This document shows, piece after piece, positions 1-64,000 of a stretch of 64,000 nucleotides of DNA (position 1 is the stretch's first letter; each line of letters opens with the position of its first letter). The notes under the pieces are model-generated. The model worked only from the letters and a program-made list of their open reading frames with translations, did no database searches and had not been told where the DNA came from. The translations under genes were made by a program, and so were the position numbers. Source of the DNA: a bacterium (GTDB taxonomy: Bacteria > Pseudomonadota > Alphaproteobacteria > Rs-D84 > CACZYB01); NCBI GenBank assembly GCA_014803575.1, contig JAAVBO010000022.1, positions 4,138 to 68,137 on the forward strand. Direction: 5' to 3'.

Positions 1-1106
1 TTCATATTTTCGTACCACATTTTGCTTAGTTCCGATTTTACGGTTTCAAATGCCTTTGGTCGTGGTTCAAATACTTTTTCAACAAATATTAACATTACAT
101 TGTCGCCGTTATCAAGAACATCGCTTATGCCGTTTTCATCAAGTGCGAAGAAAGCAATGTCGCGATATTTTTGTGTGAAAGTTTTATCTTTGAAAAGATT
201 TCCATCTCGTTTTTTACCATCAACATTTAAGTCTGGAAGGTCGACTTTTTTTACATTGAAAGTTTTTGCAGTTTCGGTTATGTTTGCACCACCGTTTACT
301 TCATCTATGATATTTTCACCTATTTCAATCATAGTTTTATAGATTGCATCAGTGTCTTCTTTTTTTATGTTTTTGTATTTCAAAGCATCGTTTGCGCTTA
401 TAGTAATATAAGAAATTTTTCTGTATTCCGGTTGTGAAAATTTTGCAAGATTTAATTGGTAAAGTTCCTTTAATTCCTCTTCCTTTGGAGTAGAGGTGAT
501 TTTTTCGTTTGCGACTTTGAAACTTACAACATCGATAATTCTTTCTTCATTTTTTTGTTTGTAAAGGATTTCGGCAGTGTTGGTTGGGTCAATGTTGCTT
601 ACTATTGCATTTACCAAAATTTCTCTTGCAATAGAGTTTGCAATTTCATCTACGAAATTTTTTTCTGATACATTATTTGCCTCTAAAATATAAGCAAATT
701 TTTCCGGTGAGAAATTGCCCTTTTCATCCTGAAATTCCTTTGTGTTTTGAATGATTTCATAGATTTTTTCATCCGTTACGTAAATGCCTTGATTTTTTGC
801 TTCTGCATCAAGCAAAAGTCTGTAAATCATATTATTTATTACCTGATCAAGTAAACCCATTTGCACGGCTTGTTTATAATTAAAGTTGATATTGCCACCC
901 ATTGCGGATTGCATTTGTGCGATTTGTCTTTTGAATTCGTCTTCTAATTCCACAGAAGAGATATTTTTGCCTGCGACCTTTAATGCCACATCAGAGCCGG
1001 CCATATTTTGCCCGCTTATTCCCCAGAAGACGAAGCTGGCACCTATTATAAATAATAAAATTCTACTTACCCAGGTTTCAGAAGCATTTTGTAATTTTTT
1101 AAGCAT
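1..1106 (-). CDS. PpiD-like periplasmic chaperone (peptidyl-prolyl isomerase D family), N-terminal part; runs off window start
   Basis: Own minus-strand translation from ATG ~1106: MLKKLQNASETWVSRILLFIIGASFVFWGISG... N-terminal TM anchor then SurA/PpiD-like chaperone region; the + strand ORFs 22..342 and 886..1161 are antisense artefacts. Confidence 0.55.
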   Translation of the reverse strand, partial: MLKKLQNASETWVSRILLFIIGASFVFWGISGQNMAGSDVALKVAGKNISSVELEDEFKRQIAQMQSAMGGNINFNYKQAVQMGLLDQVINNMIYRLLLDAEAKNQGIYVTDEKIYEIIQNTKEFQDEKGNFSPEKFAYILEANNVSEKNFVDEIANSIAREILVNAIVSNIDPTNTAEILYKQKNEERIIDVVSFKVANEKITSTPKEEELKELYQLNLAKFSQPEYRKISYITISANDALKYKNIKKEDTDAIYKTMIEIGENIIDEVNGGANITETAKTFNVKKVDLPDLNVDGKKRDGNLFKDKTFTQKYRDIAFFALDENGISDVLDNGDNVMLIFVEKVFEPRPKAFETVKSELSKMWYENM

Positions 1107-1221
1107 TTTATATTCCTTTCGTAAAAATTTTTTTCACTTTTATATAGAAATAACAAAATAAATGTGTTAAAACAAGAAAAATATTAAATAATTTTTAAAT
1201 ATAAACAAAAAGGAGTAAAAA

Positions 1222-1980
1222 ATGGCTTTTTCAAAGAAAAAAATTATTGCCGGTAATTGGAAAATGAACGGTCTTAAACAGGACGGTTGGCAACTTACAA
1301 ACGATTTATTGAATAAATTTGAAAGTCCGGATGCAAATTTGGGGTTTGAAATGATTATTTGTCCGCCCGCAACTTTGCTTTCCGAAATTACCGCTATGGT
1401 GGAAGGTTCCCCAATTCAAACAGGTGCACAAAATTGTTCCGATAAATTAAATGGTGCTTATACCGGTGAAATTTCGCCTGTGATGATAAAGGATTCTGGT
1501 GCAAAGTTTGTAATACTCGGTCATTCCGAAAGAAGAAGTTATTATGGTGAAACAAGTGCTGTTGTGGCAGAGAAGGCCAAGGTTGCATTAGAGCAATCTT
1601 TGACACCGATTATTTGTGTAGGTGAATCTTTGGAGCAAAAAGAGTCCGGTGTTGCGGGTGCTGTTATAGAAGAGCAATTTTTAACTTCTGTTCCTGAAAA
1701 TGCGACTGTTGATAATATAATAATTGCATACGAGCCGGTTTGGGCAATCGGAACAGGAAGAGTTGCAACACTTCAAGATATTATTGATATACATTCAAAG
1801 ATTCGTGAAGTTGCAGAGAAAAAACTTGGTTCAAAGGATATTACAATCCTTTATGGTGGAAGCGTAAAACCATCAAATGCTAAGGAAGTTTTCTCTACCG
1901 AAGAGGTAAATGGTGTTCTTGTCGGTGGAGCTTCACTTAAAGCTGATGATTTTTGGAGTATTGCGGAAGCAAGTGTTTAA
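1222..1980 (+). CDS. tpiA: triose-phosphate isomerase
   Basis: IIAGNWKMNG..., ...GHSERR..., AYEPVWAIGTG, YGGSV motifs; RBS aaaggag upstream. Confidence 0.95.
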   Translation: MAFSKKKIIAGNWKMNGLKQDGWQLTNDLLNKFESPDANLGFEMIICPPATLLSEITAMVEGSPIQTGAQNCSDKLNGAYTGEISPVMIKDSGAKFVILGHSERRSYYGETSAVVAEKAKVALEQSLTPIICVGESLEQKESGVAGAVIEEQFLTSVPENATVDNIIIAYEPVWAIGTGRVATLQDIIDIHSKIREVAEKKLGSKDITILYGGSVKPSNAKEVFSTEEVNGVLVGGASLKADDFWSIAEASV

Positions 1981-2003
1981 TTTTATGATAAATATAAGAA
2001 AAG

Positions 2004-2028
2004 TCCTTCCAACCGGAGGGGCTTTTTA
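2004..2028. terminator. bidirectional Rho-independent terminator between tpiA and ankyrin gene
   Basis: ccttcc-aacc-ggaggg hairpin then T-run. Confidence 0.5.
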
Positions 2029-2032
2029 TATT

Positions 2033-2545
2033 TTATCTTGATTTTTCATTTATATTATTTAGTTGAATTTCTCTTTCTTTATTAATATTTATAGCAGTTT
2101 CTAATTTATTAATGATTTCAGCTATTTTAGGTTTTAATTCATCATGCTTGGTAAATGTATATTGTATTTTTGCAAGTTTAAGAGGAGCAATATTGTATTT
2201 ATTTTCTAAGTGTAAATCTGCATTATTTTTAATAAGGAAATCGACCATTTCTACATTTGTATTGATTGTTGCAATGAATAAAGGGGTTTCATTGAAAATA
2301 GTCAGAGAATTTATATCAACTCCCTCATTTAACAATTCTTTTGCTATTTCCGTATTATTGTGAAAGGCTGCATAATGAAGGTAAGTCCAATCAAGCGAAT
2401 CTTGTTCTTTACGGATTCCTTTTTCTTTTATTAAAGATTTGAAAGTTTCAATATCGTTGTATTGTATGCAATTTAGTGTAGATAAATTTTGTTCTTTTAT
2501 TTCATTGTTTAATGATTCTTTAGAATCTAAATCAATAATATTCAT
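2033..2545 (-). CDS. ankyrin-repeat protein
   Basis: Repeated ankyrin-like units (TYLHYAAFHNNTEIAKELLNEGVDIN..., TPLFIATINTNVEMVDFLIKNNADL). Confidence 0.8.
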   Translation of the reverse strand: MNIIDLDSKESLNNEIKEQNLSTLNCIQYNDIETFKSLIKEKGIRKEQDSLDWTYLHYAAFHNNTEIAKELLNEGVDINSLTIFNETPLFIATINTNVEMVDFLIKNNADLHLENKYNIAPLKLAKIQYTFTKHDELKPKIAEIINKLETAININKEREIQLNNINEKSR

Positions 2546-2722
2546 AGTAGTTTACCTCATATTTTTTAGACACTTGTAGCGTGTCTTTTTTTTAATTCTA
2601 TATCCATTATAAACAAAAAAAAATATAAGTCAAGAATAAAATAAAAAAGTGTGTAAAATGTTAATTTTTATTTGGAAAATAGCAAAAAATAATGTATAAT
2701 AAATTTTAAATAGGAGAGAAAT

Positions 2723-3475
2723 ATGAAAAAATATTTTATAAATTTTGTATTGATATGTTCTTGTTTGTTTCCAATAAGCAATGTAAATGCCGGTATTTGG
2801 GATTTATGGGCTGATGAAGATGAAGAAGCAAATATGAATGTCGGTTCCGGCAAAAGTTCTTATAATACTACTAAAACAGTGAATAACCAGCCTGCGACTT
2901 TGCAAACTTCTTTACGACAAACAACTGCCGTTCAGCCTACAAATGTTGTTATTCAACAACCAAGGTATGATGATACGGTCAATGTTGCTACTTATTCGAA
3001 TCCTATGCAGGGAAATAATGTTGTGATGAGGAATTCTTTGACAAGAGACAATAATGATAATTATAATATTATTGATTACGATACTATACAAGCAGAGCGT
3101 AATATAAAAGATGTTGAAGTTTTAAATTCCATTGATAAATGGCAACTTGGCTCAAAAAATGTGTATTGGGAAAATTATCGCGGAAATAATGTAAGAATTG
3201 AAGTTTTAAGAAATAATCGTGATTTGAAAGAAATGCGTCTTAAATTTGTTCAATCACAGGATATTATTTCTGATCCTGATGGCTCTATATCAGATATGCT
3301 TAACAAAGTTGCAGAGCAAGTAATGAAAAGAACTTGCGGTAAAAAGGCAAAACAATCAATTATCCTTTATGAACGTCCATCAATAGAATTGTTGAAAGAG
3401 ACTTCATACGATAATTATAAAATAGTTGCAAGAGGAACTTCTTTAAAAGAATATGGATTTAGATGTATTTATTAA
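2723..3475 (+). CDS. secreted hypothetical protein (signal peptide)
   Basis: N-terminal MKKYFINFVLICSCLFPISNVNA signal; RBS aggagag; no recognisable domain. Confidence 0.5.
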   Translation: MKKYFINFVLICSCLFPISNVNAGIWDLWADEDEEANMNVGSGKSSYNTTKTVNNQPATLQTSLRQTTAVQPTNVVIQQPRYDDTVNVATYSNPMQGNNVVMRNSLTRDNNDNYNIIDYDTIQAERNIKDVEVLNSIDKWQLGSKNVYWENYRGNNVRIEVLRNNRDLKEMRLKFVQSQDIISDPDGSISDMLNKVAEQVMKRTCGKKAKQSIILYERPSIELLKETSYDNYKIVARGTSLKEYGFRCIY

Positions 3476-3551
3476 AAATAAAAAAAATACTTGCATTTTC
3501 TTTTATTATATAGTTTAATATACTCTATCTTTTGAAGATAGTCCTTTAAGT

Positions 3552-3629
3552 GGGGGTGTAGCTCAGCTGGTTTAGAGCGCTTGCCTGTCACGCAAGAGGT
3601 CGAGGGTTCGAGCCCCTTCACTCCCGCCA
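3552..3629 (+). tRNA. tRNA-Asp (GTC)
   Basis: Cloverleaf folded by hand: acceptor gggggtg/cactccc, anticodon loop cuGUCac, T-loop ttcgagc, encoded CCA. Confidence 0.85.
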
Positions 3630-3658
3630 CTTAAAATATTATAGCTTAAAGGTAAAAA

Positions 3659-4639
3659 GTGAAAAAATCTAATTCGAAAAATAATATATCTTCTATCTTA
3701 AAGGTTTTAGGCATTACACCGCAAATAATAGTAATTTTTTTACTTATCACTCTTCTTATTGGTATTACAATAGGTTTAATTGTAAAAAGGCAGAATAGTG
3801 TGGAGCGAAAAAAAATTGTGGTTGAAAAGCCTGTGTCAGTTTCTTCTGAGGCGGAGATTGATTCGACTCCGTCGGATATAAAAGAGGATAACAATGAAAG
3901 CTTAATGAATATTCAAAAGGACAGTCCTTTTGAAAAGTATGCTTTATTAAGTGAAAAAACGGATAAGCCCGTAATTGCTCTTATTATTGATGATATGGGG
4001 GTTGATATGATAAGGACTAACAGAATCCTTAAATTCAATTATCCATTTACGGTTTCTTATTTAACTTATGCTCCGAATCTTCAATCTCAAATAAATTATG
4101 CTACAAAAACCGGACACGAGATACTTTTACATATTCCTATGCAGGCGTTAAATGATAATTATGATTATGGCGGGGAATATCTTTCTACCAATAATGGAAA
4201 GGCAAAAAATCTTGAAATTCTGACTTCTCAGCTTGATAAGGCCAGTGGTTATATTGGTGTGAATAATCATATGGGTAGCAGGTTTACATCGGATGAAGCT
4301 CAGATGAAAACCGTGATTGAGGAATTGGAAAAACGGGGGCTTGCATTTATTGATTCTAAGACTACATCTCTTTCAAAGGCGGATAATGTTGCTTATAATG
4401 CAAAAATTCCTTATGCAACGCGGGATATTTTCCTTGATGACAGTAATAGATTTGAGGATATAAGGAAGAGTTTGGCTCAGCTTGAAAATATTGCAAAAAA
4501 GCGAGGATTTGCTGTTGCAATAGGGCATCCCAGACCAAATACAATAAAGATGTTAAAGGAATGGTTTCCTTCTCTTCGTGCTAAGGGAATTGAACTTGTT
4601 CCTATATCATATATAATTAAAAATTATCCTAAATTTTAA
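3659..4639 (+). CDS. divergent polysaccharide deacetylase family protein (YibQ-like), GTG start
   Basis: N-terminal TM, conserved ALIIDDMG..., HIPMQ, NNHMGSRFT, GHPRPNTI motifs typical of the divergent polysaccharide deacetylase family. Confidence 0.65.
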   Translation: MKKSNSKNNISSILKVLGITPQIIVIFLLITLLIGITIGLIVKRQNSVERKKIVVEKPVSVSSEAEIDSTPSDIKEDNNESLMNIQKDSPFEKYALLSEKTDKPVIALIIDDMGVDMIRTNRILKFNYPFTVSYLTYAPNLQSQINYATKTGHEILLHIPMQALNDNYDYGGEYLSTNNGKAKNLEILTSQLDKASGYIGVNNHMGSRFTSDEAQMKTVIEELEKRGLAFIDSKTTSLSKADNVAYNAKIPYATRDIFLDDSNRFEDIRKSLAQLENIAKKRGFAVAIGHPRPNTIKMLKEWFPSLRAKGIELVPISYIIKNYPKF

Positions 4640-4705
4640 GATTTTGTTCTTCTGGTTAATCTCTTGAAATTATGCTATTCTTTTCTTATATGACAGGAGG
4701 AAAAA

Positions 4706-5311
4706 ATGGCAAATATTTTACTGGTTTACGGACATCCGAAAACACCAAAAAGTTTTAATTTTGATTTAAAGGAAAGATTGGTTGCGACATTGAAAAATTA
4801 TGGGCATAATGTTCTTGTTCGTGATTTATATGAAATAAGTTTTAATCCTTTGTTGTCGTCAAAGGATTTGGAGTTGATACATAATAAGCAAATTCCGGAT
4901 GATATTAAAAAAGAGCAAGATTTTATCCGCAATGCTGATGTGATAATTTTCATATATCCTATTTGGTGGGCGGGACAACCTGCTATTATTAAGGGTTATA
5001 TAGACAGAGTTTTTAGTTATGGTTTTGCATATATGTATAAGGGAGGTAAGGTGGTAGGTCTTCTTCCTGATAAAAAAGCAATTATTATAAATTCCAACGG
5101 TAATTCAACTGAGCTTTATGAACGTGAGGGTTTTTATGATGCGATGCGTTTAGTTGTGGATAAGGGAATTTTCGCGTTTTGTGGTTTTTCAAAGGTGAAG
5201 CATTTGTTTTATGGAAGTCAGTCGACAAAGACAGATGATGAGAAAAACAAAGATATAAATAATGCGATAGATGAAACGATAATTGAAATAGAAGCAACTG
5301 ATAAAAACTAA
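4706..5311 (+). CDS. flavodoxin-like fold NAD(P)H dehydrogenase (quinone) family protein
   Basis: MANILLVYGHPKTPKSFN..., IFIYPIWWAGQPAIIKGYIDRVF motif of the NQO1/MdaB-like flavodoxin fold. Confidence 0.65.
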   Translation: MANILLVYGHPKTPKSFNFDLKERLVATLKNYGHNVLVRDLYEISFNPLLSSKDLELIHNKQIPDDIKKEQDFIRNADVIIFIYPIWWAGQPAIIKGYIDRVFSYGFAYMYKGGKVVGLLPDKKAIIINSNGNSTELYEREGFYDAMRLVVDKGIFAFCGFSKVKHLFYGSQSTKTDDEKNKDINNAIDETIIEIEATDKN

Positions 5312-5316
5312 AAAAA

Positions 5317-5342
5317 GCCCCGTGATTGGGGCTTTGATTTTT
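5317..5342. terminator. bidirectional terminator (convergent genes)
   Basis: gccccgtgattggggc hairpin + T-run. Confidence 0.6.
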
Positions 5343-6750
5343 AATAGCCGGTTTTGATTTGTTCCACCAATTCCTTAACCGTCGGAATAAATGTTCCGTT
5401 TTTATAAAACGGGTCTGTTTTGAAACGATGAACAATTTGTCCTGCAAATAAAAGATTTCCTTCTACATCATCAGTATGAGAAATATTTTGTAATGATTTT
5501 TGAATACAAAAACTTCTTGGATCTGGTTGAATTACAACATTTTCTCTTTGTGTCCAGCCGGAGAACATACAGTTTGAAAGACAACCAACACAATTTTTCA
5601 TATCATCCATTATGGATTCATATTTTTCCTTTGATACGAAAATTAATGTGTTTGAAGGGGTTTTTAAAATGTAATCATAACCTGCATTTATAAACTGTGT
5701 AAATTTTTCCTTGTCATTTTCATTGATGAAAACAGTTTTTTTGTTTGCCGTTAATTCCACAGGAATGTTGAATTCTATATTTTCCTCATTATTTTCAACA
5801 TAGGAAATTTGACGGGTAAGTTGAGCTTCCAAATCCTTTAAAAATTCATTTTCAACTGCAGAGGAATAAAGTCCGGTAGGGCTGAAAGTTTGAAGTTTCA
5901 CACCGCCCTTATCTATGTTTAAAAGTTTGTGTTTTACACTGTCCTTTAATGGACTTTCCATTGTGACCATAGGGCGAGTTCCAAATTGAAATGCCACGGG
6001 TCCTATTTCATCATTATTAATATAGTCAAGCCATTCGGAAAGCCACCAAATACCGCCTGCAATTATTATAGGAACGGTTTTAAGACCGACTTCGTTCATA
6101 AACTTTCTTATTTCAATTAATCTTGCCATAGGTTTTTCCGGAGCAAAGGGATTATCGGAATTTGAAAGTCCGTTATGTCCGCCGGCAAGCCATGGGTCCT
6201 CATAAATAACGGCTCCAATCCATTCCTTGAAACGATAGTAAGAACGTTTCCAAAGAAGTTGTAAAACCCTTGCAGAAGATATAATAGGGTTAAAGAAAAC
6301 TTTATTTGCAGCACAAATATCGGCAAGTTTGAAAGGCATTCCTGCACCGCAAGAAATTGCCTTTATTGTGCCCTTTGCTTTTTCAAGAACATTTGAAAGA
6401 AGTTCCTGAGAACCGCCTTGTTCCCAAAGAATATTCATAAATACAAGTCCGTTTCCGCGTGATTCTTCGTGTGCAATAGAAGCTTGGTCAAGGCAACCTT
6501 TTATCCCGTATTCAATAAGTTCCTTTTGCTTTTCCTTACGATTTTTTCCTTTGAATAAAGGTTTTAAGAAATGTCCATTTTCATCATAGAAGTCAGGATT
6601 TACACCGGAAAAAGTTCCGGCACCGCCACAATTTGCCCATCTTCCGGATGTAAGTCCGGTCGATACATTTATACCCTTTCCACCCTCTATTAACGGTAAA
6701 ATTTCTTTGCCTGCAATACAAACGCTATTTAGAATCATTTTTCTTTCCAA
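5341..6750 (-). CDS. nitronate monooxygenase (NMO/2-nitropropane dioxygenase) family flavoprotein
   Basis: TIM-barrel FMN oxidoreductase motifs (PIIIAGGIWW..., GTRPMVTMESP); long 469 aa form. Confidence 0.6.
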   Translation of the reverse strand: MERKMILNSVCIAGKEILPLIEGGKGINVSTGLTSGRWANCGGAGTFSGVNPDFYDENGHFLKPLFKGKNRKEKQKELIEYGIKGCLDQASIAHEESRGNGLVFMNILWEQGGSQELLSNVLEKAKGTIKAISCGAGMPFKLADICAANKVFFNPIISSARVLQLLWKRSYYRFKEWIGAVIYEDPWLAGGHNGLSNSDNPFAPEKPMARLIEIRKFMNEVGLKTVPIIIAGGIWWLSEWLDYINNDEIGPVAFQFGTRPMVTMESPLKDSVKHKLLNIDKGGVKLQTFSPTGLYSSAVENEFLKDLEAQLTRQISYVENNEENIEFNIPVELTANKKTVFINENDKEKFTQFINAGYDYILKTPSNTLIFVSKEKYESIMDDMKNCVGCLSNCMFSGWTQRENVVIQPDPRSFCIQKSLQNISHTDDVEGNLLFAGQIVHRFKTDPFYKNGTFIPTVKELVEQIKTGY

Positions 6751-6886
6751 TACTTTTTATTTAATTTTAATTCTGTTATGTTAGCAAATAGTTATTCCAA
6801 AGTCAAAAAAAATAATTGGTAAGTTGCAAAATAAATTAATTATGATTATTATTAAATAAAAACAGAAAAAGGAAATAGGAATAAAT

Positions 6887-8368
6887 ATGATTTTTAATGA
6901 GATTTTACAGGCAAATGTTTTGCAAATAATGAATATAGCGTCCGTGATATTTGCATTTGAATTTATTGTTTTGTTGGCGATTCTTTTTTTTAAAAGGGTT
7001 AAGAATAAGAAATTATTTAAAAATGTTACGGAAAATTTGCGATATGAAATTACGGAAATTTTCAGTGTGTTTTTTTCGGGAGTATCAATTTCTGTATTAT
7101 ATATTCTTTATACTAATTATTTTGATAATTTAGATGTGATTCTTTCGTCTTTGTTAATAATAGCAGTTTTGATTTTGATAAATATAGTTTTAAAAATTAT
7201 AAATATGCTTGCAAGATATAATAAGGAATTTACCGAATTTTTATTTACTACTTTATTGAAAGGTATAGATGGAGTTTTTTTAGTAATAATTTTAACACAG
7301 ACTTGTGCTATATTAGCATCTCTTATTCCCATAGTTGATATAACAAGATTTTTTGGAACGGGTATAAAAAGGGCAACGCTTATAAACTTTCCATTTTTTA
7401 TAATGGTGTTGAATTTGCTTGTTTCAAATATAGGGTTGATTTTGCAATATTTTATAAGAAAGTTAGATGTCAAAGTTCGTCAATATATAAATGAATTTTT
7501 TGAAATATTCAGCTTTGTCGTTGTTGTCTTTTGGACCACGTTTTGTTTTTCAATAAGTTATAATATATTCTTGATTTTTATGGTTGGTATAATAGGAAGT
7601 TATATAATTATAAAATTATCTACTTATTTAAAAAATATAAAAATGAAAAATATAAATAAGTTATCAGATAATTTTAAATTACTTTATCCTATTTCCAATG
7701 CTGTTGCATCGACATTTTTAAGTGGTGTTGTTATGTGTTTGATGATATTTATTTCTCTCAGATTCGGAAATTTTTACGGAATTGCCGTTGCCGCACTTTC
7801 AATGATAAGTTTTCATTTTCTCAGTTATACAACAAATGTAATTTATAAAAATTCGGAAAGTTATAGGTATGTTGCAAAAACACTTAATAACTTGGTTTTA
7901 TTTTATGTTTTCTTTGAAACTTTGGAATTTGTTGTGAAAAAGCAGATAAGCATAAATATTTTTTCAGACAGTGTTATAATAGGTTTATTTTTAAGTATTA
8001 TTTTGGTGGTATTTAATCTTTTAAAAATAGTAAATCTTGCAAAATATGCGGAGATGAAAACCAAAAGAGTGTATTTGTTTTTAAGAAGTGCTTTGTATAT
8101 AGCATTGTTTTGTGTATGTTTTTATTTCTTATTTCCATATATAAATTATGAAATTTTGGCGTCTTTTGTATTTGGTTTAATAGTTCTTACTTCCTTTATA
8201 TCTTTAATTTGTATGAATGTTTCTGATATAATAGATAGTCTTTTCGGTTCAAAATTAAAAATTTGTGATGTTACGAAAAATACATTTATTCCTATTTTGA
8301 ATCAGATTACAACATTACTTATAATAATAACTATTTTATTATTGCCTATAATAAAAATAAGAATGTAA
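6887..8368 (+). CDS. polytopic membrane protein, hypothetical
   Basis: ~12 hydrophobic segments, no recognisable motif. Confidence 0.45.
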   Translation: MIFNEILQANVLQIMNIASVIFAFEFIVLLAILFFKRVKNKKLFKNVTENLRYEITEIFSVFFSGVSISVLYILYTNYFDNLDVILSSLLIIAVLILINIVLKIINMLARYNKEFTEFLFTTLLKGIDGVFLVIILTQTCAILASLIPIVDITRFFGTGIKRATLINFPFFIMVLNLLVSNIGLILQYFIRKLDVKVRQYINEFFEIFSFVVVVFWTTFCFSISYNIFLIFMVGIIGSYIIIKLSTYLKNIKMKNINKLSDNFKLLYPISNAVASTFLSGVVMCLMIFISLRFGNFYGIAVAALSMISFHFLSYTTNVIYKNSESYRYVAKTLNNLVLFYVFFETLEFVVKKQISINIFSDSVIIGLFLSIILVVFNLLKIVNLAKYAEMKTKRVYLFLRSALYIALFCVCFYFLFPYINYEILASFVFGLIVLTSFISLICMNVSDIIDSLFGSKLKICDVTKNTFIPILNQITTLLIIITILLLPIIKIRM

Positions 8369-8400
8369 AATGATGGTTAATAAAACTAAGGAGGTAAAAA

Positions 8401-9180
8401 ATGACAGTAACTATTTATAATGCTGCTGGTTTAATTGGCACAACTTATTCCGGACAAATGGCAAAATTTCAACAGTTTGATACAGTAAGACGCTTTTTTA
8501 ATCATAAATTGAAACATACTTTCGGAGTATCTTCGCTTATTCTTGATATTATGCTAAGTGAAAAAAGCATTGCTTCGTATATTACGGATGATGTTAAAAA
8601 GATGGTTGATATATCTGCAATACTTCACGATATAGGAAGGTTTTATCAATTTGATGAAAATGGCGAATTTATTCCAAACCATATTTTTCATCATGGGCAA
8701 AAGTCAGTTGATTTAATAAAGGATATGCCGGAGTTTAATAATCCTATGATACTTTTTGCAATAATTTCACACGATAATATTGCAATAGATTATACTTCTG
8801 AATATTATACGAATCTTTCTGATAATGATAAAAAAATTGCTGATATTATGGCAAAGCTTCTTCGTGATGCTGATAAACTTGAAAATATGCGAAATTTTGT
8901 TGTTAACGGAGCTCCTAAGTATAAAATATTAAAAACAGAACCTTTATCAGAAGATGTGAAACATTTTATAAGAAATAAAACTTTGGTGGACAGAAGGTTT
9001 GTAAAAACAAGTGCGGATATGATTGCAGATTTAATCCTTTGGGTAAACGATATAAACTTTAATGCAACAAAAGATATTATAAAAAGAATAAACTATTTAG
9101 AAGTTTCAATAAATGAATTTTCAAAATGTGGAGCAAGCAAAGAAGATGTGGAACTTGTTCGTGAAATGGTGACAATATAA
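8401..9180 (+). CDS. HD-domain phosphohydrolase
   Basis: LHDIGR...H...D HD motif; RBS aaggagg. Confidence 0.6.
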   Translation: MTVTIYNAAGLIGTTYSGQMAKFQQFDTVRRFFNHKLKHTFGVSSLILDIMLSEKSIASYITDDVKKMVDISAILHDIGRFYQFDENGEFIPNHIFHHGQKSVDLIKDMPEFNNPMILFAIISHDNIAIDYTSEYYTNLSDNDKKIADIMAKLLRDADKLENMRNFVVNGAPKYKILKTEPLSEDVKHFIRNKTLVDRRFVKTSADMIADLILWVNDINFNATKDIIKRINYLEVSINEFSKCGASKEDVELVREMVTI

Positions 9181-9866
9181 TGACTGACATAAAGCAGAAG
9201 ACATTTTTTGGACGTCGCCGTGGTAAGGGAATGAGCAAGGCAAAGGATGATTTAATTGCAACCCAAATGCCAAGGTATGAAATAAAACTTCCCAAAATCG
9301 GGAAAATAGATTTGAAATCTCTTTTTGATTTTAAACCGAAAAAATTTATTTTTGAAATTGGTTATGGGGATGGGGAACATCTTGTTCAAATGGCACTTTT
9401 GAATCCGGATGTTGCATTTATCGGAACGGAAGTTTTTGTGAACGGAAATGCCTCTGTTTTAAAAAAGATAATTGAAAATAATATAAAAAATATCAGGATT
9501 TTTCCTGATGATGTTAATTTATTATTTCCATATTTGGAGGAAGGTGTTTTTTCAAGGATTTTTGTTTTGTATCCTGATCCATGGCCGAAAAACAGAACTG
9601 AAAACAGGCGTATGATAAATAAAAATAATTTGCATATTTTTTATAATATTTTAGAGCCAGCCGGAAATTTGTTTGTGGCAAGTGATCATCCTGTATATAT
9701 TCCATGGACTTTGTTTTGTATAAATGAAACAAAATTATTTTTGTGGGATGCAAAAAAATCCGCTGATTTTGTAAATGCTCCATCAGATTGGATTACCACA
9801 AAATATGAACAAAAAGCACTTGCTGAAGGGCGAAAACCTATATACCTTTCATTTACAAAAAAATAA
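9180..9866 (+). CDS. trmB: tRNA (guanine46-N7)-methyltransferase
   Basis: EIGYGDGEH, LYPDPWPK motifs; ATG overlaps upstream stop (TAATG). Confidence 0.85.
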   Translation: MTDIKQKTFFGRRRGKGMSKAKDDLIATQMPRYEIKLPKIGKIDLKSLFDFKPKKFIFEIGYGDGEHLVQMALLNPDVAFIGTEVFVNGNASVLKKIIENNIKNIRIFPDDVNLLFPYLEEGVFSRIFVLYPDPWPKNRTENRRMINKNNLHIFYNILEPAGNLFVASDHPVYIPWTLFCINETKLFLWDAKKSADFVNAPSDWITTKYEQKALAEGRKPIYLSFTKK

Positions 9867-9951
9867 AAATTAAAATTTTGAAGAAAACTGTTGAAAATAA
9901 ATTAGGAATTGAGGTATTATAGATTATAATATAATTTTATGAGGGTTTAAA

Positions 9952-10899
9952 ATGAAATTAAAAATCAAAAATTGTTTATCTCTACCAATAATTATGCTTT
10001 TGGGTGTTGTTGGTTGTACTTCGTCTGATATAAATAATAATATTCCGGTTAATTCAAATGAACTTATTGATACAAATGTTATGTATAAAAGTGAAACCGT
10101 GAAGGTAGAAGTGGAAAATGCTCCCGTACATTCTTTGGATAAAAAAATTGAAGAGCATAATGAGGAAGATAAAAGCGATAATACAGTTAGAATAATTATT
10201 GCAGAGGAAGATGTTGAAACTTCTAAGACCGAGGAAAGTAGTTCAGAGAAACTTGATGATATGAAAGTGATTACTCCTCCTCCTGCAAATGAAGATGAGA
10301 CAGTTTCTTTTGTAAAATACTCTTATCAAGATGAAGATGCTTATATGCCAAATAGAGTTGAATCTGATTTTGACAAGGCTGTAAGGGAAGCGGAAGAAAA
10401 ACGCGGTATTAAATCCGAACCGAAACCTATGGCAGTTAGACCTTCACAAAAAAGACGTTTTTCCAATGTAAGCGAAGCGAAAAGTCATAAAAAGGAAACT
10501 GTGAAAAAGTTTAATTTGAAGGAAGTGGAAGCTCCTAAAAATATTACATTTTTAAGTGCAATTATTTATCATTCTAATGGAAGAGCCGATATTTCTTCTG
10601 CTGATATGAAAGCTATTAAATCTGTTGCTGATTTTGTAAATAAGAATAATGCAACACTTCGTATTATCGGAAACTCTTCAAGTCGTTCGAAAAATATGAA
10701 GGAAATTCAAAATAAATTAACGAATTTTGATTTGTCAATCCTTCGTGCCGAAAGGGTTCGTGATGCGTTAATTAAAAATGGCGTTTCTGCGGATAAAATA
10801 TTTATTGATGGCGTGGCTGATACTGAAAAGGTTGTTGAAGAAAATATGCCGATTAACGAAGCAATAAACAGAAGAACAGAAATTTATATAAATTATTAG
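9952..10899 (+). CDS. OmpA-family lipoprotein (C-terminal OmpA domain)
   Basis: Lipobox LLGVVGCTS; C-terminal ...LSILRAERVRDAL...NRRTEIYI OmpA-like motif. Confidence 0.7.
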   Translation: MKLKIKNCLSLPIIMLLGVVGCTSSDINNNIPVNSNELIDTNVMYKSETVKVEVENAPVHSLDKKIEEHNEEDKSDNTVRIIIAEEDVETSKTEESSSEKLDDMKVITPPPANEDETVSFVKYSYQDEDAYMPNRVESDFDKAVREAEEKRGIKSEPKPMAVRPSQKRRFSNVSEAKSHKKETVKKFNLKEVEAPKNITFLSAIIYHSNGRADISSADMKAIKSVADFVNKNNATLRIIGNSSSRSKNMKEIQNKLTNFDLSILRAERVRDALIKNGVSADKIFIDGVADTEKVVEENMPINEAINRRTEIYINY

Positions 10900-10912
10900 T
10901 GTTATATTAAAA

Positions 10913-10938
10913 GGCAGTTTTTCGATTCTGCCTTTTTT
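10913..10938 (+). terminator. Rho-independent terminator
   Basis: ggcag...ctgcc hairpin + T6. Confidence 0.6.
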
Positions 10939-10972
10939 AGATTATGGACATAGATTATAAAGGATTTTTAAT

Positions 10973-12769
10973 ATGGTTTCCGAGAGCGAGGAAAAAGAAT
11001 TTATGACTGATGAAAATTCTTCACTTAATGGTTTTAGGTGGAGATTATTCAATGCCGATGAACGATTTGTTCAAACGGTATGTCAAAAATATAATCTTCC
11101 TGATATTATTGCAAAGATTATAAATTCGCGAAAAATTACTTTTGAGCAAACGGAAACTTATATTTCTCCGCAAATAAAAAATTTACTTCCTTCGCCTTTT
11201 ATTTTAAAAGATATGGATAAGGCTGTGGAAAGAATAGTTCGTGCAATAGAGAGCGGTGAAGCAATAGGAATTTTTGGGGATTATGACGTTGATGGTGCTA
11301 CCTCTTCTGCGATATTATATAAATTTTTATATGATGTAGGTGTTAAGAATATTCAAATTTTCATTCCTGACAGACAGAATGACGGGTATGGATTAAATTC
11401 TGATGGATTAAAAAAGTTAATGAATGCAGGGTGTTCTTTGGTTGTTGCTGTTGATTGCGGTATTACCGGATTTGATGCCGTTGATATGGCAAATCAAATG
11501 GATTTGGATATTGTAATTGCCGATCATCATGAGGCAGAGGTTGGAGTTCCAAATGCGGTTGCTGTTGTTGATCCGAAAAGGGTTGATGACGATTCCGGAC
11601 TTACATATCTTGCTGCTTGCGGTGTAGTATTTTTGTTGACAGTTGCTATTAATAAAACTTTGCGAGAAAGAGGGTTTTATAAAAACAAGGGTATAGCAGA
11701 GCCTGATTTATTTTCTTATTTAGATTTAGTTGCACTTGGAACCGTGTGTGATGTTGTCCCTCTTGTCGGAGTTAATCGTGCGTTTGTTTCTGTTGGTATA
11801 AAGGTTATGGCACGCAGGCAGAATATCGGACTTAAATCACTTTGTGATGTGTCGGGGGTCAGTACTTCACCTTCTGTTTATCATTTGGGTTATGTTTTAG
11901 GTCCAAGAATAAATGCAGGTGGTCGTGTTGGAAATTCCAGTATTGCAGCACAACTTTTGACAACTCGTAATCCTTTGACTGCGGACAATCTTGCCCAAAA
12001 GTTAAATAATTTTAATTTGGAAAGGAAGGATATTGAGGCAACTGTTTTAGAAAAAGCTTTTTCAAAAGTCACAGCCGAAATAAAGCCTGATGATAATTTT
12101 ATATTTGTAAGCGGTAAAAATTGGCATACCGGTGTTATAGGAATTATTGCCGGAAGGTTAAAGGAACGATATAATCTTCCTACTTGTGTTGCGACAATTG
12201 ATGATAATGGTGTTGCAAATGGAAGTGGAAGAAGTATTCCGGAAATTGATTTGGGAAGTGCGATAATAAAGGCAAAAGAGCTTGGCATTTTAACAGAAGG
12301 CGGTGGGCATTCTATGGCTGCCGGTTTTACTCTTCGGGTTGAAAAAATCGATGAATTTAAAAAATTCCTTCATGATTACATTGAATCATCAACAAAATCT
12401 CAGAAGATAATTCCTGTGTTAAAAATAGATTCTGTAATTGATATTACTGGTATAAATGCCGATTTGATAAAAAAACTTCAAATTTTAGAACCTTTTGGAA
12501 CTGCGAATGAAGAGCCTAGGTTTGCGATACTTAATGCTAAACTTACCGGAAGTGATGCAATAGGTGGTGGAAATATCAGGTGTTATTTTTCTTCTGATAA
12601 CGGAAAAAGTATTTCCGCGATTTGTTATAAATCTGTTGATACTCCTGTTGGTGAAGTATTGTTATCTGAAGTAGGTGAGCGTTTCAAGTTAGCCGGAAAA
12701 ATAAGGGCTAACAGTTGGAACGGTAAAAACTATATTCAATTTATAATTGATGATATTGCAAAAATATAA
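10973..12769 (+). CDS. recJ: single-stranded-DNA-specific exonuclease RecJ
   Basis: DHH (IFGDYDVDGATS, VDCG, DHH) and DHHA1 (GGGHSMAAG) motifs. Confidence 0.9.
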   Translation: MVSESEEKEFMTDENSSLNGFRWRLFNADERFVQTVCQKYNLPDIIAKIINSRKITFEQTETYISPQIKNLLPSPFILKDMDKAVERIVRAIESGEAIGIFGDYDVDGATSSAILYKFLYDVGVKNIQIFIPDRQNDGYGLNSDGLKKLMNAGCSLVVAVDCGITGFDAVDMANQMDLDIVIADHHEAEVGVPNAVAVVDPKRVDDDSGLTYLAACGVVFLLTVAINKTLRERGFYKNKGIAEPDLFSYLDLVALGTVCDVVPLVGVNRAFVSVGIKVMARRQNIGLKSLCDVSGVSTSPSVYHLGYVLGPRINAGGRVGNSSIAAQLLTTRNPLTADNLAQKLNNFNLERKDIEATVLEKAFSKVTAEIKPDDNFIFVSGKNWHTGVIGIIAGRLKERYNLPTCVATIDDNGVANGSGRSIPEIDLGSAIIKAKELGILTEGGGHSMAAGFTLRVEKIDEFKKFLHDYIESSTKSQKIIPVLKIDSVIDITGINADLIKKLQILEPFGTANEEPRFAILNAKLTGSDAIGGGNIRCYFSSDNGKSISAICYKSVDTPVGEVLLSEVGERFKLAGKIRANSWNGKNYIQFIIDDIAKI

Positions 12770-12780
12770 AAGGGGTGGTT

Positions 12781-14097
12781 ATGAAAATTTTAAGTTTTAT
12801 TTTATTTTTTATTCTTTCAAATATGTCATTTGCTCAAAATGCTCCTGCGATAAAGGCGTTGGAAAATGCTGTTGAGGAAGTGGAAGTTTTTGATGATAGA
12901 GATTTTAAAAAATGGGTGGAAGATTTTAAGAAAACTGTTGTAAAAAAATATAAAATTTCACAAAAAACCGTTGATGAAGCATTCAAAAATATAAAGTATG
13001 AACCAAAGGTAATTGTATCAGACAGAAAACAGCCTGAATTTATGAAAACTTTTTGGAGTTATTATGATTCTGCATTAAAACCGGAACGTATTGCAGAGGG
13101 AAAAATTAAGTTAAAAAAATATTCTTCGTTATTTAATAAGGTTGCAAAGGAATATAATGTCCAACCACAAATTTTGATTGCATTTTGGGGAATGGAAACG
13201 AATTATGGAACCTATATAGGAAAATATAATGTAGTGCAAGTTCTTACAACTTTGGCATTTGATCCAAGGAGGTCAGAATTTTTTACAAATGAGCTTGTTA
13301 AGGCTTTGCAAATCATAGATAACGGACATATGAAAGTTTCTGATATGGTTGGTTCATGGGCAGGTGCGTTTGGTAATTTTCAATTTATGCCTTCGTCGTT
13401 TATGGCGTATGCAAAAGATGGTAATGGTGATGGAAAAATTGATGTGATAAATAATATTTATGATGCAGTTCATTCTGCTGCAAATTATTTATCAAAAATG
13501 GGTTGGAATGGAAAACAAAAATGGGGACGTCCGGTCCTTATTGATAAAAAGGATAAGAATTTATGGGAATATGTAAATTCGAACGAATGGAAGACTGTAA
13601 ATTTCTTTAAAAATTTAGGAGTAAAACAGTATAACGGTTCACCACTTCCAACATCAGATATAAATGCAAGTTTGATTGCTCCGAATGGCGTTGATGGCCC
13701 TGTTTTTCTTGTGTATGATAATTTTAAATATATTATGCGTTGGAATGCTTCTACAAATTATGCTTTGTCAGTCGGGCTTCTTTCTGATGCAATAGTGTCT
13801 AACTCTACACCTTTGTTTGACAGACCTGCAAATTGGAATAAAATTCAACCTATGACAACAGTGCAAATAAAGGAAATTCAAGAGGCATTAAAAAAACTTG
13901 GTATTTATGATACGACTGTATCGGGACTTTATGGAAAAAAGACTATGCAGGCAATTAAGAAATATCAAAAAATGTTATTAAATGGGGATAAGAAAGTATC
14001 GCCTAAAAAAGTTCCAATTACAGAATATAAATCGGGAAATCCTGTGGTTCAAGATGGGTATCCTTCGTTTGATTTATATGAAATGCTGGTAAAATAA
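12781..14097 (+). CDS. lytic murein transglycosylase (MltB-like) with C-terminal peptidoglycan-binding domain
   Basis: FWGMETNYG..., GSWAGAFGNFQFMPSS motifs; C-terminal PG-binding repeat; ORF track starts at GTG 12775, ATG 12781 with RBS preferred. Confidence 0.8.
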   Translation: MKILSFILFFILSNMSFAQNAPAIKALENAVEEVEVFDDRDFKKWVEDFKKTVVKKYKISQKTVDEAFKNIKYEPKVIVSDRKQPEFMKTFWSYYDSALKPERIAEGKIKLKKYSSLFNKVAKEYNVQPQILIAFWGMETNYGTYIGKYNVVQVLTTLAFDPRRSEFFTNELVKALQIIDNGHMKVSDMVGSWAGAFGNFQFMPSSFMAYAKDGNGDGKIDVINNIYDAVHSAANYLSKMGWNGKQKWGRPVLIDKKDKNLWEYVNSNEWKTVNFFKNLGVKQYNGSPLPTSDINASLIAPNGVDGPVFLVYDNFKYIMRWNASTNYALSVGLLSDAIVSNSTPLFDRPANWNKIQPMTTVQIKEIQEALKKLGIYDTTVSGLYGKKTMQAIKKYQKMLLNGDKKVSPKKVPITEYKSGNPVVQDGYPSFDLYEMLVK

Positions 14098-14123
14098 AGG
14101 GAGTCTAAGCTCCCCTTTTTTTA
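14098..14123. terminator. bidirectional terminator
   Basis: gggagtctaagctccc hairpin + T7. Confidence 0.6.
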
Positions 14124-15632
14124 ATCATAAAATCCGTCCGGAACAGGGCAATATAATAAATTATCATCACCGTCAAAATTATATAAAGTATTTTTATTTT
14201 GTTCGGAGTTATTTTCTTTTATTTCTTTTTCAAAGATAGTATTTAATTTTTGTTCTACAATCTCTGCCTCCGGTTCATCAAGGTTATTGATTGCGGAGAT
14301 AGTTTTTTCACCTATAACGCCATCAACTAATAATTCGTCATTATCATTTAAGAATTGGTTAGTAATAGTTTGGGTTGTTTTTGCAATCTTTACAGGGTCA
14401 TCTGTGATTACAGAAAGTTCAAATATATCGCTTGCAATTTCTTTGTGTTTTATTTCGGGAATGTTTTGCATATTGAAAATTTTTACTTCTTGTTTTATAT
14501 CAGAATCTGGTTTTTGTTCCTCAACTTTTTTATGAAGTTGTCTAAATAGTATTGCATCTTGCATAAGTTTTGCTTCTTTTTCTTTTGTTTTTATTGTGTC
14601 AGAATTGTCTGTAATATTACATTCTTTATTTTCATCACTGTATGCAAAATGAAAGAATTGAGAAACATCATCATTTACCTTTTTTGAATTAGGATTGTCA
14701 GAATTCCTATACCCTCTGTGCCTCATCACAATTTTTGCATTTTTAAGGCTGTCAATTTGAAAAGCTTCAGGAGATATATTTTCTGCATTTTTATCACCGA
14801 CAATTAATACTTGAAAAGGTATAACTTTTCTGCTTTGTTCAAGTTCTGGATTGAGTTCAATAAGTTCCTCTGGCGACATATTATTATCATCAGCGATTTT
14901 TTCCAAGCTGTCATTTGCTTTCACTTCATAGTAAAAAGATGATTGAGGATTTGTGATTATATTATCTTCATTTTTTTCAAATGGAACATCTGGGATTAAA
15001 TCTATTCTTTCATCATAAGGTAGGTTAAAATAATTAGTATCGGGTTCTTTTGATTCTGTTAAAGTAAGTTTTTCTTTACTCCATCTGTTTAATTTTTCCT
15101 TATTTTTAAATATTTCTTTTTCAAATTGTTCTTTGGTAAGGTTTGGACCGTATTTATCATATAATTCCATACCAAACTTTACAGCATTATTATCAGTATT
15201 GCTGTTGCTGAAAGCATTTATATGTCCTTTGAATGCGTCATGAAATTGAGCACCAAATTTTCTTCCCCAAACTTTATTTTTTTGTAAGGTATAGCCCCAA
15301 TGAATATTACTCCAAATATCATAGTCATAAATGAATTTATAATCGTTTGGAATGTTCGAACCGAATACAGTATGTCCTTTTTCATTTTTATATCTGTTTG
15401 CAATTTTTTTAAGTATAGGTTTAAAATCAAAAATATCAGAATTTGCTAGGTCATAGAGTTGCCAAAAACGTATCGCATCAAAATTAGGGTCATTTATTTT
15501 TGCAATCATTTCTTTGTAGATAGAATCGATAATTTGATTGTAAACAGGTTTACTTTTATCAATATTGAGAAAACCTTGTAATCTTTTTATTTTACTAACT
15601 TTTTGTTTTTTCATAGAAAATTCTCCTTTCAT
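14121..15632 (-). CDS. LysM-domain protein with uncharacterised N-terminal domain
   Basis: Central LysM-like YYEVKANDSLEKIADDNNMSPEELIELNP; N-terminal ~180 aa conserved-looking (DYDIWSNIHWGY...) unknown. Confidence 0.5.
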   Translation of the reverse strand: MKGEFSMKKQKVSKIKRLQGFLNIDKSKPVYNQIIDSIYKEMIAKINDPNFDAIRFWQLYDLANSDIFDFKPILKKIANRYKNEKGHTVFGSNIPNDYKFIYDYDIWSNIHWGYTLQKNKVWGRKFGAQFHDAFKGHINAFSNSNTDNNAVKFGMELYDKYGPNLTKEQFEKEIFKNKEKLNRWSKEKLTLTESKEPDTNYFNLPYDERIDLIPDVPFEKNEDNIITNPQSSFYYEVKANDSLEKIADDNNMSPEELIELNPELEQSRKVIPFQVLIVGDKNAENISPEAFQIDSLKNAKIVMRHRGYRNSDNPNSKKVNDDVSQFFHFAYSDENKECNITDNSDTIKTKEKEAKLMQDAILFRQLHKKVEEQKPDSDIKQEVKIFNMQNIPEIKHKEIASDIFELSVITDDPVKIAKTTQTITNQFLNDNDELLVDGVIGEKTISAINNLDEPEAEIVEQKLNTIFEKEIKENNSEQNKNTLYNFDGDDNLLYCPVPDGFYD

Positions 15633-15704
15633 ATTAAAAGTTATCGTTTTGTTCTATTTTATAATTGATTTATGAAATAATTCTCGTTATAATAGAATTG
15701 TTAA

Positions 15705-16112
15705 ATGGCAAAGAGGTGTAAAATGCAAAAACAAAAAAAAGATATAGTTGATGTTTTGTTCACTCATAAAACATTGTCTGTTGGTTATAAAATATTAAAG
15801 GCAATCATTGTTTTATATTTCAGTATATTTTTTACAATCCTCGATTTTCATTTCTTAAGATTACACATTAATCTTCAATATGGTGTTTGGTATGTTTATA
15901 TCTATATTCTGGCTTTTGCATTATATTTTTCTTTTATTTATTTTTTGATGGTAAAGGCATCAAAGGAATTTCTTGTCGGTTTAATTTTACTTGCATATTT
16001 TATTGGTAATTTATTATTTTTACCACCTACGTATAAGGAAATATTTTCAATCATTTCTTTATTGTTTTTTTTATATTATATCGTTTCCGTAAGTAATAAG
16101 GAGGAGAAATGA
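15705..16112 (+). CDS. small membrane protein, hypothetical (1 of 3 overlapping)
   Basis: 3-4 predicted TM helices; starts overlap next ORF (ATGA). Confidence 0.4.
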   Translation: MAKRCKMQKQKKDIVDVLFTHKTLSVGYKILKAIIVLYFSIFFTILDFHFLRLHINLQYGVWYVYIYILAFALYFSFIYFLMVKASKEFLVGLILLAYFIGNLLFLPPTYKEIFSIISLLFFLYYIVSVSNKEEK

Positions 16113-16429
16113 TAAATAAATACCATAAGGATATTATAAAGAAACTCAGCCATTATATAATAATGATTTGCTGTAATTCACTTATCTCCGCAATTTTTGG
16201 AACATTTTCTGCTCTCATATATTCTTTTATTTGTGAAGATTATGGGCACCCAAATGTCAGTGATATAGAGTTTATTCTCTTTACTGTAATTTCTTTTTTA
16301 ATATTTTTCTCATTATTCACCATTATGAATAATATTGTATTTACAAATGTGAAGAATATTTGGATAAGGGCATTTGCCTTTGCACTGTTTTATATCCTTC
16401 CTGTATATAATTATATTATTAACAGATGA
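16109..16429 (+). CDS. small membrane protein, hypothetical (2 of 3)
   Basis: hydrophobic; translationally coupled. Confidence 0.4.
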   Translation: MINKYHKDIIKKLSHYIIMICCNSLISAIFGTFSALIYSFICEDYGHPNVSDIEFILFTVISFLIFFSLFTIMNNIVFTNVKNIWIRAFAFALFYILPVYNYIINR

Positions 16430-16791
16430 GGTGTGATATGGCAGAAAGAAAAATTGATAATATTATAGATTTTATTGTTATACAGTTTTTCCCTTGGTTG
16501 TTTTTAATAGGGATAAACTTTATGTATTCCATATTTGTTATTATCGGTTTATTCGGTTTTGGTCCTAATGTAGAATATGATACATTTATATGGGACATTG
16601 TCAGATATTATGACAGCCCATACTTTGATGAATTTCAGTTGGGGCTGTTTGTTTCCTCATTTTTCCTTCTTATAACTACACAATTATTTGTATTCAGAAA
16701 TACAACAAAGCTGTCAACAAAGATATTTGCTTTTTGTGATTTCTATTTATTTGGAATAGTTATAGGTTTATTGATGTTGTTTGGTTCTTAA
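16426..16791 (+). CDS. small membrane protein, hypothetical (3 of 3)
   Basis: hydrophobic; translationally coupled. Confidence 0.4.
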   Translation: MRCDMAERKIDNIIDFIVIQFFPWLFLIGINFMYSIFVIIGLFGFGPNVEYDTFIWDIVRYYDSPYFDEFQLGLFVSSFFLLITTQLFVFRNTTKLSTKIFAFCDFYLFGIVIGLLMLFGS

Positions 16792-16979
16792 ATAATGGAT
16801 AGATTTAGTCCGTTAGCGAATTTTACTATATCATAATTTAGTTGGAAAGTCAAGAACAATTTTAGAACATTCATGTCATACCGTTTGCCATTCTTGTAAT
16901 CTCATAACTCAAACTAAGCTTTTTGATGTTGTCGTTTGTTGTTGATTTTTGAAGATAATTAAATGTTTTCATTTTGTTC

Positions 16980-17009
16980 TTGACTTTTTATAAAAAATAG
17001 TGTATAGTA
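16980..17009 (+). promoter_or_regulatory. sigma70-like promoter (TTGACT-18-TATAGT)
   Basis: Seen in sequence upstream of 17181 ORF. Confidence 0.4.
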
Positions 17010-17180
17010 GTTTTCAACTAATGGGATAAGTATACCCATTTTTTTTATAATCTGTAATCTTCATTTTTCTGTGAAGATTTTTTTATTGAGATTTTGTGAT
17101 GAATATTTGAATGGCTATCTTTTTTTAGATAGCTTATGAAATTTCCATATTTGTTATGGAATTCTAATGGAGGATAGTTT

Positions 17181-17621
17181 ATGAATTTTGTTGATGATAG
17201 AAATAAATTTATTAAGAAATCAAAACTTAATAATAGTATGAATAAATTAATATTGGCAAAAACTTTATTTAAAATTGCAGGCAGTGATGAATTGTTATTA
17301 AATGCTGTTGCAAATGTTATTTTAAATAGGTTTTTATATGAGTATGAAATTGATAATGAAATAACTTTTATAAAATGTATTACGGATATTTCTTTTTTGC
17401 CTTGTTGGAAAGATTTGAAATCTATGGATAATATTTGTATTGATAATAGTGTATTTAAAAAATGTTTTAATTTTGCGGGTTTTGTATTAAGTGGAAAATT
17501 AAAAGATGACACTTTTTCTTCTATCAGATTTCATAGAGTCGGAGAATTCCCATCTTGGGCAATAGGACTTAAATATATAAAAGATGTTTCCGGTTATCTT
17601 TTTTATAATAATTGTGATTGA
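17181..17621 (+). CDS. cell wall hydrolase, SleB/CwlJ (Hydrolase_2) family
   Basis: LLNAVANVILNRF matches the conserved (V)A(V)AAVILNR(V) core of SleB/CwlJ hydrolases. Confidence 0.55.
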   Translation: MNFVDDRNKFIKKSKLNNSMNKLILAKTLFKIAGSDELLLNAVANVILNRFLYEYEIDNEITFIKCITDISFLPCWKDLKSMDNICIDNSVFKKCFNFAGFVLSGKLKDDTFSSIRFHRVGEFPSWAIGLKYIKDVSGYLFYNNCD

Positions 17622-17647
17622 TAAAATAATTTGAAAGGGATTTTAGA

Positions 17648-18388
17648 ATGGATAATTTAAAAAATAATGAGTTAAAAAAAATTGTTCCTGATAATGGTAT
17701 TAAATCTGAGGTTGCAAATAAACCTTCTAATGTGCCGGAAAAATTTTGGAATAGTGAAACCGGAAGTTTAAGAGATGAAGAGCTTTTGAAATCTTATTTG
17801 GAATTAGAAAAAAAATTTAGTTCTTGTTCCAAAAAAAAAGGTGATGATAAAAATATTTTGGAACTTGCTCTTGAAACAGAAGGTCCTGCATCAGATTATA
17901 ATATTGTACTTCATCATAAGTTATTAGATATTGATGAGAATCTTAATAAGCGGTTAAAAAATGCCGGATTCACAAATGCTCAAGCTCAACTTGTTTATGA
18001 TTTAGGGGCTGAAATAGTTATGCCTTTGATTGAAAATATTGTTGAACAATTTCGTGCCTATCGTGAGCTTGAAAAGTTGGAAAAATATTTTGGTGGAGAG
18101 GAACGTTTTGATGAAATTTCAAGACAGATTTTGATGTGGGCTGAAAAAAATGTGCCGGAAGAAATTTATGAATCTCTTAATTCTTCTTATTATGGTGTTA
18201 TTGCTTTGTATAATATGATGACAAGTAACAATGAACCTTCTATGGTGAATATGAATGGTGAAGGAGAGAGTGTGTTAAGTGAAAAAAAATTAAGAAGTAT
18301 GATGAGTGATCCAAGATATTGGAGAGATGGTGATAAAGATTTTATAAAAAAAGTTGATGAAGGTTTTAAAAATTTATATGACAGATAA
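17648..18388 (+). CDS. T7 gp9-like capsid assembly (scaffolding) protein
   Basis: Acidic helical protein; GGEERFDEI ~ T7 gp9 GGRERFDAL and C-terminal MSDPRYWRDGDKDFIKKVDE ~ T7 gp9 MSDPRYRTDANYRRQVEQKV (from memory). Confidence 0.55.
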   Translation: MDNLKNNELKKIVPDNGIKSEVANKPSNVPEKFWNSETGSLRDEELLKSYLELEKKFSSCSKKKGDDKNILELALETEGPASDYNIVLHHKLLDIDENLNKRLKNAGFTNAQAQLVYDLGAEIVMPLIENIVEQFRAYRELEKLEKYFGGEERFDEISRQILMWAEKNVPEEIYESLNSSYYGVIALYNMMTSNNEPSMVNMNGEGESVLSEKKLRSMMSDPRYWRDGDKDFIKKVDEGFKNLYDR

Positions 18389-18480
18389 AATTTTTTAATA
18401 CTTTTTTGATATTTTTTATTGAAGTATGCTTTTGAATGTGATATACTGAAATTGTCTTTTGTTAAATAGGAGAGAGAAAT

Positions 18481-18813
18481 ATGTTTAAAAGTATAATTAA
18501 AAAAGCTAAACCTGCTTCTAAAAAAGTTGAAGCAAAAAAGGCTCCTGCTAAAAAAGCAGTACCAGCTAAAAAAGTTGCAGTTAAAAAAACTACAACAACA
18601 ACTGCTAAAAAAGTTGTTGCAAAGAAACCTGTTGTAGCAAAGAAAGTAACTGTAAAAAAGGCTCCTGCTAAAAAAGTAGCACCAGCTAAAAAAGTTGCAG
18701 TTAAAAAAGCACCTGCTAAAAAAGTAGTTGTTAAAAAGGCTGCTGTAAAAACTGCTTCTGTAAAAAAATCAGTTAAACCAGTTGCAAAAAAAAAAGTAGC
18801 AAAAAAGAAGTAG
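18481..18813 (+). CDS. histone H1-like lysine/alanine-rich DNA-binding protein
   Basis: Tandem AKKAxPAKKVAVKK repeats; antisense ORF 18462..18914 is an artefact of the same repeats. Confidence 0.8.
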   Translation: MFKSIIKKAKPASKKVEAKKAPAKKAVPAKKVAVKKTTTTTAKKVVAKKPVVAKKVTVKKAPAKKVAPAKKVAVKKAPAKKVVVKKAAVKTASVKKSVKPVAKKKVAKKK

Positions 18814-18824
18814 TTGATATTTCT

Positions 18825-19382
18825 TTGATGGTATCTAATCCCAATAAAAAGGGTAATGAGGTTAAGAAAAAAACTTCGTTTATCTCTTCTTTGTTGGGAT
18901 TTTTTTATAACCATACAAAAAAAATATTGTCAGTTTATCTTGCTCTTGTCGTTGTATTTTCTTTCGCATTTGCTTTCATAAGAGAGTTGGATGTTTATAA
19001 GCAAATAAGATTTTCAACTAATCCTGTGGAAATTATGTTTATTTCTATTGCATATTCCATATTTGATATTATCAAATATTTTGTGCCGGTTCTTATTATT
19101 GCTTTGATTGTAAAGTATATTATGATGAAGGCGAGAAAGATAAAATTAAAATTTGTTTTTAAAAGAAGTTTCAAAAGACAAACAATGATTGCGTTTACAA
19201 TTTCATTTGTTTTTGCAATTATATTTTATTTTGATGTTTTATTGGTGACCAATTATTCTCGTCAATTAGTAGAATCATCATTAGAGTTATTTATTTTGTT
19301 CTTTTTATCTGTATTATTTACATTGTCTTCAATGTATGGTTTGTTAAAGGGAATTTCTCCTGTATTTGAACAAAAAAAATAA
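18825..19382 (+). CDS. membrane protein, hypothetical
   Basis: 4 TM segments. Confidence 0.45.
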   Translation: MMVSNPNKKGNEVKKKTSFISSLLGFFYNHTKKILSVYLALVVVFSFAFAFIRELDVYKQIRFSTNPVEIMFISIAYSIFDIIKYFVPVLIIALIVKYIMMKARKIKLKFVFKRSFKRQTMIAFTISFVFAIIFYFDVLLVTNYSRQLVESSLELFILFFLSVLFTLSSMYGLLKGISPVFEQKK

Positions 19383-19556
19383 TAAAATTAATTTTAATTA
19401 TACTTTGTAAGATTTAAAATCCGCCGGTTTGTGCGGATTTTTAATTTTGCAAATAATATGCAGATAAAGTTTCGGGATAACATTTCTTTATGCCCCGTTT
19501 GGGTGTGCCTTTATTTTAAAGGCATTTTTTTAATTTAAAAAAAAGGAGATATAAAT

Positions 19557-20393
19557 ATGTCAATTTCTATTGATCAATCTTTTATAAAACAGTTTGAAGC
19601 CGAAGTGCATCTTGCTTTTCAACAAACAGGAACAAAACTTCGTTCTACTGTCAGAACAAAAAATGATGTAAGAGGTAGTTCTACAACTTTCCAAAAAGTA
19701 GGTAAGGGAACTGCTACAACAAAAGCAAGACACGGTCTTGTGCCAGTTATGAATTTGGATCATACACCTGTTGAATGTGTATTATCAGATTACTATGCCG
19801 GTGATTGGGTTGATGAGTTAGACGAGCTTAAAACAAATGTTGATGAAAGACGTGTTGTTGCATCTGCCGGTGCGTATGCATTGGGTCGTAAAAGTGATGA
19901 GCTTATTATTTCAGAACTTAATCTTGCTTCACAATCTGTTGAAATGGGAACAACCGGTCTTACAAAGGCGAAAATCCTTTCTGCTTTGGAAATACTTAAT
20001 AATAATGATGTGCCAGATGATGGTCAAAGATTTGCTGTTGTCGGTGTGCATCAATGGAATGAACTTTTAAATATGAAAGAATTCTCAAATGCTGATTATG
20101 TCGGTGATTCTTATCCTTTATTAAACGGAACGGAATCAAGAAAATGGCTTGGTATTAATTGGATTATGCATAATGCTTTGCCTTTTGATGAAGATAATTC
20201 TTCAAGAGCTTGTTTTATCTATCACAAAAATGCAATAGGTCATGCATCAGGTTGTGATGTTAAAACTGATATTACATGGCATGGTGAAAGAGCTGCGCAC
20301 TTTATTTCTAATTGTATGAGTCAAGGTGCAAAGCTTATTGATAACAGCGGTATTGTTAAAATTATGTGTAAAGATACTTCTGTGATTGGTTAA
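19557..20393 (+). CDS. T7-like (gp10-like) major capsid protein
   Basis: FQKVGKG...VPVMNLDHTPVE...DERRVVASAGAYALGRKSDELIISELN resembles T7 gp10 FPVLGRTQAAYLAPGENLDD...DVRSEYTSQLGESLAMAADGAVLAEIAGL (from memory); strong RBS aaaaaggagat. Confidence 0.75.
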   Translation: MSISIDQSFIKQFEAEVHLAFQQTGTKLRSTVRTKNDVRGSSTTFQKVGKGTATTKARHGLVPVMNLDHTPVECVLSDYYAGDWVDELDELKTNVDERRVVASAGAYALGRKSDELIISELNLASQSVEMGTTGLTKAKILSALEILNNNDVPDDGQRFAVVGVHQWNELLNMKEFSNADYVGDSYPLLNGTESRKWLGINWIMHNALPFDEDNSSRACFIYHKNAIGHASGCDVKTDITWHGERAAHFISNCMSQGAKLIDNSGIVKIMCKDTSVIG

Positions 20394-20419
20394 TAATAAA
20401 CAAAAAAAAGGAAATAAAA

Positions 20420-20674
20420 ATGTCAATGGATTCAAAAAATTTATCAGTTCTTGCTTATTCTAACGGTTTTACTTTGTGGCATTATAAAACAGATGATGCG
20501 AAAACTGTTGTCGGAGCAAGCGGATATTTCAATAAAGTGTCGAATATATTTAATGTAGGAGATGTTATTTTTGCATCTCTTGGAAATACCTCAAAAGAAA
20601 TGGTAATGTATACAGTTTCTTCTGTGGAAAGTGGTGTTGTTAGTGTGTCTGATGTAATGCCAACAAGTGTTTAA
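20420..20674 (+). CDS. small phage-module protein, hypothetical
   Basis: Sits between capsid and tail tubular A; own RBS and terminator. Confidence 0.4.
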   Translation: MSMDSKNLSVLAYSNGFTLWHYKTDDAKTVVGASGYFNKVSNIFNVGDVIFASLGNTSKEMVMYTVSSVESGVVSVSDVMPTSV

Positions 20675-20694
20675 TTTTAGTAATTTGGAATAAA

Positions 20695-20723
20695 ATCCCT
20701 GTTTTCGGACGGGGATTTTTTTA
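20695..20723 (+). terminator. Rho-independent terminator
   Basis: ccctgttttcggacggg hairpin + T7. Confidence 0.5.
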
Positions 20724-20733
20724 TGGGAGAAAT

Positions 20734-21297
20734 TTGATGAATAATTTTACAATGGTGGATTTGTGTTCTAAGGCTTTGAATAAAATAGGAGCAAGTGAAA
20801 TAGTTTCTTTTGACGAAGGAACACCAGAGGCGGAATTTTCAAGAAGTATATATCCTGTATTAAAGCATAAGTTATTATCATCATTTCCATGGAGTTTTGC
20901 AACGGAAATTAAAAGGCTTAATAAGATTGTTATTGAAGATGTGGAAGCAGAATTTTCTAATTGTTATTTGCTTCCGTCTGATTTTATAAGGGCAGTGAAA
21001 ATTTCATCAAAACTTCCATATAAGATTATTGGGGATAAATTATTTACCGATGCGACAGGTGTTATACTTACTTATATATCTGATGTTGATGAATGTAGGT
21101 TTTCATCTGCTTTTGTATCGGCATTTATTTATGCTATTGCAGCAGAATTATCGGTTTCGCTTTTGGATGATGTGACTAAATTTAATTTATTATACCGACT
21201 TTATACTTCTGAATTAAGGGAAGCAAGATTTTTAGACAGTATGCAGGAAAGTCCAAAAAAGTTTAATGACTTTTCTTTGATTGATGTGAGGTTTTAA
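20734..21297 (+). CDS. T7 gp11-like tail tubular protein A
   Basis: Size (187 aa), position after capsid, N-terminal ...KALNKIGASEIVSFDEG...WSF... resembles gp11 ...NDILASIGEPPVSTLEGD...WTF. Confidence 0.65.
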   Translation: MMNNFTMVDLCSKALNKIGASEIVSFDEGTPEAEFSRSIYPVLKHKLLSSFPWSFATEIKRLNKIVIEDVEAEFSNCYLLPSDFIRAVKISSKLPYKIIGDKLFTDATGVILTYISDVDECRFSSAFVSAFIYAIAAELSVSLLDDVTKFNLLYRLYTSELREARFLDSMQESPKKFNDFSLIDVRF

Positions 21298-21304
21298 GAG
21301 AGGA

Positions 21305-23218
21305 GTGAATATGTATAAACAAGTGATTTCTAATACTAACTTTTCCTATGGTGAAATTTCCCCTTATTTATTTGGAAGAGGAGATATTGAGGCATATAAA
21401 TCCGGAGCAATGACTATTTCGAATATGACAGTTATTCCTACCGGCGGAATAAAAAGAAGAGATGGAACTAAGTTTATATCTCAGTTGTCGGGTGTAGGAA
21501 AATTGTTGGTTTTTGAATATTCTTCGGACAAAGTATTTCTTTTGTGTTTTACTGATAAAATATTGTATATTTATGATAGCGATAATAATTTGGTCGCATC
21601 TTTGTATTCTCCGTTTAGTTTGGAACAACTTTCTAATATAAGATGGTCACAGAAAGGTAATCTTCTTTTTATTGTGCATAAGGATATTTTTCCTAAGATT
21701 TTAAAATATATTCCGTCTGGCAATATTTGGAAGTTTGAAGATTGGGTGTTTGATAAAAATCCGGAAACCGGAGCTTCGTATCAGCCGTTTGCAAAATTTG
21801 ATGATACAGAAGAAATTTCTCTTACTCCATCAAATTTGACCGGAGAGATAGAGTTGGAAGCTTCGGACGAATTTTTTGATGTTTCTTATGTCGGAACAAA
21901 AATTAAAATAAATGGTGGTGAAGTTTTGATTACAGAGTTTATTTCTTTTGTGAAAGTTAAGGCTTTGGTTATTATTGAATTAGAAGGTACGGAAGCTTCT
22001 TATTTTTGGCAAGAACAGGCATTTTCTTGCAGGCGAGGTTATCCTAAAACTATTACATTTCATCAAAACAGATTGGTTATAGGGGCATCAAAATCTTTAC
22101 CTAATAGATTGTGGTTTTCCAAAACTGGAAATTATTTTAATTTTGATTTAGGTGAAGGTCTTGATGATGAAGCGATAGAGTTTGATATGTTATCGGATAA
22201 AGTTAATGAAATTGTTTGTGTGTTTTCAGGACGGCATTTGCAGGTTTTTACATCTGATTCCGAATGGATGGTTTCCGGATTGCCTTTGACACCATCATCA
22301 TTATCCGTAAAACAACAAACAAAAATCGGTTCTGTTTCGGATAGATTTATCTCTCCTAAATTAATAGAAGGTTCAACTGTATTTGTTGCAAAAAATAATA
22401 AGGAAATCAGAGAATTTTTCTATGGTGATATTACTGAAAATTATTCATCCGAAGATTTGATTTTACTTTCTAACCATTTGATGAATAAACCGAAAGAATT
22501 GGATTATGATATTAAAAAAAGATTGCTTTATGTTTTACAAAGTGACGGAACTGTTTCTGTTTTACTTTTGAATAAAACAAGTGGTATTAATGCTTGGTTT
22601 AAATATGAAACTTGCGGAGAATTTATTTCTTTGTGTGTATTTTTAAATAATTTATATGTTATTGTAAAACGTGAAAATGACTATTTTTTAGAAGTATTTA
22701 CGGAAGATATTTTTACTGATAGTTCGTTGGTATTTAAATCTAAAAATAAAACAAATAAAATAGTTGGAATTTCCCATTTGAATAATAAAGTTGTCAGTGT
22801 TAATGCCGATAATTATGTTTTTGATGTAAAAGTTTTAAATGGGGAAATTAATTTACCGATTGAGGCGGAAAATATTTTTATCGGACTTCCTTATACACAT
22901 ATTTTGTGTCCGTTACCATTTTTGATAGGTGGTGTTAGGGCGCCTAAGGTTGTTAGGTTGTTTGATTTGTCTTTTCGTGTTATGGATACACCTTTATTGC
23001 AAATAGATACCGGTGATGGTTTAAGAAATATTACCTGTCGTAATTTTGACAGGGAAGATAATATTGATAATCCAATAAAAATTTTTAGCGGGGATGTTCA
23101 TATAAAGGCAAAAGGTTTGTTAAGAAATTTTAATGTTCCGTTATGGAAACTTCAAAGTTCAAAACCTTATAATGTTAATATTTTAAATGTTTCTGCTACT
23201 GTTGGTAGCGTAAAATAA
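21305..23218 (+). CDS. T7 gp12-like tail tubular protein B
   Basis: QNRLVIGASKSLPNRLWFSKTGNYFNFDLGEGLDDEAIEF ~ T7 gp12 FRNRLGFLSGENIILSRTAKYFNFYPASIANLSDDDPIDV; follows gp11-like gene. Confidence 0.75.
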   Translation: MNMYKQVISNTNFSYGEISPYLFGRGDIEAYKSGAMTISNMTVIPTGGIKRRDGTKFISQLSGVGKLLVFEYSSDKVFLLCFTDKILYIYDSDNNLVASLYSPFSLEQLSNIRWSQKGNLLFIVHKDIFPKILKYIPSGNIWKFEDWVFDKNPETGASYQPFAKFDDTEEISLTPSNLTGEIELEASDEFFDVSYVGTKIKINGGEVLITEFISFVKVKALVIIELEGTEASYFWQEQAFSCRRGYPKTITFHQNRLVIGASKSLPNRLWFSKTGNYFNFDLGEGLDDEAIEFDMLSDKVNEIVCVFSGRHLQVFTSDSEWMVSGLPLTPSSLSVKQQTKIGSVSDRFISPKLIEGSTVFVAKNNKEIREFFYGDITENYSSEDLILLSNHLMNKPKELDYDIKKRLLYVLQSDGTVSVLLLNKTSGINAWFKYETCGEFISLCVFLNNLYVIVKRENDYFLEVFTEDIFTDSSLVFKSKNKTNKIVGISHLNNKVVSVNADNYVFDVKVLNGEINLPIEAENIFIGLPYTHILCPLPFLIGGVRAPKVVRLFDLSFRVMDTPLLQIDTGDGLRNITCRNFDREDNIDNPIKIFSGDVHIKAKGLLRNFNVPLWKLQSSKPYNVNILNVSATVGSVK

Positions 23219-23236
23219 TATTGAAAGGAGTTTTAA

Positions 23237-23707
23237 ATGGGTAATGTTGCTAATACTGTGAGTGCTGTGACATCGGCAGTTGGAGTTGTTGATAATATTG
23301 TTAGCTATAAAAACAATAAAGATAAACAAAAGGAAGAAAATAGAATATTAGAAGAAGAAAAGCGAATAAAAGAAGAGCAGATTGATGTAAAAAAACAACA
23401 ATATAAAGAAGAAAAAACAAATTTGTTGAAGGTGAAGCTTGCTTCTCAAAGGGCTAAATTGGGTGCTAACGGAATTAATGCAACTTCCGGCTCTTCTGTG
23501 GCATATCTTTCTAATTTAGAAAAGAATGTTGATGAAGAAATTGCAAAAAATGATTATTTCGCTGATTTGAATCTGCAAAATGAAAATAATATTTATAATT
23601 ATAAAAAGAAAGTTAATTTATTAAATTCATCAAAAAATAATTATAATGTTTTTTCTGATACTTTGAAGTCAACTACACAGCTTTTTTCTTCGTTATGGAA
23701 AATTTAA
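23237..23707 (+). CDS. coiled-coil phage-module protein (possible gp13-like internal/assembly protein)
   Basis: Position after gp12-like gene, size 156 aa, charged coiled-coil; no motif-level match. Confidence 0.3.
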   Translation: MGNVANTVSAVTSAVGVVDNIVSYKNNKDKQKEENRILEEEKRIKEEQIDVKKQQYKEEKTNLLKVKLASQRAKLGANGINATSGSSVAYLSNLEKNVDEEIAKNDYFADLNLQNENNIYNYKKKVNLLNSSKNNYNVFSDTLKSTTQLFSSLWKI

Positions 23708-23718
23708 AAGGGTAATTT

Positions 23719-24441
23719 ATGATGAATGATATTATTGAATATTCCTATATTTGTGATGGGAAACAAACTGTTTTTGAATATTTATTTGAAACTTTTTCTG
23801 TTCCATTTGTGAAAATTTATCTTGATGGAGAATTGATTGAAAAAGGTTTTACAGTTTATCCGTTTAATGATAAATGTGGTGGAAAGGTTGTGTTTGAATA
23901 TCCTCCATTAGCCGGTAAAAAATTAACTGTTTTAAGAGAATTGAATTTTTCCAGAGTTTGTGATTTTCAAACTGGCGGTGTTTTTAGGGCAGAGGATTTA
24001 AATTATGAAATGAATTATAATATTGCTTGTCTTAATCAGTTAGATAAAATATTGAAGAAATCTATAAAACTTTCCCGCTTTGATAACAAAGAAGTAAATC
24101 CTGTTTTGCCTCCGGCAAAGGCAGGTCATGCAATTGTATGGAACGAGAAGGGAAATGGATTTTCGAATTTAGATATTAATATAACCGAACAAGTAAACTT
24201 TGTTGAAGATTGCTTGAATTCGGTGGAAAATTTATATAATGATTTGACTGAGATTATTACAAACAGTCTTGATGTCGGTATTTTGGGACTTTTTCATAAT
24301 TTGTTGGGTCTTATCAGAGGATATCATCCCGATGCCTTTGAAGATTTTAAGTTAATTTCATCTGATTCGGATAAAATTTTTGATTATGGTTTGGTTAGTG
24401 ATACTCAAAACATTAATGTGAAAAATAATGGTAAATTGTAA
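23719..24441 (+). CDS. T7 gp17-like tail fibre, N-terminal adaptor domain only
   Basis: EYSYICDGKQTVFEYLFETFSVPFVKIYLDG ~ gp17 TYQLDGSNRDFNIPFEYLARKFVVVTLIG; FRAEDLNYEMN ~ LRAYDLNVAQI; 240 aa vs ~550 aa fibre, no distal domain. Confidence 0.55.
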   Translation: MMNDIIEYSYICDGKQTVFEYLFETFSVPFVKIYLDGELIEKGFTVYPFNDKCGGKVVFEYPPLAGKKLTVLRELNFSRVCDFQTGGVFRAEDLNYEMNYNIACLNQLDKILKKSIKLSRFDNKEVNPVLPPAKAGHAIVWNEKGNGFSNLDINITEQVNFVEDCLNSVENLYNDLTEIITNSLDVGILGLFHNLLGLIRGYHPDAFEDFKLISSDSDKIFDYGLVSDTQNINVKNNGKL

Positions 24442-25042
24442 AAAAAATACAAAAGTCAGTTTTTTAGAATTTTTGAAAATATGGTGTGATGTGCAAGGTA
24501 TTTCTTTGCCTTTGCACCATAAAAAAATTGCTCAGTGGTTGGAAGAGATTTTTTATTCTGATAAAAAAAAGGGGTTGTTATTAGCGTTCAGAAGTAGTGG
24601 GAAGTCTACTGTCGTTGGACTTTTTTGTTCATGGCTTTTGTATATTAACCCGAATGTCAGGATTTTGGTTTTGGCGGCGGATACGGTGCTTGCAAAAAAA
24701 ATGGTGCGAAATATAAAAAGGATAGTGGAGATTCATCCTATGTTAGAGGATATTAAACCCAAGAAAAAGCAAGAGTGGGCTTCGGGAAGTTTTACTGTGG
24801 AGCGAGATTTGGCACTTCGTGATCCATCTGTGATGGCGGTTGGACTTCTTTGCAATTCGACTGGAAGCAGGGCAGATGTTATTATTTGCGATGATGTGGA
24901 GGTGCCGAAGAACTGTGATACTTATCAAAAACGGTGTGATTTGAGGGAAAAATTATTGGAGTTGAATTTTATTTTGGTGCCTAATGGAATGCAGATTTTT
25001 ATAGGGACACCACATACTTTTGATACCATTTACAAGGTTTAA
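24428..25042 (+). CDS. T7 gp19-like large terminase, N-terminal ATPase half (stand-alone ORF)
   Basis: Walker A LAFRSSGKST, GSRADVIICDDVEVP ~ T7 GSRADIIIADDVEIP, IGTPHTFDTIYKV ~ LGTPQTEMTLYK; stops immediately after this motif. Confidence 0.8.
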   Translation: MVNCKKNTKVSFLEFLKIWCDVQGISLPLHHKKIAQWLEEIFYSDKKKGLLLAFRSSGKSTVVGLFCSWLLYINPNVRILVLAADTVLAKKMVRNIKRIVEIHPMLEDIKPKKKQEWASGSFTVERDLALRDPSVMAVGLLCNSTGSRADVIICDDVEVPKNCDTYQKRCDLREKLLELNFILVPNGMQIFIGTPHTFDTIYKV

Positions 25043-25096
25043 ACAGTTGATTTTTTGCCCTCTTTTATACAGAAAATATTTTTTTTCAAATAATTA

Positions 25097-25124
25097 TTGA
25101 CAAAGTAAAATATGTTTGTATAAT
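25097..25124 (+). promoter_or_regulatory. consensus sigma70 promoter (TTGACA-16-TATAAT) driving repeat array
   Basis: Perfect -35 and -10 hexamers seen in sequence. Confidence 0.6.
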
Positions 25125-25197
25125 GGAGGTAGTTTAGTTAGTTAAAAAAGAATTTGCCGGGACGACCCCTCATTTCGGCAAATCTGGTGAAAGCCAG

Positions 25198-25500
25198 TAA
25201 ATTCCCCTAAGTCATTCCCTCCTTATTTTCTCTCTCCTCGACTTAGGGGATAAATTTTTACCGAGAATTCCGAGTAATCTCACAAAGGCGAACTAAAATT
25301 TTCTACTAACCCCGTAGAAAATTAAGTTCTTGTTTGTTCGGTTTCTCTCTCCTCGACTTAGGGGATAAATTTTTACCGAGAATTCCGAGTATAGCAAACC
25401 AGATATCCTAAACTTCTCGCTAAAACCGCTCGTCGTTAAGGATAACTTCGTTTGCTATTCTCTCTTCTCGACTTAGGGGATAAATTTTTATTGATATTTC
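25198..25500 (+). repeat. tandem array: 48-nt direct repeat x3 (third degenerate) with 66-67-nt structured spacers
   Basis: tctctctcctcgacttaggggataaatttttaccgagaattccgagta at 25229-25276, 25344-25391, degenerate at 25459-~25494; first repeat closes an 11-bp stem with 25203-25213 around a CT-rich loop. Confidence 0.8.
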
Positions 25501-25555
25501 TATCTTTATTTAATATTATTTGTAATAATTTAATACAAATAAGAAAGGTGAAAAA

Positions 25556-26215
25556 ATGAAACTCAGCACAGTTGAAAAAATCTATATTATTGAATTTTTG
25601 GGTAGGTATGTTTTGCCTGAATATATGCCTCAAGATTTAAAAAAACAAAGAAGACTCATAACTATGCAGGATGATCTTTCCGGAATTATTAAAGAAAAAA
25701 CCAAAGATAAAAATGAAATAAAGAGAATGATAAAAACTTATATTGAAGACTCTTTACGCTTTTATGTTGAAAGTTTTAATATATCAATGGAAGAGGTGTA
25801 TAATATAGATATAGATGGTGTATTTCCTTCTACTGAAAAAAACATTGTATCAGTAGAAAAAAGTGATTTAGGCAGATATGAAGTTTCAAGACATTTTGGT
25901 GTTATAACAACTGATGAAATAAAGGCTACTTATATTGGTGGCGCAGGAAACTTTTTATATAATGGTAAAAGGGGTATTAGTATTCCAAATTATGTATTTG
26001 ATGATATTAAGGAAGGAAAGAATAATAAATATTTTAAACTATATAATACGGAAGTATATAATCCACCTTATTATAGTCAACATTATTTAGTTGAACCATA
26101 TCGTATACCAAATAATGGATATGTTGAGTTGCCGATAGAGCCTATTCCTTATGATAAAAATTTTGTTGATAGGGAAGTTAATTTAATTTATAAAGCTCGT
26201 GAAAATCAAAGATAG
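25556..26215 (+). CDS. hypothetical protein (219 aa)
   Basis: RBS aaggtg; no recognisable motif; own terminator. Confidence 0.5.
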   Translation: MKLSTVEKIYIIEFLGRYVLPEYMPQDLKKQRRLITMQDDLSGIIKEKTKDKNEIKRMIKTYIEDSLRFYVESFNISMEEVYNIDIDGVFPSTEKNIVSVEKSDLGRYEVSRHFGVITTDEIKATYIGGAGNFLYNGKRGISIPNYVFDDIKEGKNNKYFKLYNTEVYNPPYYSQHYLVEPYRIPNNGYVELPIEPIPYDKNFVDREVNLIYKARENQR

Positions 26216-26221
26216 TAAAAT

Positions 26222-26246
26222 TCCCCTTGGTTTTAGGGGATTTTTT
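26222..26246 (+). terminator. Rho-independent terminator
   Basis: tcccc-ttggtttt-agggga hairpin + T6. Confidence 0.6.
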
Positions 26247-26575
26247 ATGGGAGATTAATTTTTTTGATTTTTTATTTGAAATTTTTGTTTTAAATTGCTA
26301 AAAATAAAACTGTATTTTAAAAGATTTGCGAATCGGTTTAATTTTTTTATAAAAAAGAATCGATTCTTTTGTGTTTTTTAAGATTTTATTGTTTAGACAA
26401 TCTAATTTTTAAAAAGAATCTTTAAAATTTTAATATGTTGTTTTTACAGCATTATTTTCTATTTTTGTGTACTTTAAAAGTTGTCAAAAAAAGAATCGCT
26501 TGACTTTTTTTGTCGAATGTTTTAAGAATCGTTGTATGAAGCGAATAGAAATTGTTTCTGTGAAACTTCAAACCT

Positions 26576-26818
26576 ATTCCCTGTTGCGTTCCTTTTCTCT
26601 CCTTTCCTCCTTCTCTCCTCGCAACGGGGAATTTTTTTGTGCTGATGGAATATTACGGACAGATAGCCTTCGTTAATGTCTAACTTACAGTTTTTTGGTG
26701 GAGATTTTGTGTCGGGTGGGCGTTGACCCAAACAAGCAATCCTAAGCTTCTCACTAATATCGTTCGTCGCTAAGGATAGCTGGGTTTGTGTTCTCCTCGC
26801 AACGGGGAATTTTTTTTG
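26576..26818 (+). repeat. paralogous structured-repeat array (two units) with long terminator-like hairpin
   Basis: 13-bp stem attccctgttgcg/cgcaacggggaat around 31-nt CT-rich loop + T7 (26576-26638); second unit 26732-26818 homologous to spacer-2/repeat-3 of first array. Confidence 0.75.
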
Positions 26819-27028
26819 TGCCTATGGGTATTGCTGACAGAGAGCTTTTAGATAGTAAAAATATTTATAAAGATTTATAAAAGTAGGTCCATATGTGCCC
26901 GCCCCAAGGGGGATAGACCAAAGAGTATCGGCTTTGATGACTGATGAAGGTGTGAAATTCAAAATAATCCTTGAAAGTTTTCTGTGTTTCAGTTTATACT
27001 TCAAAATATAAAAAACGAAAGGTCTATT

Positions 27029-27805
27029 ATGAATAATGTAAATGCGAATACCAATACTGAAAAAGAAGAAATTAAATATTTGACCCTTGATGATATAGAT
27101 AAAATGTATGAAGAGGCGGAACCTGCGGATTGGGGTTTCCCAGAGAACTATAGTGCTGTAGCTTCTAATAGATATCAAAATTTAACAACTTATGTAAAAC
27201 TTACTAAAATAGAGATAGAACGATTACCTGCTGATCATGCTAAGCTTCTTTTAGATTTTTATAATTTGTTTGATGAAAATGAACCTTATAAAGATAAGGA
27301 AGGTACTCCATATAGGGATAATTTATTAAATGATTTATATTATAATATATATGATGACGATTATGCACCTCTGTTTTCATCATCTAATGGAAAAAAAATC
27401 TATAGACACGATATTAAGTATGTAGAAAAGAACTGGAATAATCGTGTTGTAAAGGTTACTAAAATAGGAACAGAAGAAATACCAGTATTAGATAAAAATC
27501 AAAAGATAGAGAAATTGAAAAAATCCTTTGATATATTCAAAAGATTAAAAGAAAGGGATTTAGTTCTTGCCAGTATGTATGATAGAATAGTTAAGGAGGG
27601 GAGGGACTACTTGACATACCATGATTATCTTGGAAATTTTAATACACATTGTATGCTATTAGACGAAGGACGTTTACTTGATTATATAAGATATTTTTTT
27701 GCTAAAGCTAATTGGCGTGGTGCTTTATTTATACAGAACAAATTTCCAAATGTAAAAGTCACGGAAAATATGATGGCACAGTATTTGGAATATAAAGGAA
27801 GGTAA
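27029..27805 (+). CDS. hypothetical protein (258 aa)
   Basis: ATG 27029 with RBS gaaagg preferred over GTG 26984 of ORF track; no recognisable motif. Confidence 0.5.
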   Translation: MNNVNANTNTEKEEIKYLTLDDIDKMYEEAEPADWGFPENYSAVASNRYQNLTTYVKLTKIEIERLPADHAKLLLDFYNLFDENEPYKDKEGTPYRDNLLNDLYYNIYDDDYAPLFSSSNGKKIYRHDIKYVEKNWNNRVVKVTKIGTEEIPVLDKNQKIEKLKKSFDIFKRLKERDLVLASMYDRIVKEGRDYLTYHDYLGNFNTHCMLLDEGRLLDYIRYFFAKANWRGALFIQNKFPNVKVTENMMAQYLEYKGR

Positions 27806-27811
27806 TAAAAT

Positions 27812-27836
27812 CCCCTCTTTTGAGGGGTTGTTTTTT
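27812..27836 (+). terminator. Rho-independent terminator
   Basis: cccctc-tttt-gagggg hairpin + T-run. Confidence 0.55.
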
Positions 27837-27838
27837 AT

Positions 27839-28795
27839 ATGATATTTATGTATAATAATACTATGAATGAAGAGTATTTTAATATTGCCGGTTTTACAAA
27901 GTATCCAACGAATATATATAATTCGGAGCCGGAGAATGGTTATGCTCAAGGGGTGAATGAATGTAAGATTCCGGAGGCCTTGGTTTATTATGGCTTAGAT
28001 TCTGATACCCAATTTATGAAGTTATTTAATCCTGTATGGTATAGTGTTTTGAAGAGTTGTAAATTGCAGGCTGTTGTTTATAGTATATCAAATTATTTAT
28101 TTGATAACAGTCTTTCTCCTTTGTGGAATAAGTTTGAAAGAAATGTTGTTGATATGTTGCCGGCTGTGATAATTCTTTGCGGTTGGCAAAGGCATATTGA
28201 AAATATGAAAAAGAAAAAATTTGATATAACTCAGATTGAATTTAACAGGCAAGAGATACGAAATACTTTGACAAAGGGTATGCGAGTTTATGGGAAATCC
28301 GGTATGCTTATATCCGGAATGATATGGGCGAGTATATTATTGAATGCGAATCTTGTACAGTTAGGATGTTTACAATATGAAATAAAGAAAGCAAATAATC
28401 AATATGTGTGTGATGAAATATCTATTGGAGATATGATTGTTGCGATACATATTCCTGCCGGAGCTTTGTTTACTCCTGATGCAGTAGAGAAATCCATTAC
28501 AATGGCAAAGGAGTATTTTGGAGATAAGGTTTCGTTTATATGTAATTCTTGGTTATTGGGTGAACAGTTGGGTACTTGTCTAAAATCTGACAGTAATATT
28601 TTTAATTTTCGAAGGTATTTTAGTATAATTAAAACGGAAGATTCTGAATCTGTTTATAATTTTTTATTTAATAATGCGGATGATAATCCTAATATATCTG
28701 ATTTAGCGGAGGGAACATCTTTGCAAAAGTCAGTTAAAAAGGCTATGTTATCAGGTATTCATTTTTATGATGCGATTGGGATTTTGAAATGTTAA
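27839..28795 (+). CDS. hypothetical protein (318 aa)
   Basis: No recognisable motif; start uncertain. Confidence 0.45.
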   Translation: MIFMYNNTMNEEYFNIAGFTKYPTNIYNSEPENGYAQGVNECKIPEALVYYGLDSDTQFMKLFNPVWYSVLKSCKLQAVVYSISNYLFDNSLSPLWNKFERNVVDMLPAVIILCGWQRHIENMKKKKFDITQIEFNRQEIRNTLTKGMRVYGKSGMLISGMIWASILLNANLVQLGCLQYEIKKANNQYVCDEISIGDMIVAIHIPAGALFTPDAVEKSITMAKEYFGDKVSFICNSWLLGEQLGTCLKSDSNIFNFRRYFSIIKTEDSESVYNFLFNNADDNPNISDLAEGTSLQKSVKKAMLSGIHFYDAIGILKC

Positions 28796-28908
28796 GACTT
28801 ATATTTGGTTTAGATATAAAATAGGAGGCCGAAAAATATTTCTTTTTGCTTAAAATAAAAAAAAAGGTTGCCTTTTTGTAAAATATAGGTTATAAATCTA
28901 TCATCTTT

Positions 28909-28984
28909 GGCTAGGTAGCTCAGTCGGTAGAGCAAAGGACTGAAAATCCTTGTGTCGGCGGTTCGATTCCGCCCCTCGCCACCA
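28909..28984 (+). tRNA. tRNA-Phe (GAA)
   Basis: Cloverleaf by hand: anticodon loop cuGAAaa, T-arm ggcgg/ttcgatt/ccgcc, encoded CCA. Confidence 0.85.
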
Positions 28985-28995
28985 TAAAAGGTCAG

Positions 28996-29018
28996 ACTCT
29001 CGTTTTCGGGAGTTTTTT
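28996..29018 (+). terminator. terminator after tRNA-Phe
   Basis: actctcg-tttt-cgggagt hairpin + T6. Confidence 0.55.
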
Positions 29019-29020
29019 AT

Positions 29021-29246
29021 TTGTGTGTCGGCGGTTCGATTGTCCTCGGGCTTTGCCCTCGTTCGTCCCGTAAGGCTCAACTTCGGACTTTGTCCTCGTT
29101 TTGCCAACTATCGACTCGTCCTCGGGCTTTGCCCTCGTTCGTCCCGTAAGCTTAAAGCATCGCCTTTGGCTCGCGTTTAAGCAACTATCGACTCCCGCCC
29201 CTCGCCACCATAAAAGGTTGAACTCCCTATTTTGGGAGTTTTTTTA
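29021..29246 (+). other. second copy of tRNA-Phe 3' end (att-like direct repeat) split by a 153-bp GC-rich insert, followed by duplicated terminator
   Basis: gtgtcggcggttcgatt (29024-29041) ... ccgcccctcgccaccataaaagg (29195-29217) match the tRNA 3' end; insert 29042-29194 = two 76-nt units each starting with tcctcgggctttgccctcgttcgtcccgtaag and ending aactatcgactc. Confidence 0.7.
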
Positions 29247-29341
29247 TGTTTAAAGTTTTTTTTCTTAAAAATTTTCTTTATCTCTTAACATTTTGCTTTT
29301 TTTATGGTATAATGTCGGGGAATAAAGTAAGGAGAGATATT

Positions 29342-30958
29342 ATGATAGGAGAAGGAAACTTCGGCTATAATTCACAAAATGATGATGATATTCAAAATTT
29401 TATTCCACGAATCACCGTAATGGGAGTTGGTGGTGCCGGTTGTAATGCCGTGGGAAATATGATTTCTCAGGGTATTGACGGTGTTGATTTTGTTGTTGCA
29501 AATACAGATGCTCAGTCTTTGATGCAATCAAAAGCATCAAGGAAAATCCAACTTGGAAAGCAAACAACTCGCGGTTTTGGTGCCGGTTCTCGTCCGGAAG
29601 TAGGGCAAAGTGCGGCGGAAGAATCCTTAAATGAAATTACTGATGTTATTAAAAACTCTAATATATTATTTTTAACTGGCGGTATGGGTGGCGGAACTGG
29701 TAGTGGTGCTATGCCCGTGATTGCCTCGGTTGCAAAGGAAAAGGGGATTTTAACGGTTGCAATTATTACTACACCTTTTGATTTTGAAGGGGAAAAGAAA
29801 AAGCGTATTGCAAAAGAGGCTATTTCCAAACTTATCCCTAATGTGGATTGTGTAATAACACTTCCTAATCAGAATTTATTTAAGGTTGCGGATAAGCAAA
29901 TGTCGTTTATGAATGCCTTTAAGTTATCTGATAATGTCCTTTATGAAGGGGTTAGAAATATTACAGATTTAATTATGAAACCTGGACTTATTAACCTTGA
30001 TTTTGCCGATATAAGGGCGGTTATGGAAGGACAAGGTAAGACAATAATCGGGACTTCTGTTCAAAGTGGTGAAAATAGGGCTTTAAAGGCGGTGGAAGGT
30101 GCTCTTCTTAATCCTCTGCTTTCTAATGAAAGTATAAGTGGAGCAAAGGGTATTCTTGTAAATATTACCGGTAATGCGTCAAATCTTTCCTTGGAAGAAG
30201 TTGGGGAGATTATGAATACCATTAGAGCCGGAATAAATTCAGAAGATACGAATTTTGTATTTGGAACTTGCTTTGATGATTCTATGGGTGACAGTTTGAA
30301 AGTTGCAATTATTGCAACCGGAATTGATGGTGCAAACGTATCGCAAAAGCCGGTCCTCAGCAGTTTTGATAGTTTTACATCTGAGGTTGTAAAACCTACA
30401 CCTTATTCATTTGAGGAAGAAAAGAAAGTTGAAATTAAAATGGAAGAACCTGTTATCAAAGAAGATAATTTGAAAGTTAAACAGGAACCGATTGTAAATA
30501 CTGATAAACTTGATAGTTTTTTTGAAACCGGTGATGAAAAGGATATTCAAAGTTTTATTGATGAGGAAGCAGAAAAGCTTAACATTGCAAGTAATGTAAC
30601 AAATGAACTTTTTGCCGATAAATCAGATAAAATTTCATCTTCTGATGATGATGGTGATGATAATCCGGAACCACCAAAGGGAAAAAAGAAAAATCCTTTG
30701 TCATCATTTTTTGATATGATTGGAGAAAAAGGTAATGATGATACTTTCTTTGAAGATGTTGATTTGGGAAAGGATGATGATATTACTTTTAAGAAAGAAG
30801 AGCAAATTTCCGATAAAAAGGAAGAAGATAATGTCGTTTTTTTAGCAGGTAGTCTTGATACTAAAAATCAAGAGGATAAGCAAATTGATTTGATGGAAAT
30901 GATTAAAAAAATGGAGGAAACTTTGGAAATACCTGCAATATTTAAAAAAGGTTCTTAA
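29342..30958 (+). CDS. ftsZ: cell division GTPase FtsZ (long acidic C-terminal linker)
   Basis: GVGGAGCNAV, GGGTGSG tubulin signature; ATG 29342 with RBS aggagag preferred over ORF-track start 29246. Confidence 0.9.
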   Translation: MIGEGNFGYNSQNDDDIQNFIPRITVMGVGGAGCNAVGNMISQGIDGVDFVVANTDAQSLMQSKASRKIQLGKQTTRGFGAGSRPEVGQSAAEESLNEITDVIKNSNILFLTGGMGGGTGSGAMPVIASVAKEKGILTVAIITTPFDFEGEKKKRIAKEAISKLIPNVDCVITLPNQNLFKVADKQMSFMNAFKLSDNVLYEGVRNITDLIMKPGLINLDFADIRAVMEGQGKTIIGTSVQSGENRALKAVEGALLNPLLSNESISGAKGILVNITGNASNLSLEEVGEIMNTIRAGINSEDTNFVFGTCFDDSMGDSLKVAIIATGIDGANVSQKPVLSSFDSFTSEVVKPTPYSFEEEKKVEIKMEEPVIKEDNLKVKQEPIVNTDKLDSFFETGDEKDIQSFIDEEAEKLNIASNVTNELFADKSDKISSSDDDGDDNPEPPKGKKKNPLSSFFDMIGEKGNDDTFFEDVDLGKDDDITFKKEEQISDKKEEDNVVFLAGSLDTKNQEDKQIDLMEMIKKMEETLEIPAIFKKGS

Positions 30959-30979
30959 AAGTTTATTTTTGCTGTTTGT

Positions 30980-31010
30980 CCCTTTGATTTTTTTCAAAGG
31001 GATTTTTTTT
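30980..31010 (+). terminator. Rho-independent terminator after ftsZ
   Basis: ccctttga-tttttt-tcaaaggg hairpin + T8. Confidence 0.6.
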
Positions 31011-31033
31011 ATTTATAAATAAAGGAGTGAAAT

Positions 31034-32530
31034 ATGATAGAAACAAATATTACAGATAAAAATATGATAGACGGTATTTACGAAAGGTATATTAATGCCT
31101 TGGAAAAACGTGCCGTTTGGGAAAATTATTGGGAGGAATGTTATGAATATGCTTTGCCACAAAAAAGCGGGATTTTCAAAAATGATAATGGCAGTGTGAA
31201 AAAAAATTCGACTGTTTTTGATTCAACTGCGGAATCTGCAGTAGACAGACTTGCCAGTAGTCTTCTTTCTCAACTTACACCGCCTTGGTCAAAATGGTTC
31301 GGGCTTGAATTTGGAATTGATATAAGTGATGATGAGGAAAGGTCGGAAAAGGTTCTTCAACTTGAAAATATTGAAAAAATTTTGCAATCGCATTTTGACA
31401 GGTCTAATTTTTATGTGGAGGCACATCAATGCTATCTTGATTTGATAACTGTCGGAACGGCGGTTATGTTATTTGAAGAAAATGCGGTCGGTGAAAATTC
31501 TGCGTTTAAATTTACGGCCGTGCCTATGAATGAAATTGTTTTTGAAGATAGCGGAAATGGAAAATTGGATAGTGTGTTTAGGCGTTCTAATGTTTCTCTT
31601 TCCAATTTGAAATCAAGGTTTGTAAATAGTGTTTTTGATGAAAGACAACAAGATATTATTTCAAAAAATTCTGATAAAAAAGTTTATGTGATTGAGGTGG
31701 TAGTTCCTCGTATTACCTCAACCGGACAACAAGGATATAATTACTTTGCGTTTGTGGATGATGTTGATGGAATATTTGGCAGTGATGAAAGAATTGTCCT
31801 TAAAACCGGAGTATTTGCAAATTCTCCGTTTATTTGTTTCAGATGGCAGAAGGTAAGTTCCGAAATATATGGAAGATCGCCCGTGATGAAGGCACTTCCC
31901 GATATTAAAACTGCAAACAAGGTTGTAGAGCTTATCCTTAAAAATGCGTCTATTGCGGTAAGCGGTATTTGGCAGGCGGATGATGACGGGATTCTAAATC
32001 CTCAGAATATTACTCTTGCCCCCGGAACTATTATACCAAAGGCAGTTGGATCTGCCGGACTTACACCTATCAGAAGCGGTGCTGATTTTGATGTGTCGCA
32101 ACTTGTTCTTTCTGATTTAAGGGCCAATATCAACAGGTGCTTATTGGTGGATCAATTGACTGCTTCGTCCGGTGGTAAAATGACTGCTACGGAAGTGATA
32201 GAGCGAATAAATCAGATATCCCGTATTTTGGGTGCGACTTATGGCAGATTGCAATCGGAGTTTTTGACTCCTGTCATTATTCGTGCGGTTAGCATTTTGA
32301 AGCGTCGCGGGGAAATTTCTGATATAATGGTGAATGGGTATGAAGTTGATTTGAAGTATCAATCTCCACTTGCGCAAAATCAGATAGTTCGCGATGCCGA
32401 AAATGTTTTAAATTGGATAAAAACTTTGGCTGAATTTGGTGAAGATGCAATGAGTATTATTGATAAAAAGGCTGTCGCATTATGGCTTGGTAAAGTTTTT
32501 GGTGTGTCTGAAAAATTGATTATATCTTAG
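31034..32530 (+). CDS. T7 gp8-like portal (head-to-tail connector) protein
   Basis: EIYGRSPV ~ T7 gp8 ESYGRSYI; GGKMTATEVIERINQISRILGATYGRLQSEFLTPV ~ GERVTAEEIRYVASELEDTLGGVYSILSQELQLPL (from memory). Confidence 0.75.
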   Translation: MIETNITDKNMIDGIYERYINALEKRAVWENYWEECYEYALPQKSGIFKNDNGSVKKNSTVFDSTAESAVDRLASSLLSQLTPPWSKWFGLEFGIDISDDEERSEKVLQLENIEKILQSHFDRSNFYVEAHQCYLDLITVGTAVMLFEENAVGENSAFKFTAVPMNEIVFEDSGNGKLDSVFRRSNVSLSNLKSRFVNSVFDERQQDIISKNSDKKVYVIEVVVPRITSTGQQGYNYFAFVDDVDGIFGSDERIVLKTGVFANSPFICFRWQKVSSEIYGRSPVMKALPDIKTANKVVELILKNASIAVSGIWQADDDGILNPQNITLAPGTIIPKAVGSAGLTPIRSGADFDVSQLVLSDLRANINRCLLVDQLTASSGGKMTATEVIERINQISRILGATYGRLQSEFLTPVIIRAVSILKRRGEISDIMVNGYEVDLKYQSPLAQNQIVRDAENVLNWIKTLAEFGEDAMSIIDKKAVALWLGKVFGVSEKLIIS

Positions 32531-32545
32531 TTTAAAGAGGTTATT

Positions 32546-33427
32546 ATGGAAGAAGATTTGAGTAAGCCTTTTTTGGTCGGGTTTGATGTCCTTAAAATAC
32601 CTGTGATTGAAAATGGAAAACCTACTTGGGAAGAAAAGTTTCCGATTCAAAAAATAGAGGAGCTTAAGGCACGAGTTGGAATTAAAAAATTTTCTTCCCA
32701 AATGATGTTGATGCCTATTGATACAAATAAGGGTAGGTTCGATGTAAAAAAATTAAAATTTTATTCATCAGAACTTCTTATGGAAGAAAGAAACAGGCTT
32801 CTTAATTTTTCAATTAATGGGAATAAGGTTGTAAGTTGTTCTTGTTGGTGGGATCCGTCCTATGGGTCAAGAGGTGGTGACGGAAGTGTAATTTCTGTTG
32901 TTTTTATTGATGAAGTGGGGCGATATTATCTTCATGATGTAAAGTATTTATATCATTCTGATGGGAATGCAGAGGAAATTCAGTCTGCGGTTGACCAATG
33001 TAGGCAAGTGGGCGAATTTTTGCGGGAAAATCATATACCTTCTGTGTATGTGGAAAGTAATGGCATAGGCAAATTTTTGCCGGGGTTTTTAAGAGGAGAG
33101 CTTTCAAAAATGGGGGTAAATGCTACTGTTATTGAAAAAACATCCAGAATTTCAAAGAATTTGAGGATTTTAGATGCGTTTGATGTGATTATTTCCGCTG
33201 GGTATCTTTTTGTGAATGAAAAGGTTAAAGATACGCCTTGGATTGCAGAATTTTGTGATTGGGGTGTGGATACAAAATCGCATGATGACGGGCTTGACAG
33301 TGTTGCGGGGGCTATTTCTTCGCAACCGGTCAGACTTCCTTTGACTTTGTTTTCCGGTTTAAAGGGCAGGTATAGTTTGGCCGGAAAAACCTTTAAAATA
33401 AAGACTAATTTTGATATAGATTTTTAA
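32546..33427 (+). CDS. T7 gp19-like large terminase, C-terminal nuclease half (stand-alone ORF)
   Basis: FSSQMMLMP ~ FTLQFMLNP; WWDPSYGSRGGDGSVISVV ~ VIDPSGRGKDETGYAVLYT; HDDGLDSVAGAIS ~ HDDRLDALALGIE; own RBS aagagg 15 bp after portal stop. Confidence 0.8.
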   Translation: MEEDLSKPFLVGFDVLKIPVIENGKPTWEEKFPIQKIEELKARVGIKKFSSQMMLMPIDTNKGRFDVKKLKFYSSELLMEERNRLLNFSINGNKVVSCSCWWDPSYGSRGGDGSVISVVFIDEVGRYYLHDVKYLYHSDGNAEEIQSAVDQCRQVGEFLRENHIPSVYVESNGIGKFLPGFLRGELSKMGVNATVIEKTSRISKNLRILDAFDVIISAGYLFVNEKVKDTPWIAEFCDWGVDTKSHDDGLDSVAGAISSQPVRLPLTLFSGLKGRYSLAGKTFKIKTNFDIDF

Positions 33428-33442
33428 ATCGACAAATAATTA

Positions 33443-33471
33443 TTGACAAATCATATTTTTAAGTTTATATT
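33443..33471 (+). promoter_or_regulatory. sigma70-like promoter (TTGACA-17-TATATT)
   Basis: Seen in sequence; shares 18-nt caaataattattgacaaa with promoter at 25087-25104. Confidence 0.45.
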
Positions 33472-33501
33472 ATAACTATATTTTAATAAAAGAGGTATGA
33501 T

Positions 33502-34158
33502 ATGAATATGGATAATAAAAAATATTATATTGTATTTACAGGATTATTTTTAATCTTTGTAGGTTTCTTTGTTTATTTTATCGATTCGTCTAAAAAGGTA
33601 GAAAATAAAACAGTTAGTTTGACAAAACCTGTTTCTTATTCTGTGGAAACCGTGAAAGTGGTGAAAGTTGTTCAGGCGGAAAAACCAAAGGGATTGCCTC
33701 TTAATTATGTGTATGAAATTCCTAATTTTGAAAGAAGTATACCTTATTATTTAGGAACAAAGAGATTTATTGAAGAATTGGATAATTTTCAAATTATTTG
33801 CAGTGGAAAAAATTGCAACAGGCAGATTTTGACCGGCAAAAATGCAACAACTTCTAACTGTAATAGAAAAAATAATGTTAAAATTAAGGTTGTCAGAGGT
33901 GATGTGACTTTTTCAAAGAATAATTTGAAATATCTTAAAAGTAATACAAAGATAGTTGGTGATTTATATATTCGTGATATAAATTTCCTTAAAATTCCGA
34001 AAAATTTTGCTGTGATTGGAAATGTTTATGTTATAAATTCCGATGGACTTACTTTTATGGGTAAAAATTTTATTGATGGTCATATTTTTGTGAAGGGTAA
34101 GAGCAGTATCAGGGCTCTTCCATACGATGTAAAATTAACTGGTCAAATATTTATTTAA
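33502..34158 (+). CDS. membrane-anchored hypothetical protein
   Basis: N-terminal TM; repetitive beta-rich C-terminus; no motif. Confidence 0.4.
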   Translation: MNMDNKKYYIVFTGLFLIFVGFFVYFIDSSKKVENKTVSLTKPVSYSVETVKVVKVVQAEKPKGLPLNYVYEIPNFERSIPYYLGTKRFIEELDNFQIICSGKNCNRQILTGKNATTSNCNRKNNVKIKVVRGDVTFSKNNLKYLKSNTKIVGDLYIRDINFLKIPKNFAVIGNVYVINSDGLTFMGKNFIDGHIFVKGKSSIRALPYDVKLTGQIFI

Positions 34159-34181
34159 TTTTGTTTGTTTTTGATGATAAA

Positions 34182-34208
34182 GGGGTGGTTTTGCCACCTC
34201 TTTTTTTT
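34182..34208 (+). terminator. Rho-independent terminator
   Basis: ggggtgg-tttt-gccacctc hairpin + T8. Confidence 0.6.
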
Positions 34209-34223
34209 ATATAAGGAGGAAAT

Positions 34224-34463
34224 ATGGATGAAAATTTAGATGTATTATTAAAAGATAATAAAGAATATTTTGATAACATAGAGGTGGATTTTGTAAGAAC
34301 CTTTAATAGCCAGAGCGGTAAGAAGGTTTTGAAATATCTTATACTTTTAAGTCTTGGTAGATATTTGCCACCGAATGCGACTAATGAAGAACTTCATTAT
34401 TTAGAAGGGGAACGTTTTCTTGTATCCTTTATTTTAAATATGATAAAGAAGGGTAAGAATTAA
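34224..34463 (+). CDS. small hypothetical protein (79 aa)
   Basis: RBS aaggagg; no motif. Confidence 0.35.
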   Translation: MDENLDVLLKDNKEYFDNIEVDFVRTFNSQSGKKVLKYLILLSLGRYLPPNATNEELHYLEGERFLVSFILNMIKKGKN

Positions 34464-35323
34464 TTTTTGTTATTTATATTTTTAAGTGGTATGTTGATAG
34501 TATTTAATACTGTTAATAATTCGTTTTTGGCGGCGATGTGTGAAAGGGTGATTTCTTCTTTGCCTATTTCCATAAGGTCAAGTATTGTTAATCCCTTTAA
34601 AAACATTTCTCTGTATACTACTCGTTCGCCAATTCCCGATATGTAATTAAATCCTATTTGTTGTTGAAGCAGTCTTAGTATTTGGTCTACTTCACGTTTG
34701 TTTTTTGCATCAATGTGTGAAATTCTGTTTCTTAATACTATCCAACGGAGTTCAGGTTTACCAAGTTCTGCTCTTTTTTGTTGGATAAATCTTATATTGT
34801 TGGTGTATTGTGATTCTGATATAATGTTTTTTGTGTATGGATCTATGTTTGCGATTACATCAATATCTACTAAACTATCATTTACAGGAGTGATTAGTAT
34901 ATCTGCGTTTTTATGTCCGGCGGTTGAAAGATGATTGTATGTTCCGGGGGTATCAATTATGATTATATCGTATTCTTTTTTTAAATCCTTTATTTCTGCA
35001 TCAAGTTGTTGTTCGTCCTCGGAAGAGCTTTTTTTATTTGAAAATTGTGATGGAGTGACGACCAAATGTTCAGGCATAGGAAGAGTTATATGGTTATCGT
35101 TTGCATAACGAATTCTGTTTTCTATGTAATGGGTAAGGGTGCCTTGACGACCATCTAAATCTATGGTTGCAACCTTGTATCCTGCATATAGGTAGGCAAC
35201 TGCCAAATGTATTGACATAGTAGATTTTCCACTGCCTCCCTTTTCGTTTCCAACGACTATTACATACGAATTATCGCTCATTTCCTTTTCTCCGTTTGAT
35301 ATTATACTATTTTTTTTAGTCAA
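34460..35323 (-). CDS. ParA/MinD-family P-loop ATPase (MipZ-like)
   Basis: Deviant Walker [14 protein letters not shown]; size ~287 aa and sequence pattern like alphaproteobacterial MipZ. Confidence 0.65.
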
Positions 35324-35384
35324 AATAAAGAGATTTTATTAATTTTTTTGCAATTTTTGTTTTTTGTGTATATACTTTTTGTAT

Positions 35385-35461
35385 GCACCCATAGCTCAGC
35401 TGAATAGAGCGTTGGTTTCCGGAGCCAAAGGTCAGAGGTTTGAATCCTCTTGGGTGCACCA
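35385..35461 (+). tRNA. tRNA-Arg (CCG)
   Basis: Acceptor gcaccca/tgggtgc, anticodon loop uuCCGga, T-loop ttgaatc, encoded CCA. Confidence 0.8.
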
Positions 35462-35536
35462 AATAAATTGTTTGCAATATATAGGAAAATTTATTATAAT
35501 TTTATTTAGGATTAACAAATCAAGGAGTTTTTTATT

Positions 35537-36127
35537 ATGAGATTAGTAGGAATGGAAGATAAAGATAAAAACAAATATATTGATGTTGCTTTTAAGGTTT
35601 ATAAAAGTGTTCTTCCTGAGCTTAAAAATGCAAAGGCTGGTGAATATCCTATAAATAATGGATTTCGTCTTTTGCTTCAGGAATATATCACAAAAACTTT
35701 TAATGATGATTCTCAAATTGAATGGCACAGAAAAAATCATGATGTGTTTATAATTGTAGATGGTCATTATGAAACTGTTGCTGGTATAGGAAAAGGTGCC
35801 GAAGATTTTGATAATTATAAATTTGATGAAGATAAAGATGTTGGTTTTACATCTGCTGTTCCATATAAATATCTTTTATCTTTTTTTAAATTTCACAAAG
35901 ATGAAATTTTACATTTTGAACCAAATGATTTGCATATTTCTCAAATTGCGATGGATGTTGAATCAGCGAAAATTAAAAAATGTTGCTTTAAAATTGTTGA
36001 TGGACACGAATGTAATGTTTCATTGGAAGAAATTGAAAAGTTTAGAAAATCATTAGAAGCAAATAAAGTTGAAAAGCAAAAAGAGGTTGATATTAACAGC
36101 ATTAAAAATGCTCTTTTTGATAGATAA
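35537..36127 (+). CDS. hypothetical protein
   Basis: No motif. Confidence 0.4.
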   Translation: MRLVGMEDKDKNKYIDVAFKVYKSVLPELKNAKAGEYPINNGFRLLLQEYITKTFNDDSQIEWHRKNHDVFIIVDGHYETVAGIGKGAEDFDNYKFDEDKDVGFTSAVPYKYLLSFFKFHKDEILHFEPNDLHISQIAMDVESAKIKKCCFKIVDGHECNVSLEEIEKFRKSLEANKVEKQKEVDINSIKNALFDR

Positions 36128-36153
36128 AACTGTTGTTTATAAAAGTTTTTTTT

Positions 36154-36190
36154 GGAGTCCTTTTAAATATTTTAACGGACTCTTTTTTTT
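36154..36190 (+). terminator. Rho-independent terminator
   Basis: ggagtcc...ggactc hairpin + T8. Confidence 0.55.
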
Positions 36191-36376
36191 ATAGTAGATT
36201 CTTTGTCGTTTTTATGTAATTTAAAATTTTTATACTTTAAATATACGTGCTTAATTCTTTGATTCTTCTTAATTAAATTTTTTTGTTTAAAAAAATGAAA
36301 AAAAATTGTGGAAATTTCAAAAATATACTATATATTTGTTTTTTGTAAGATAAATTTTAAGTATAAGGAGTAAAAA

Positions 36377-37375
36377 ATGGAAGAAATTATTTTCCCTAAT
36401 AAAATAAGATTATTAAGAAAAATGGCTGGAAAGTCTATGCAAGATTTAGCAGATCAACTTGGGGTCAGTTTGTCTGCGATTTCCAAAATCGAAAAGGGAT
36501 ACAGAAAAATTGACCAAGAGCAAATGATGATTGTTGCAAATTTTTTGGGTTGTGCTATGACTGATATTTTCATTTCCGAAGATGAAGAAGATGAAGCTAT
36601 ACTTATGGCTTGGAAAAAGGAAATTGAAAGACGTGTTCAACTTAACCAAAATAACGGACTTAAAATTTTCGGTGCAGGATTAAGACTTATCCGTAGCAAT
36701 AAAGATATGACTTTGATGGAAGTGGCAGAAGCTGCTGGTCTTACTCTTTCTGTTTATCACAGAATTGAAATAGGTCAACGCGAAATCTATGAACAGGAAC
36801 TTTTCAATATTGCTCGTGCTTTGGGTATGACTACAAAGGAAGTTCTTACTAAAATTTATGAACTTAAAAAGGATGGAAGTCTTGACAGATTCTTAAATGC
36901 AAATAACAATCCGATTGATTCCATTGCAAAGATGAGTGATATACTTAAAACAACTGAAAATGTTTATACTCCTTCCGGTGTAGTGAAGTTTAATAAGGTT
37001 CTTGTATACTCAAAAACTTTGGAAAACGGTAATATGATTGTTGATAAAACAAATAAAGATTATATCGTTTATCCGGTAAGTGATAAAAAAGTTGAAAACA
37101 TTTATGCGTTGGAACTTTCAAGCCGTAGACTTGGTAATATAATTCCTATGCGTTCAATTCTTTTCGTGGATGGTAATCAAGCGGTTAGAAGCGGAGATAT
37201 TGCCGTTCAAGTTCTTAGAGATATGGAAGAAAAAATGGAAATTCGTTTTGTATCCGTAAGGGAGGATATTGACGGTAAATTCTATGGCGTTATGTTCAAT
37301 CCAGATGAAAAAGTTGAACTTAATTCAAACGAACTCAGCAAACTTCAAAGAGTTGTGCTTATTTCTATGAATTAG
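36377..37375 (+). CDS. XRE-family transcriptional regulator with two HTH domains and a C-terminal domain
   Basis: Two Cro/C1-type HTH segments (IRLLRKMAGKSMQDLADQLGVSLSAISKIEKG; LRLIRSNKDMTLMEVAEAAGLTLSVYHRIEIG). Confidence 0.65.
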   Translation: MEEIIFPNKIRLLRKMAGKSMQDLADQLGVSLSAISKIEKGYRKIDQEQMMIVANFLGCAMTDIFISEDEEDEAILMAWKKEIERRVQLNQNNGLKIFGAGLRLIRSNKDMTLMEVAEAAGLTLSVYHRIEIGQREIYEQELFNIARALGMTTKEVLTKIYELKKDGSLDRFLNANNNPIDSIAKMSDILKTTENVYTPSGVVKFNKVLVYSKTLENGNMIVDKTNKDYIVYPVSDKKVENIYALELSSRRLGNIIPMRSILFVDGNQAVRSGDIAVQVLRDMEEKMEIRFVSVREDIDGKFYGVMFNPDEKVELNSNELSKLQRVVLISMN

Positions 37376-37425
37376 TTTTGTTTTATTTTATTTGAGGGGG
37401 AGAGAAGTTGTGATATGCAATTTCT

Positions 37426-38244
37426 TTGGAATATATGGCAGAAAACGGAAAAAATAAAGTAAATTTTACTGAATTTCAGGCTAAGGAAAGGGCTATTGCA
37501 GTTGGAAAAAAGTATCTTAATCTTTTTCACCAACTTCATGTGATTACCGCTGGTTTGACTGTTTTGAATAAGGAGTTTATTGCTCTTCCTGATAATGTTG
37601 TGGAAATTTTACCGGAGCTTGCCGGTGGAGCAAAATTCAGACAGCATATACAGAATCTTAAAGACGGTATTACTCCTATTGATAAGATTGATTTTGATTT
37701 ACTTCCTTTTGGACCAGAGGTTTTTGAGGATAAAAAATTGCTTGAAAAGTATGTGCAATATGATACTCCGAGAAGAGAACAAGTTGTGCGTGAGGAAAAG
37801 CAAGTTTCACCTGTGAAAAAAGAGGAAGAGGTTGTTGTAAAGCAAGTTGTTGATGCCGATGTGGATAGTGATTTGGCAAATGATAATGCAAAGGTGATAT
37901 TTGACCTTCTTCGTAAATTTCAAAATAATCCTAAGGACTTAGAAGCCTTTAAATCAAAAGAAGAGGTGCGTGATTTCGGTCCGGAATGGAAATCAAAAAT
38001 TTCTGATTTGATTATGAAATCTGATGTGGCAGATAAGGCTAATTTGAAAAAGGTTTTTGATGGACTTTGTGTGTTTGATTATGCTTTGAATGTTTGGCAA
38101 GAGGCTGTCGGTTTGGTGAAAAATCCCAAATTGAAAAGCAAAGATGAAATTTCCTCTAAACTTCCCGAATATAAAAAGTATTTGAATATGTTTGGAGCAG
38201 GCGGAAAAAGTTTGTATGAAAAAATTGAAGCTTTAACAAAGTAG
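37426..38244 (+). CDS. hypothetical protein (272 aa), charged
   Basis: No motif. Confidence 0.4.
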   Translation: MEYMAENGKNKVNFTEFQAKERAIAVGKKYLNLFHQLHVITAGLTVLNKEFIALPDNVVEILPELAGGAKFRQHIQNLKDGITPIDKIDFDLLPFGPEVFEDKKLLEKYVQYDTPRREQVVREEKQVSPVKKEEEVVVKQVVDADVDSDLANDNAKVIFDLLRKFQNNPKDLEAFKSKEEVRDFGPEWKSKISDLIMKSDVADKANLKKVFDGLCVFDYALNVWQEAVGLVKNPKLKSKDEISSKLPEYKKYLNMFGAGGKSLYEKIEALTK

Positions 38245-38254
38245 GGAAATTACT

Positions 38255-39241
38255 ATGGGTTTCATGCAAAAGTTTATTAAGAAAAAAGTTAGTATTCAGG
38301 ATGTGTTATCAGCTTTGGAAAATTTTTCTAATGATATAAAATCCTTGAATGCAATTTCTCAAGTCGCTTCGTCGTTTTTTGGTGCAAATTGGAAGTTTAA
38401 TTTAGAACTTTATATAAGCACTATGGATAAGAAGGATAAAGAAAAGTATCTTCCAATAATCCGTAATGTTTTGACTTTTGATAAAGCAGTTTCTCTTTGG
38501 ATGGTGGCACAACAGGTATTAAAAGGTGCCAGACCAATGAATGCCGATATTATGAAAAATATTGATGAGTATGAGGAATATTTGCCTAAATTCGGAGTGG
38601 AAGGGGTAAGGCTTCTTGAAAAACTTAAAGAAAAATTCAATCTTTCCGGTGATAATGTTGTTTTGGAAAAAACGGTTGAGGAAGTTCCCGAAAGTAAACA
38701 AAATCCAGAAGAAGAGGATTATGGTGAAGAGGCAGAAGCAGTTGAAAATATTGAAGAAACTCCTAAATCCGATAAAATTTTAAAAAGAGTTTCGAGTAAG
38801 GAATTGGAAGAGGGAGTTTTTGTGAAACTTCCAAAAAAAGAAGAGCCGGTTGTGAGGGAAGAGGTAAAAGTTGAAAGTGTTACTCCCGTTGAAAAAGTTG
38901 AAAAAGTTTCTGGGAATGTTTCTTCTTGGGAGCTTTCGAATTTCGTGAAAGTTTATGGATTTGTATCGCAACTTCGTGAAGTTATGTCGGCGATTTCTTT
39001 ATTTAAGGGGGCGAATTCGTTGGAAGAATATCCTTACTATGGATTTGTCATTGATGTTATAGATTATCTTGTCTTTCAAGGAGAAAAAATCTTATCTGAC
39101 GAATCAGATGATGTCATACGTCAGTATTTAAAAGGCGGAAAGCAAGAATTAGAGGAGATTATAGTATTTTATAAAAAGCAAAAACAGGAAGAAGTTGTAA
39201 TTTCTGATAATAGTGAAAATACTAAAAACGAAGAAAAATAA
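38255..39241 (+). CDS. hypothetical protein (328 aa), acidic
   Basis: No motif. Confidence 0.4.
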   Translation: MGFMQKFIKKKVSIQDVLSALENFSNDIKSLNAISQVASSFFGANWKFNLELYISTMDKKDKEKYLPIIRNVLTFDKAVSLWMVAQQVLKGARPMNADIMKNIDEYEEYLPKFGVEGVRLLEKLKEKFNLSGDNVVLEKTVEEVPESKQNPEEEDYGEEAEAVENIEETPKSDKILKRVSSKELEEGVFVKLPKKEEPVVREEVKVESVTPVEKVEKVSGNVSSWELSNFVKVYGFVSQLREVMSAISLFKGANSLEEYPYYGFVIDVIDYLVFQGEKILSDESDDVIRQYLKGGKQELEEIIVFYKKQKQEEVVISDNSENTKNEEK

Positions 39242-39308
39242 AGGTGTTTAAATTTTTGCTGGTATTTATTGAAAATACAATATAAAATACTTTTTAAGTG
39301 AGGTAAAA

Positions 39309-40595
39309 GTGAAATTAAAAAAGTTTATATATATAGTCAGTTTAATTTTTATGTCTTCCTGTTCTGATGATTTTGGAAATAATGGAATGAATGTTCCTTA
39401 TGTGGTAGATAACACTTCATACGATATAAAAGTTAATGATTATGTTCCCGTGTTTGATAAGTTGCCATCAAGAACACTTGAAAATGTGGAAAAGTTTAAT
39501 TTGGAAACTCCGTTAAGATGTGAGGTTGATTGGGATTCCCAATCCATTATTTCTGTGCAACCTTTTGCAAGACGTGATTTTTTCTTGGAAAGGGTTGATA
39601 AGGGTGATAATCTTCCTGTTTTAAAAGTGGAAAATTTATCATTTGAAAAACAACCTGTTGATGAGGTATTAAGAACTCTTCTTAAAAATACAGGAATACA
39701 GGTGTATGCAACCGATGGTTTTTATAAGAAAATATCGCAAAGTGAGATCAGCGGTGATTTAACAAAGGTTGTTGATTTGATTACCTCCCTTGGTAATGTT
39801 TATTATTCCTATGATAATAGGATAAAGCGTCTTACACTTCGTAAATATGCAAAGTGGAATTTGCATGTGCCACTTTCGACGGATGTTATTCTTGCAATGG
39901 AAGATTCTCTTCGCGGTGCGGATATTGATGACATAGTTGTTGATTGGGAAGACAAGGTTATTATATTTGAAGGAGATGTCGTTGTCGAAGATAAGGTCAG
40001 AAATATAGTTAATAAGTTTTCAATAGAAAATTATCTTCTTGCATTTGATATTGATGTATATCGTGTTTATCCAAGGGCTTTGGATAATTCGATTATTTGG
40101 ATGAATATATTGGAAGCGTTTAATACCGGTTCAATAAAACTTTCTCAAAAGGGGGTAATCGGACGTGCTCTTGTCGTTTCATCAAACTTTAATCGTGACA
40201 GTTTGTATGAGTTTTTGAAACCTCAGGCAAATACTGTGTTGGTTTCAAGTGGAACTTTTATTACTCCTGATAGATGGCAGGGCAGGTTTGATATTGGCAG
40301 ATGCGGTAGAGAAGTGCGTCTTGAAACGGATCTTAATATTTTGACTCAGGCACAGTTCTATCCAAATGATAAAAATGTCGGAAAAATTGATTCTACTATT
40401 GTACTTAGAACTTCTAACGGTGATATTGCGAAATATACCGTGCCAAGCAGACTTGGTGATAATATTTTGATTATTGGTATTCCAACGCAATATTTTGTGG
40501 ATGGAAAGGAAACTATTATTCCGCCTAATGCCGAATTGGTTGTGTTGGTAAGTCCCAGAATTATAAAAATTGTTCATCCTTTGGAAGATAAGTAA
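39309..40595 (+). CDS. putative lipoprotein, hypothetical
   Basis: Lipobox IFMSSCSDD; no motif. Confidence 0.4.
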   Translation: MKLKKFIYIVSLIFMSSCSDDFGNNGMNVPYVVDNTSYDIKVNDYVPVFDKLPSRTLENVEKFNLETPLRCEVDWDSQSIISVQPFARRDFFLERVDKGDNLPVLKVENLSFEKQPVDEVLRTLLKNTGIQVYATDGFYKKISQSEISGDLTKVVDLITSLGNVYYSYDNRIKRLTLRKYAKWNLHVPLSTDVILAMEDSLRGADIDDIVVDWEDKVIIFEGDVVVEDKVRNIVNKFSIENYLLAFDIDVYRVYPRALDNSIIWMNILEAFNTGSIKLSQKGVIGRALVVSSNFNRDSLYEFLKPQANTVLVSSGTFITPDRWQGRFDIGRCGREVRLETDLNILTQAQFYPNDKNVGKIDSTIVLRTSNGDIAKYTVPSRLGDNILIIGIPTQYFVDGKETIIPPNAELVVLVSPRIIKIVHPLEDK

Positions 40596-40605
40596 AGGTT
40601 TTTTT

Positions 40606-41886
40606 ATGTTTATTAAGTATTTTGAGTTTTTGATTGCTTGGCGATATTTAAAATCGAAAAGAAAAGATGGTTTTATTTCTGTAATTTCCTGGCTTTCTCT
40701 TATCGGTATTACTTTGGGAGTGGCTACTCTTGTCATAGTTATGTCTGTTATGAATGGGTTTAGGGAAGAAATGCTTTCTAAAATCCTTGGCATAAATGGT
40801 CATGTTACCGTGATGTCTTCGTTTGTGCGGGAATTTGAAAATCCGGACAGGGTTATTGGGAAAATTACTTCCTCTGATTTATCTTCGTATATAAAAGATG
40901 GGAATTTTATTATTCCTATTATTGAAGATCAAGTTATGATGTCATCCGAAGGTGTTTCAATGGGTGGAATGTTAAGGGCTATGAGTGTTGATGATATGGC
41001 GAAGTTATCTCCTGCATTTAAAAGTGTGTATGGACTTGATATGGAGGGTAATGAGTTCCCTAGATTGGAACGTGGTGATGTGGTTATCGGGTATCAGCTT
41101 GCAAATAAACTTGGTGTTGATATTGGTGATGAAATTACCTTGACTACGGCAAGGGGGAATATTACGGCATTTGGAACCGTGCCACGGATTAAATCTTATC
41201 GTGTGGGGGCCGTGTTTAATACTGGGATGTCTATTTATGATTCCGGATTTGTGTTTATGCAACTTGATGATGCACAATTATTTTTTGATTTGGAAAATAA
41301 AGTTTCTCATATAGAAATATTTTTAAATAATCCTGATGATTCCGTTGTTTTTGTGGAAAGGGCGAAGAGTGTGATTACTCCTGCATTTAGGGCTTATACA
41401 TGGCAAAGTCAAAATTCTTCGTTTGTGTCGGCACTTAATGTAGAAAGAAATGTTATGTTTTTGATTTTGACACTGATTATTTTGGTTGCTTCATTCAATA
41501 TAATTTCTTCGCTTGTGATGTTGGTGAAGGAAAAATCCCATGATATTGCTGTGTTCAGGACTATTGGTGCAAGTCGTGGTGAAGTTATGCGAATCTTTTT
41601 TATAGCTGGAAGTTTTATTGGTGTAGTTGGAACATTTTGCGGGGTGATGCTTGGACTCCTTATCAGCTTTAATATTGAATGGGTAAGACAGGCTTTTCAA
41701 ACATTGACAGGAACAAAGTTATTTCCTGATGATGTATATTTTTTAACTGAGCTTCCTTCTAAGGTTGAGTATAATGAAGTATTATGGGTTGTTGTGATGG
41801 CTCTTGCCATTTCATTTTTGGCGACACTTTATCCTTCACGAAAAGCGGCAAAGCAAGAACCGATTGATGTATTAAGGTATGAATAA
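40606..41886 (+). CDS. lipoprotein-releasing system permease LolC/LolE family
   Basis: FtsX-like permease, MFIKYFEFLIAWRYLKSKRK N-terminus typical of LolC/E; ATG 40606 preferred over track start 40570. Confidence 0.8.
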   Translation: MFIKYFEFLIAWRYLKSKRKDGFISVISWLSLIGITLGVATLVIVMSVMNGFREEMLSKILGINGHVTVMSSFVREFENPDRVIGKITSSDLSSYIKDGNFIIPIIEDQVMMSSEGVSMGGMLRAMSVDDMAKLSPAFKSVYGLDMEGNEFPRLERGDVVIGYQLANKLGVDIGDEITLTTARGNITAFGTVPRIKSYRVGAVFNTGMSIYDSGFVFMQLDDAQLFFDLENKVSHIEIFLNNPDDSVVFVERAKSVITPAFRAYTWQSQNSSFVSALNVERNVMFLILTLIILVASFNIISSLVMLVKEKSHDIAVFRTIGASRGEVMRIFFIAGSFIGVVGTFCGVMLGLLISFNIEWVRQAFQTLTGTKLFPDDVYFLTELPSKVEYNEVLWVVVMALAISFLATLYPSRKAAKQEPIDVLRYE

Positions 41887-42639
41887 ATGGCAGATAAAAT
41901 TGTTTTGGAATTAAAAGGACTTAACAAATCTTTCAATCAAGGCGAAAGCAAGATTGTCATACTTAATGATGCTTCTTTTTCAATTAAAAAAGGTGAAATT
42001 GTTGCACTTATCGGTCCATCGGGAACCGGAAAATCCACACTTCTTTATACCGCCGGACTTCTTGATAAAGCGGACAGTGGGGATGTTATTATTGATGGAA
42101 AAATGACATCAAAATTAAGTGATAATCAAAAAACTAAGCTAAGGTGTAAAAAGATTGGTTTTGTGTATCAGCAACATAATTTATTTGCTGATTTTACCGC
42201 AGGGGAAAATGTGATGTTGCCTTTGTTGATTAATGGTGTAAAGAGGGAGCGTGCGTTGGAAATTGCAAAATCTCATTTGGATAAAATGGGGTTGATTAAC
42301 AGAATTAATCACAGACCGATGGAGATGTCTGGCGGTGAACAGCAAAGAGTTGCGATTGCAAGAGCTCTTGCAAATTCACCTATGTTATTATTGGCTGATG
42401 AACCAACGGGGAATCTTGATCCATATAATTCCGAGGTTGTTTTTGAAAATTTGTTATTGCGTGTAAGAAATGATAATATGACTGCATTTATTGCAACACA
42501 TAATCCTATTCTTGCAAAAAAAATGGATAGGAAAATTGCTCTTGTCGACGGGAAGTTGGTTGATATTGATTTAAAAGAAAATATGCAAGTCCTTGAAAAT
42601 TCATCTATGGGTAGGAAAATTTTGGAAGCCTTTAAATAA
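41887..42639 (+). CDS. lolD: lipoprotein-releasing system ATP-binding protein LolD
   Basis: ABC ATPase Walker [10 protein letters not shown], signature [15 protein letters not shown], adjacent to LolC/E. Confidence 0.85.
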
Positions 42640-42703
42640 TACTTGACTGAAAAATATTTTGGTTTATTATTTCATATAACAGTTAACTTGTGGGGCTATT
42701 ATT

Positions 42704-43132
42704 ATGATTAAGAATCGCATTTATGCAAAAGATGACGTAATCAAATACAATAATGCTTTTTCCAAATTAGGTTACATACCTATATTTGAACCTGCAAATG
42801 AATTTACTTCCAGATTTTTTCACTTTAAAGGTGTGTTAAGAAAATTATCTGATGAAGATGTTCCTGTTATTAATTTTTTTAAGGGAAAATTATTTAAACC
42901 CGAATCTTTAAAAAATGTTGAAGATAAATTAAAGGGGTATAGATATGTTATTTCTCATACCAATATTTTAGATAAAAGTAGGGATTTATTGAGTGTGAGG
43001 TTGTTGAGTAAGAGAATTAGTTTAAGTGAAAAATCTTTGGAAGATTTATTTAAACGAGTAGAAGAATTTAATACAAAGAAAAATTTCAATTTATTAAAAG
43101 AAACGGCTGAATCAAAAAGACAGAATCGTTGA
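42704..43132 (+). CDS. hypothetical protein
   Basis: No motif. Confidence 0.35.
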   Translation: MIKNRIYAKDDVIKYNNAFSKLGYIPIFEPANEFTSRFFHFKGVLRKLSDEDVPVINFFKGKLFKPESLKNVEDKLKGYRYVISHTNILDKSRDLLSVRLLSKRISLSEKSLEDLFKRVEEFNTKKNFNLLKETAESKRQNR

Positions 43133-43169
43133 TTTTAATTATATTAACTTTAATAATGGAGATATATTT

Positions 43170-43475
43170 ATGAATACAATTTTTAGAAATGAATATTTAA
43201 AAAAAGAATATAAAGAAATTAAACCTATGTCAAAAACGGAATATCTTGAAATGCTTTTTTTGATAAGTAAGTATTATGATGTTTCTAATGCCGATTATCA
43301 AGCAATTCTTTTTTGGCCTAATTTGAATGCTCATGTGCCTTCTGTTATTAATCCATTTAAAAATCCAGAAAGTAATGCTCCATCTGATCCTAAGGCAAGA
43401 GCGGTAGTTATTAAAGAATTGTCCCTTAAATTCGTTAATGAAAAATTGTCCTTTAAAGTTGGTAATGAAAGATAG
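43170..43475 (+). CDS. hypothetical protein
   Basis: No motif. Confidence 0.3.
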   Translation: MNTIFRNEYLKKEYKEIKPMSKTEYLEMLFLISKYYDVSNADYQAILFWPNLNAHVPSVINPFKNPESNAPSDPKARAVVIKELSLKFVNEKLSFKVGNER

Positions 43476-43478
43476 ATT

Positions 43479-44084
43479 TTATTTAGTTAAATCGAAAATT
43501 TCACCACGAATTTCATCAAGACCAGTTCCGTTTTCGGAGCTGGTTGCTATTATTATAGGGTGCATTGCCGGATGTTCGTTGTATATAAGTTGAGTTTTTT
43601 CCTTTATATTATCTAATTCTTTTGCTGAAATTTTATCTGTTTTTGTAAGGATTATTTGATAGTTAACTGCGGCTATGTCAAGCATTTTCATCATATCAGT
43701 ATCGACAGCCTTTACACCCTGTCGCGAATCTATTAATAAGAATACACGGCGAAGTTGGGCACGTCCCTTTAAATAAGTATTTACATTATTGTTCCAGTTT
43801 TTGACAATTTCCTTTGGTGCCTTTGCAAAGCCGTATCCTGGTAAGTCAACAATCATTATTGTGTCTGTTATATTAAAGAAATTGAGTGTTTGTGTGCGTC
43901 CAGGTGTTGATGATGTTTTTGCAAGATTTGGGGTTGAAAAAATTGCGTTTATAAGTGATGATTTTCCAACGTTGGAGCGACCTATAAATGCAATTTCCGG
44001 AAGACAGGTTGCCGGAATATCAAAAACGTTTGGAAAACTTCCTATAAAGGTAGGTTTATTTTTTAAAAATTCTTTTAGTTTCAT
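43479..44084 (-). CDS. engB: ribosome biogenesis GTP-binding protein EngB/YihA
   Basis: GRSNVGKSSLINA G1 motif, DLPGYG G3. Confidence 0.85.
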   Translation of the reverse strand: MKLKEFLKNKPTFIGSFPNVFDIPATCLPEIAFIGRSNVGKSSLINAIFSTPNLAKTSSTPGRTQTLNFFNITDTIMIVDLPGYGFAKAPKEIVKNWNNNVNTYLKGRAQLRRVFLLIDSRQGVKAVDTDMMKMLDIAAVNYQIILTKTDKISAKELDNIKEKTQLIYNEHPAMHPIIIATSSENGTGLDEIRGEIFDLTK

Positions 44085-44091
44085 ATTATGC

Positions 44092-45756
44092 CTATCTTAT
44101 ATATTTTTGTTGTATGATGCTTAGGATATTATTTACAGTCCAATATAAAATCAAACCGCTTGGAAGTCCTGCAAACATAACAGTAAAAATCAGCGGTAAG
44201 AATTTCATAATTTTTGCCTGTGTCGGGTCTGATGCCATTGCCGGTTGTAATGTCTGTTGAATATACATTGTTATTCCCATAATTACCGGCAAAACACCTA
44301 TGTGTGGAAGCCATACCCATGGTTCAAACGGAAGAAGACCAAAAAGGTTGAATATTGTTGTTGGATCCGGTGCCGATAAATCCTGTATCCATCCGAAAAA
44401 TGGAGCTTGTCTCATTTCTATGGAGATGACAAGGGATTTATAAAGGGCTAAAAATACAGGAATTTGTAAAAGTAATGGAAGACAACCTGATAATGGGTTT
44501 ACACCGCTTTTTTTGTAAAGCATTGCAAGTTCTATATTCATTTGTTGTTTATTGTTTGCGTATAGGGTTTGAATGCGTTTCATTTCTGGTTGCATCTTTT
44601 TCATTTTTTCCATACTTTTGAATGATTTTTGTGCGATAGGGAAAAGTATTGCACGAATCATTATTGTGAAAAGTATGATTGCCAAGCCGAAGTTACCGGT
44701 TAATTTATCAAGCCATTTAAGGATTATTGTGAATGGTTTTGAAAGGATATAGAAATATCCGTAGTCAATTACCAAATCGAATTTTGGAATTGAAAATTTT
44801 TCTTCGTATTTGGAAATTATTGATGAAACTTTTGCACCAATATATATTTGAGAGGTGATTTCTTCTGACTTGTCGTGTTCAATTGTAATTATATCACGGA
44901 CGTAGTCTGCTTGGAATTGTTTGTAATTGGTTTTTGATTGCGGGGTTGGAATTTCTGATTCTTGAAGTTCTAATACACGTGCGGTGAATGAGTTATTTTG
45001 GTTTGGGATTAAGATTGTCATAAAGTAATCGGAACCGAAACCCAGCCAGCCGTTTTTTGATGAAAATTCGGCCGTTTTTTCTTTTGATATTTTGTTGTAG
45101 GTGTGTTCCTCTAATGCCCCGTCCAAAAATCCTACGAATCCTATGTGTGATGATTTTGGAGCTTCATACATATTGTGTGACTGAACGACTCTTGCATAGG
45201 GGAAAATTTCAAAATTTTCTTTTGAATTATTTGTTATTTTATCCTTTATCGTCAGCATATAGTTTTCATCAAATGATAAATCGCGGATAAAGTTAACACC
45301 GTTTTTATTGGTCCAGGAAAGAGATATGCCGTTATCTGTTTGTGATAATACTTTCCATTTTGTTTCTTCTGTTGGGATAAGATTTTCGTCAGGTTCGTTT
45401 GATAAAAATCCGAATTCTATGTAAGAAGATTTTTCATCTGATTTCGTTTCATCGCTTATATATTTTAATAATTCTATGTTTTGAGAGTTGGGATTTATAG
45501 TTTGTTTGTATTTTTTTAATATTACATCATCAATTCTTAAACCTATGCTGTTAAAATTACCTTTTAGACTTTCTGTTTCAAATGGAATAAGGTTTCTTTC
45601 AATAACTTTTTGTTTTGTTTTCGGGATGGATATGCTTTTATTTTCTTCTTTTTTATTTCCGAAAAGAAGTTGAAGTATTATGAATACGAAAAGCACATAT
45701 ATGAATGTTTTAAAAAAGCTTGGTTTTTGTTTTGTCGGTGTTATATTTTTTTCCAT
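44092..45756 (-). CDS. yidC: membrane protein insertase YidC
   Basis: 60-kDa inner membrane protein motifs (GCLPLLLQIPVF, ...). Confidence 0.9.
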   Translation of the reverse strand: MEKNITPTKQKPSFFKTFIYVLFVFIILQLLFGNKKEENKSISIPKTKQKVIERNLIPFETESLKGNFNSIGLRIDDVILKKYKQTINPNSQNIELLKYISDETKSDEKSSYIEFGFLSNEPDENLIPTEETKWKVLSQTDNGISLSWTNKNGVNFIRDLSFDENYMLTIKDKITNNSKENFEIFPYARVVQSHNMYEAPKSSHIGFVGFLDGALEEHTYNKISKEKTAEFSSKNGWLGFGSDYFMTILIPNQNNSFTARVLELQESEIPTPQSKTNYKQFQADYVRDIITIEHDKSEEITSQIYIGAKVSSIISKYEEKFSIPKFDLVIDYGYFYILSKPFTIILKWLDKLTGNFGLAIILFTIMIRAILFPIAQKSFKSMEKMKKMQPEMKRIQTLYANNKQQMNIELAMLYKKSGVNPLSGCLPLLLQIPVFLALYKSLVISIEMRQAPFFGWIQDLSAPDPTTIFNLFGLLPFEPWVWLPHIGVLPVIMGITMYIQQTLQPAMASDPTQAKIMKFLPLIFTVMFAGLPSGLILYWTVNNILSIIQQKYIR

Positions 45757-46005
45757 TTATTTCTCCTTTGATTTTTGTGGTGGAAGATCAAGTCCTCCCT
45801 TTGAAAATGGATTACATTTTAAAATTCGTTTTATTGTTAAACAGCTTCCCTTTAATATACCAAAATTTTTTAAAACTTCAATAGAATAATCTGAACAGCG
45901 CGGGTGAAATTTGCAATGGTATCTTCCGCCTATTATTGGTGAGATGAATGTTTGGTAAATTCTTATTAAAAAAATTGCAAAATATGTCAGTATTTTATTT
46001 ATCAT
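45757..46005 (-). CDS. yidD: membrane protein insertion efficiency factor YidD
   Basis: ISPIIGGRYHCKFHPRCSDYS conserved YidD motif. Confidence 0.8.
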   Translation of the reverse strand: MINKILTYFAIFLIRIYQTFISPIIGGRYHCKFHPRCSDYSIEVLKNFGILKGSCLTIKRILKCNPFSKGGLDLPPQKSKEK

Positions 46006-46035
46006 ATATATAAATGTAATAATTAAAATTGCATT

Positions 46036-46281
46036 TTACAAGTAGTTATTTTTCTTTTCTGCCTCTTTTAAAATATCAGATAATTTTAGGTTTAGAGCTT
46101 CTGCTATTTTAAGGCAAAGAAATAGAGTAGGCTTTGTGATTTTTGCCTCTAAATGACCGATAGATGTTCTGTGGACGCCAGCGAGTATAGCAAGTTTTTC
46201 GTGAGAGATTCCTCTTGCTATTCGTTCGCGTTTTAAAATATCTATAACGCTGTTTAATATTTTTTCTGTATTCTTTATCAT
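46036..46281 (-). CDS. small XRE-family HTH regulator
   Basis: ISHEKLAILAGVHRTSIGHLE HTH. Confidence 0.55.
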   Translation of the reverse strand: MIKNTEKILNSVIDILKRERIARGISHEKLAILAGVHRTSIGHLEAKITKPTLFLCLKIAEALNLKLSDILKEAEKKNNYL

Positions 46282-46358
46282 ATTTATAATATAGAAAAGA
46301 TTTGACTTATTATATAGGATATAATAATATCAGATATTATTATATCATAGGAGAATAA

Positions 46359-46607
46359 GTGCCTATTATGAGAAGACCAGTATTATTTATTATTGTTGGG
46401 GGATTTTTGGCTTCCTGTATAGAAATTTCCCCAACGCCAAAGTTTAAAGTTGTTACTTTTGAACAAATGAAGTGTGTTTCTGCTTATGAAACTTTTTTAA
46501 TAAAGAAGTGTAATTATGAGCAAAATAAAAGATTGTGTTATCAGGATTATTTAGCAAGTATGAAAAATTCAATTTATGAACATTGCGGTGTTGATATTAC
46601 AAATTGA
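46359..46607 (+). CDS. small putative lipoprotein, hypothetical
   Basis: GGFLASC lipobox. Confidence 0.35.
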   Translation: MPIMRRPVLFIIVGGFLASCIEISPTPKFKVVTFEQMKCVSAYETFLIKKCNYEQNKRLCYQDYLASMKNSIYEHCGVDITN

Positions 46608-47409
46608 TTTTTTCTATTTTTATAGGTTCTCCAAATATTGAGTATGCCTGTTGTTTATAACTTTCGGTTATATCCGTGATACCGAAAAATCTTTTACCGT
46701 CTTTTGATAAATTTGTTTCAATTTCCGGATGATTTTGTAGGTATGTGATTATTTTTTTAGGGATTATTTCATCCTGAGAAATTATATCAATTTTTCTTTG
46801 AAGAATTTTTTCTGCCTCTGTTTTTATAATATTTTTGTAATGTGGATAGTGGGTGCAACCAAGTATTATTGCCTCTATGTTTTTATTTTCAAATGTTTTG
46901 ATATAGTCTTGGATTATCGGACGAGCATATTTATCACCATTATTTTCAATTAATGGCACAAGGAGAGGAGCCGGCGTTGAATATAGTTGAATATCCTTGC
47001 TCAACTTTTTTAATTCTTGATTGAAAACATTGGAGGCGACGGTGCCATTTGTTGCAAGAAGACCTATTGATTTGTAATTGTTTTCTATTACAGTTTCAAG
47101 GGTTGGGATTACAACACCCAAAATTCGTCTGTTTGGAAAATTTTCCTTTAAATATTCTTGTTGAAGGCGTCTTAGGCTTGCTATACTTGCAGTGTTGCAA
47201 GCAATTATTATCAGTTCACAGTTTTGATTTTTGAAAAGGTAGTCGACGCAGTTTTTTGTGAAGTTGTAAATGGTTTCTTTGGAGCGGGAGCCGTAGGGAA
47301 CATGGGCTGTGTCACCTATGTATGAGAAGTTATATTCTGGTATAGATTCAATTATTGATTTTGTTATTATAAGTCCACCAAGTCCGCTGTCAAATAAACC
47401 TATGTTCAT
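46597..47409 (-). CDS. murI: glutamate racemase
   Basis: GLFDSGLGGL, ACNTAS, GCTHYP motifs. Confidence 0.85.
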   Translation of the reverse strand: MNIGLFDSGLGGLIITKSIIESIPEYNFSYIGDTAHVPYGSRSKETIYNFTKNCVDYLFKNQNCELIIIACNTASIASLRRLQQEYLKENFPNRRILGVVIPTLETVIENNYKSIGLLATNGTVASNVFNQELKKLSKDIQLYSTPAPLLVPLIENNGDKYARPIIQDYIKTFENKNIEAIILGCTHYPHYKNIIKTEAEKILQRKIDIISQDEIIPKKIITYLQNHPEIETNLSKDGKRFFGITDITESYKQQAYSIFGEPIKIEKINL

Positions 47410-47456
47410 TTTTTCCCTTTTTTTATTTTTTTAAGGGAGGTTAAAGCCTCCCTTTT

Positions 47457-49655
47457 TTATTTTTCGGTTTTTTCTTTTCTTTTTGTTTTAGGTTTGCTTT
47501 CTTTTTTTGCTTTTGTTTCAGTCTTTGTTTCGGCTTTTGTTTCACCGTTGTCTTTCTTTTTTGCCTGCTTTATAGAAAGTCTGTTTTTGCCGTCTTTTAT
47601 TTCTGTTAAAAGAACGCGAACCTTTTGACCGACCTTTAATACATCTTCTATCTTTGATGGCTTTTCATCTTGGATTTCGGTTATATGAACCATACCATCG
47701 TTGTTGCCGAGGAATGTCACAACGGCACCGAAGTCCATTATTTTTGAAACTGTTCCATCATAGATTTGACCAACTTCCGGTTCAATACAGATTTCGTTTA
47801 TTATATCGATTGCGGTTTGGATTTCTTCTTGGGTTGTTCCTGCGATTTTTACAAGACCGTTATCTTCTATTTCAATTTTGGTATTGGATTTTTCGCAGAT
47901 ACCTCTTATCACATTACCACCGCTTCCGATAATATCACGAATTTTTTTAGGATTTACATGTATTTCTACTATGGTTGGTGCGTATTTTGAAAGCTCTGTA
48001 CGTGGAGAGGTGATTGCCTCTGCCATTTTGCCGAGGATATGTTCTCTTCCGGTATGGGCTTGAGAAAGAGCTTGTTTCATAATTTCAAATGTGATTGAAG
48101 TTATTTTTATATCCATTTGAAGGGCAGTGATACCATTTTTTGTTCCGGCAACTTTGAAATCCATATCGCCAAGATGATCTTCGTCACCCATAATATCAGA
48201 AAGGATTGCGAATTTGTCGCCTTCTTTGATTAAGCCCATTGCGATACCGGCAACAGGAGCCTTAACCGGTATACCGGCATCCATCATAGCCAAACTTGCA
48301 CCGCAGGTTGTTGCCATAGATGAGGAACCGTTTGATTCTGTGATATCAGATACTACACGGATTGTGTATGGGAATTCTGCCTCTGTTGGAAGCATTGCAT
48401 GGTTTGCACGCCATGCGAGTTTTCCGTGTCCAATTTCACGGCGACCAGGAGAACCCAGTTTTCCGGTTTCACCAACTGAGAATGGAGGGAAGTTATAGTG
48501 AAGCATAAATCTTTCCCCGCGAACACCGTTTAGGTCATCTTCTAATTGTTCATCATCTTTGATACCTATTGTTGCGGATACCAAGGCTTGGGTTTCACCG
48601 CGTGTGAATAGGGCGGATCCGTGATTTCTTCCAAGGATACCTACTTCACATTCGATAGGGCGGATTGTTGTTGTATCACGACCGTCAATTCTTGGTTCAC
48701 CCTTTAAGATTGCAGTTCTCATAATTTCAGCTTCTAAATCAGAAAAAACGCTTGGTGCAATTTTTAGTGATACTTCGTCATCTTCATTGATAGATGCGAT
48801 AGCTTTTTCTTTTATTTCTGTAATTTTTTCGGCACGTTCCTGTTTTGCCTTTATTGTATAGGCTTTCTTTAATTCCTTGCCTATTAATGATTTGAATGAT
48901 TCCATTAATGTTTCGTATTCTGTTGGACGTGCAGGGATTTCCCATTTTTCGTTTCCAACTTCTTTTGCCATAGTTTTTATAAGCTTGATTATAGGTTGGA
49001 ATGATTTGAAACCGGCTTCTACGGCACCGAGCATAACTTCTTCCGATAATTCGTTTGCTTCTGATTCTACCATAAGAACGCCTTCGCTTGTTCCGGCAAC
49101 AACCAAATCAAGTTTTGAATTTTCCATTTGTTTAAGTGTTGGATTGATTACATATTTATCCTTTATATATGCAACACGAGCAGAGCCTATTGGTCCCATA
49201 AATGGTATACCGGAAACAGCAAGGGCTGCAGATGATGCAATCATTGCGACTATATCAGGATTGTTTTCCTTGTCATAATTAAATACTGTTGCGATTACTT
49301 GCACTTCGTTTTTAAAAGTTTCAGGGAAAAGTGGGCGGATAGGGCGGTCAATCAATCGTGAAACCAAAGTTTCGTGTGTTGATGGACGTCCTTCACGACG
49401 ATTGAATGAACCTGGGATTTTACCGCTTGATGCGAATTTTTCCTGATAATTAACGGTAAGTGGGAAGAAATCTTGATCTTCTTTTGGTTGTTTTTCGGCA
49501 ACTACTGTTGCAAGAACCATTGTTTCGCCATAGGTTGCCATTATTGCACCGGTTGCTTGACGTGCGATTTTTCCGGTTTGAAGGGTAAGTTTTTTGCCCT
49601 CCCACATTATTTCTTTTTCAACTATGTTGAACATACTTTTTTTCTTTCCGAACAT
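47457..49655 (-). CDS. pnp: polyribonucleotide nucleotidyltransferase (PNPase)
   Basis: Two RNase PH domains, KH and S1 domains; lysine-rich tail. Confidence 0.95.
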
Positions 49656-49804
49656 AATAAATTCCTTTCATTTTCTTTTTTATTATTTAACAAAGGAAGG
49701 AAAGCGACTGTTCATAGTCAGAAAATACAATCCAAGTTATTTTTTATTGGATTCTATATTCTGACTTTTCCACCTTTGTCTTATTTACTATATACCAAAT
49801 TGAG

Positions 49805-49830
49805 GTAAAAGGGAAGTAATTTTACTTCCC
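49805..49830 (-). promoter_or_regulatory. rpsO-pnp intergenic hairpin (rpsO terminator / pnp leader processing site)
   Basis: gggaagtaattttacttccc perfect hairpin between rpsO stop and pnp start. Confidence 0.5.
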
Positions 49831-49842
49831 CTGCCTTAAAAT

Positions 49843-50112
49843 TTATTTTCTTATGTTTAATTTTTTAATTGTTTCTTCATAAGATTTTGGGTTAGTTCTT
49901 TTTAAATAGCTTAACAATTTTTTTCTGTTGTTCACCATTTTTGTTAAACCCATTTTTGAAGCATTATCTTTTTTATTTGTTTTGAAGTGTTCTGTTAAAT
50001 TGTTAATTCTTTCGGTAAGAATTGCAATTTGAACAACACTTGATCCGGTATCTTTTTCATTGATTTTAAAATCTTTGATAAGAGCTTGTTTTTTTTCTTT
50101 TGTTATTGACAT
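49843..50112 (-). CDS. rpsO: 30S ribosomal protein S15
   Basis: [21 protein letters not shown].. Confidence 0.9.
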
Positions 50113-50122
50113 TTTGTCCCTT

Positions 50123-51043
50123 TCATAAGTTAAAAATTCGTATAATTTTTAGTTTATTGTTTATGTTTTTAACTATCGCTTGAAGGGTTTGATTGTAATG
50201 GACTTGATAAAGGGTGTTATCCCTTAGATTATTGAAAAGTGAGGAAGAAAGGGCAATGCCGTTTCTTAACTTTTCATTTTGTTCCTTTGATATATCAAGA
50301 ACCAAGATGTCGTTTAGTCCGTATGATACAGGATACAAAAAATCGCCAATACAATTTCGCACATCCAACGATTTGTTTGTATTTTGCATTATTTTTTCCA
50401 GTTTGTCAAGAGATATCGAATCGTTTATGGTGAATTTGCCGTTTTGTGTGCGGTGCAGGTAAGAAATATGTCCGCAAGAGCCGAGGGCGGTTGCTATATC
50501 TCTTCCGATTGAGCGGACATAGAAGCCTTTGTTTGCAGTGACGGTGAATTGAAATTCTGTGTCTGATATTTGCGAGAGGAGTTTTAGGTCGTGTATAAAG
50601 TTTGGGCGAGGTTGTATTTCGAAATCTTTTCCGTCTCTTGCTAGTGTATAGGCACGTTTGCCGTTTATTTTGATTGCGGAATATTTTGGGGGAGTTTGTT
50701 CTATCGCTCCTGAAAAAGAAGGGAGGATTTTTTCAATTTCTTCTTTTGTCGGGATATGGGAGGAGGTGTCTATAATCTCGCCTTCCTTATCATCTGTTGT
50801 TGTAGATGAGCCAAATGTTATATTAAATATATAAGTTTTTTTACCGTCCATTTGGAATTGGATTGTTTTTGTGGCTTCGCCTAAAGCAATGGGAAGGACT
50901 CCGGTTGCAAGAGGGTCAAGTGTGCCTGTGTGACCTATTTTTACCTTGCCAAATATGGGAAAGAGTATTCTTTTTACCTTGAATACTACATCATTGGAAG
51001 TTATTCCTAAGTCTTTATTTATATTTATAAAACCGTTTAGCAT
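50123..51043 (-). CDS. truB: tRNA pseudouridine(55) synthase TruB
   Basis: [15 protein letters not shown] catalytic motif. Confidence 0.9.
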
Positions 51044-51102
51044 AAATTTGCCTTTTTTTTATTTTATTATTATATATTTTTTATTTTTTACAATAAAAAT
51101 TA

Positions 51103-51130
51103 TTGACAAGACAGGGTTTGCGTGTATAAA
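51103..51130 (+). promoter_or_regulatory. sigma70-like promoter (TTGACA-16-TATAAA)
   Basis: Seen in sequence upstream of 51159 ORF. Confidence 0.4.
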
Positions 51131-51158
51131 TAATGTTTTTTAATTTAATATACGGGGT

Positions 51159-51503
51159 GTGATTATGAACAGTTCTGATTTCTTTTTGCCGATAAGTTTT
51201 ATTTCTAATGAAAAGGAAAAAAAATTATTTGATGAGAGAAATAAAAAATTTAAATCCATTGAAGAACTTTTGGGGGATAAGGAGCTTATTCGTGCGATGG
51301 CTTTTGTTAATATTATGAGAAAGGATAGATATTTAATAGATATTATCGCAAGCATTGTGAATAAAATTGCAGTTAAGGCGAAACTTAATGTCAGGATGAA
51401 TGATTTTGCAAATAATGTTAAACTTGATATTGAAATTGCAAAATTAAGAAAAAATTATCATTTAAGACAAAGAAAATTGTTGAATAAAAATCGTTCACGT
51501 TAA
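51159..51503 (+). CDS. small hypothetical protein (114 aa)
   Basis: No motif; convergent with mutS. Confidence 0.35.
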   Translation: MIMNSSDFFLPISFISNEKEKKLFDERNKKFKSIEELLGDKELIRAMAFVNIMRKDRYLIDIIASIVNKIAVKAKLNVRMNDFANNVKLDIEIAKLRKNYHLRQRKLLNKNRSR

Positions 51504-54190
51504 TTTATAAGATTTTTTATTTCATATAAAATTTCAAGTGCGGATTTAGGAGTAAGTTCGTCAGGGTTTAATTCTTTTAATTTTTTTTCAAGTATTTCTG
51601 AATTTTTATTTGTTTTTGTTGGGTTTGTTTTTGTGTTGTATGAAAATAAATCCATTTCGTTTATTTTCTTTATTGCATTTTTTGTTTTTGCAAGGTTTTC
51701 ATCGGATTCAAAATTATTTAGGATTTGTGTCGCCCTTTGGATAACACTGTTTGGAATACCAGCAATTTTTGCAACATGTATTCCGTATGATTTATCAGCA
51801 ATGCCACATATTACTTTGTGAAGGAAGATTATGTCGCCTTCGTATTCCTTTATTTCCATTGTGTGGGTGCTTACGTTTGAAAGTTTTGAAATGCTTTCGG
51901 TTAATTCGTGGTAGTGGGTTGCAAAAAGCCCGCGACATCTGTTTATATTGTTTAGGTATTCAAGAACGGCCCAAGCAATTGACAGACCGTCGAATGTGGC
52001 GGTGCCTCTTCCTATTTCATCAAGTATTACGAATGAGTGTTCGTCTGCTTGGTTCAGGATGGTTGCGGTTTCGCTCATTTCCACCATAAAAGTTGATTGC
52101 CCGCGGGCGAGGTTATCGGATGCTCCGACACGGCTGAATAATTTGTTTACAACACCTATGTGTGCGGAAGTTGCCGGAACGAAAGAGCCAATTTGTGCCA
52201 TTATTATTATGATTGCATTTTGGCGAAGGAATGTTGATTTTCCGGCCATATTAGGACCGGTTAAAATCCACAGTTTGCTTGAGTCCTTTGTATTTTCTAA
52301 AATACAATCGTTTGGTATAAATGTTGCATTTTGTTTTTTGATATTTGCTTCGACTACCGGATGTCGACCATCAATTATTTCAAATGCCAGACTGTTATCA
52401 ACTAATGGTTTTGTATAGTTATTTTCAATTGCGATTAATGCCAGATTTGTGAATACATCAAGGTTTGCAATGCTTTCTGCAAATTTTTCTATATCATTTG
52501 TTTGATTTAAAATATCGGTGCAAAGTTCCTTGAACAATGATAATTCCAATGATACATATTTTTCATTTGCAACAAGGATTTTTTGTTCGATTTCTGTTAA
52601 TTCGTTGGTGGAAAATCTTACATTATTGACAAGGGTTTGTCTGTGGGTGTAAGTTTTATTTCCCATAAGGGATGTTGCCTGTTTAAGTGGGACTTCTAAG
52701 AAATAACCGACAATATTGTTGTATTTTATTTTAAGATTGCTTATGCCGGTATCAAGAATGTATTTTGATTGTAAATCAAGTATTATTTGTTTTGTATTTT
52801 GTTGTATGTTTTTGTATTCATCAAGTGTAACGTTGAACCCTTCCTTTATAAATCCGGCATCCTTTGTGGTAAGCGGTGCGTCGTCAATTATCGCATTTTT
52901 CAGTTTTTTTGAAAGGTTTGTAAAATCCTTTAATCCGTCAAGTATTTGTGTCAGCGGATTTGTAATAGTTTTTTTAAGTTCGTCTTCCAATTCATCTTTT
53001 AAATACAATGATAGTTGTAGGGAGTTTGCAAGATTTTGTAAATCCTTTGGTCCGGCACGATTTAATGTGATACGACTTATTATTCTTTGAATATCAGAAA
53101 TTAAGATTAGTTCCGCTCTTATTTGCGAAAGCAGTTCGGAATGTTCGGTGAAAAATTCGACTATGTTTAAGCGGTCGTTTATTTTTTTTGTGTTTGCAAG
53201 CGGTGTGCTTAGAATTTTACGTAAAAGTCGGCGACCAAGGGATGTTTCTGTTTTATCCAGTATTTCAAAAAGGCTTGAATCTTTTATATTTTCATCATTT
53301 ATATTATTAAAGATTTCAAGATTTTTTATGGAGAATGCGTCGATTTGTAAAAAATCAGAATTTTTTTCCTTGGTTGGGTATTTTAGGTTTGGTTTTGTGC
53401 CTATTTGTGTGATTTGTATGTAATTCAGTATTGCACCACAGCAAGATATTTCTTCGTTTGTGAAATTTCCGATGGAAGCAAGGGTGGAAATTTCGAATTG
53501 TTCGCATAGATTTTTTTGTGCATTTATTGTATCAAAAAAGCTTTCCGGTTTAATTACCAATTTTTGTTTGTGTTCGCTTATTATTTCTTCGAATTGTTTA
53601 TTGTTTAACAGTTTTTCGGATATGATGATTTCAACCGGATTTTTTATAAGTAAAAATGATTGAAGTTCGGAAATTGAATTAGTATCCCAGTTTTGCAGTG
53701 TAAATTCACCGGTTGAAATGTCGGCGATAGCGATAGTTATGTGTGGTTCCAAACCATCCTTTACATAAACAGAGCAGAGGTAGTTATTTAATGAGCTGTT
53801 AAGTAAATTATCCTCGGTTAATGTGCCGGCGGTGATAATTCTTGATACTTCCCTTTTTATAACAGCCTTATTTCCACCACGAAGTTTTGCTTCCTCCGGA
53901 GTTTCTGTTTGGTCGCAAATTGCAACTTTGTATCCTTGTTTTATCAGTTTTGGCATATATGATGAAAAGGCATGATGTGGAACGCCACACATAGGAATAG
54001 GTTTACCGTAGTAGGTTCCCCTGTGTGTGAGGGCTATGTCCAAAGCCTTTGATGCTATTTCTGCATCCTCAAAAAATAGTTCGTAAAAATCACCCATACG
54101 ATACATAAGAAGGTAGTCCTTATGCTTTTCCTTTACTTCTAAATATTGAAGCATCATAGGGGTTGGTTTAGTATTATTTTCTGTGGTCAT
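51500..54190 (-). CDS. mutS: DNA mismatch repair protein MutS
   Basis: GPNMAGKST Walker A, MutS domains I-V. Confidence 0.95.
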   Translation of the reverse strand: MTTENNTKPTPMMLQYLEVKEKHKDYLLMYRMGDFYELFFEDAEIASKALDIALTHRGTYYGKPIPMCGVPHHAFSSYMPKLIKQGYKVAICDQTETPEEAKLRGGNKAVIKREVSRIITAGTLTEDNLLNSSLNNYLCSVYVKDGLEPHITIAIADISTGEFTLQNWDTNSISELQSFLLIKNPVEIIISEKLLNNKQFEEIISEHKQKLVIKPESFFDTINAQKNLCEQFEISTLASIGNFTNEEISCCGAILNYIQITQIGTKPNLKYPTKEKNSDFLQIDAFSIKNLEIFNNINDENIKDSSLFEILDKTETSLGRRLLRKILSTPLANTKKINDRLNIVEFFTEHSELLSQIRAELILISDIQRIISRITLNRAGPKDLQNLANSLQLSLYLKDELEDELKKTITNPLTQILDGLKDFTNLSKKLKNAIIDDAPLTTKDAGFIKEGFNVTLDEYKNIQQNTKQIILDLQSKYILDTGISNLKIKYNNIVGYFLEVPLKQATSLMGNKTYTHRQTLVNNVRFSTNELTEIEQKILVANEKYVSLELSLFKELCTDILNQTNDIEKFAESIANLDVFTNLALIAIENNYTKPLVDNSLAFEIIDGRHPVVEANIKKQNATFIPNDCILENTKDSSKLWILTGPNMAGKSTFLRQNAIIIIMAQIGSFVPATSAHIGVVNKLFSRVGASDNLARGQSTFMVEMSETATILNQADEHSFVILDEIGRGTATFDGLSIAWAVLEYLNNINRCRGLFATHYHELTESISKLSNVSTHTMEIKEYEGDIIFLHKVICGIADKSYGIHVAKIAGIPNSVIQRATQILNNFESDENLAKTKNAIKKINEMDLFSYNTKTNPTKTNKNSEILEKKLKELNPDELTPKSALEILYEIKNLIN

Positions 54191-54202
54191 AATTTATGCT
54201 TA

Positions 54203-54337
54203 TTATTTTTGAATTGGTTTTAAATCCTCTGGAATAACAAGTGGATTATTTTCAGGTAAGTATTCATTATATTTGCAATTGCAGGTGCAATTTGCAAGTG
54301 TTAAAGATAGTATACAAAGACTTAATAATTTATACAT
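54203..54337 (-). CDS. very small putative lipoprotein (44 aa)
   Basis: Internal ATG with RBS gaggtg; LTLANC lipobox; the longer 93-aa ORF-track frame overlaps the upstream transporter gene. Confidence 0.3.
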   Translation of the reverse strand: MYKLLSLCILSLTLANCTCNCKYNEYLPENNPLVIPEDLKPIQK

Positions 54338-54348
54338 TTTACACCTCG

Positions 54349-55389
54349 TTAAATAGTTTCGCCGTCGTGAGTTAAAAGCACGGCAATTTTTTTTGTTTGT
54401 GGAATTTCGTGAAGAATTATTGTTAATATTATCATTATCGGAACAGAAAGGAACATTCCCATAATTCCCCAAATATGTCCCCAAATTACAAGTGATAAGA
54501 TTAAAACCAAAGGGCTTAGGTTTAAGCTGTTTCCTGTTAATTTCGGGTCAATGATATTTCCTATTACAAGTTGTGTTATGATTATTCCTGTGGTTATTAT
54601 TGTAAAAGGAAGTAATGTGTCGTTAAATTGAAGTAATGACAAAAGTATTGGAAAAATTGATGCAACAATTGAACCGAATGTTGGGATAAAGTTTAATAAA
54701 AACATTAAAATTGCCCAGAATAAAGAGAAGTCAAGGTTTACGCTTTTCATTATTATGTATGATATTATTGCGGTAAGAAAACTTGTGAAAAATTTTACAA
54801 GCATATATGTGCGAATCTTTGAAAATATTTTTGTGAAGATATTTTTTACGGTTTTTAAATTCTTTTTTTCCTTGAATAAAAGAGGAAGTTTATTTATCAA
54901 ACTTTTTTCTTCTAATATTAAAAATAGTATGTATACAAGGACCATAGCGGTGCTACTTACGAATCCGGCAAAATTTTGAACGACATAGTTTATCAGCTTT
55001 GGTATGTTTATATTTTGTATTATTGTTTTTGAATTTAATGATGTTATATGAAAATATGTCATTATTTTATCAACTAAAAGTGTGAAGTTTTGTTGATATG
55101 AACTAAAAGTTTTTGATACGTCGTTTATATTTGTTTTTATACCTATTACTATAAAATAAACTATACTTGTAATTGTTATTATGGCAAGGAGTTTTGTTGT
55201 ATGGGTTGTCCATTGAGGGAAATTTAATTTCTTTATAAATAAATCCTTAAATGATCTGTCTATTATATAAATAATACACCAAAAAAATAAGGCAATTACA
55301 AAAGGCAAAAATATATTTTGTGTAGTTTTTAATACATATAAAATCAGAAATAACAGTATTATGTTTAATGATATATTTTTTCTGTGCAT
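54349..55389 (-). CDS. AI-2E family transporter (PerM-like) membrane protein
   Basis: 8 TM topology and conserved C-terminal GxxG...P motifs of AI-2E/UPF0118. Confidence 0.7.
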   Translation of the reverse strand: MHRKNISLNIILLFLILYVLKTTQNIFLPFVIALFFWCIIYIIDRSFKDLFIKKLNFPQWTTHTTKLLAIITITSIVYFIVIGIKTNINDVSKTFSSYQQNFTLLVDKIMTYFHITSLNSKTIIQNINIPKLINYVVQNFAGFVSSTAMVLVYILFLILEEKSLINKLPLLFKEKKNLKTVKNIFTKIFSKIRTYMLVKFFTSFLTAIISYIIMKSVNLDFSLFWAILMFLLNFIPTFGSIVASIFPILLSLLQFNDTLLPFTIITTGIIITQLVIGNIIDPKLTGNSLNLSPLVLILSLVIWGHIWGIMGMFLSVPIMIILTIILHEIPQTKKIAVLLTHDGETI

Positions 55390-55503
55390 TTTTAATCCTC
55401 AGTGTTTTTTAGAATAAATTTATGATAACATATAAAAAAAAATTCTTCAATAAAAAAGGACTTTGAAAAAAACAAAGTCCCTTAAAAAATATTTATAATT
55501 TTA

Positions 55504-56310
55504 TTAGTTTGGCATATATTGTATTGCTTGAAGCATTGCCATTAAGATATATGTTGAATATACCAATACTGTGATACCTATGACAAGGAAAGTATATCCG
55601 AAGAAAGATAATACCTTTACGATAGGTGCATAATATTTTTTCAACCAATTAGAATCTAGTATTATTATTTGAATTATGTTGAAACCTGCTATACAAATTA
55701 TGAATGCAATTATGCTTTTAATGGCTTCTGCACTTGATTGTTGTGTTGAAATTCTTGAATATGGAATTAATGCAATGATTGCGATTAAAACTATATACAA
55801 GAATTGTCTTCCTGTTGTCTTTCCGAAAAATGCACCTAGCTTTTTTGTTCTTGTGAATGATGGTGCATATTGAGAATCGTTTGCTTTGTCTTCGGTTGGT
55901 TTAAAGAATGTGAAGAAAGGTTTGCATATAACAGTTCCGACTATTGAATAAAAGCCACTGATTCCTAATGAATGAGCACGTTTATATCCGATTGAAATTC
56001 CCATTAATGCGATTAATAACATTATTATTCCGTATACCAAATCAAGTGTAGGATGTAATGTTATGTTTGAAATAACAGAAAATATTAAATCTATTACCAA
56101 TGAAGTGATGGTTAATATAAATGTGGAACCTAAGAATAATTCCTTTGATATATTACCATTAAATGAAAATAGGAAGTTTAACAATCCTTTTTTATTCTTT
56201 GTTGAAGTTGTTGTTTTTGTAGCAACAGTTTTTACAGGTGCTGTATGAACCTTTTTTGCTGTTGCAGGTGTTTTTTTTGTTGGTTTTGTAGTTTTTTTTG
56301 ATACAACCAT
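55504..56310 (-). CDS. membrane protein with K/T-rich N-terminal tail, hypothetical
   Basis: N-terminal KKTTKPTKKTPATAKK then 5-6 TM. Confidence 0.45.
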   Translation of the reverse strand: MVVSKKTTKPTKKTPATAKKVHTAPVKTVATKTTTSTKNKKGLLNFLFSFNGNISKELFLGSTFILTITSLVIDLIFSVISNITLHPTLDLVYGIIMLLIALMGISIGYKRAHSLGISGFYSIVGTVICKPFFTFFKPTEDKANDSQYAPSFTRTKKLGAFFGKTTGRQFLYIVLIAIIALIPYSRISTQQSSAEAIKSIIAFIICIAGFNIIQIIILDSNWLKKYYAPIVKVLSFFGYTFLVIGITVLVYSTYILMAMLQAIQYMPN

Positions 56311-56466
56311 TTTTAACTCTCCTTAGTTGTTAGTTTTACTTTTTTAGTATACAAGCATATTTTGTAAAATACCAGCAAAAATATTTTTGTTATGTTTTTT
56401 TATTTAATTGATTTCGTTTCTTTATTGTTATAAAGTATGAAAAAAAATAAACAACAGGAAATTATT

Positions 56467-57576
56467 ATGGGACTTAAATGTGGTATTGTCGGTCTTCCGA
56501 ATGTTGGAAAATCTACTTTGTTTAATGCGCTTACTCAAACTATACAGGCTGAATGTGCGAATTATCCGTTTTGTACGATAGAGCCGAATTCCGGTGTTGT
56601 GAGTGTTCCCGATGAAAGACTTGTTAAGCTTTCTGAGGTGGCGAAATCAAAGGAAATACTTCCTACAAAGCTTGAATTTGTGGATATTGCCGGACTTGTG
56701 AAAGGAGCAAGCAAAGGTGAGGGTTTAGGTAATCAATTTTTAGCGAATATTCGTGAGGTTGATGCGATTATTCACGTTGTTCGTTGTTTTGAAGACGGGA
56801 ATATCATTCATGTTGAAAATGATGTTAATCCTATTCGTGATATAGAAATTATAAATACGGAATTGATGCTTTCCGATATGGAATCGCTTCAAAAACGTTT
56901 GCCTTTGCAGGAAAAAAAGGCGAAAAGCGGTGATAAGGAGGCGGTGTTGATGGCGGATATGATAAAAACCGTATTGTCGGCTTTGGAAAATGGAAAGCCT
57001 GCTTTGACTGTGAAACCCCTTAAATCAGAGCCGGAGAAGTTGCGGGTGTATAATATGTTGCAACTTTTGACTTCTAAACCTGTGCTTTATGTTTGTAATG
57101 TTGATGAGGAAAGTGCGGGAGTGGGTAATGATTTTTCAAAAAAGGTATTTGAGTTTGCTTCCTCTGAGGGGAATGTTGCGACGGTTATTTCCGCGAAGAT
57201 AGAGCAGGAGATTGCTTCCCTTTCAAATGAAGAGGAAAAAAAGGAGTTCTTGGAAACTCTTGGGATAAGTGAAACTGGGCTTTCCAAAATTATAAAGGAA
57301 GGGTATAAGCTTTTAAACCTTATTACATTTTTTACAATAGGTCCGAAAGAGGCGCATGCGTGGACGGTTGAAAACGGTGCAAAGGCGCCGGAGGCTGCGG
57401 GTGTGATACATTCTGATTTCCAGAAGGGTTTTATCAGGGCGGAAGCTATATCAACAGAGGATTATTTGAAATTCGGCGGTGAAGCCGGTGCAAGGGAAAA
57501 TGGAAAACTTCGTACAGAGGGAAAAGAGTATACGGTTCAAGACGGAGATATTTTCCATTTCTTATTTAATACATAG
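56467..57576 (+). CDS. ychF: redox-regulated ATPase YchF
   Basis: GIVGLPNVGKST, C-terminal TGS domain; ATG 56467 with RBS preferred. Confidence 0.9.
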   Translation: MGLKCGIVGLPNVGKSTLFNALTQTIQAECANYPFCTIEPNSGVVSVPDERLVKLSEVAKSKEILPTKLEFVDIAGLVKGASKGEGLGNQFLANIREVDAIIHVVRCFEDGNIIHVENDVNPIRDIEIINTELMLSDMESLQKRLPLQEKKAKSGDKEAVLMADMIKTVLSALENGKPALTVKPLKSEPEKLRVYNMLQLLTSKPVLYVCNVDEESAGVGNDFSKKVFEFASSEGNVATVISAKIEQEIASLSNEEEKKEFLETLGISETGLSKIIKEGYKLLNLITFFTIGPKEAHAWTVENGAKAPEAAGVIHSDFQKGFIRAEAISTEDYLKFGGEAGARENGKLRTEGKEYTVQDGDIFHFLFNT

Positions 57577-57579
57577 TTT

Positions 57580-59340
57580 TTGGAGGGGATGTTGCCTATC
57601 AGAGTTTTATCGCAGAATTTAATAAATCAAATTGCCGCTGGGGAAGTGATTGAGAGACCTTCGTCCGTGATAAAGGAGTTGGTGGAAAATGCTTTGGATG
57701 CCGGTGCAACAAAGATTGATGTTAGTGTTAGGCAAGCCGGAAAATCATATATATGTGTTGCGGATAACGGAAGTGGGATGAGCAAGGCTGATTTGGAAGT
57801 TTGCATCCTTCGGCATGCGACATCGAAACTTCCAACCGATGATTTGATGAATATAAATTTCCTCGGGTTCCGTGGGGAGGCGTTGCCTTCTATTGCCTCG
57901 GTTTCTAAAATGATAATTACCACTAATAACGGTGTGGAGTGTTGGGCTTTGCATATAGATGGTGGTGAGGTCAAAAAAATTGTGCCTGCGTCCTATGTCA
58001 AGGGAACGAAAATAGAGGTGATGGATTTATTTTACAATGTGCCGGCTCGTCTGTCGTTTCTTAAAACCGACAGGGGGGAGATGTCGGCGATTATTGATGT
58101 GGTGGAGCGAATCGCACTTTGCCATCCGGACAAGGATTTTACTCTTAATGACACTTTGCGTTTAAAGGCTACTGATAAAACTTCTCGCGTGTGTGATGTG
58201 TTGGGTCGTGATTTCAAAGAAAATCTTATTGAAATAGATGCGGTGAAACACAATCTTAAAATCAGCGGGTTTATAAGCAGACCTACTTATAATAAGGGCA
58301 GTTCGGCTACACAATATTTTTATGTGAACGGAAGGGCATTGAAAGATAAACTTCTTCTTGGTTCTTTGAAGGCCTCCTATATGGATGTGATTGAGAAGGG
58401 AAAATTTCCGGTATGTGTTTTGTGGATTGAAATTCCTGTCTTTGATATTGATGTGAATGTTCATCCGCAAAAGGCGGAGATTCGTTTTAAGGAGCCGGCG
58501 AATGTTCGCGGATGTATAATTTCGCTTATCCGCAGTTATCTTTCAAATGTGGAAGTAAAAGCGAATGTGATTGATTTAAAAAATACCTTTGAAGACAGGG
58601 GAAAAATAACATCGAATATTTTGGAATTTTCGAATGAGTTGCAACGTCCGCTTAATGTTTCCGAATCGGTGCAAAGGGGATTTGGTGATAATATTTTGCC
58701 CATGAGTGTGAATAGTGAAACAGTGGCGATGGATGAAGTTTCGTCCGATGATGAAAGACTTGATTATCCGTTGGGGGTGGCACGTGGACAACTTCACAAT
58801 ACCTATATTATTTCGCAGGTTGCAGACGGGATTATTATTTTGGATCAGCATGCTTGTCATGAGCGAATCGTTTATGAAAAGATTAAGCGAGAGATTGCTT
58901 CGGGTGGTATAAAAAAACAAATAATGCTTATTCCTGAGATAGTTGAGCTTGGTGAAAAAAAGGCGGGTATGCTTTTGGAAGTGAAGGATGAGCTTTCTTC
59001 CTTTGGTTTGGAGATAGAGGAGTTTGGTGGTGGTGCGGTGATTGTTCGTGAAATGCCGGCTATACTTGGAGATTGTGATTTGCAAGCATTTATCAAAAAT
59101 ATTGCTGATGATATTGATGAGCTTAATAAAGCACAAATTTTAGAGGATAAAATGGCGATGATTTCAAAAACTTTTGCGTGTCATACTTCGATTAGGGCGG
59201 GGAAAACTTTGACTGTGGAGGAGATGAACGAACTTCTTCGTCAGGTGGAGAGTTGTGAAAATGCGGGGCAGTGTAATCACGGAAGACGCAGTTATGTGAA
59301 GATAAGTTTGTCGGATTTGGGAAAACTTTTTGACAGGTAA
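57580..59340 (+). CDS. mutL: DNA mismatch repair protein MutL
   Basis: GHKL ATPase motifs (ELVENALDAGAT, DNGSGM). Confidence 0.9.
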   Translation: MEGMLPIRVLSQNLINQIAAGEVIERPSSVIKELVENALDAGATKIDVSVRQAGKSYICVADNGSGMSKADLEVCILRHATSKLPTDDLMNINFLGFRGEALPSIASVSKMIITTNNGVECWALHIDGGEVKKIVPASYVKGTKIEVMDLFYNVPARLSFLKTDRGEMSAIIDVVERIALCHPDKDFTLNDTLRLKATDKTSRVCDVLGRDFKENLIEIDAVKHNLKISGFISRPTYNKGSSATQYFYVNGRALKDKLLLGSLKASYMDVIEKGKFPVCVLWIEIPVFDIDVNVHPQKAEIRFKEPANVRGCIISLIRSYLSNVEVKANVIDLKNTFEDRGKITSNILEFSNELQRPLNVSESVQRGFGDNILPMSVNSETVAMDEVSSDDERLDYPLGVARGQLHNTYIISQVADGIIILDQHACHERIVYEKIKREIASGGIKKQIMLIPEIVELGEKKAGMLLEVKDELSSFGLEIEEFGGGAVIVREMPAILGDCDLQAFIKNIADDIDELNKAQILEDKMAMISKTFACHTSIRAGKTLTVEEMNELLRQVESCENAGQCNHGRRSYVKISLSDLGKLFDR

Positions 59341-59348
59341 AAAAATAA

Positions 59349-59371
59349 CCTCCAACAGGAGGCTTTTTTTT
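59349..59371. terminator. bidirectional terminator between mutL and exonuclease gene
   Basis: cctccaacaggagg hairpin + T8. Confidence 0.6.
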
Positions 59372-60044
59372 AATGTTGAAATATATCTTCGTCCCCCCAG
59401 CCTTGTAAATCCATTTCGTATCGGTATGGTAGAAATTCAAAGCATTTTTGTGCAAGTTCTAATCTTCCTTCACGTTTTAATTTTTCGGTTAGAATTTCCT
59501 TTATTTGATGAAGGTATAAAACATCGCCTGCGGCATATTCAATTTGTTTGTCGGAGAGTGTTTCAACTGCCCAATCGGATGTTTGTTCTTCCTTATTTAA
59601 ATCAACATTGAAAAATTCCTTTACCAATGCTTTAAGAGAGTGTCTGTCGGTTGATGTTCTGGAAAGTTTTGATGCAATTTTTGTGCAGAATACCGGTGTT
59701 GCATTTATTCCCAAACATTTTTTTATCATTGCAAGGTCCGCACGTGCGAAGTGGAAAATTTTTTCAATGTTCGAATTAGATAAAAGTTTTTTAAGATTCG
59801 GACAATCGTATGGAGGTTTAATGTGGACCACATAAATATTTCCTGTGCCGTCCGTTAATTGAACAACGCAAAGACGGTCGCGTAAAAGTGAAAGTCCTGT
59901 CATTTCTGTATCTACTGCAATTGGGCTTTTGAATTTAAGATTGTCGGTTAAATCGTCCTTTAAGTATATGATTTTATTTTCCATTTTTAAATCCTTTTTA
60001 TTTAAGTTTGGTTTTATTATATTATGAATTTGCTGGAATCGCAA
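59370..60044 (-). CDS. short RNase D-like 3'-5' exonuclease (DEDDy domain only)
   Basis: IAVDTEMTGL (Exo I) ... YAAGDV (Exo III); 224 aa, no HRDC domain. Confidence 0.65.
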   Translation of the reverse strand: MRFQQIHNIIKPNLNKKDLKMENKIIYLKDDLTDNLKFKSPIAVDTEMTGLSLLRDRLCVVQLTDGTGNIYVVHIKPPYDCPNLKKLLSNSNIEKIFHFARADLAMIKKCLGINATPVFCTKIASKLSRTSTDRHSLKALVKEFFNVDLNKEEQTSDWAVETLSDKQIEYAAGDVLYLHQIKEILTEKLKREGRLELAQKCFEFLPYRYEMDLQGWGDEDIFQH

Positions 60045-60369
60045 GAGGTATATTTCCGATTCTTTCCCAGAAAAGTGCGACTTGTAAAAAATAAAAAGAA
60101 TCTTTGAAAACTTTTGTGTGCTTTAACTTATTGAATCATCGCTGTTTTTTAAGTGATTTTTGCTGAGAATAATTTCTTTTTTTATTAAGAGTCAATAAAA
60201 GAAAGTGTCAAGAAATAAAAAAAAATTTTAGACTTTATTTTTTGTTTTTTAATTTCTAATATAACCCTGTATCGTGATTGATTATTAAATTAAAAAATTA
60301 TGATACGGTTGTTTTGAGAAAGCAACCTTAATGAGAGAAAAGGGTAAAAGAGAAGGAGTTCTTTTTAAA

Positions 60370-61719
60370 ATGCAAAGTTGGAAACAAATTCAAGAGACTG
60401 TTCAAAAAAGTATTTGTGCTTCTGCTTACAGCACTTGGATTGCGCCACTTGATTTTGACAAGATTGATCTTGATACATTATATATTGTTTCGCCAACAAG
60501 ATTTATTGCAGATTGGGTAAGAAGGAACTTCTTCTCGGAGATTTTGGTTGCTGTGCAAGCTGTTAATCCTTCTGTTAAAAATATTATTATTTCTGTCGGT
60601 GTTAAAAAAGTTGAACCTGTGGTTATTAAAGAAGAAATTCAAAAGGCAGAGCAAAAAGTTGTAAGTGTTGAAAGTGCGAATCCCGTTTTAAATGTCGGGG
60701 CGAAGGTTTCACAAAAATTTACTTTTGATAATTTTGTAAAGGGTGCATCAAATAATTTAGCAGTTGCAAGTATTCAAAGGGTTATGAGTGATGATTTTGT
60801 TTCATTTAATCCTTTGTTTATACATTCACCGTCCGGATTTGGAAAAACTCATTTGCTTAATGCTTTTGTAAATGAAATGGAGAAAATTAATCCACATAAA
60901 AGTATTATTTATATTTCGGCTGATAAATTTATGTATTCTTTTGTTAAGGCGTTAAAGGAAAATGATACTTATCGTTTTAAACAAAGTTTTAAAAGTGCGG
61001 ATATTCTTATCATTGATGATTTGCATTTTATTGTTGGTAAGGAATCTACTGCAAAGGAATTATTCCATATAATTGAGGATTATATTACAAATGGAAAGCA
61101 AGTAATTATGGCTTCGAATTCTTCTCCGTTTATGATGGAGGGGTTGAATGATAATTTGAAATCAAGAATTTCAAGCGGTTTGGTTGTGGATATAAAACCT
61201 GCTGATTTTGCTCTTCGTTCAGAGATTGTGAAAGTAAAGGCAAAATCTTTGGATTTATCGTTGGCTGACGGAATTGGTGATTTTATTGCAAGCAAGATTA
61301 CAACTTCTATTCGTGAAATTGAAGGTGCGCTTAACAGAATTTCTGCACACACTATTTTGATGAATGAGGTGCCTACACTTTCAAATATAAGGAAAATTTT
61401 GGCTGATATTTTGGCGGTTAATTCCAAACCTTTGACTATTGACGATATTAAAAAGGTTGTGGCTGAAAAGTGGGCTGTTTCCGTTTCTGATATTGATTCT
61501 GAAAGAAAGCAAAAGGAGATAGTTATTCCGCGTCAGGTTGCAATGTATATTGCAAAGAATTTGACCTCGAAAAGTTTGCCGGAGATTGGAAAATCTTTTG
61601 GTGGAAGAGATCATGCGACTGTGATTTATGCGGTAAAAAAAGTACGTGAATTGATGACTGTTAATCCGAAAATGGAACTTTTTATCAACGAAGTTGAACG
61701 TGAGTGCAGTGCATTATAA
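60370..61719 (+). CDS. dnaA: chromosomal replication initiator DnaA
   Basis: AAA+ Walker A SPSGFGKTHL, C-terminal DnaA-box binding helix (GGRDHATVIYA); ATG 60370 preferred. Confidence 0.9.
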   Translation: MQSWKQIQETVQKSICASAYSTWIAPLDFDKIDLDTLYIVSPTRFIADWVRRNFFSEILVAVQAVNPSVKNIIISVGVKKVEPVVIKEEIQKAEQKVVSVESANPVLNVGAKVSQKFTFDNFVKGASNNLAVASIQRVMSDDFVSFNPLFIHSPSGFGKTHLLNAFVNEMEKINPHKSIIYISADKFMYSFVKALKENDTYRFKQSFKSADILIIDDLHFIVGKESTAKELFHIIEDYITNGKQVIMASNSSPFMMEGLNDNLKSRISSGLVVDIKPADFALRSEIVKVKAKSLDLSLADGIGDFIASKITTSIREIEGALNRISAHTILMNEVPTLSNIRKILADILAVNSKPLTIDDIKKVVAEKWAVSVSDIDSERKQKEIVIPRQVAMYIAKNLTSKSLPEIGKSFGGRDHATVIYAVKKVRELMTVNPKMELFINEVERECSAL

Positions 61720-61803
61720 TTTTAAAGTTTGGGGAGAGAGAAATAAATAAAAATCCTTAGTTTGAGAGAGCTAAGGATTTTTTGTGTTAATTTTGAATGT
61801 GTT

Positions 61804-63975
61804 TTATTTTTTTCTGTCTTCCTTACACATATTCGGATAACTTTCTTTTGTTATAATTATTTCACCCTTTTCACCTGTTTTTATATAACAATTATTTGTT
61901 GTTACCATACCATACATTGTCATTGTGTTTGAAGTAGAACATTCGATTGTTGCATTTCCTGTATATTTTGAACAATATTTTGTTTTAAATTCAGAAGCAG
62001 TTACAGTTGATGCACCGGTAGGTGTTTGTATAGTTATGAAAGCCGGTTGAATATCTATGATATATGAACTTGTTGCTCCATTATTATCTTTGTTTTTCAA
62101 GGCTTTGTTTAAACGATTTGCCAAATCTGTTGAACATTGTCTTGCTGTTGTTGTGTTTGTAGCAAGTCTTTCTCGTTGATTGGATGAATTTGTTATATCT
62201 TCTTTGCAACACTTATGATTGTTATTGTCTCCTTTAATACTTCCATCACATTGAGCCTTAGATATGTAAGTTGATGAGTTAAGTAATTCTAATGCAACGT
62301 AAACGGATTTATTAAATTCACCTAATACATAGTCATAATTTGCATCCCTGTAAACAGCTTCATCCGGATATTGGGAAAGGACTTGTAATTGTTCGCCAAG
62401 TGTTGATTTTATACAATTTATATATTGTTCCGTATCTAATGCATATTTTATGCAGGAGTTTATGATTGCGTAGTTTGCGGTTGTGCTTCCAAAGTTGCCG
62501 GTTGCGGCGGCAATTTCGGTTTCGACTAATGCTCTGTCTGCGGTAAGGACTGCTTTTGTGACGCGTTTTGTAAGGTCAGCTATTTGTTGATTGATATTTG
62601 ATGCGAATGGGGAAGATATTCCGCCGGAAAGTATTCCAATAATATCATTTGAGTTTGATGAGGTTTCAAAATCTTTGCAAGAATAATCGCTGTTTGTTTG
62701 TTCATCCACTATAAGTCCGTTTTCATCTAATTTGATTTCACTTGTTGTGAAGGAGAAGGCGGAGACGCCGGCACATCTTGTTTCGCAAGAAGTTTTTAAT
62801 TCATTTGTTTCCGATTCAATAGTGTTTATTGTTTCGGTAAGTTTGTTTTGTACTTCGTAAAGGGTGTTTATTTTATCGTCGGAGATAGTGCCTGATACTT
62901 CATCATCGGCATTTATTGCTTCCAGTTCGGAAATGGAATCCATCAATGTGTCACGGCTTGATGTTAAAACATTAAGAGCATTTAAAAGTTCGGTTTTTAT
63001 ATAGGATTCTTTTGTATCTTTTGTGCATATAAAATCAGTAGTTGTTTTATATTTACTTGCATTTATGTAAGATTTTGCCTTGGCGTCGGCACCGGTACTG
63101 CTTATTGCATAAACAGTTACTATTTGAGGAGTTTTATCAAGTGTATTTTTTTGTTTTGAGCTGTTAAATTTTTCAATACCCAGAATATTGAAGGCCTTTG
63201 AAGTATGATTTTTCGCAGTAGCTATATCTTTTTTAACGGCATTTAAAATGTTATTATATTTTACATTTGGTTTATTGTTGCGGGCGTCAATTTCTGCTTG
63301 TTTTTGACGTGCAAGTTCGGCTTGTTTTGCCTGTTCTTCCAGTTGTGCCTGTAATTTTTGTTGTTCAAGTTTGTTTTGTGCCTCTATCTGTGCCTGTTTT
63401 GCCTTTGCATCAGCCTCTGCCTGTGCGGCCTTTACCTTAGCATCGGCGGCGGCCTTATCAGCGGCTGCCTTGTCAGCAGCGATTTTTGCTTCCTGTTGTT
63501 TAAGGGCTGTTTCGTGAGCACGTTCCTTTGCATCAAGTGTGGCTTGAACCTCATCAGCTTTGTTTCGTGCAAGACTTGAAATATAACTTGCGCAAGTGTA
63601 AGGTAGGTATGCCCCGTTTGATTTTAGGCAACCGTAGGCTAGGCTTCTGTTCGCGATTTCATCTGCACAACTTCCTTCAACAGTGCAATTGACGGCAAAG
63701 CAATCGTTTATTATTCCTTCGCATTTTGCCGTTGATGTAGATTTGTTACAACGGGCAAGGGTGGAAGGACATTTTTCCGCACGTGTTGTGAATGTTAGGG
63801 TTTCCGGTGAAAAGTCGTTAAGACAGGTTAGGCAATTTGCAGGAATGCCCTTTTTTTGATTTTTGCTTTTTGCCGGTGCGGCAAAAATGTGTGTGGAAAT
63901 ACAAAGGCAGGTGATTGCCAATAATGAAAATTCAACAATTTGTGTATAAAACTTTTTCAATTTTTCCCTCTTCAT
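61804..63975 (-). CDS. secreted Cys-rich / coiled-coil (A-K-Q repeat) surface protein, hypothetical
   Basis: Signal peptide, Cys-rich N-region, ~100-aa AKxAAD/QAxxEA coiled coil, Cys-containing C-terminus. Confidence 0.5.
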   Translation of the reverse strand: MKREKLKKFYTQIVEFSLLAITCLCISTHIFAAPAKSKNQKKGIPANCLTCLNDFSPETLTFTTRAEKCPSTLARCNKSTSTAKCEGIINDCFAVNCTVEGSCADEIANRSLAYGCLKSNGAYLPYTCASYISSLARNKADEVQATLDAKERAHETALKQQEAKIAADKAAADKAAADAKVKAAQAEADAKAKQAQIEAQNKLEQQKLQAQLEEQAKQAELARQKQAEIDARNNKPNVKYNNILNAVKKDIATAKNHTSKAFNILGIEKFNSSKQKNTLDKTPQIVTVYAISSTGADAKAKSYINASKYKTTTDFICTKDTKESYIKTELLNALNVLTSSRDTLMDSISELEAINADDEVSGTISDDKINTLYEVQNKLTETINTIESETNELKTSCETRCAGVSAFSFTTSEIKLDENGLIVDEQTNSDYSCKDFETSSNSNDIIGILSGGISSPFASNINQQIADLTKRVTKAVLTADRALVETEIAAATGNFGSTTANYAIINSCIKYALDTEQYINCIKSTLGEQLQVLSQYPDEAVYRDANYDYVLGEFNKSVYVALELLNSSTYISKAQCDGSIKGDNNNHKCCKEDITNSSNQRERLATNTTTARQCSTDLANRLNKALKNKDNNGATSSYIIDIQPAFITIQTPTGASTVTASEFKTKYCSKYTGNATIECSTSNTMTMYGMVTTNNCYIKTGEKGEIIITKESYPNMCKEDRKK

Positions 63976-64000
63976 ATTTATATAGTATACTATATTTTTT

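Follow-up and report, generated by a model that had tools for sequence, protein, structure and literature searches.

The window analyzed here, a 64,000-nt stretch of DNA, belongs to a bacterial chromosome of low GC content (about 31%) and carries genes for TIM, RecJ, YidC, PNPase, MutS, MutL, and FtsZ. Within it, a set of T7-like structural genes (scaffold, capsid, tail tubular protein A, nozzle, internal virion protein, a fibre N-terminal domain, portal, and terminase) encloses two arrays of repeated sequence. The terminase gene is split into two ORFs, with an N-terminal fragment at 24428-25042 that aligns to positions 1-189 of a 500-position T7-type model, and a C-terminal part at 32546-33427 that aligns to positions 232-500 of the same model. 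Between these parts lie two candidate small RNA genes, hereafter sRNA-1 and sRNA-2, together with cargo genes, a tRNA-Phe gene, ftsZ, and the portal gene. The order of the T7-like cluster is syntenic across species, its proteins being 55-88% identical, and neither an integrase nor a transposase turned up in Pfam scans of the surrounding ORFs. The cluster looks inherited and possibly domesticated. The promoters, RNA cores, extension units, and ORFs described below are all on the + strand.

Two predicted sibling RNA genes and their 3′ extensions

Array 1 (25198-25500) consists of three copies of a 50-nt repeat with a 115-nt period (25227-25276, 25342-25391, and 25457-25506; identity 100/100/78%), and array 2 (26576-26818) contains two exact copies of the 25-nt repeat TCTCCTCGCAACGGGGAATTTTTTT (26614-26638 and 26792-26816), 178 nt apart; neither repeat was matched in 100 shuffles. 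Both arrays are present as described in the original prediction, as is a different ORF behind each of them: ORF1 (25556..26215, 219 aa) behind array 1 and ORF2 (27029..27805, 258 aa) behind array 2. The repeated portion comprises only the 3′ arm of a terminator hairpin, the CU stretch ahead of it, and the U run, so that, within an array, one 5′ arm is matched by two or three 3′ arms.

The first unit of each array is a self-contained candidate gene. We predict sRNA-1 to be an RNA of ∼129 nt (25131..25259), its 5′ end being placed from the promoter P1 (25097..25124), which shows TTGACA, a 16-nt spacer, and TATAAT preceded by TGn (extended −10) and was recognized as a sigma-70 promoter with a score of 12/12 in a promoter scan. 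P1 is kept at equal distance in every orthologue for which upstream sequence exists, and this near-consensus promoter is probably constitutive. In all relatives, sRNA-1 starts ∼55-90 nt past the stop codon of the terminase N-fragment; the split in the terminase gene falls exactly where sRNA-1 begins. The core folds into two hairpins, HP1 (25152-25183) and HP2 (25184-25197), followed by a terminator hairpin (25203-25250) with 11 pairs, a 26-nt CU-rich loop (25214-25239), and a U tail. Fold z scores against shuffles were −4.9 for the terminator hairpin and −3.45 for the core. In the window, UAAA separates the stem of this first terminator from the U tract, and termination of sRNA-1 may therefore be leaky.

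The second RNA, sRNA-2, has a predicted core of ∼103 nt (26536..26638; the 5′ end is inferred) and is preceded by the promoter P2 (26500..26529: TTGACT, 18 nt, (T)AAGAAT). This promoter is flanked and overlapped by AAGAATCG boxes belonging to a putative regulatory region (26330..26531) of AAGAATCG / GANTC boxes, one of which is the palindrome AAGAATCGATTCTT. The region shows the highest GANTC density of the window and holds 4/7 of its AAGAATC sites, and the AAGAATCG/GANTC boxes are kept in every relative, including a contig with 49% GC (L024). P2 is probably regulated. A 5′ hairpin (26537-26570) is followed by the terminator hairpin (26576-26632) with arms AUUCCCUGUUGCG / CGCAACGGGGAAU and a 31-nt loop composed of pyrimidines only (26589-26619), and then by the U tail. 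As previously proposed, this stem comprises 13 pairs and is accompanied by a run of seven T; one of the pairs is G-U, and the first T is itself the last paired base. The terminator hairpin has a minimum free energy of −19.4 kcal/mol (z = −7.3 versus shuffles) and the core a fold z score of −4.9; array 2 taken as a whole showed no significant advantage in folding over shuffles (z = −1.4), such that only its individual hairpins stand out.

The remaining parts of the arrays can be described as extension units following each terminator, built on two types of long hairpin: type A, with apical loop UAACCCC, and type B, with apical loop UAAnAnC. Unit 1a (25260..25374; fold z = −4.2) contains a type-A hairpin, a CU stretch, the reiterated 3′ arm, and a U tail; it is present in L011, L016, L017, L044, and L008 and missing from L010 and L012. 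Unit 1b (25375..25489) is organized in the same way around a type-B hairpin (apical loop UAAAACC) and scores 100 bits with R1, a covariance model of type B. In array 2, unit 2a (26639..26817; 93 bits with R1) comprises a leader, a type-B hairpin (∼26724-26795), and the second copy of the 3′ arm with its U tail (26792-26816). The homology that had been noted between the second unit of array 2 (26729-26788) and spacer 2 of array 1 (25395-25454) is borne out: the two are 80% identical over 60 nt, and their inner stems ATCCTAAAC/GTTAAGGAT and ATCCTAAGC/GCTAAGGAT have a common A.A mismatch and differ by one compensatory A-U to G-C change. In both the window and its relatives, matches to R1 are confined to the units of this locus; a further weak match in the window, at 26160-26248, takes in the terminator behind ORF1.

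Conservation, covariation, and distribution

For comparison we assembled about 20 related loci from metagenome-assembled genomes (MAGs) of gut and rumen and from metagenomes. A scan of 185,579 species representatives, one genome each, used a pattern in which just the loop end, the G run, and the U tract were fixed. It returned true relatives in eight MAGs of low GC content, most of which are labelled as uncultured gut or rumen Alphaproteobacteria, and nine other matches that are unrelated terminators. Eight further loci, the 49% GC contig L024 among them, came from metagenomes scanned with a 21-nt stretch of the array-2 loop, and a look-up of ORF2 homologues yielded L044, a near-identical strain, and L043, a locus that is unrelated. 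Viral contigs, queried with three DNA patterns and with the protein sequence of ORF1, gave no match, nor did phage or plasmid records, and Rfam models returned nothing relevant for 24900-27100 at the gathering threshold or at E ≤ 10.

Both RNA structures are strongly preserved among these loci. For sRNA-1, 98.6% of cells are paired across 28 base pairs in 10 distinct orthologues, and 5/28 pairs are changed on both sides; for sRNA-2, 95.7% of cells are paired across 25 base pairs in 13 orthologues, with 7/25 pairs compensatory. None of 500 column shuffles reached the observed pairing or covariation score, and sliding the partner by 1-3 columns reduced pairing to 27-60%. The earlier claim of a structured RNA with covariation and of paralogous arrays is thereby upheld, and the alignments support the view that the arrays encode structured RNAs under selection and that the two are paralogous. 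The extension hairpins covary as well, with 11/33 compensatory pairs in type A (two lineages compared) and 11/21 pairs with compensatory changes in type B.

The terminator loops stay fixed, even though the stems, the 5′ parts, and the proteins encoded nearby (55-88% identity) diverge. In sRNA-2, all 31/31 loop positions are invariant over 15 loci, including the GC-49% lineage L024, for which the search pattern forced part of the invariance; the loop of sRNA-1 is invariant save for the length of a UC repeat. Loop invariance is nonetheless more than an ascertainment effect, as it is also seen in loci that were found by adjacency rather than by loop pattern (L005, L012, L014, L026, L036, and L037 for sRNA-1; L010, L016, and L017 for sRNA-2). 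The two hairpins share with intrinsic terminators a stem that contains G+C and a U run behind it. However, the loops of ordinary intrinsic terminators measure 3-8 nt and are not conserved, whereas here conservation is highest in the loop.

The two genes also persist through rearrangement. An inversion in L014, L026/L030/L035, and L037 makes them convergent, with both retained. Of the features that mark a trans-acting base-pairing sRNA, its own promoter, an intrinsic terminator, and a conserved structure that is independent of neighbouring genes were found here.

Several other classes of element were considered and rejected. A dispersed palindromic repeat (REP/BIME-like), the outcome that the original prediction had named as its refutation, was not borne out: the motif is confined to one locus within the 64-kb window, and the pattern scan found one locus per genome in 8/8 related species. 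Nor is this a CRISPR array, as the "spacers" are conserved, covarying hairpins common to several genomes; Pfam scans of the surrounding ORFs detected no cas domain, and no reverse-transcriptase domain either, the latter arguing against a retron or a diversity-generating retroelement.

Interchangeable ORFs and variable modules

The original prediction had grouped each array with its downstream ORF into a duplicated module. Neither ORF belongs to a family in Pfam, PHROG, PADLOC, or NCBIfam, a sequence search of the PDB was likewise empty, and an exact-sequence look-up of ORF2 returned nothing. ORF1 is limited to the same or near-identical strains (L001 and L044), and homologues of ORF2 form only 6 clusters in 5.8 billion proteins. 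Four relatives (L005, L010, L012, and L016) keep both RNAs with no ORF behind either, L017 carries an ORF2 homologue behind array 1 instead of array 2, and in L043 an ORF2 homologue of 69% identity sits among unrelated genes, where the RNA element is lacking altogether. Because the ORFs can be absent, swapped, or located elsewhere without the RNA, the comparison does not support a module of RNA array and ORF, nor the attenuator and antitoxin roles that had been suggested for it. The flanking ORFs instead appear, on the basis of these comparisons, to be interchangeable cargo and not partners of the RNAs.

An attenuator would have its serial terminators control how far transcription reads through into ORF1 and ORF2. 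Such an arrangement would be compatible with arrays that lie upstream of ORFs on the same strand, and with a single 5′ arm that could pair alternatively with several 3′ arms. However, linkage to a downstream ORF is not conserved, the RNA genes have conserved promoters of their own, the ORFs have promoter-like sites that belong to the ORFs themselves, and the next gene in L010 and L012 is a convergent tRNA; a cis-acting leader is thus largely refuted by comparison and very unlikely. An antiterminator of the put type was rejected, as the simplest relatives have nothing downstream to antiterminate into. Similarly, we dismissed sRNA-2 as a leader of tRNA-Phe and ftsZ, the tRNA being inverted in L010 and L012, with its own promoter-like site.

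Still less credible is an RNA antitoxin of a type I or type III toxin-antitoxin system with ORF1 and ORF2 as the toxins. Like ToxI, the arrays place repeated RNA ahead of an ORF, here one without known function. However, PADLOC returned no match for ORF1, ORF2, or two neighbouring ORFs, there was no match to ToxN/AbiE-type or other defence families, and the ORFs are dispensable, their linkage to the RNA not being conserved. In addition, the units measure 115-179 nt and differ in their inner hairpins, in contrast with the near-identical short tandem repeats of type III systems, which precede a gene for a ToxN-family endoribonuclease.

How, then, did the extension units arise? Their number per gene varies between 0 and 2 among lineages: L010 has none and L012 none after sRNA-1, identical tandem units occur in L005 and L012, and the last units are truncated in L012 and L014. 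Even L044, otherwise nearly identical to the window, is without unit 2 of array 2. One possibility, which we hold tentatively, is that the repeats are insertion scars, in that cargo (both hairpin modules and ORFs) integrates at the 3′ arm of a terminator and thereby duplicates this arm. Integrative elements are known to insert at the 3′ ends of tRNA genes, duplicating them. Insertion would explain the repeats, in particular the single 5′ arm as opposed to two or three 3′ arms in each array, as well as the truncated last units, and is compatible with an sRNA reading of the core genes.

The region distal to ORF1 points in the same direction. ORF1 is followed by a terminator (26222..26240), and comparison of window positions 26218-26310 with L010 and L017 showed that the 3′ half of this terminator and its downstream flank resemble the native 3′ arm and flank of sRNA-1 in ORF-less relatives; specifically, 26222-26310 aligns with the sequence directly 3′ of sRNA-1 in L010. 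The native 3′ arm and its flank are thus found again beyond ORF1, and the same flanks enclose different cargo in the window and in L017. Furthermore, the tRNA-Phe gene beside the locus has reiterated 3′ fragments. With the inserts in these tRNA-Phe 3′ duplicates, the type-B covariance model gave zero matches and the type-B hairpin a marginal local alignment (4-9/500 shuffles were as good).

Against insertion, the window is without an integrase or transposase, and the identical tandem units of L005 and L012 fit plain tandem duplication equally well. Simple tandem duplication does explain part of the arrays. Whichever process was at work, the hairpin modules appear to be selected and not mere scars because they themselves covary.

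The extension units have no recognizable promoters and would be made by read-through, which is plausible in the window because of the UAAA that separates stem and U run in the first sRNA-1 terminator. Thus, we picture the original "repeat + spacer" units as optional 3′ modules (a type-A or type-B hairpin, a CU stretch, and a re-used terminator 3′ arm) that would have arisen by duplication or insertion at the terminator and would be transcribed by read-through only, giving rise to longer isoforms or to processed extra sRNAs. The ORFs, in turn, would be unrelated cargo put into a recombination-prone spot.

The position of the locus raises the question of whether the RNAs serve the phage-like genes around them, either as a component or as a regulator of the T7-like particle genes, for instance as a packaging RNA or in a domesticated element of the gene-transfer-agent kind. 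Consistent with this, sRNA-1 always lies just behind the terminase N-fragment, and the whole cluster is syntenic across species. However, the sRNA-2-like gene of L024 has no T7-like neighbour within 6 kb, and we therefore assign a tie of the sRNAs to the T7-like cluster only low probability; the absence of anything similar from viral contigs and phage records weighs against it as well. T7-type packaging is not known to need an RNA. A combined scenario, in which the sRNA 3′ ends serve, much like those of tRNAs, as reusable insertion sites for structured-RNA modules and gene cassettes within a vertically inherited, domesticated T7-like cluster, and the RNAs with their loops are parts of its regulation or packaging and not ordinary housekeeping sRNAs, is speculative, and we regard it as doubtful.

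Predicted anti-Shine-Dalgarno function

Our preferred reading, to which we assign a probability of roughly 55%, is that the locus contains two sibling sRNA genes with their own promoters and terminators that act in trans as anti-Shine-Dalgarno repressors, carry optional 3′ modules, and are accompanied by ORFs as cargo. Each sRNA would be made from its own sigma-70-type promoter and end at an intrinsic terminator whose covarying stem presents a large, invariant, C/U-rich loop. The exposed tracts CCUCCUU and CUCUCUCCUC would most likely serve as anti-Shine-Dalgarno seeds, by analogy with CcsR/cuckoo and LhrC RNAs, and pair in trans with the purine-rich ribosome-binding regions of target mRNAs to repress their translation.

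In support of such a role, the predicted pairing of the loops is stronger at translation-initiation regions than inside coding sequences (p about 1e-5 and 1e-4), and perfect 9-12-nt complements are found 0-11 nt ahead of the start codons of several genes of the window, examples of which are those at 18468, 2712, 34213, and 29329. Shuffled loops of matched composition are nearly as good, however, with a median of −7.6 versus −8.2 kcal/mol. Because they pair almost equally well, we credit the loops with an anti-Shine-Dalgarno character and have identified no specific target. A DicF-like targeting of the ftsZ start was dropped, as its 9-nt Shine-Dalgarno-type match (29329) is no better than those of many genes; ftsZ is also not adjacent to the locus in L010, L012, and L014.

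Precedents for sRNAs of this general kind exist. The CcsR/cuckoo RNAs are tandem homologous sRNAs of Alphaproteobacteria whose hairpin loops carry an anti-Shine-Dalgarno motif, while LhrC1-5 of Listeria monocytogenes use redundant CU-rich sites, one of them in the terminator loop, to bind the Shine-Dalgarno region of their targets (PMC8034643; PMC4132741). The present locus resembles CcsR/cuckoo (Rfam ar14) in belonging to Alphaproteobacteria, in having a tandem set of homologous sRNAs at a single locus, in showing a CCUCC-containing anti-Shine-Dalgarno motif in hairpin loops, and in being subject to duplication and rearrangement (PMC8034643). In contrast, CCUCCUCCC, which is found in both hairpin loops of those RNAs, is absent from the loops here (CAUUCCCUCCUUAUUUUCUCUCUCCUC and UUCCUUUUCUCUCCUUUCCUCCUUCUCUCCU), and the ar14 covariance model gave no match even at E = 10. 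The motif here is in the terminator's own 26-31-nt loop, and the extra units have only the 3′ arm in common. The genomic context differs too, as the CIN1 subgroup of cuckoo RNAs neighbours a DUF1127 gene, whereas here the neighbouring ORFs are without a match in Pfam and a terminase fragment lies upstream. With LhrC, the locus shares sibling sRNAs and redundant CU-rich sites; it differs in coming from an unrelated phylum, in showing no sequence or Rfam similarity, in having far longer, invariant loops, and in that its anti-Shine-Dalgarno role is a prediction. Motif, Rfam model, and genomic context therefore exclude membership in either group.

One property of the loops fits an ordinary antisense seed less well. 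Whereas such a seed spans 6-12 nt, the invariance of the loops extends over 26-31 nt, which hints at a longer or different partner, for example a protein, rRNA, or several targets at once. Since this invariance exceeds the needs of a seed, we regard binding to a protein or to the ribosome as the main rival. The RNAs might, for instance, be decoys whose invariant polypyrimidine loops sequester or recruit a pyrimidine-binding factor, such as ribosomal protein S1, Rho, or Hfq, and not an mRNA. In addition to the fixed loops, which hold up even in the GC-49% lineage, the lack of specific complementarity beyond composition favours this possibility. We consider it unlikely all the same, as the locus shows no link to a candidate binding protein, the search pattern itself imposed some of the invariance in L024, and the sibling sRNAs with CU-rich loops that serve as precedents are base-pairing regulators (PMC8034643; PMC4132741).

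In our best reading, the locus thus encodes a new sRNA family within the known general kind of sibling sRNAs, distinguished by a variable, modular 3′ extension. This previously uncatalogued family, which has no Rfam match, is one of uncultured low-GC Alphaproteobacteria from gut and rumen. Its architecture is unusual in that the most conserved part is the 26-31-nt pyrimidine loop of the terminator itself. For organisms that cannot yet be cultured, it supplies a covariance model together with seed sequences that can be tested. The locus also appears as a hotspot for the turnover of cargo genes and RNA modules, situated inside a T7-like structural cluster that may represent a domesticated phage.

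The sRNA-1 loop and its longest complement in the window

In the predicted small-RNA gene sRNA-1 (~25131-25259), the C/U-rich loop of the terminator hairpin (26 nt, 25214-25239) varies between species in one respect only: when positions 25230-25239 are compared with the orthologues, the number of UC dinucleotides differs (CUCUCUCCUC versus CUCUCUCUCCUC). From the sequences compared, this looks like slippage tolerated inside an otherwise invariant loop. If the sRNA-1 locus is set aside, the window's longest perfect complement to this loop spans 12 nt and lies in the ribosome-binding region (AGGAGAGAGAAA) of a small ORF (18468-18813). This ORF is located between the scaffold and capsid genes of a T7-like cluster, and its product has a histone H1-like NCBIfam match that falls below the cut-off.

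GANTC boxes at the sRNA-2 promoter

GANTC is the site methylated by CcrM in Alphaproteobacteria. Such sites are densest at 26330-26531, with six in 250 nt as against a window mean of ~0.5, and around the promoter of sRNA-2, the predicted sibling gene (~26536-26638), they are arranged as AAGAATCG boxes plus the palindrome AAGAATCGATTCTT, an arrangement of boxes that is kept in all relatives.

The 31-nt terminator loop of sRNA-2 (26589-26619) is also present, unaltered, at L024, a related locus on a metagenome contig of 49% GC (positions 3800-4330). There, the hairpin is preceded by a GANTC-rich region, its stem core reads GUA/UAC in place of GCG/CGC, and beyond a different spacer the 3' arm occurs once more. 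We found no T7-like genes within 6 kb of this locus.

Interrupted copies of a tRNA-Phe 3' part

Downstream of the tRNA-Phe gene (28909-28984), the 3' part of the tRNA recurs as an incomplete copy (29027-29210), which has its own terminator after it and whose T-loop is broken by a tandem pair of ~85-nt inserts (GTCCTCGGGCTTTGCCCTCGTTCGTCCCGTAAG...CAACTATCGAC). Two units of the same interrupted kind are seen in another related locus, L016 (2640-2990). A marginal motif, TCGTTCGTC..TAAGG..AACTTCG, is common to these inserts and the type-B hairpins, one of the two types of long hairpin in the 3' extension units of the sRNA genes. Elsewhere, ARAGORN calls a 92-nt tRNA-Asp with anticodon ATC (50142-50233). 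The Rfam tRNA model does not report it, and the call is probably either spurious or an atypical tRNA-like sequence.

The T7-like structural and packaging genes

The T7-like structural and packaging genes occupy 17648-33427 in the chromosome, and no integrase was found with them in the window. They comprise scaffold (17648), capsid (19557), tail tubular A (20734), nozzle (21305), internal virion protein (23237), fibre N-domain (23719) and portal (31034), together with a terminase large subunit in two pieces, an N part (24428-25042; model positions 1-189 of 500) and a C part (32546-33427; 232-500), with tRNA-Phe and ftsZ between the halves. Just past the cluster lie a minus-strand ParA-like ATPase gene (34460-36127 region), a tRNA-Arg (35385-35461) and an XRE-type regulator with two HTH (36377-37375), which may be what is left of a different element or may regulate the T7-like cluster.

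The T7-like gene order is kept in several MAG species, at protein identities of 55-88%, which suggests vertical inheritance of the set, as an element that may be domesticated (GTA-like).

Follow-up and report, generated by a model that had tools for sequence, protein, structure and literature searches.

A conserved structured repeat unit nested in truncated copies of the tRNA-Phe 3′ end upstream of ftsZ in uncultured gut Alphaproteobacteria

Between tRNA-Phe and ftsZ, the stretch of bacterial DNA analyzed here (64,000 nt, hereafter the window; GCA_014803575.1 JAAVBO010000022.1:4138-68137) carries a truncated second copy of the tRNA 3′ end, which is interrupted by two structured units. Comparison with related genomes indicates that the locus is an old tandem repeat that grows and shrinks, is reshuffled and at times disappears through recombination between its direct repeats. 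Conservation and covariation, taken together, show that the + strand fold of the unit is under purifying selection. We tentatively propose, with a confidence that stays somewhat short of even, that the unit is a structured element grafted into hairpins and maintained by selection within this recombining array of tRNA 3′ ends, probably in the form of RNA.

Organization of the tRNA-Phe locus

The window is AT-rich overall (32.5% GC). The following features were identified at the locus:

28868..28904, + strand: promoter-like region 5′ of tRNA-Phe (TTGCCT-17 nt-TATAAA; consensus match only)
28909..28984, + strand: intact tRNA-Phe(GAA), CCA encoded (ARAGORN; Rfam RF00005, 69.7 bits)
28994..29022, + strand: intrinsic terminator 1, 9-bp stem and T-run (hairpin 28994-29015)
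29024..29041, + strand: truncated tRNA-Phe copy, 5′ piece, with the variable loop, 5′ T-stem strand and T-loop (tRNA positions ~43-60)
29042..29117, + strand: unit 1, 76 nt, made of GTCCTC, hairpin 1 (29048-29058), TCGTTC, hairpin 2 (29065-29115, type A) and TC
29118..29194, + strand: unit 2, 77 nt, constant parts as in unit 1, hairpin 1 at 29124-29134 and hairpin 2 at 29141-29192 (type B)
29195..29210, + strand: truncated tRNA-Phe copy, 3′ piece, with the 3′ T-stem strand, acceptor 3′ strand and ACCA (positions 61-76)
29220..29248, + strand: intrinsic terminator 2, 8-bp stem and T-run, a diverged copy of terminator 1 (hairpin 29220-29241)
29285-29313: ftsZ promoter (consensus scan)
29342-30958: ftsZ

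The consensus scan gave a second candidate promoter for the tRNA (TTGTAA-17-TATCAT, 28876-28904), also a consensus match only, and found no promoter-like site of the module's own anywhere in the locus. The module shares the orientation and the high GC content of tRNA-Phe and ends with a terminator of its own.

The initial annotation had reported that the tRNA-Phe 3′ end is duplicated together with its terminator. This duplication is real: in addition to the ARAGORN and Rfam assignments, the tRNA-Phe segment TGTGTCGGCGGTTCGATT is identical at 18/18 positions in 28951-28968 and 29024-29041, where its second occurrence is preceded by TATTTG. The 3′ piece at 29195-29210 is identical to 28969-28984 at 16/16 positions, and CCGCCCCTCGCCACCA plus the terminator is repeated at 29195-29244 with 43/50 identity. 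The gap between the two copies, given as 36 bp, amounts to 39 nt from the tRNA 3′ end to the exact copy and to ~36 only with the degenerate 'ttg' included. Positions 1 to ~42 of the tRNA are missing from the interrupted copy, where ARAGORN calls no gene. Elsewhere in the window, the same program reports a 92-nt 'tRNA-Asp (anticodon atc)' at 50142-50233, within truB (50123-51043, minus strand) and without Rfam support, which is almost certainly a false positive.

The insert covers 29042-29194 (153 bp) and is placed exactly between T-loop base 60 and T-stem base 61 of the truncated copy. As initially described, it is formed by two head-to-tail units (TRF: period 76, 2.0 copies, score 213), but their lengths are 76 and 77 nt rather than 76 nt each. 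An exact 33-mer is common to both; it occurs nowhere else in the window and in none of 100 shuffles. The tail AACTATCGACTC is likewise exact in both units, which score 87.6 bits (unit 1) and 93 bits (unit 2) with the covariance model. The suspicion that the insert is a structured, tRNA-sized repeat was borne out, and so was its high GC content (55-56%, against 21-37% in the flanking kilobase and ~30% in the genome). In every tRNA-linked case the array sits 40-90 bp upstream of the ftsZ promoter. The same architecture is found in at least 12 independent assemblies and is therefore not an assembly artefact.

Variation of the array among relatives

According to FtsZ, the window belongs to a lineage of uncultured, AT-rich gut Alphaproteobacteria represented by MAGs from human, Hadza, deer and other samples. 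Comparison of empty and occupied sites among the relatives, as the initial annotation had suggested, was positive: three of them (L004, L029 and L039) are empty and the others carry one or two units or two modules, with variation even within one species. The arrangements are as follows:

L024-L026 (FtsZ 99%, same species as the window): a single unit bearing another hairpin-1 allele; the two terminator alleles have changed places
L001 (FtsZ 95%): two units in reversed order, plus a third, 11-nt truncated tRNA copy, TGTCGGTGGTT
L002 (FtsZ 90%): one unit; 1-nt deletion in the T-loop remnant
L029 (FtsZ 89%): empty, with the tRNA, the terminator and then the ftsZ promoter
L003 species (FtsZ 76%): the whole module, made of remnant, unit, remnant and terminator, is present once in most strains and twice in L003
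L004 (FtsZ 75%) and L039 (FtsZ 69%): empty

Terminator alleles are thus exchanged within a single species, at 99% FtsZ identity. Hairpin 1 occurs as alleles G, G′, D and H and hairpin 2 as alleles A, B and B′, and these combine freely (G+A, G+B, D+A and D+B). In the L003 species the array always ends with the truncated copy TGTCGGCAGTT. Such an 11-nt truncated last copy, TGTCGGYRGTT, is common to two lineages, which points to a tandem repeat with unequal recombination and argues against independent integrase events. The T-stem of the L003 species reads GGCAG/CTGCC in the remnants as well as in the real tRNA, a shared change that indicates concerted evolution. As several lineages do without the array, it is dispensable.

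Contigs end in or next to the array, directly upstream of ftsZ, in L001, L025, L027-L029, L032 and L035-L039. Evidently the repeat breaks short-read metagenome assemblies at this place, and the copy numbers seen in assemblies may consequently be underestimates. The array can also serve as a strain-level marker for this uncultured gut alphaproteobacterial lineage.

Structure and conservation of the unit

To describe the structure, we used an alignment of 14 distinct units from a handful of lineages. The layout of the unit begins with GUCCUC; hairpin 1, which is optional, and UCGUUC come next, then hairpin 2, which is long and irregular, and lastly UC. The base of hairpin 2 is invariant (GUC-NC-GUA-A ... 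AAC-UAU-C-GAC), and the sole variable base of the 'constant' part (GTCNCG) lies in the internal loop of this basal helix. Over hairpin 1, the invariant basal helix and the closing pairs of the variable hairpin 2, 96.8% of the cells expected to pair in the 14 units do so, compared with 22-43% in slid controls, and none of 500 shuffles reached the observed pairing or covariation score. Double-sided changes are present at 4 pairs. The basal helix is found independently by RNAalifold; its invariance means that covariation lends it no support. Single modules fold with ordinary energies (z-scores -0.4 to -2.6).

In the GC-richer copies described below, hairpin 1 is missing; its place is taken by pairing between the host loop and the unit (GAAC/GUUC, GYUUGUC/GRCAAGC). 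This helix between host loop and unit shows one-sided changes from U·G to C-G and from U-A to U·G, and the basal helix contains an invariant G·U. Since such G·U pairs and one-sided changes would be A·C mismatches on the other strand, the fold fits the + strand only.

Comparison of the window lineage with the L003 lineage, whose FtsZ sequences are 76% identical (24% different), showed that the constant nucleotides of the unit are identical at 35/35 positions. The variable part of hairpin 2 differs at 8/32 positions, with compensating changes, and the neighbouring terminators cannot be aligned between the two lineages. Within the L003 species, polymorphisms fall in the tRNA remnants, the terminator loops and the hairpin-1 loop, and none falls in the constant unit sequence. 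The constant parts are also identical between genomes of 30% and 48% GC. With constant parts unchanged and stems compensated, the unit is more intact than would be expected of a relic or of a single-copy selfish element.

Occurrence in other genomes and geometry of the graft

A metagenome scan with the constant parts recovered a 72-nt version of the unit in six intergenic contexts, on human gut contigs of 43-50% GC for which the only source name is 'Pseudomonadota bacterium'. Over the whole family the length ranges from 72 to 81 nt. In these six contexts the unit is nested, in one orientation, in a REP-like hairpin of the form GTCAT-stem-GAACTYGTTT^unit^stem-ATCTAAAAC. Its orientation relative to the host hairpin is identical in 6/6 GC-richer contexts and in the single T-arm context of the tRNA-linked lineages.

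The graft is exact. The empty hairpin of L016, GTCACCCTGAACTTGTTT|CAGGGTCTAAAAC, and the occupied one of L020 have equal flanks and differ solely by the 72-nt unit, and the truncated tRNA copy differs from the empty, real tRNA (GGTTCGATT|CCGCC) by the unit alone. The geometry of the tRNA case is equal to that of the REP-like hairpins (GGCGG-TTCGATT^unit^CCGCC): the graft point directly precedes the 3′ strand of a GC-rich stem and follows a loop whose last bases are G-N-T-T. On its left the unit is flanked by GATT, GTTT or GCTT, and by ACTC between tandem units; its own ends are GTCCTC... and ...CGACTC. Neither flanks nor target are duplicated, and the boundaries allow no shift.

The family is low-copy in the contigs analyzed: the 64-kb window holds a single locus, and one gut assembly (L017, L020) has two copies or more. 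A few degenerate copies also exist, and every copy lies in direct orientation. Relative to neighbouring genes of the GC-richer genomes, five are co-directional and 2/7 are antisense to both flanking genes. When the orthologous sites of L043 and L017 were compared in the GC-richer lineage, the host hairpin itself was found to differ.

Some further arrangements were observed in these genomes. L019 carries, at 3989-5216, two paralogous genes for membrane proteins of 207-208 aa (39% identical), each preceded by a ~280-bp repeat (90% identity) with the unit inside; this is a tandem gene duplication that took the unit along. A diverged member of the family lies in L022 at 9211-9288 (covariance model E 0.009), just 3′ of an 896-aa ORF. 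The upper basal helix reads AUGU/ACAU in this member; such a substitution would count as compensated, in a helix that is otherwise invariant. The intergenic regions of L016, L020, L022 and L043 (43-50% GC) are mosaics of GTCAT-hairpin-ATC(C/T)A modules, all in the same orientation. Stems vary among copies of these modules and flanks are constant, as are the linkers that join them (..AACTATCCAAATT.., ..CAACAAGAACG..ACCAAGCAAAAGAAC..). The left edge of the GTCAT hairpins, TGTC, matches the left edge of the truncated tRNA-Phe copy (TGTC-GGCGG). The REP-like host hairpin also contains GTCATGCC and GCATCTAA, which we take to be short matches to E. coli rRNA; an Rfam search detected no rRNA in those loci, and a 5S or 23S rRNA fragment was rejected as the nature of this hairpin.

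Possible origin and maintenance of the unit

Our preferred explanation has two layers. The first is a tandem array whose repeat comprises the 3′ part of tRNA-Phe (variable loop to CCA), the intrinsic terminator and TATTTG. The first repeat is the end of the real gene, and the later ones, truncated at their 5′ end, are unable to make a tRNA. Homologous or unequal recombination between the direct repeats alters copy number, order and terminator alleles among strains, and the same process can delete the array and restore an 'empty' site. The second layer is the GC-rich unit of 72-81 nt, grafted strand-specifically into the T-arm hairpin of a truncated copy. We infer that it came by enzymatic insertion at the DNA level into a T-arm copy, where it would be tolerated only thanks to the redundancy of that copy; disruption of the real tRNA would be lethal. 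The unit has since been kept by purifying selection on the folded + strand, as conservation and covariation show. The folded molecule would most likely be an RNA, made by read-through from the strong tRNA-Phe promoter past the terminator and ending at the terminator of the module; the two T-stem halves would form the closing helix. The pyrimidine-rich single strands GUCCUC and CUCGUUC, exposed in this fold, could pair with purine-rich targets or bind a protein. However, G·T pairs are tolerated in DNA hairpins too, so that folding as RNA and folding as single-stranded DNA are both compatible with the strand-specific pairing. In addition, the 2/7 antisense copies fit an orientation-free DNA element, or one that is independently transcribed, better than an RNA that is passively co-transcribed. 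Further points against this explanation are the small alignment of 14 distinct units, the dispensability of the array, the lack of covariation in the basal helix, the ordinary folding energies of single modules and the negative search for a grafting enzyme in 455 kb of sequence.

A bolder version, which we consider unlikely, is that the unit represents a conserved, structured RNA class not described before. Its ~45 invariant nucleotides around variable helices would make up a module that binds protein or acts as a catalyst and that spreads by hairpin-loop grafting, and the host hairpins, the tRNA T-arm included, would provide the closing helix. If this were true, the tRNA-Phe-linked array would be a small RNA gene cluster and not junk.

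The main rival to the grafted, selection-kept element is a purely selfish one, which we regard as rather doubtful: a non-autonomous miniature element derived from an HUH/Y1 transposon (IS200/IS605, RAYT-type) or another site-specific transposon. Landing 3′ of G-N-T-T in hairpin loops and capable of precise excision, it would serve the host in no way, and the tRNA remnant would be just a tolerated landing pad. The exact insertion speaks for it, as it has neither target duplication nor terminal inverted repeats; so do the fixed orientation with respect to the target hairpin, the hairpins near both unit ends, the presence or absence of the unit in close relatives, and its occurrence in other genomes at loci that are unrelated to one another, in either orientation with respect to genes. 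Nevertheless, there is one locus in the 64-kb window and few copies per contig elsewhere, and selection for transposition cannot keep a single, vertically inherited locus intact, yet the 35/35 constant nucleotides and the compensated stems are there. The second tandem unit follows ...ACTC instead of G-N-T-T, and the left hairpin of the GC-richer copies is built in part from host-loop bases, unlike IS200/IS605 ends. No Y1 transposase was found in 455 kb of sequence from incomplete genomes; this was a weak test (tblastn at E<5 with approximate IS200 and IS608 TnpA queries). No RAYT was seen in the same 455 kb, nor any enzyme able to perform the graft.

Two further explanations concern the neighbourhood of the array. 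The initial annotation had suggested a scar of integration. In this reading, the tRNA copies would be attL/attR-type cores of a lost island or T7-like prophage, and the units remnants of attP arms. We judge this improbable. The tRNA att sites of tyrosine integrases typically comprise a block from the variable loop to past the 3′ end and are cut at the T-loop edge; here too, the duplicated block begins in the variable loop and extends past the 3′ end, and the graft point 60|61 is at the T-loop edge. T7-like structural genes flank the locus on both sides, and the empty and occupied relatives stand as this reading foresaw. On the other hand, no integrase or transposase was found in the window ORFs scanned, and there is almost no DNA between the tRNA copies. 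The T7-like cluster, with ftsZ in it, is conserved down to 55% FtsZ identity and is not a recent prophage at this place. The unit is inside the identity block instead of between two complete blocks, the array ends in the common 11-nt truncated copy, and phage records and viral contigs contain no match. Nor is the unit an attP arm, as it is specific neither to tRNA nor to att sites and also occurs in REP-like hairpins away from any tRNA. A duplicated tRNA 3′ end alone is no proof of an integrated island. Control of ftsZ in cis, with the units acting as upstream DNA (for example, as clustered GANTC sites for CcrM) or as a leader that modulates read-through, is in our view very improbable indeed. 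In its favour, the array stands 40-90 bp upstream of the ftsZ promoter in all tRNA-linked cases; each unit ends in GACTC (one site per unit), the T-loop contains GATTC, and in Caulobacter both ftsZ and mipZ are controlled by methylation. But in other genomes the unit lies beside genes that have nothing to do with ftsZ, the same promoter drives ftsZ in several relatives that lack the array, and two terminators stand between the units and ftsZ.

For a repeat of its size the unit is unusually conserved, its stems covary, and it is always found in another hairpin and in one orientation. If it is an RNA, the family would be one that lacks annotation and spreads in an odd way. If it is mobile DNA, it would rank, to our knowledge, with the smallest elements that target hairpins and would point to a hitherto unnoticed enzyme. 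Either outcome leaves current ideas standing.

Comparison with known systems

Sequences such as duplicated 3′ ends of tRNA genes and small palindromic repeats nested in others are already known. For the unit family, its exact grafting into hairpin loops and its conservation across GC contents, nothing alike was found in Rfam release 15 or in the literature searched. The array resembles tRNA att sites in that the 3′ part of a tRNA is repeated beyond the gene, relatives are occupied or empty and the break is at the T-loop edge. Unlike these sites, it has neither integrase nor cargo, only 39 bp and the 153-bp insert separate the copies, the repeat includes the terminator, the tandem array has a truncated last copy, and the insert is also present at hairpins that are not tRNA.

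With REP/BIME sequences and REPINs, which depend on the Y1 HUH transposase RAYT, the unit shares its small size, intergenic position, hairpin formation, GC richness and variation among strains, and it even lies among REP-like hairpins. It differs by being more conserved in sequence across GC contents, low-copy in the contigs analyzed and nested in a hairpin, by not forming inverted doublets, and by the lack of a visible RAYT in the 455 kb from incomplete genomes. Miniature elements of the PATE type, derived from IS200/IS605, also have no target duplication or terminal inverted repeats, are strand-specific beside a short motif, carry hairpins near their ends and leave precise empty sites. However, the left hairpin of the unit is optional or host-built, its target is loose (GATT/GTTT/GCTT) and no TnpA was found; all the PATEs that we know of are larger than 72-81 nt.

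IS1397 and ISKpn1, which insert in REP loops, and IS1111-type elements (attC or REP) likewise target the loop of an existing extragenic hairpin, but they are full-length, transposase-coding elements with terminal repeats or target duplications, whereas the unit has 76 nt and is non-coding. Rickettsia palindromic elements and rRNA intervening sequences are, like the unit, small structured inserts in RNA genes or helices of Alphaproteobacteria that extend an existing hairpin. They have no sequence similarity to it, and the host here is a non-functional tRNA remnant.

Searches for known families

With Rfam release 15, at gathering and at permissive thresholds (E up to 10), only the tRNA itself was found in the window, the locus and the homologous loci. 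The sole permissive extra was NEAT1_2 at chance level (14.6 bits, E 1.3; gathering score 60). BLAST of the 153-bp insert, which the initial annotation had proposed for phage and plasmid databases, gave no match to phage records, and a pattern scan of viral contigs returned 0 matches. Among plasmids, the only hit was an exact stretch of 25 nt in two Rhizobium leguminosarum plasmids (E 0.01), which we judged to be due to chance as no unit-like structure surrounds it. The literature searched contained nothing relevant on a comparable unit family.

Several candidate identities were rejected. The hammerhead core is absent on both strands, by eye, and Rfam models for twister, pistol, hatchet and HDV-like ribozymes gave no match. 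The frame GCC-AAC-TAT-CGA-CTC, considered as a tmRNA tag, contains no stop codon, and no tmRNA model matched. The RYYYAAC ... GTTRRRY core sites of an integron attC are absent: the base of the hairpin is GTC..GAC, GCCAAC is on the 3′ side only and GTTRRRY is on neither strand. A CRISPR array was discarded on the grounds that there are at most two units, that the 'spacers' are 2-3 hairpin alleles common to genomes and that there is no cas gene. The gene downstream is ftsZ and no toxN-like gene is present, which rejects a type III antitoxin (ToxI-like) array. Because the host copy has no 5′ half, no complete tRNA is interrupted, and the insert is neither an archaeal bulge-helix-bulge intron nor a group I intron of a tRNA. 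The 76-nt unit itself does not fold as a tRNA, its acceptor pairing being absent. A classical MITE was rejected for want of both terminal inverted repeats and a target-site duplication, and a retro-copy origin of the tRNA remnant because the copy includes the terminator, which a mature tRNA lacks.

Genomic surroundings

Scanning of ORFs (nearly all of those ≥110 aa in the 64-kb window) revealed no integrase, transposase, reverse transcriptase or Cas protein. The window holds a T7-like structural cluster at 19557-35323, with ftsZ embedded in it, and the rest is housekeeping (tpiA, recJ, mipZ, yidC, pnp, truB, mutS, mutL, dnaA). The cluster is also present in L003, L004, L005, L006, L007 and L015. 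Its order is capsid, tail tubular A, nozzle, internal virion protein, fibre, the ATPase half of the terminase (24428-25042), a variable region with tRNA-Phe, ftsZ, portal (31034-32530), the nuclease half of the terminase (32546-33427), an uncharacterised ORF and mipZ. This order is kept down to a 'Rickettsiales' MAG of 55% GC whose FtsZ is 55% identical, which argues that the phage genes are old residents and not a recent prophage at tRNA-Phe. The capsid (78-90% aa identity) is more conserved than FtsZ, and no replication genes were seen in the cluster. It looks like a domesticated podovirus-like cluster, possibly GTA-like, with a split terminase; the literature searched held no similar T7-like cluster that embeds ftsZ.

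The segment from the ATPase half of the terminase to tRNA-Phe is a variable accessory island. Just upstream of tRNA-Phe, a gene with a GNAT_C domain (27839-28795) has a 73%-identical copy in L001 (7542-8465, after a DUF386 gene) and is absent from the L003 and L004 loci. Further upstream, tandem RNA-like modules that end in terminators are found at 25130-25506 and 26560-26816 of the window, and in relatives at ~9300-9330 (L003), ~9700-9755 (L004) and ~7160-7300 (L005). These modules have no Rfam match. Kinship between their CU-rich repeats (25227-25506 and 26614-26816) and the 76-nt unit, which the initial annotation had suggested, was not confirmed: neither nhmmer nor the unit covariance model finds them, and the hexamer TCCTCG is all that they have in common. 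The constant part of the module has 50 nt (the CU-rich stretch UUCUCUCUCCUCG, a small hairpin and a T-run) and occurs in three copies with a spacing of 115 nt, separated by GC-richer, hairpin-forming segments of 65 nt; the second module pair is 178 nt apart. The stretch UUCUCUCUCCUCG is complementary to the ftsZ ribosome-binding site AGGAGAGA.
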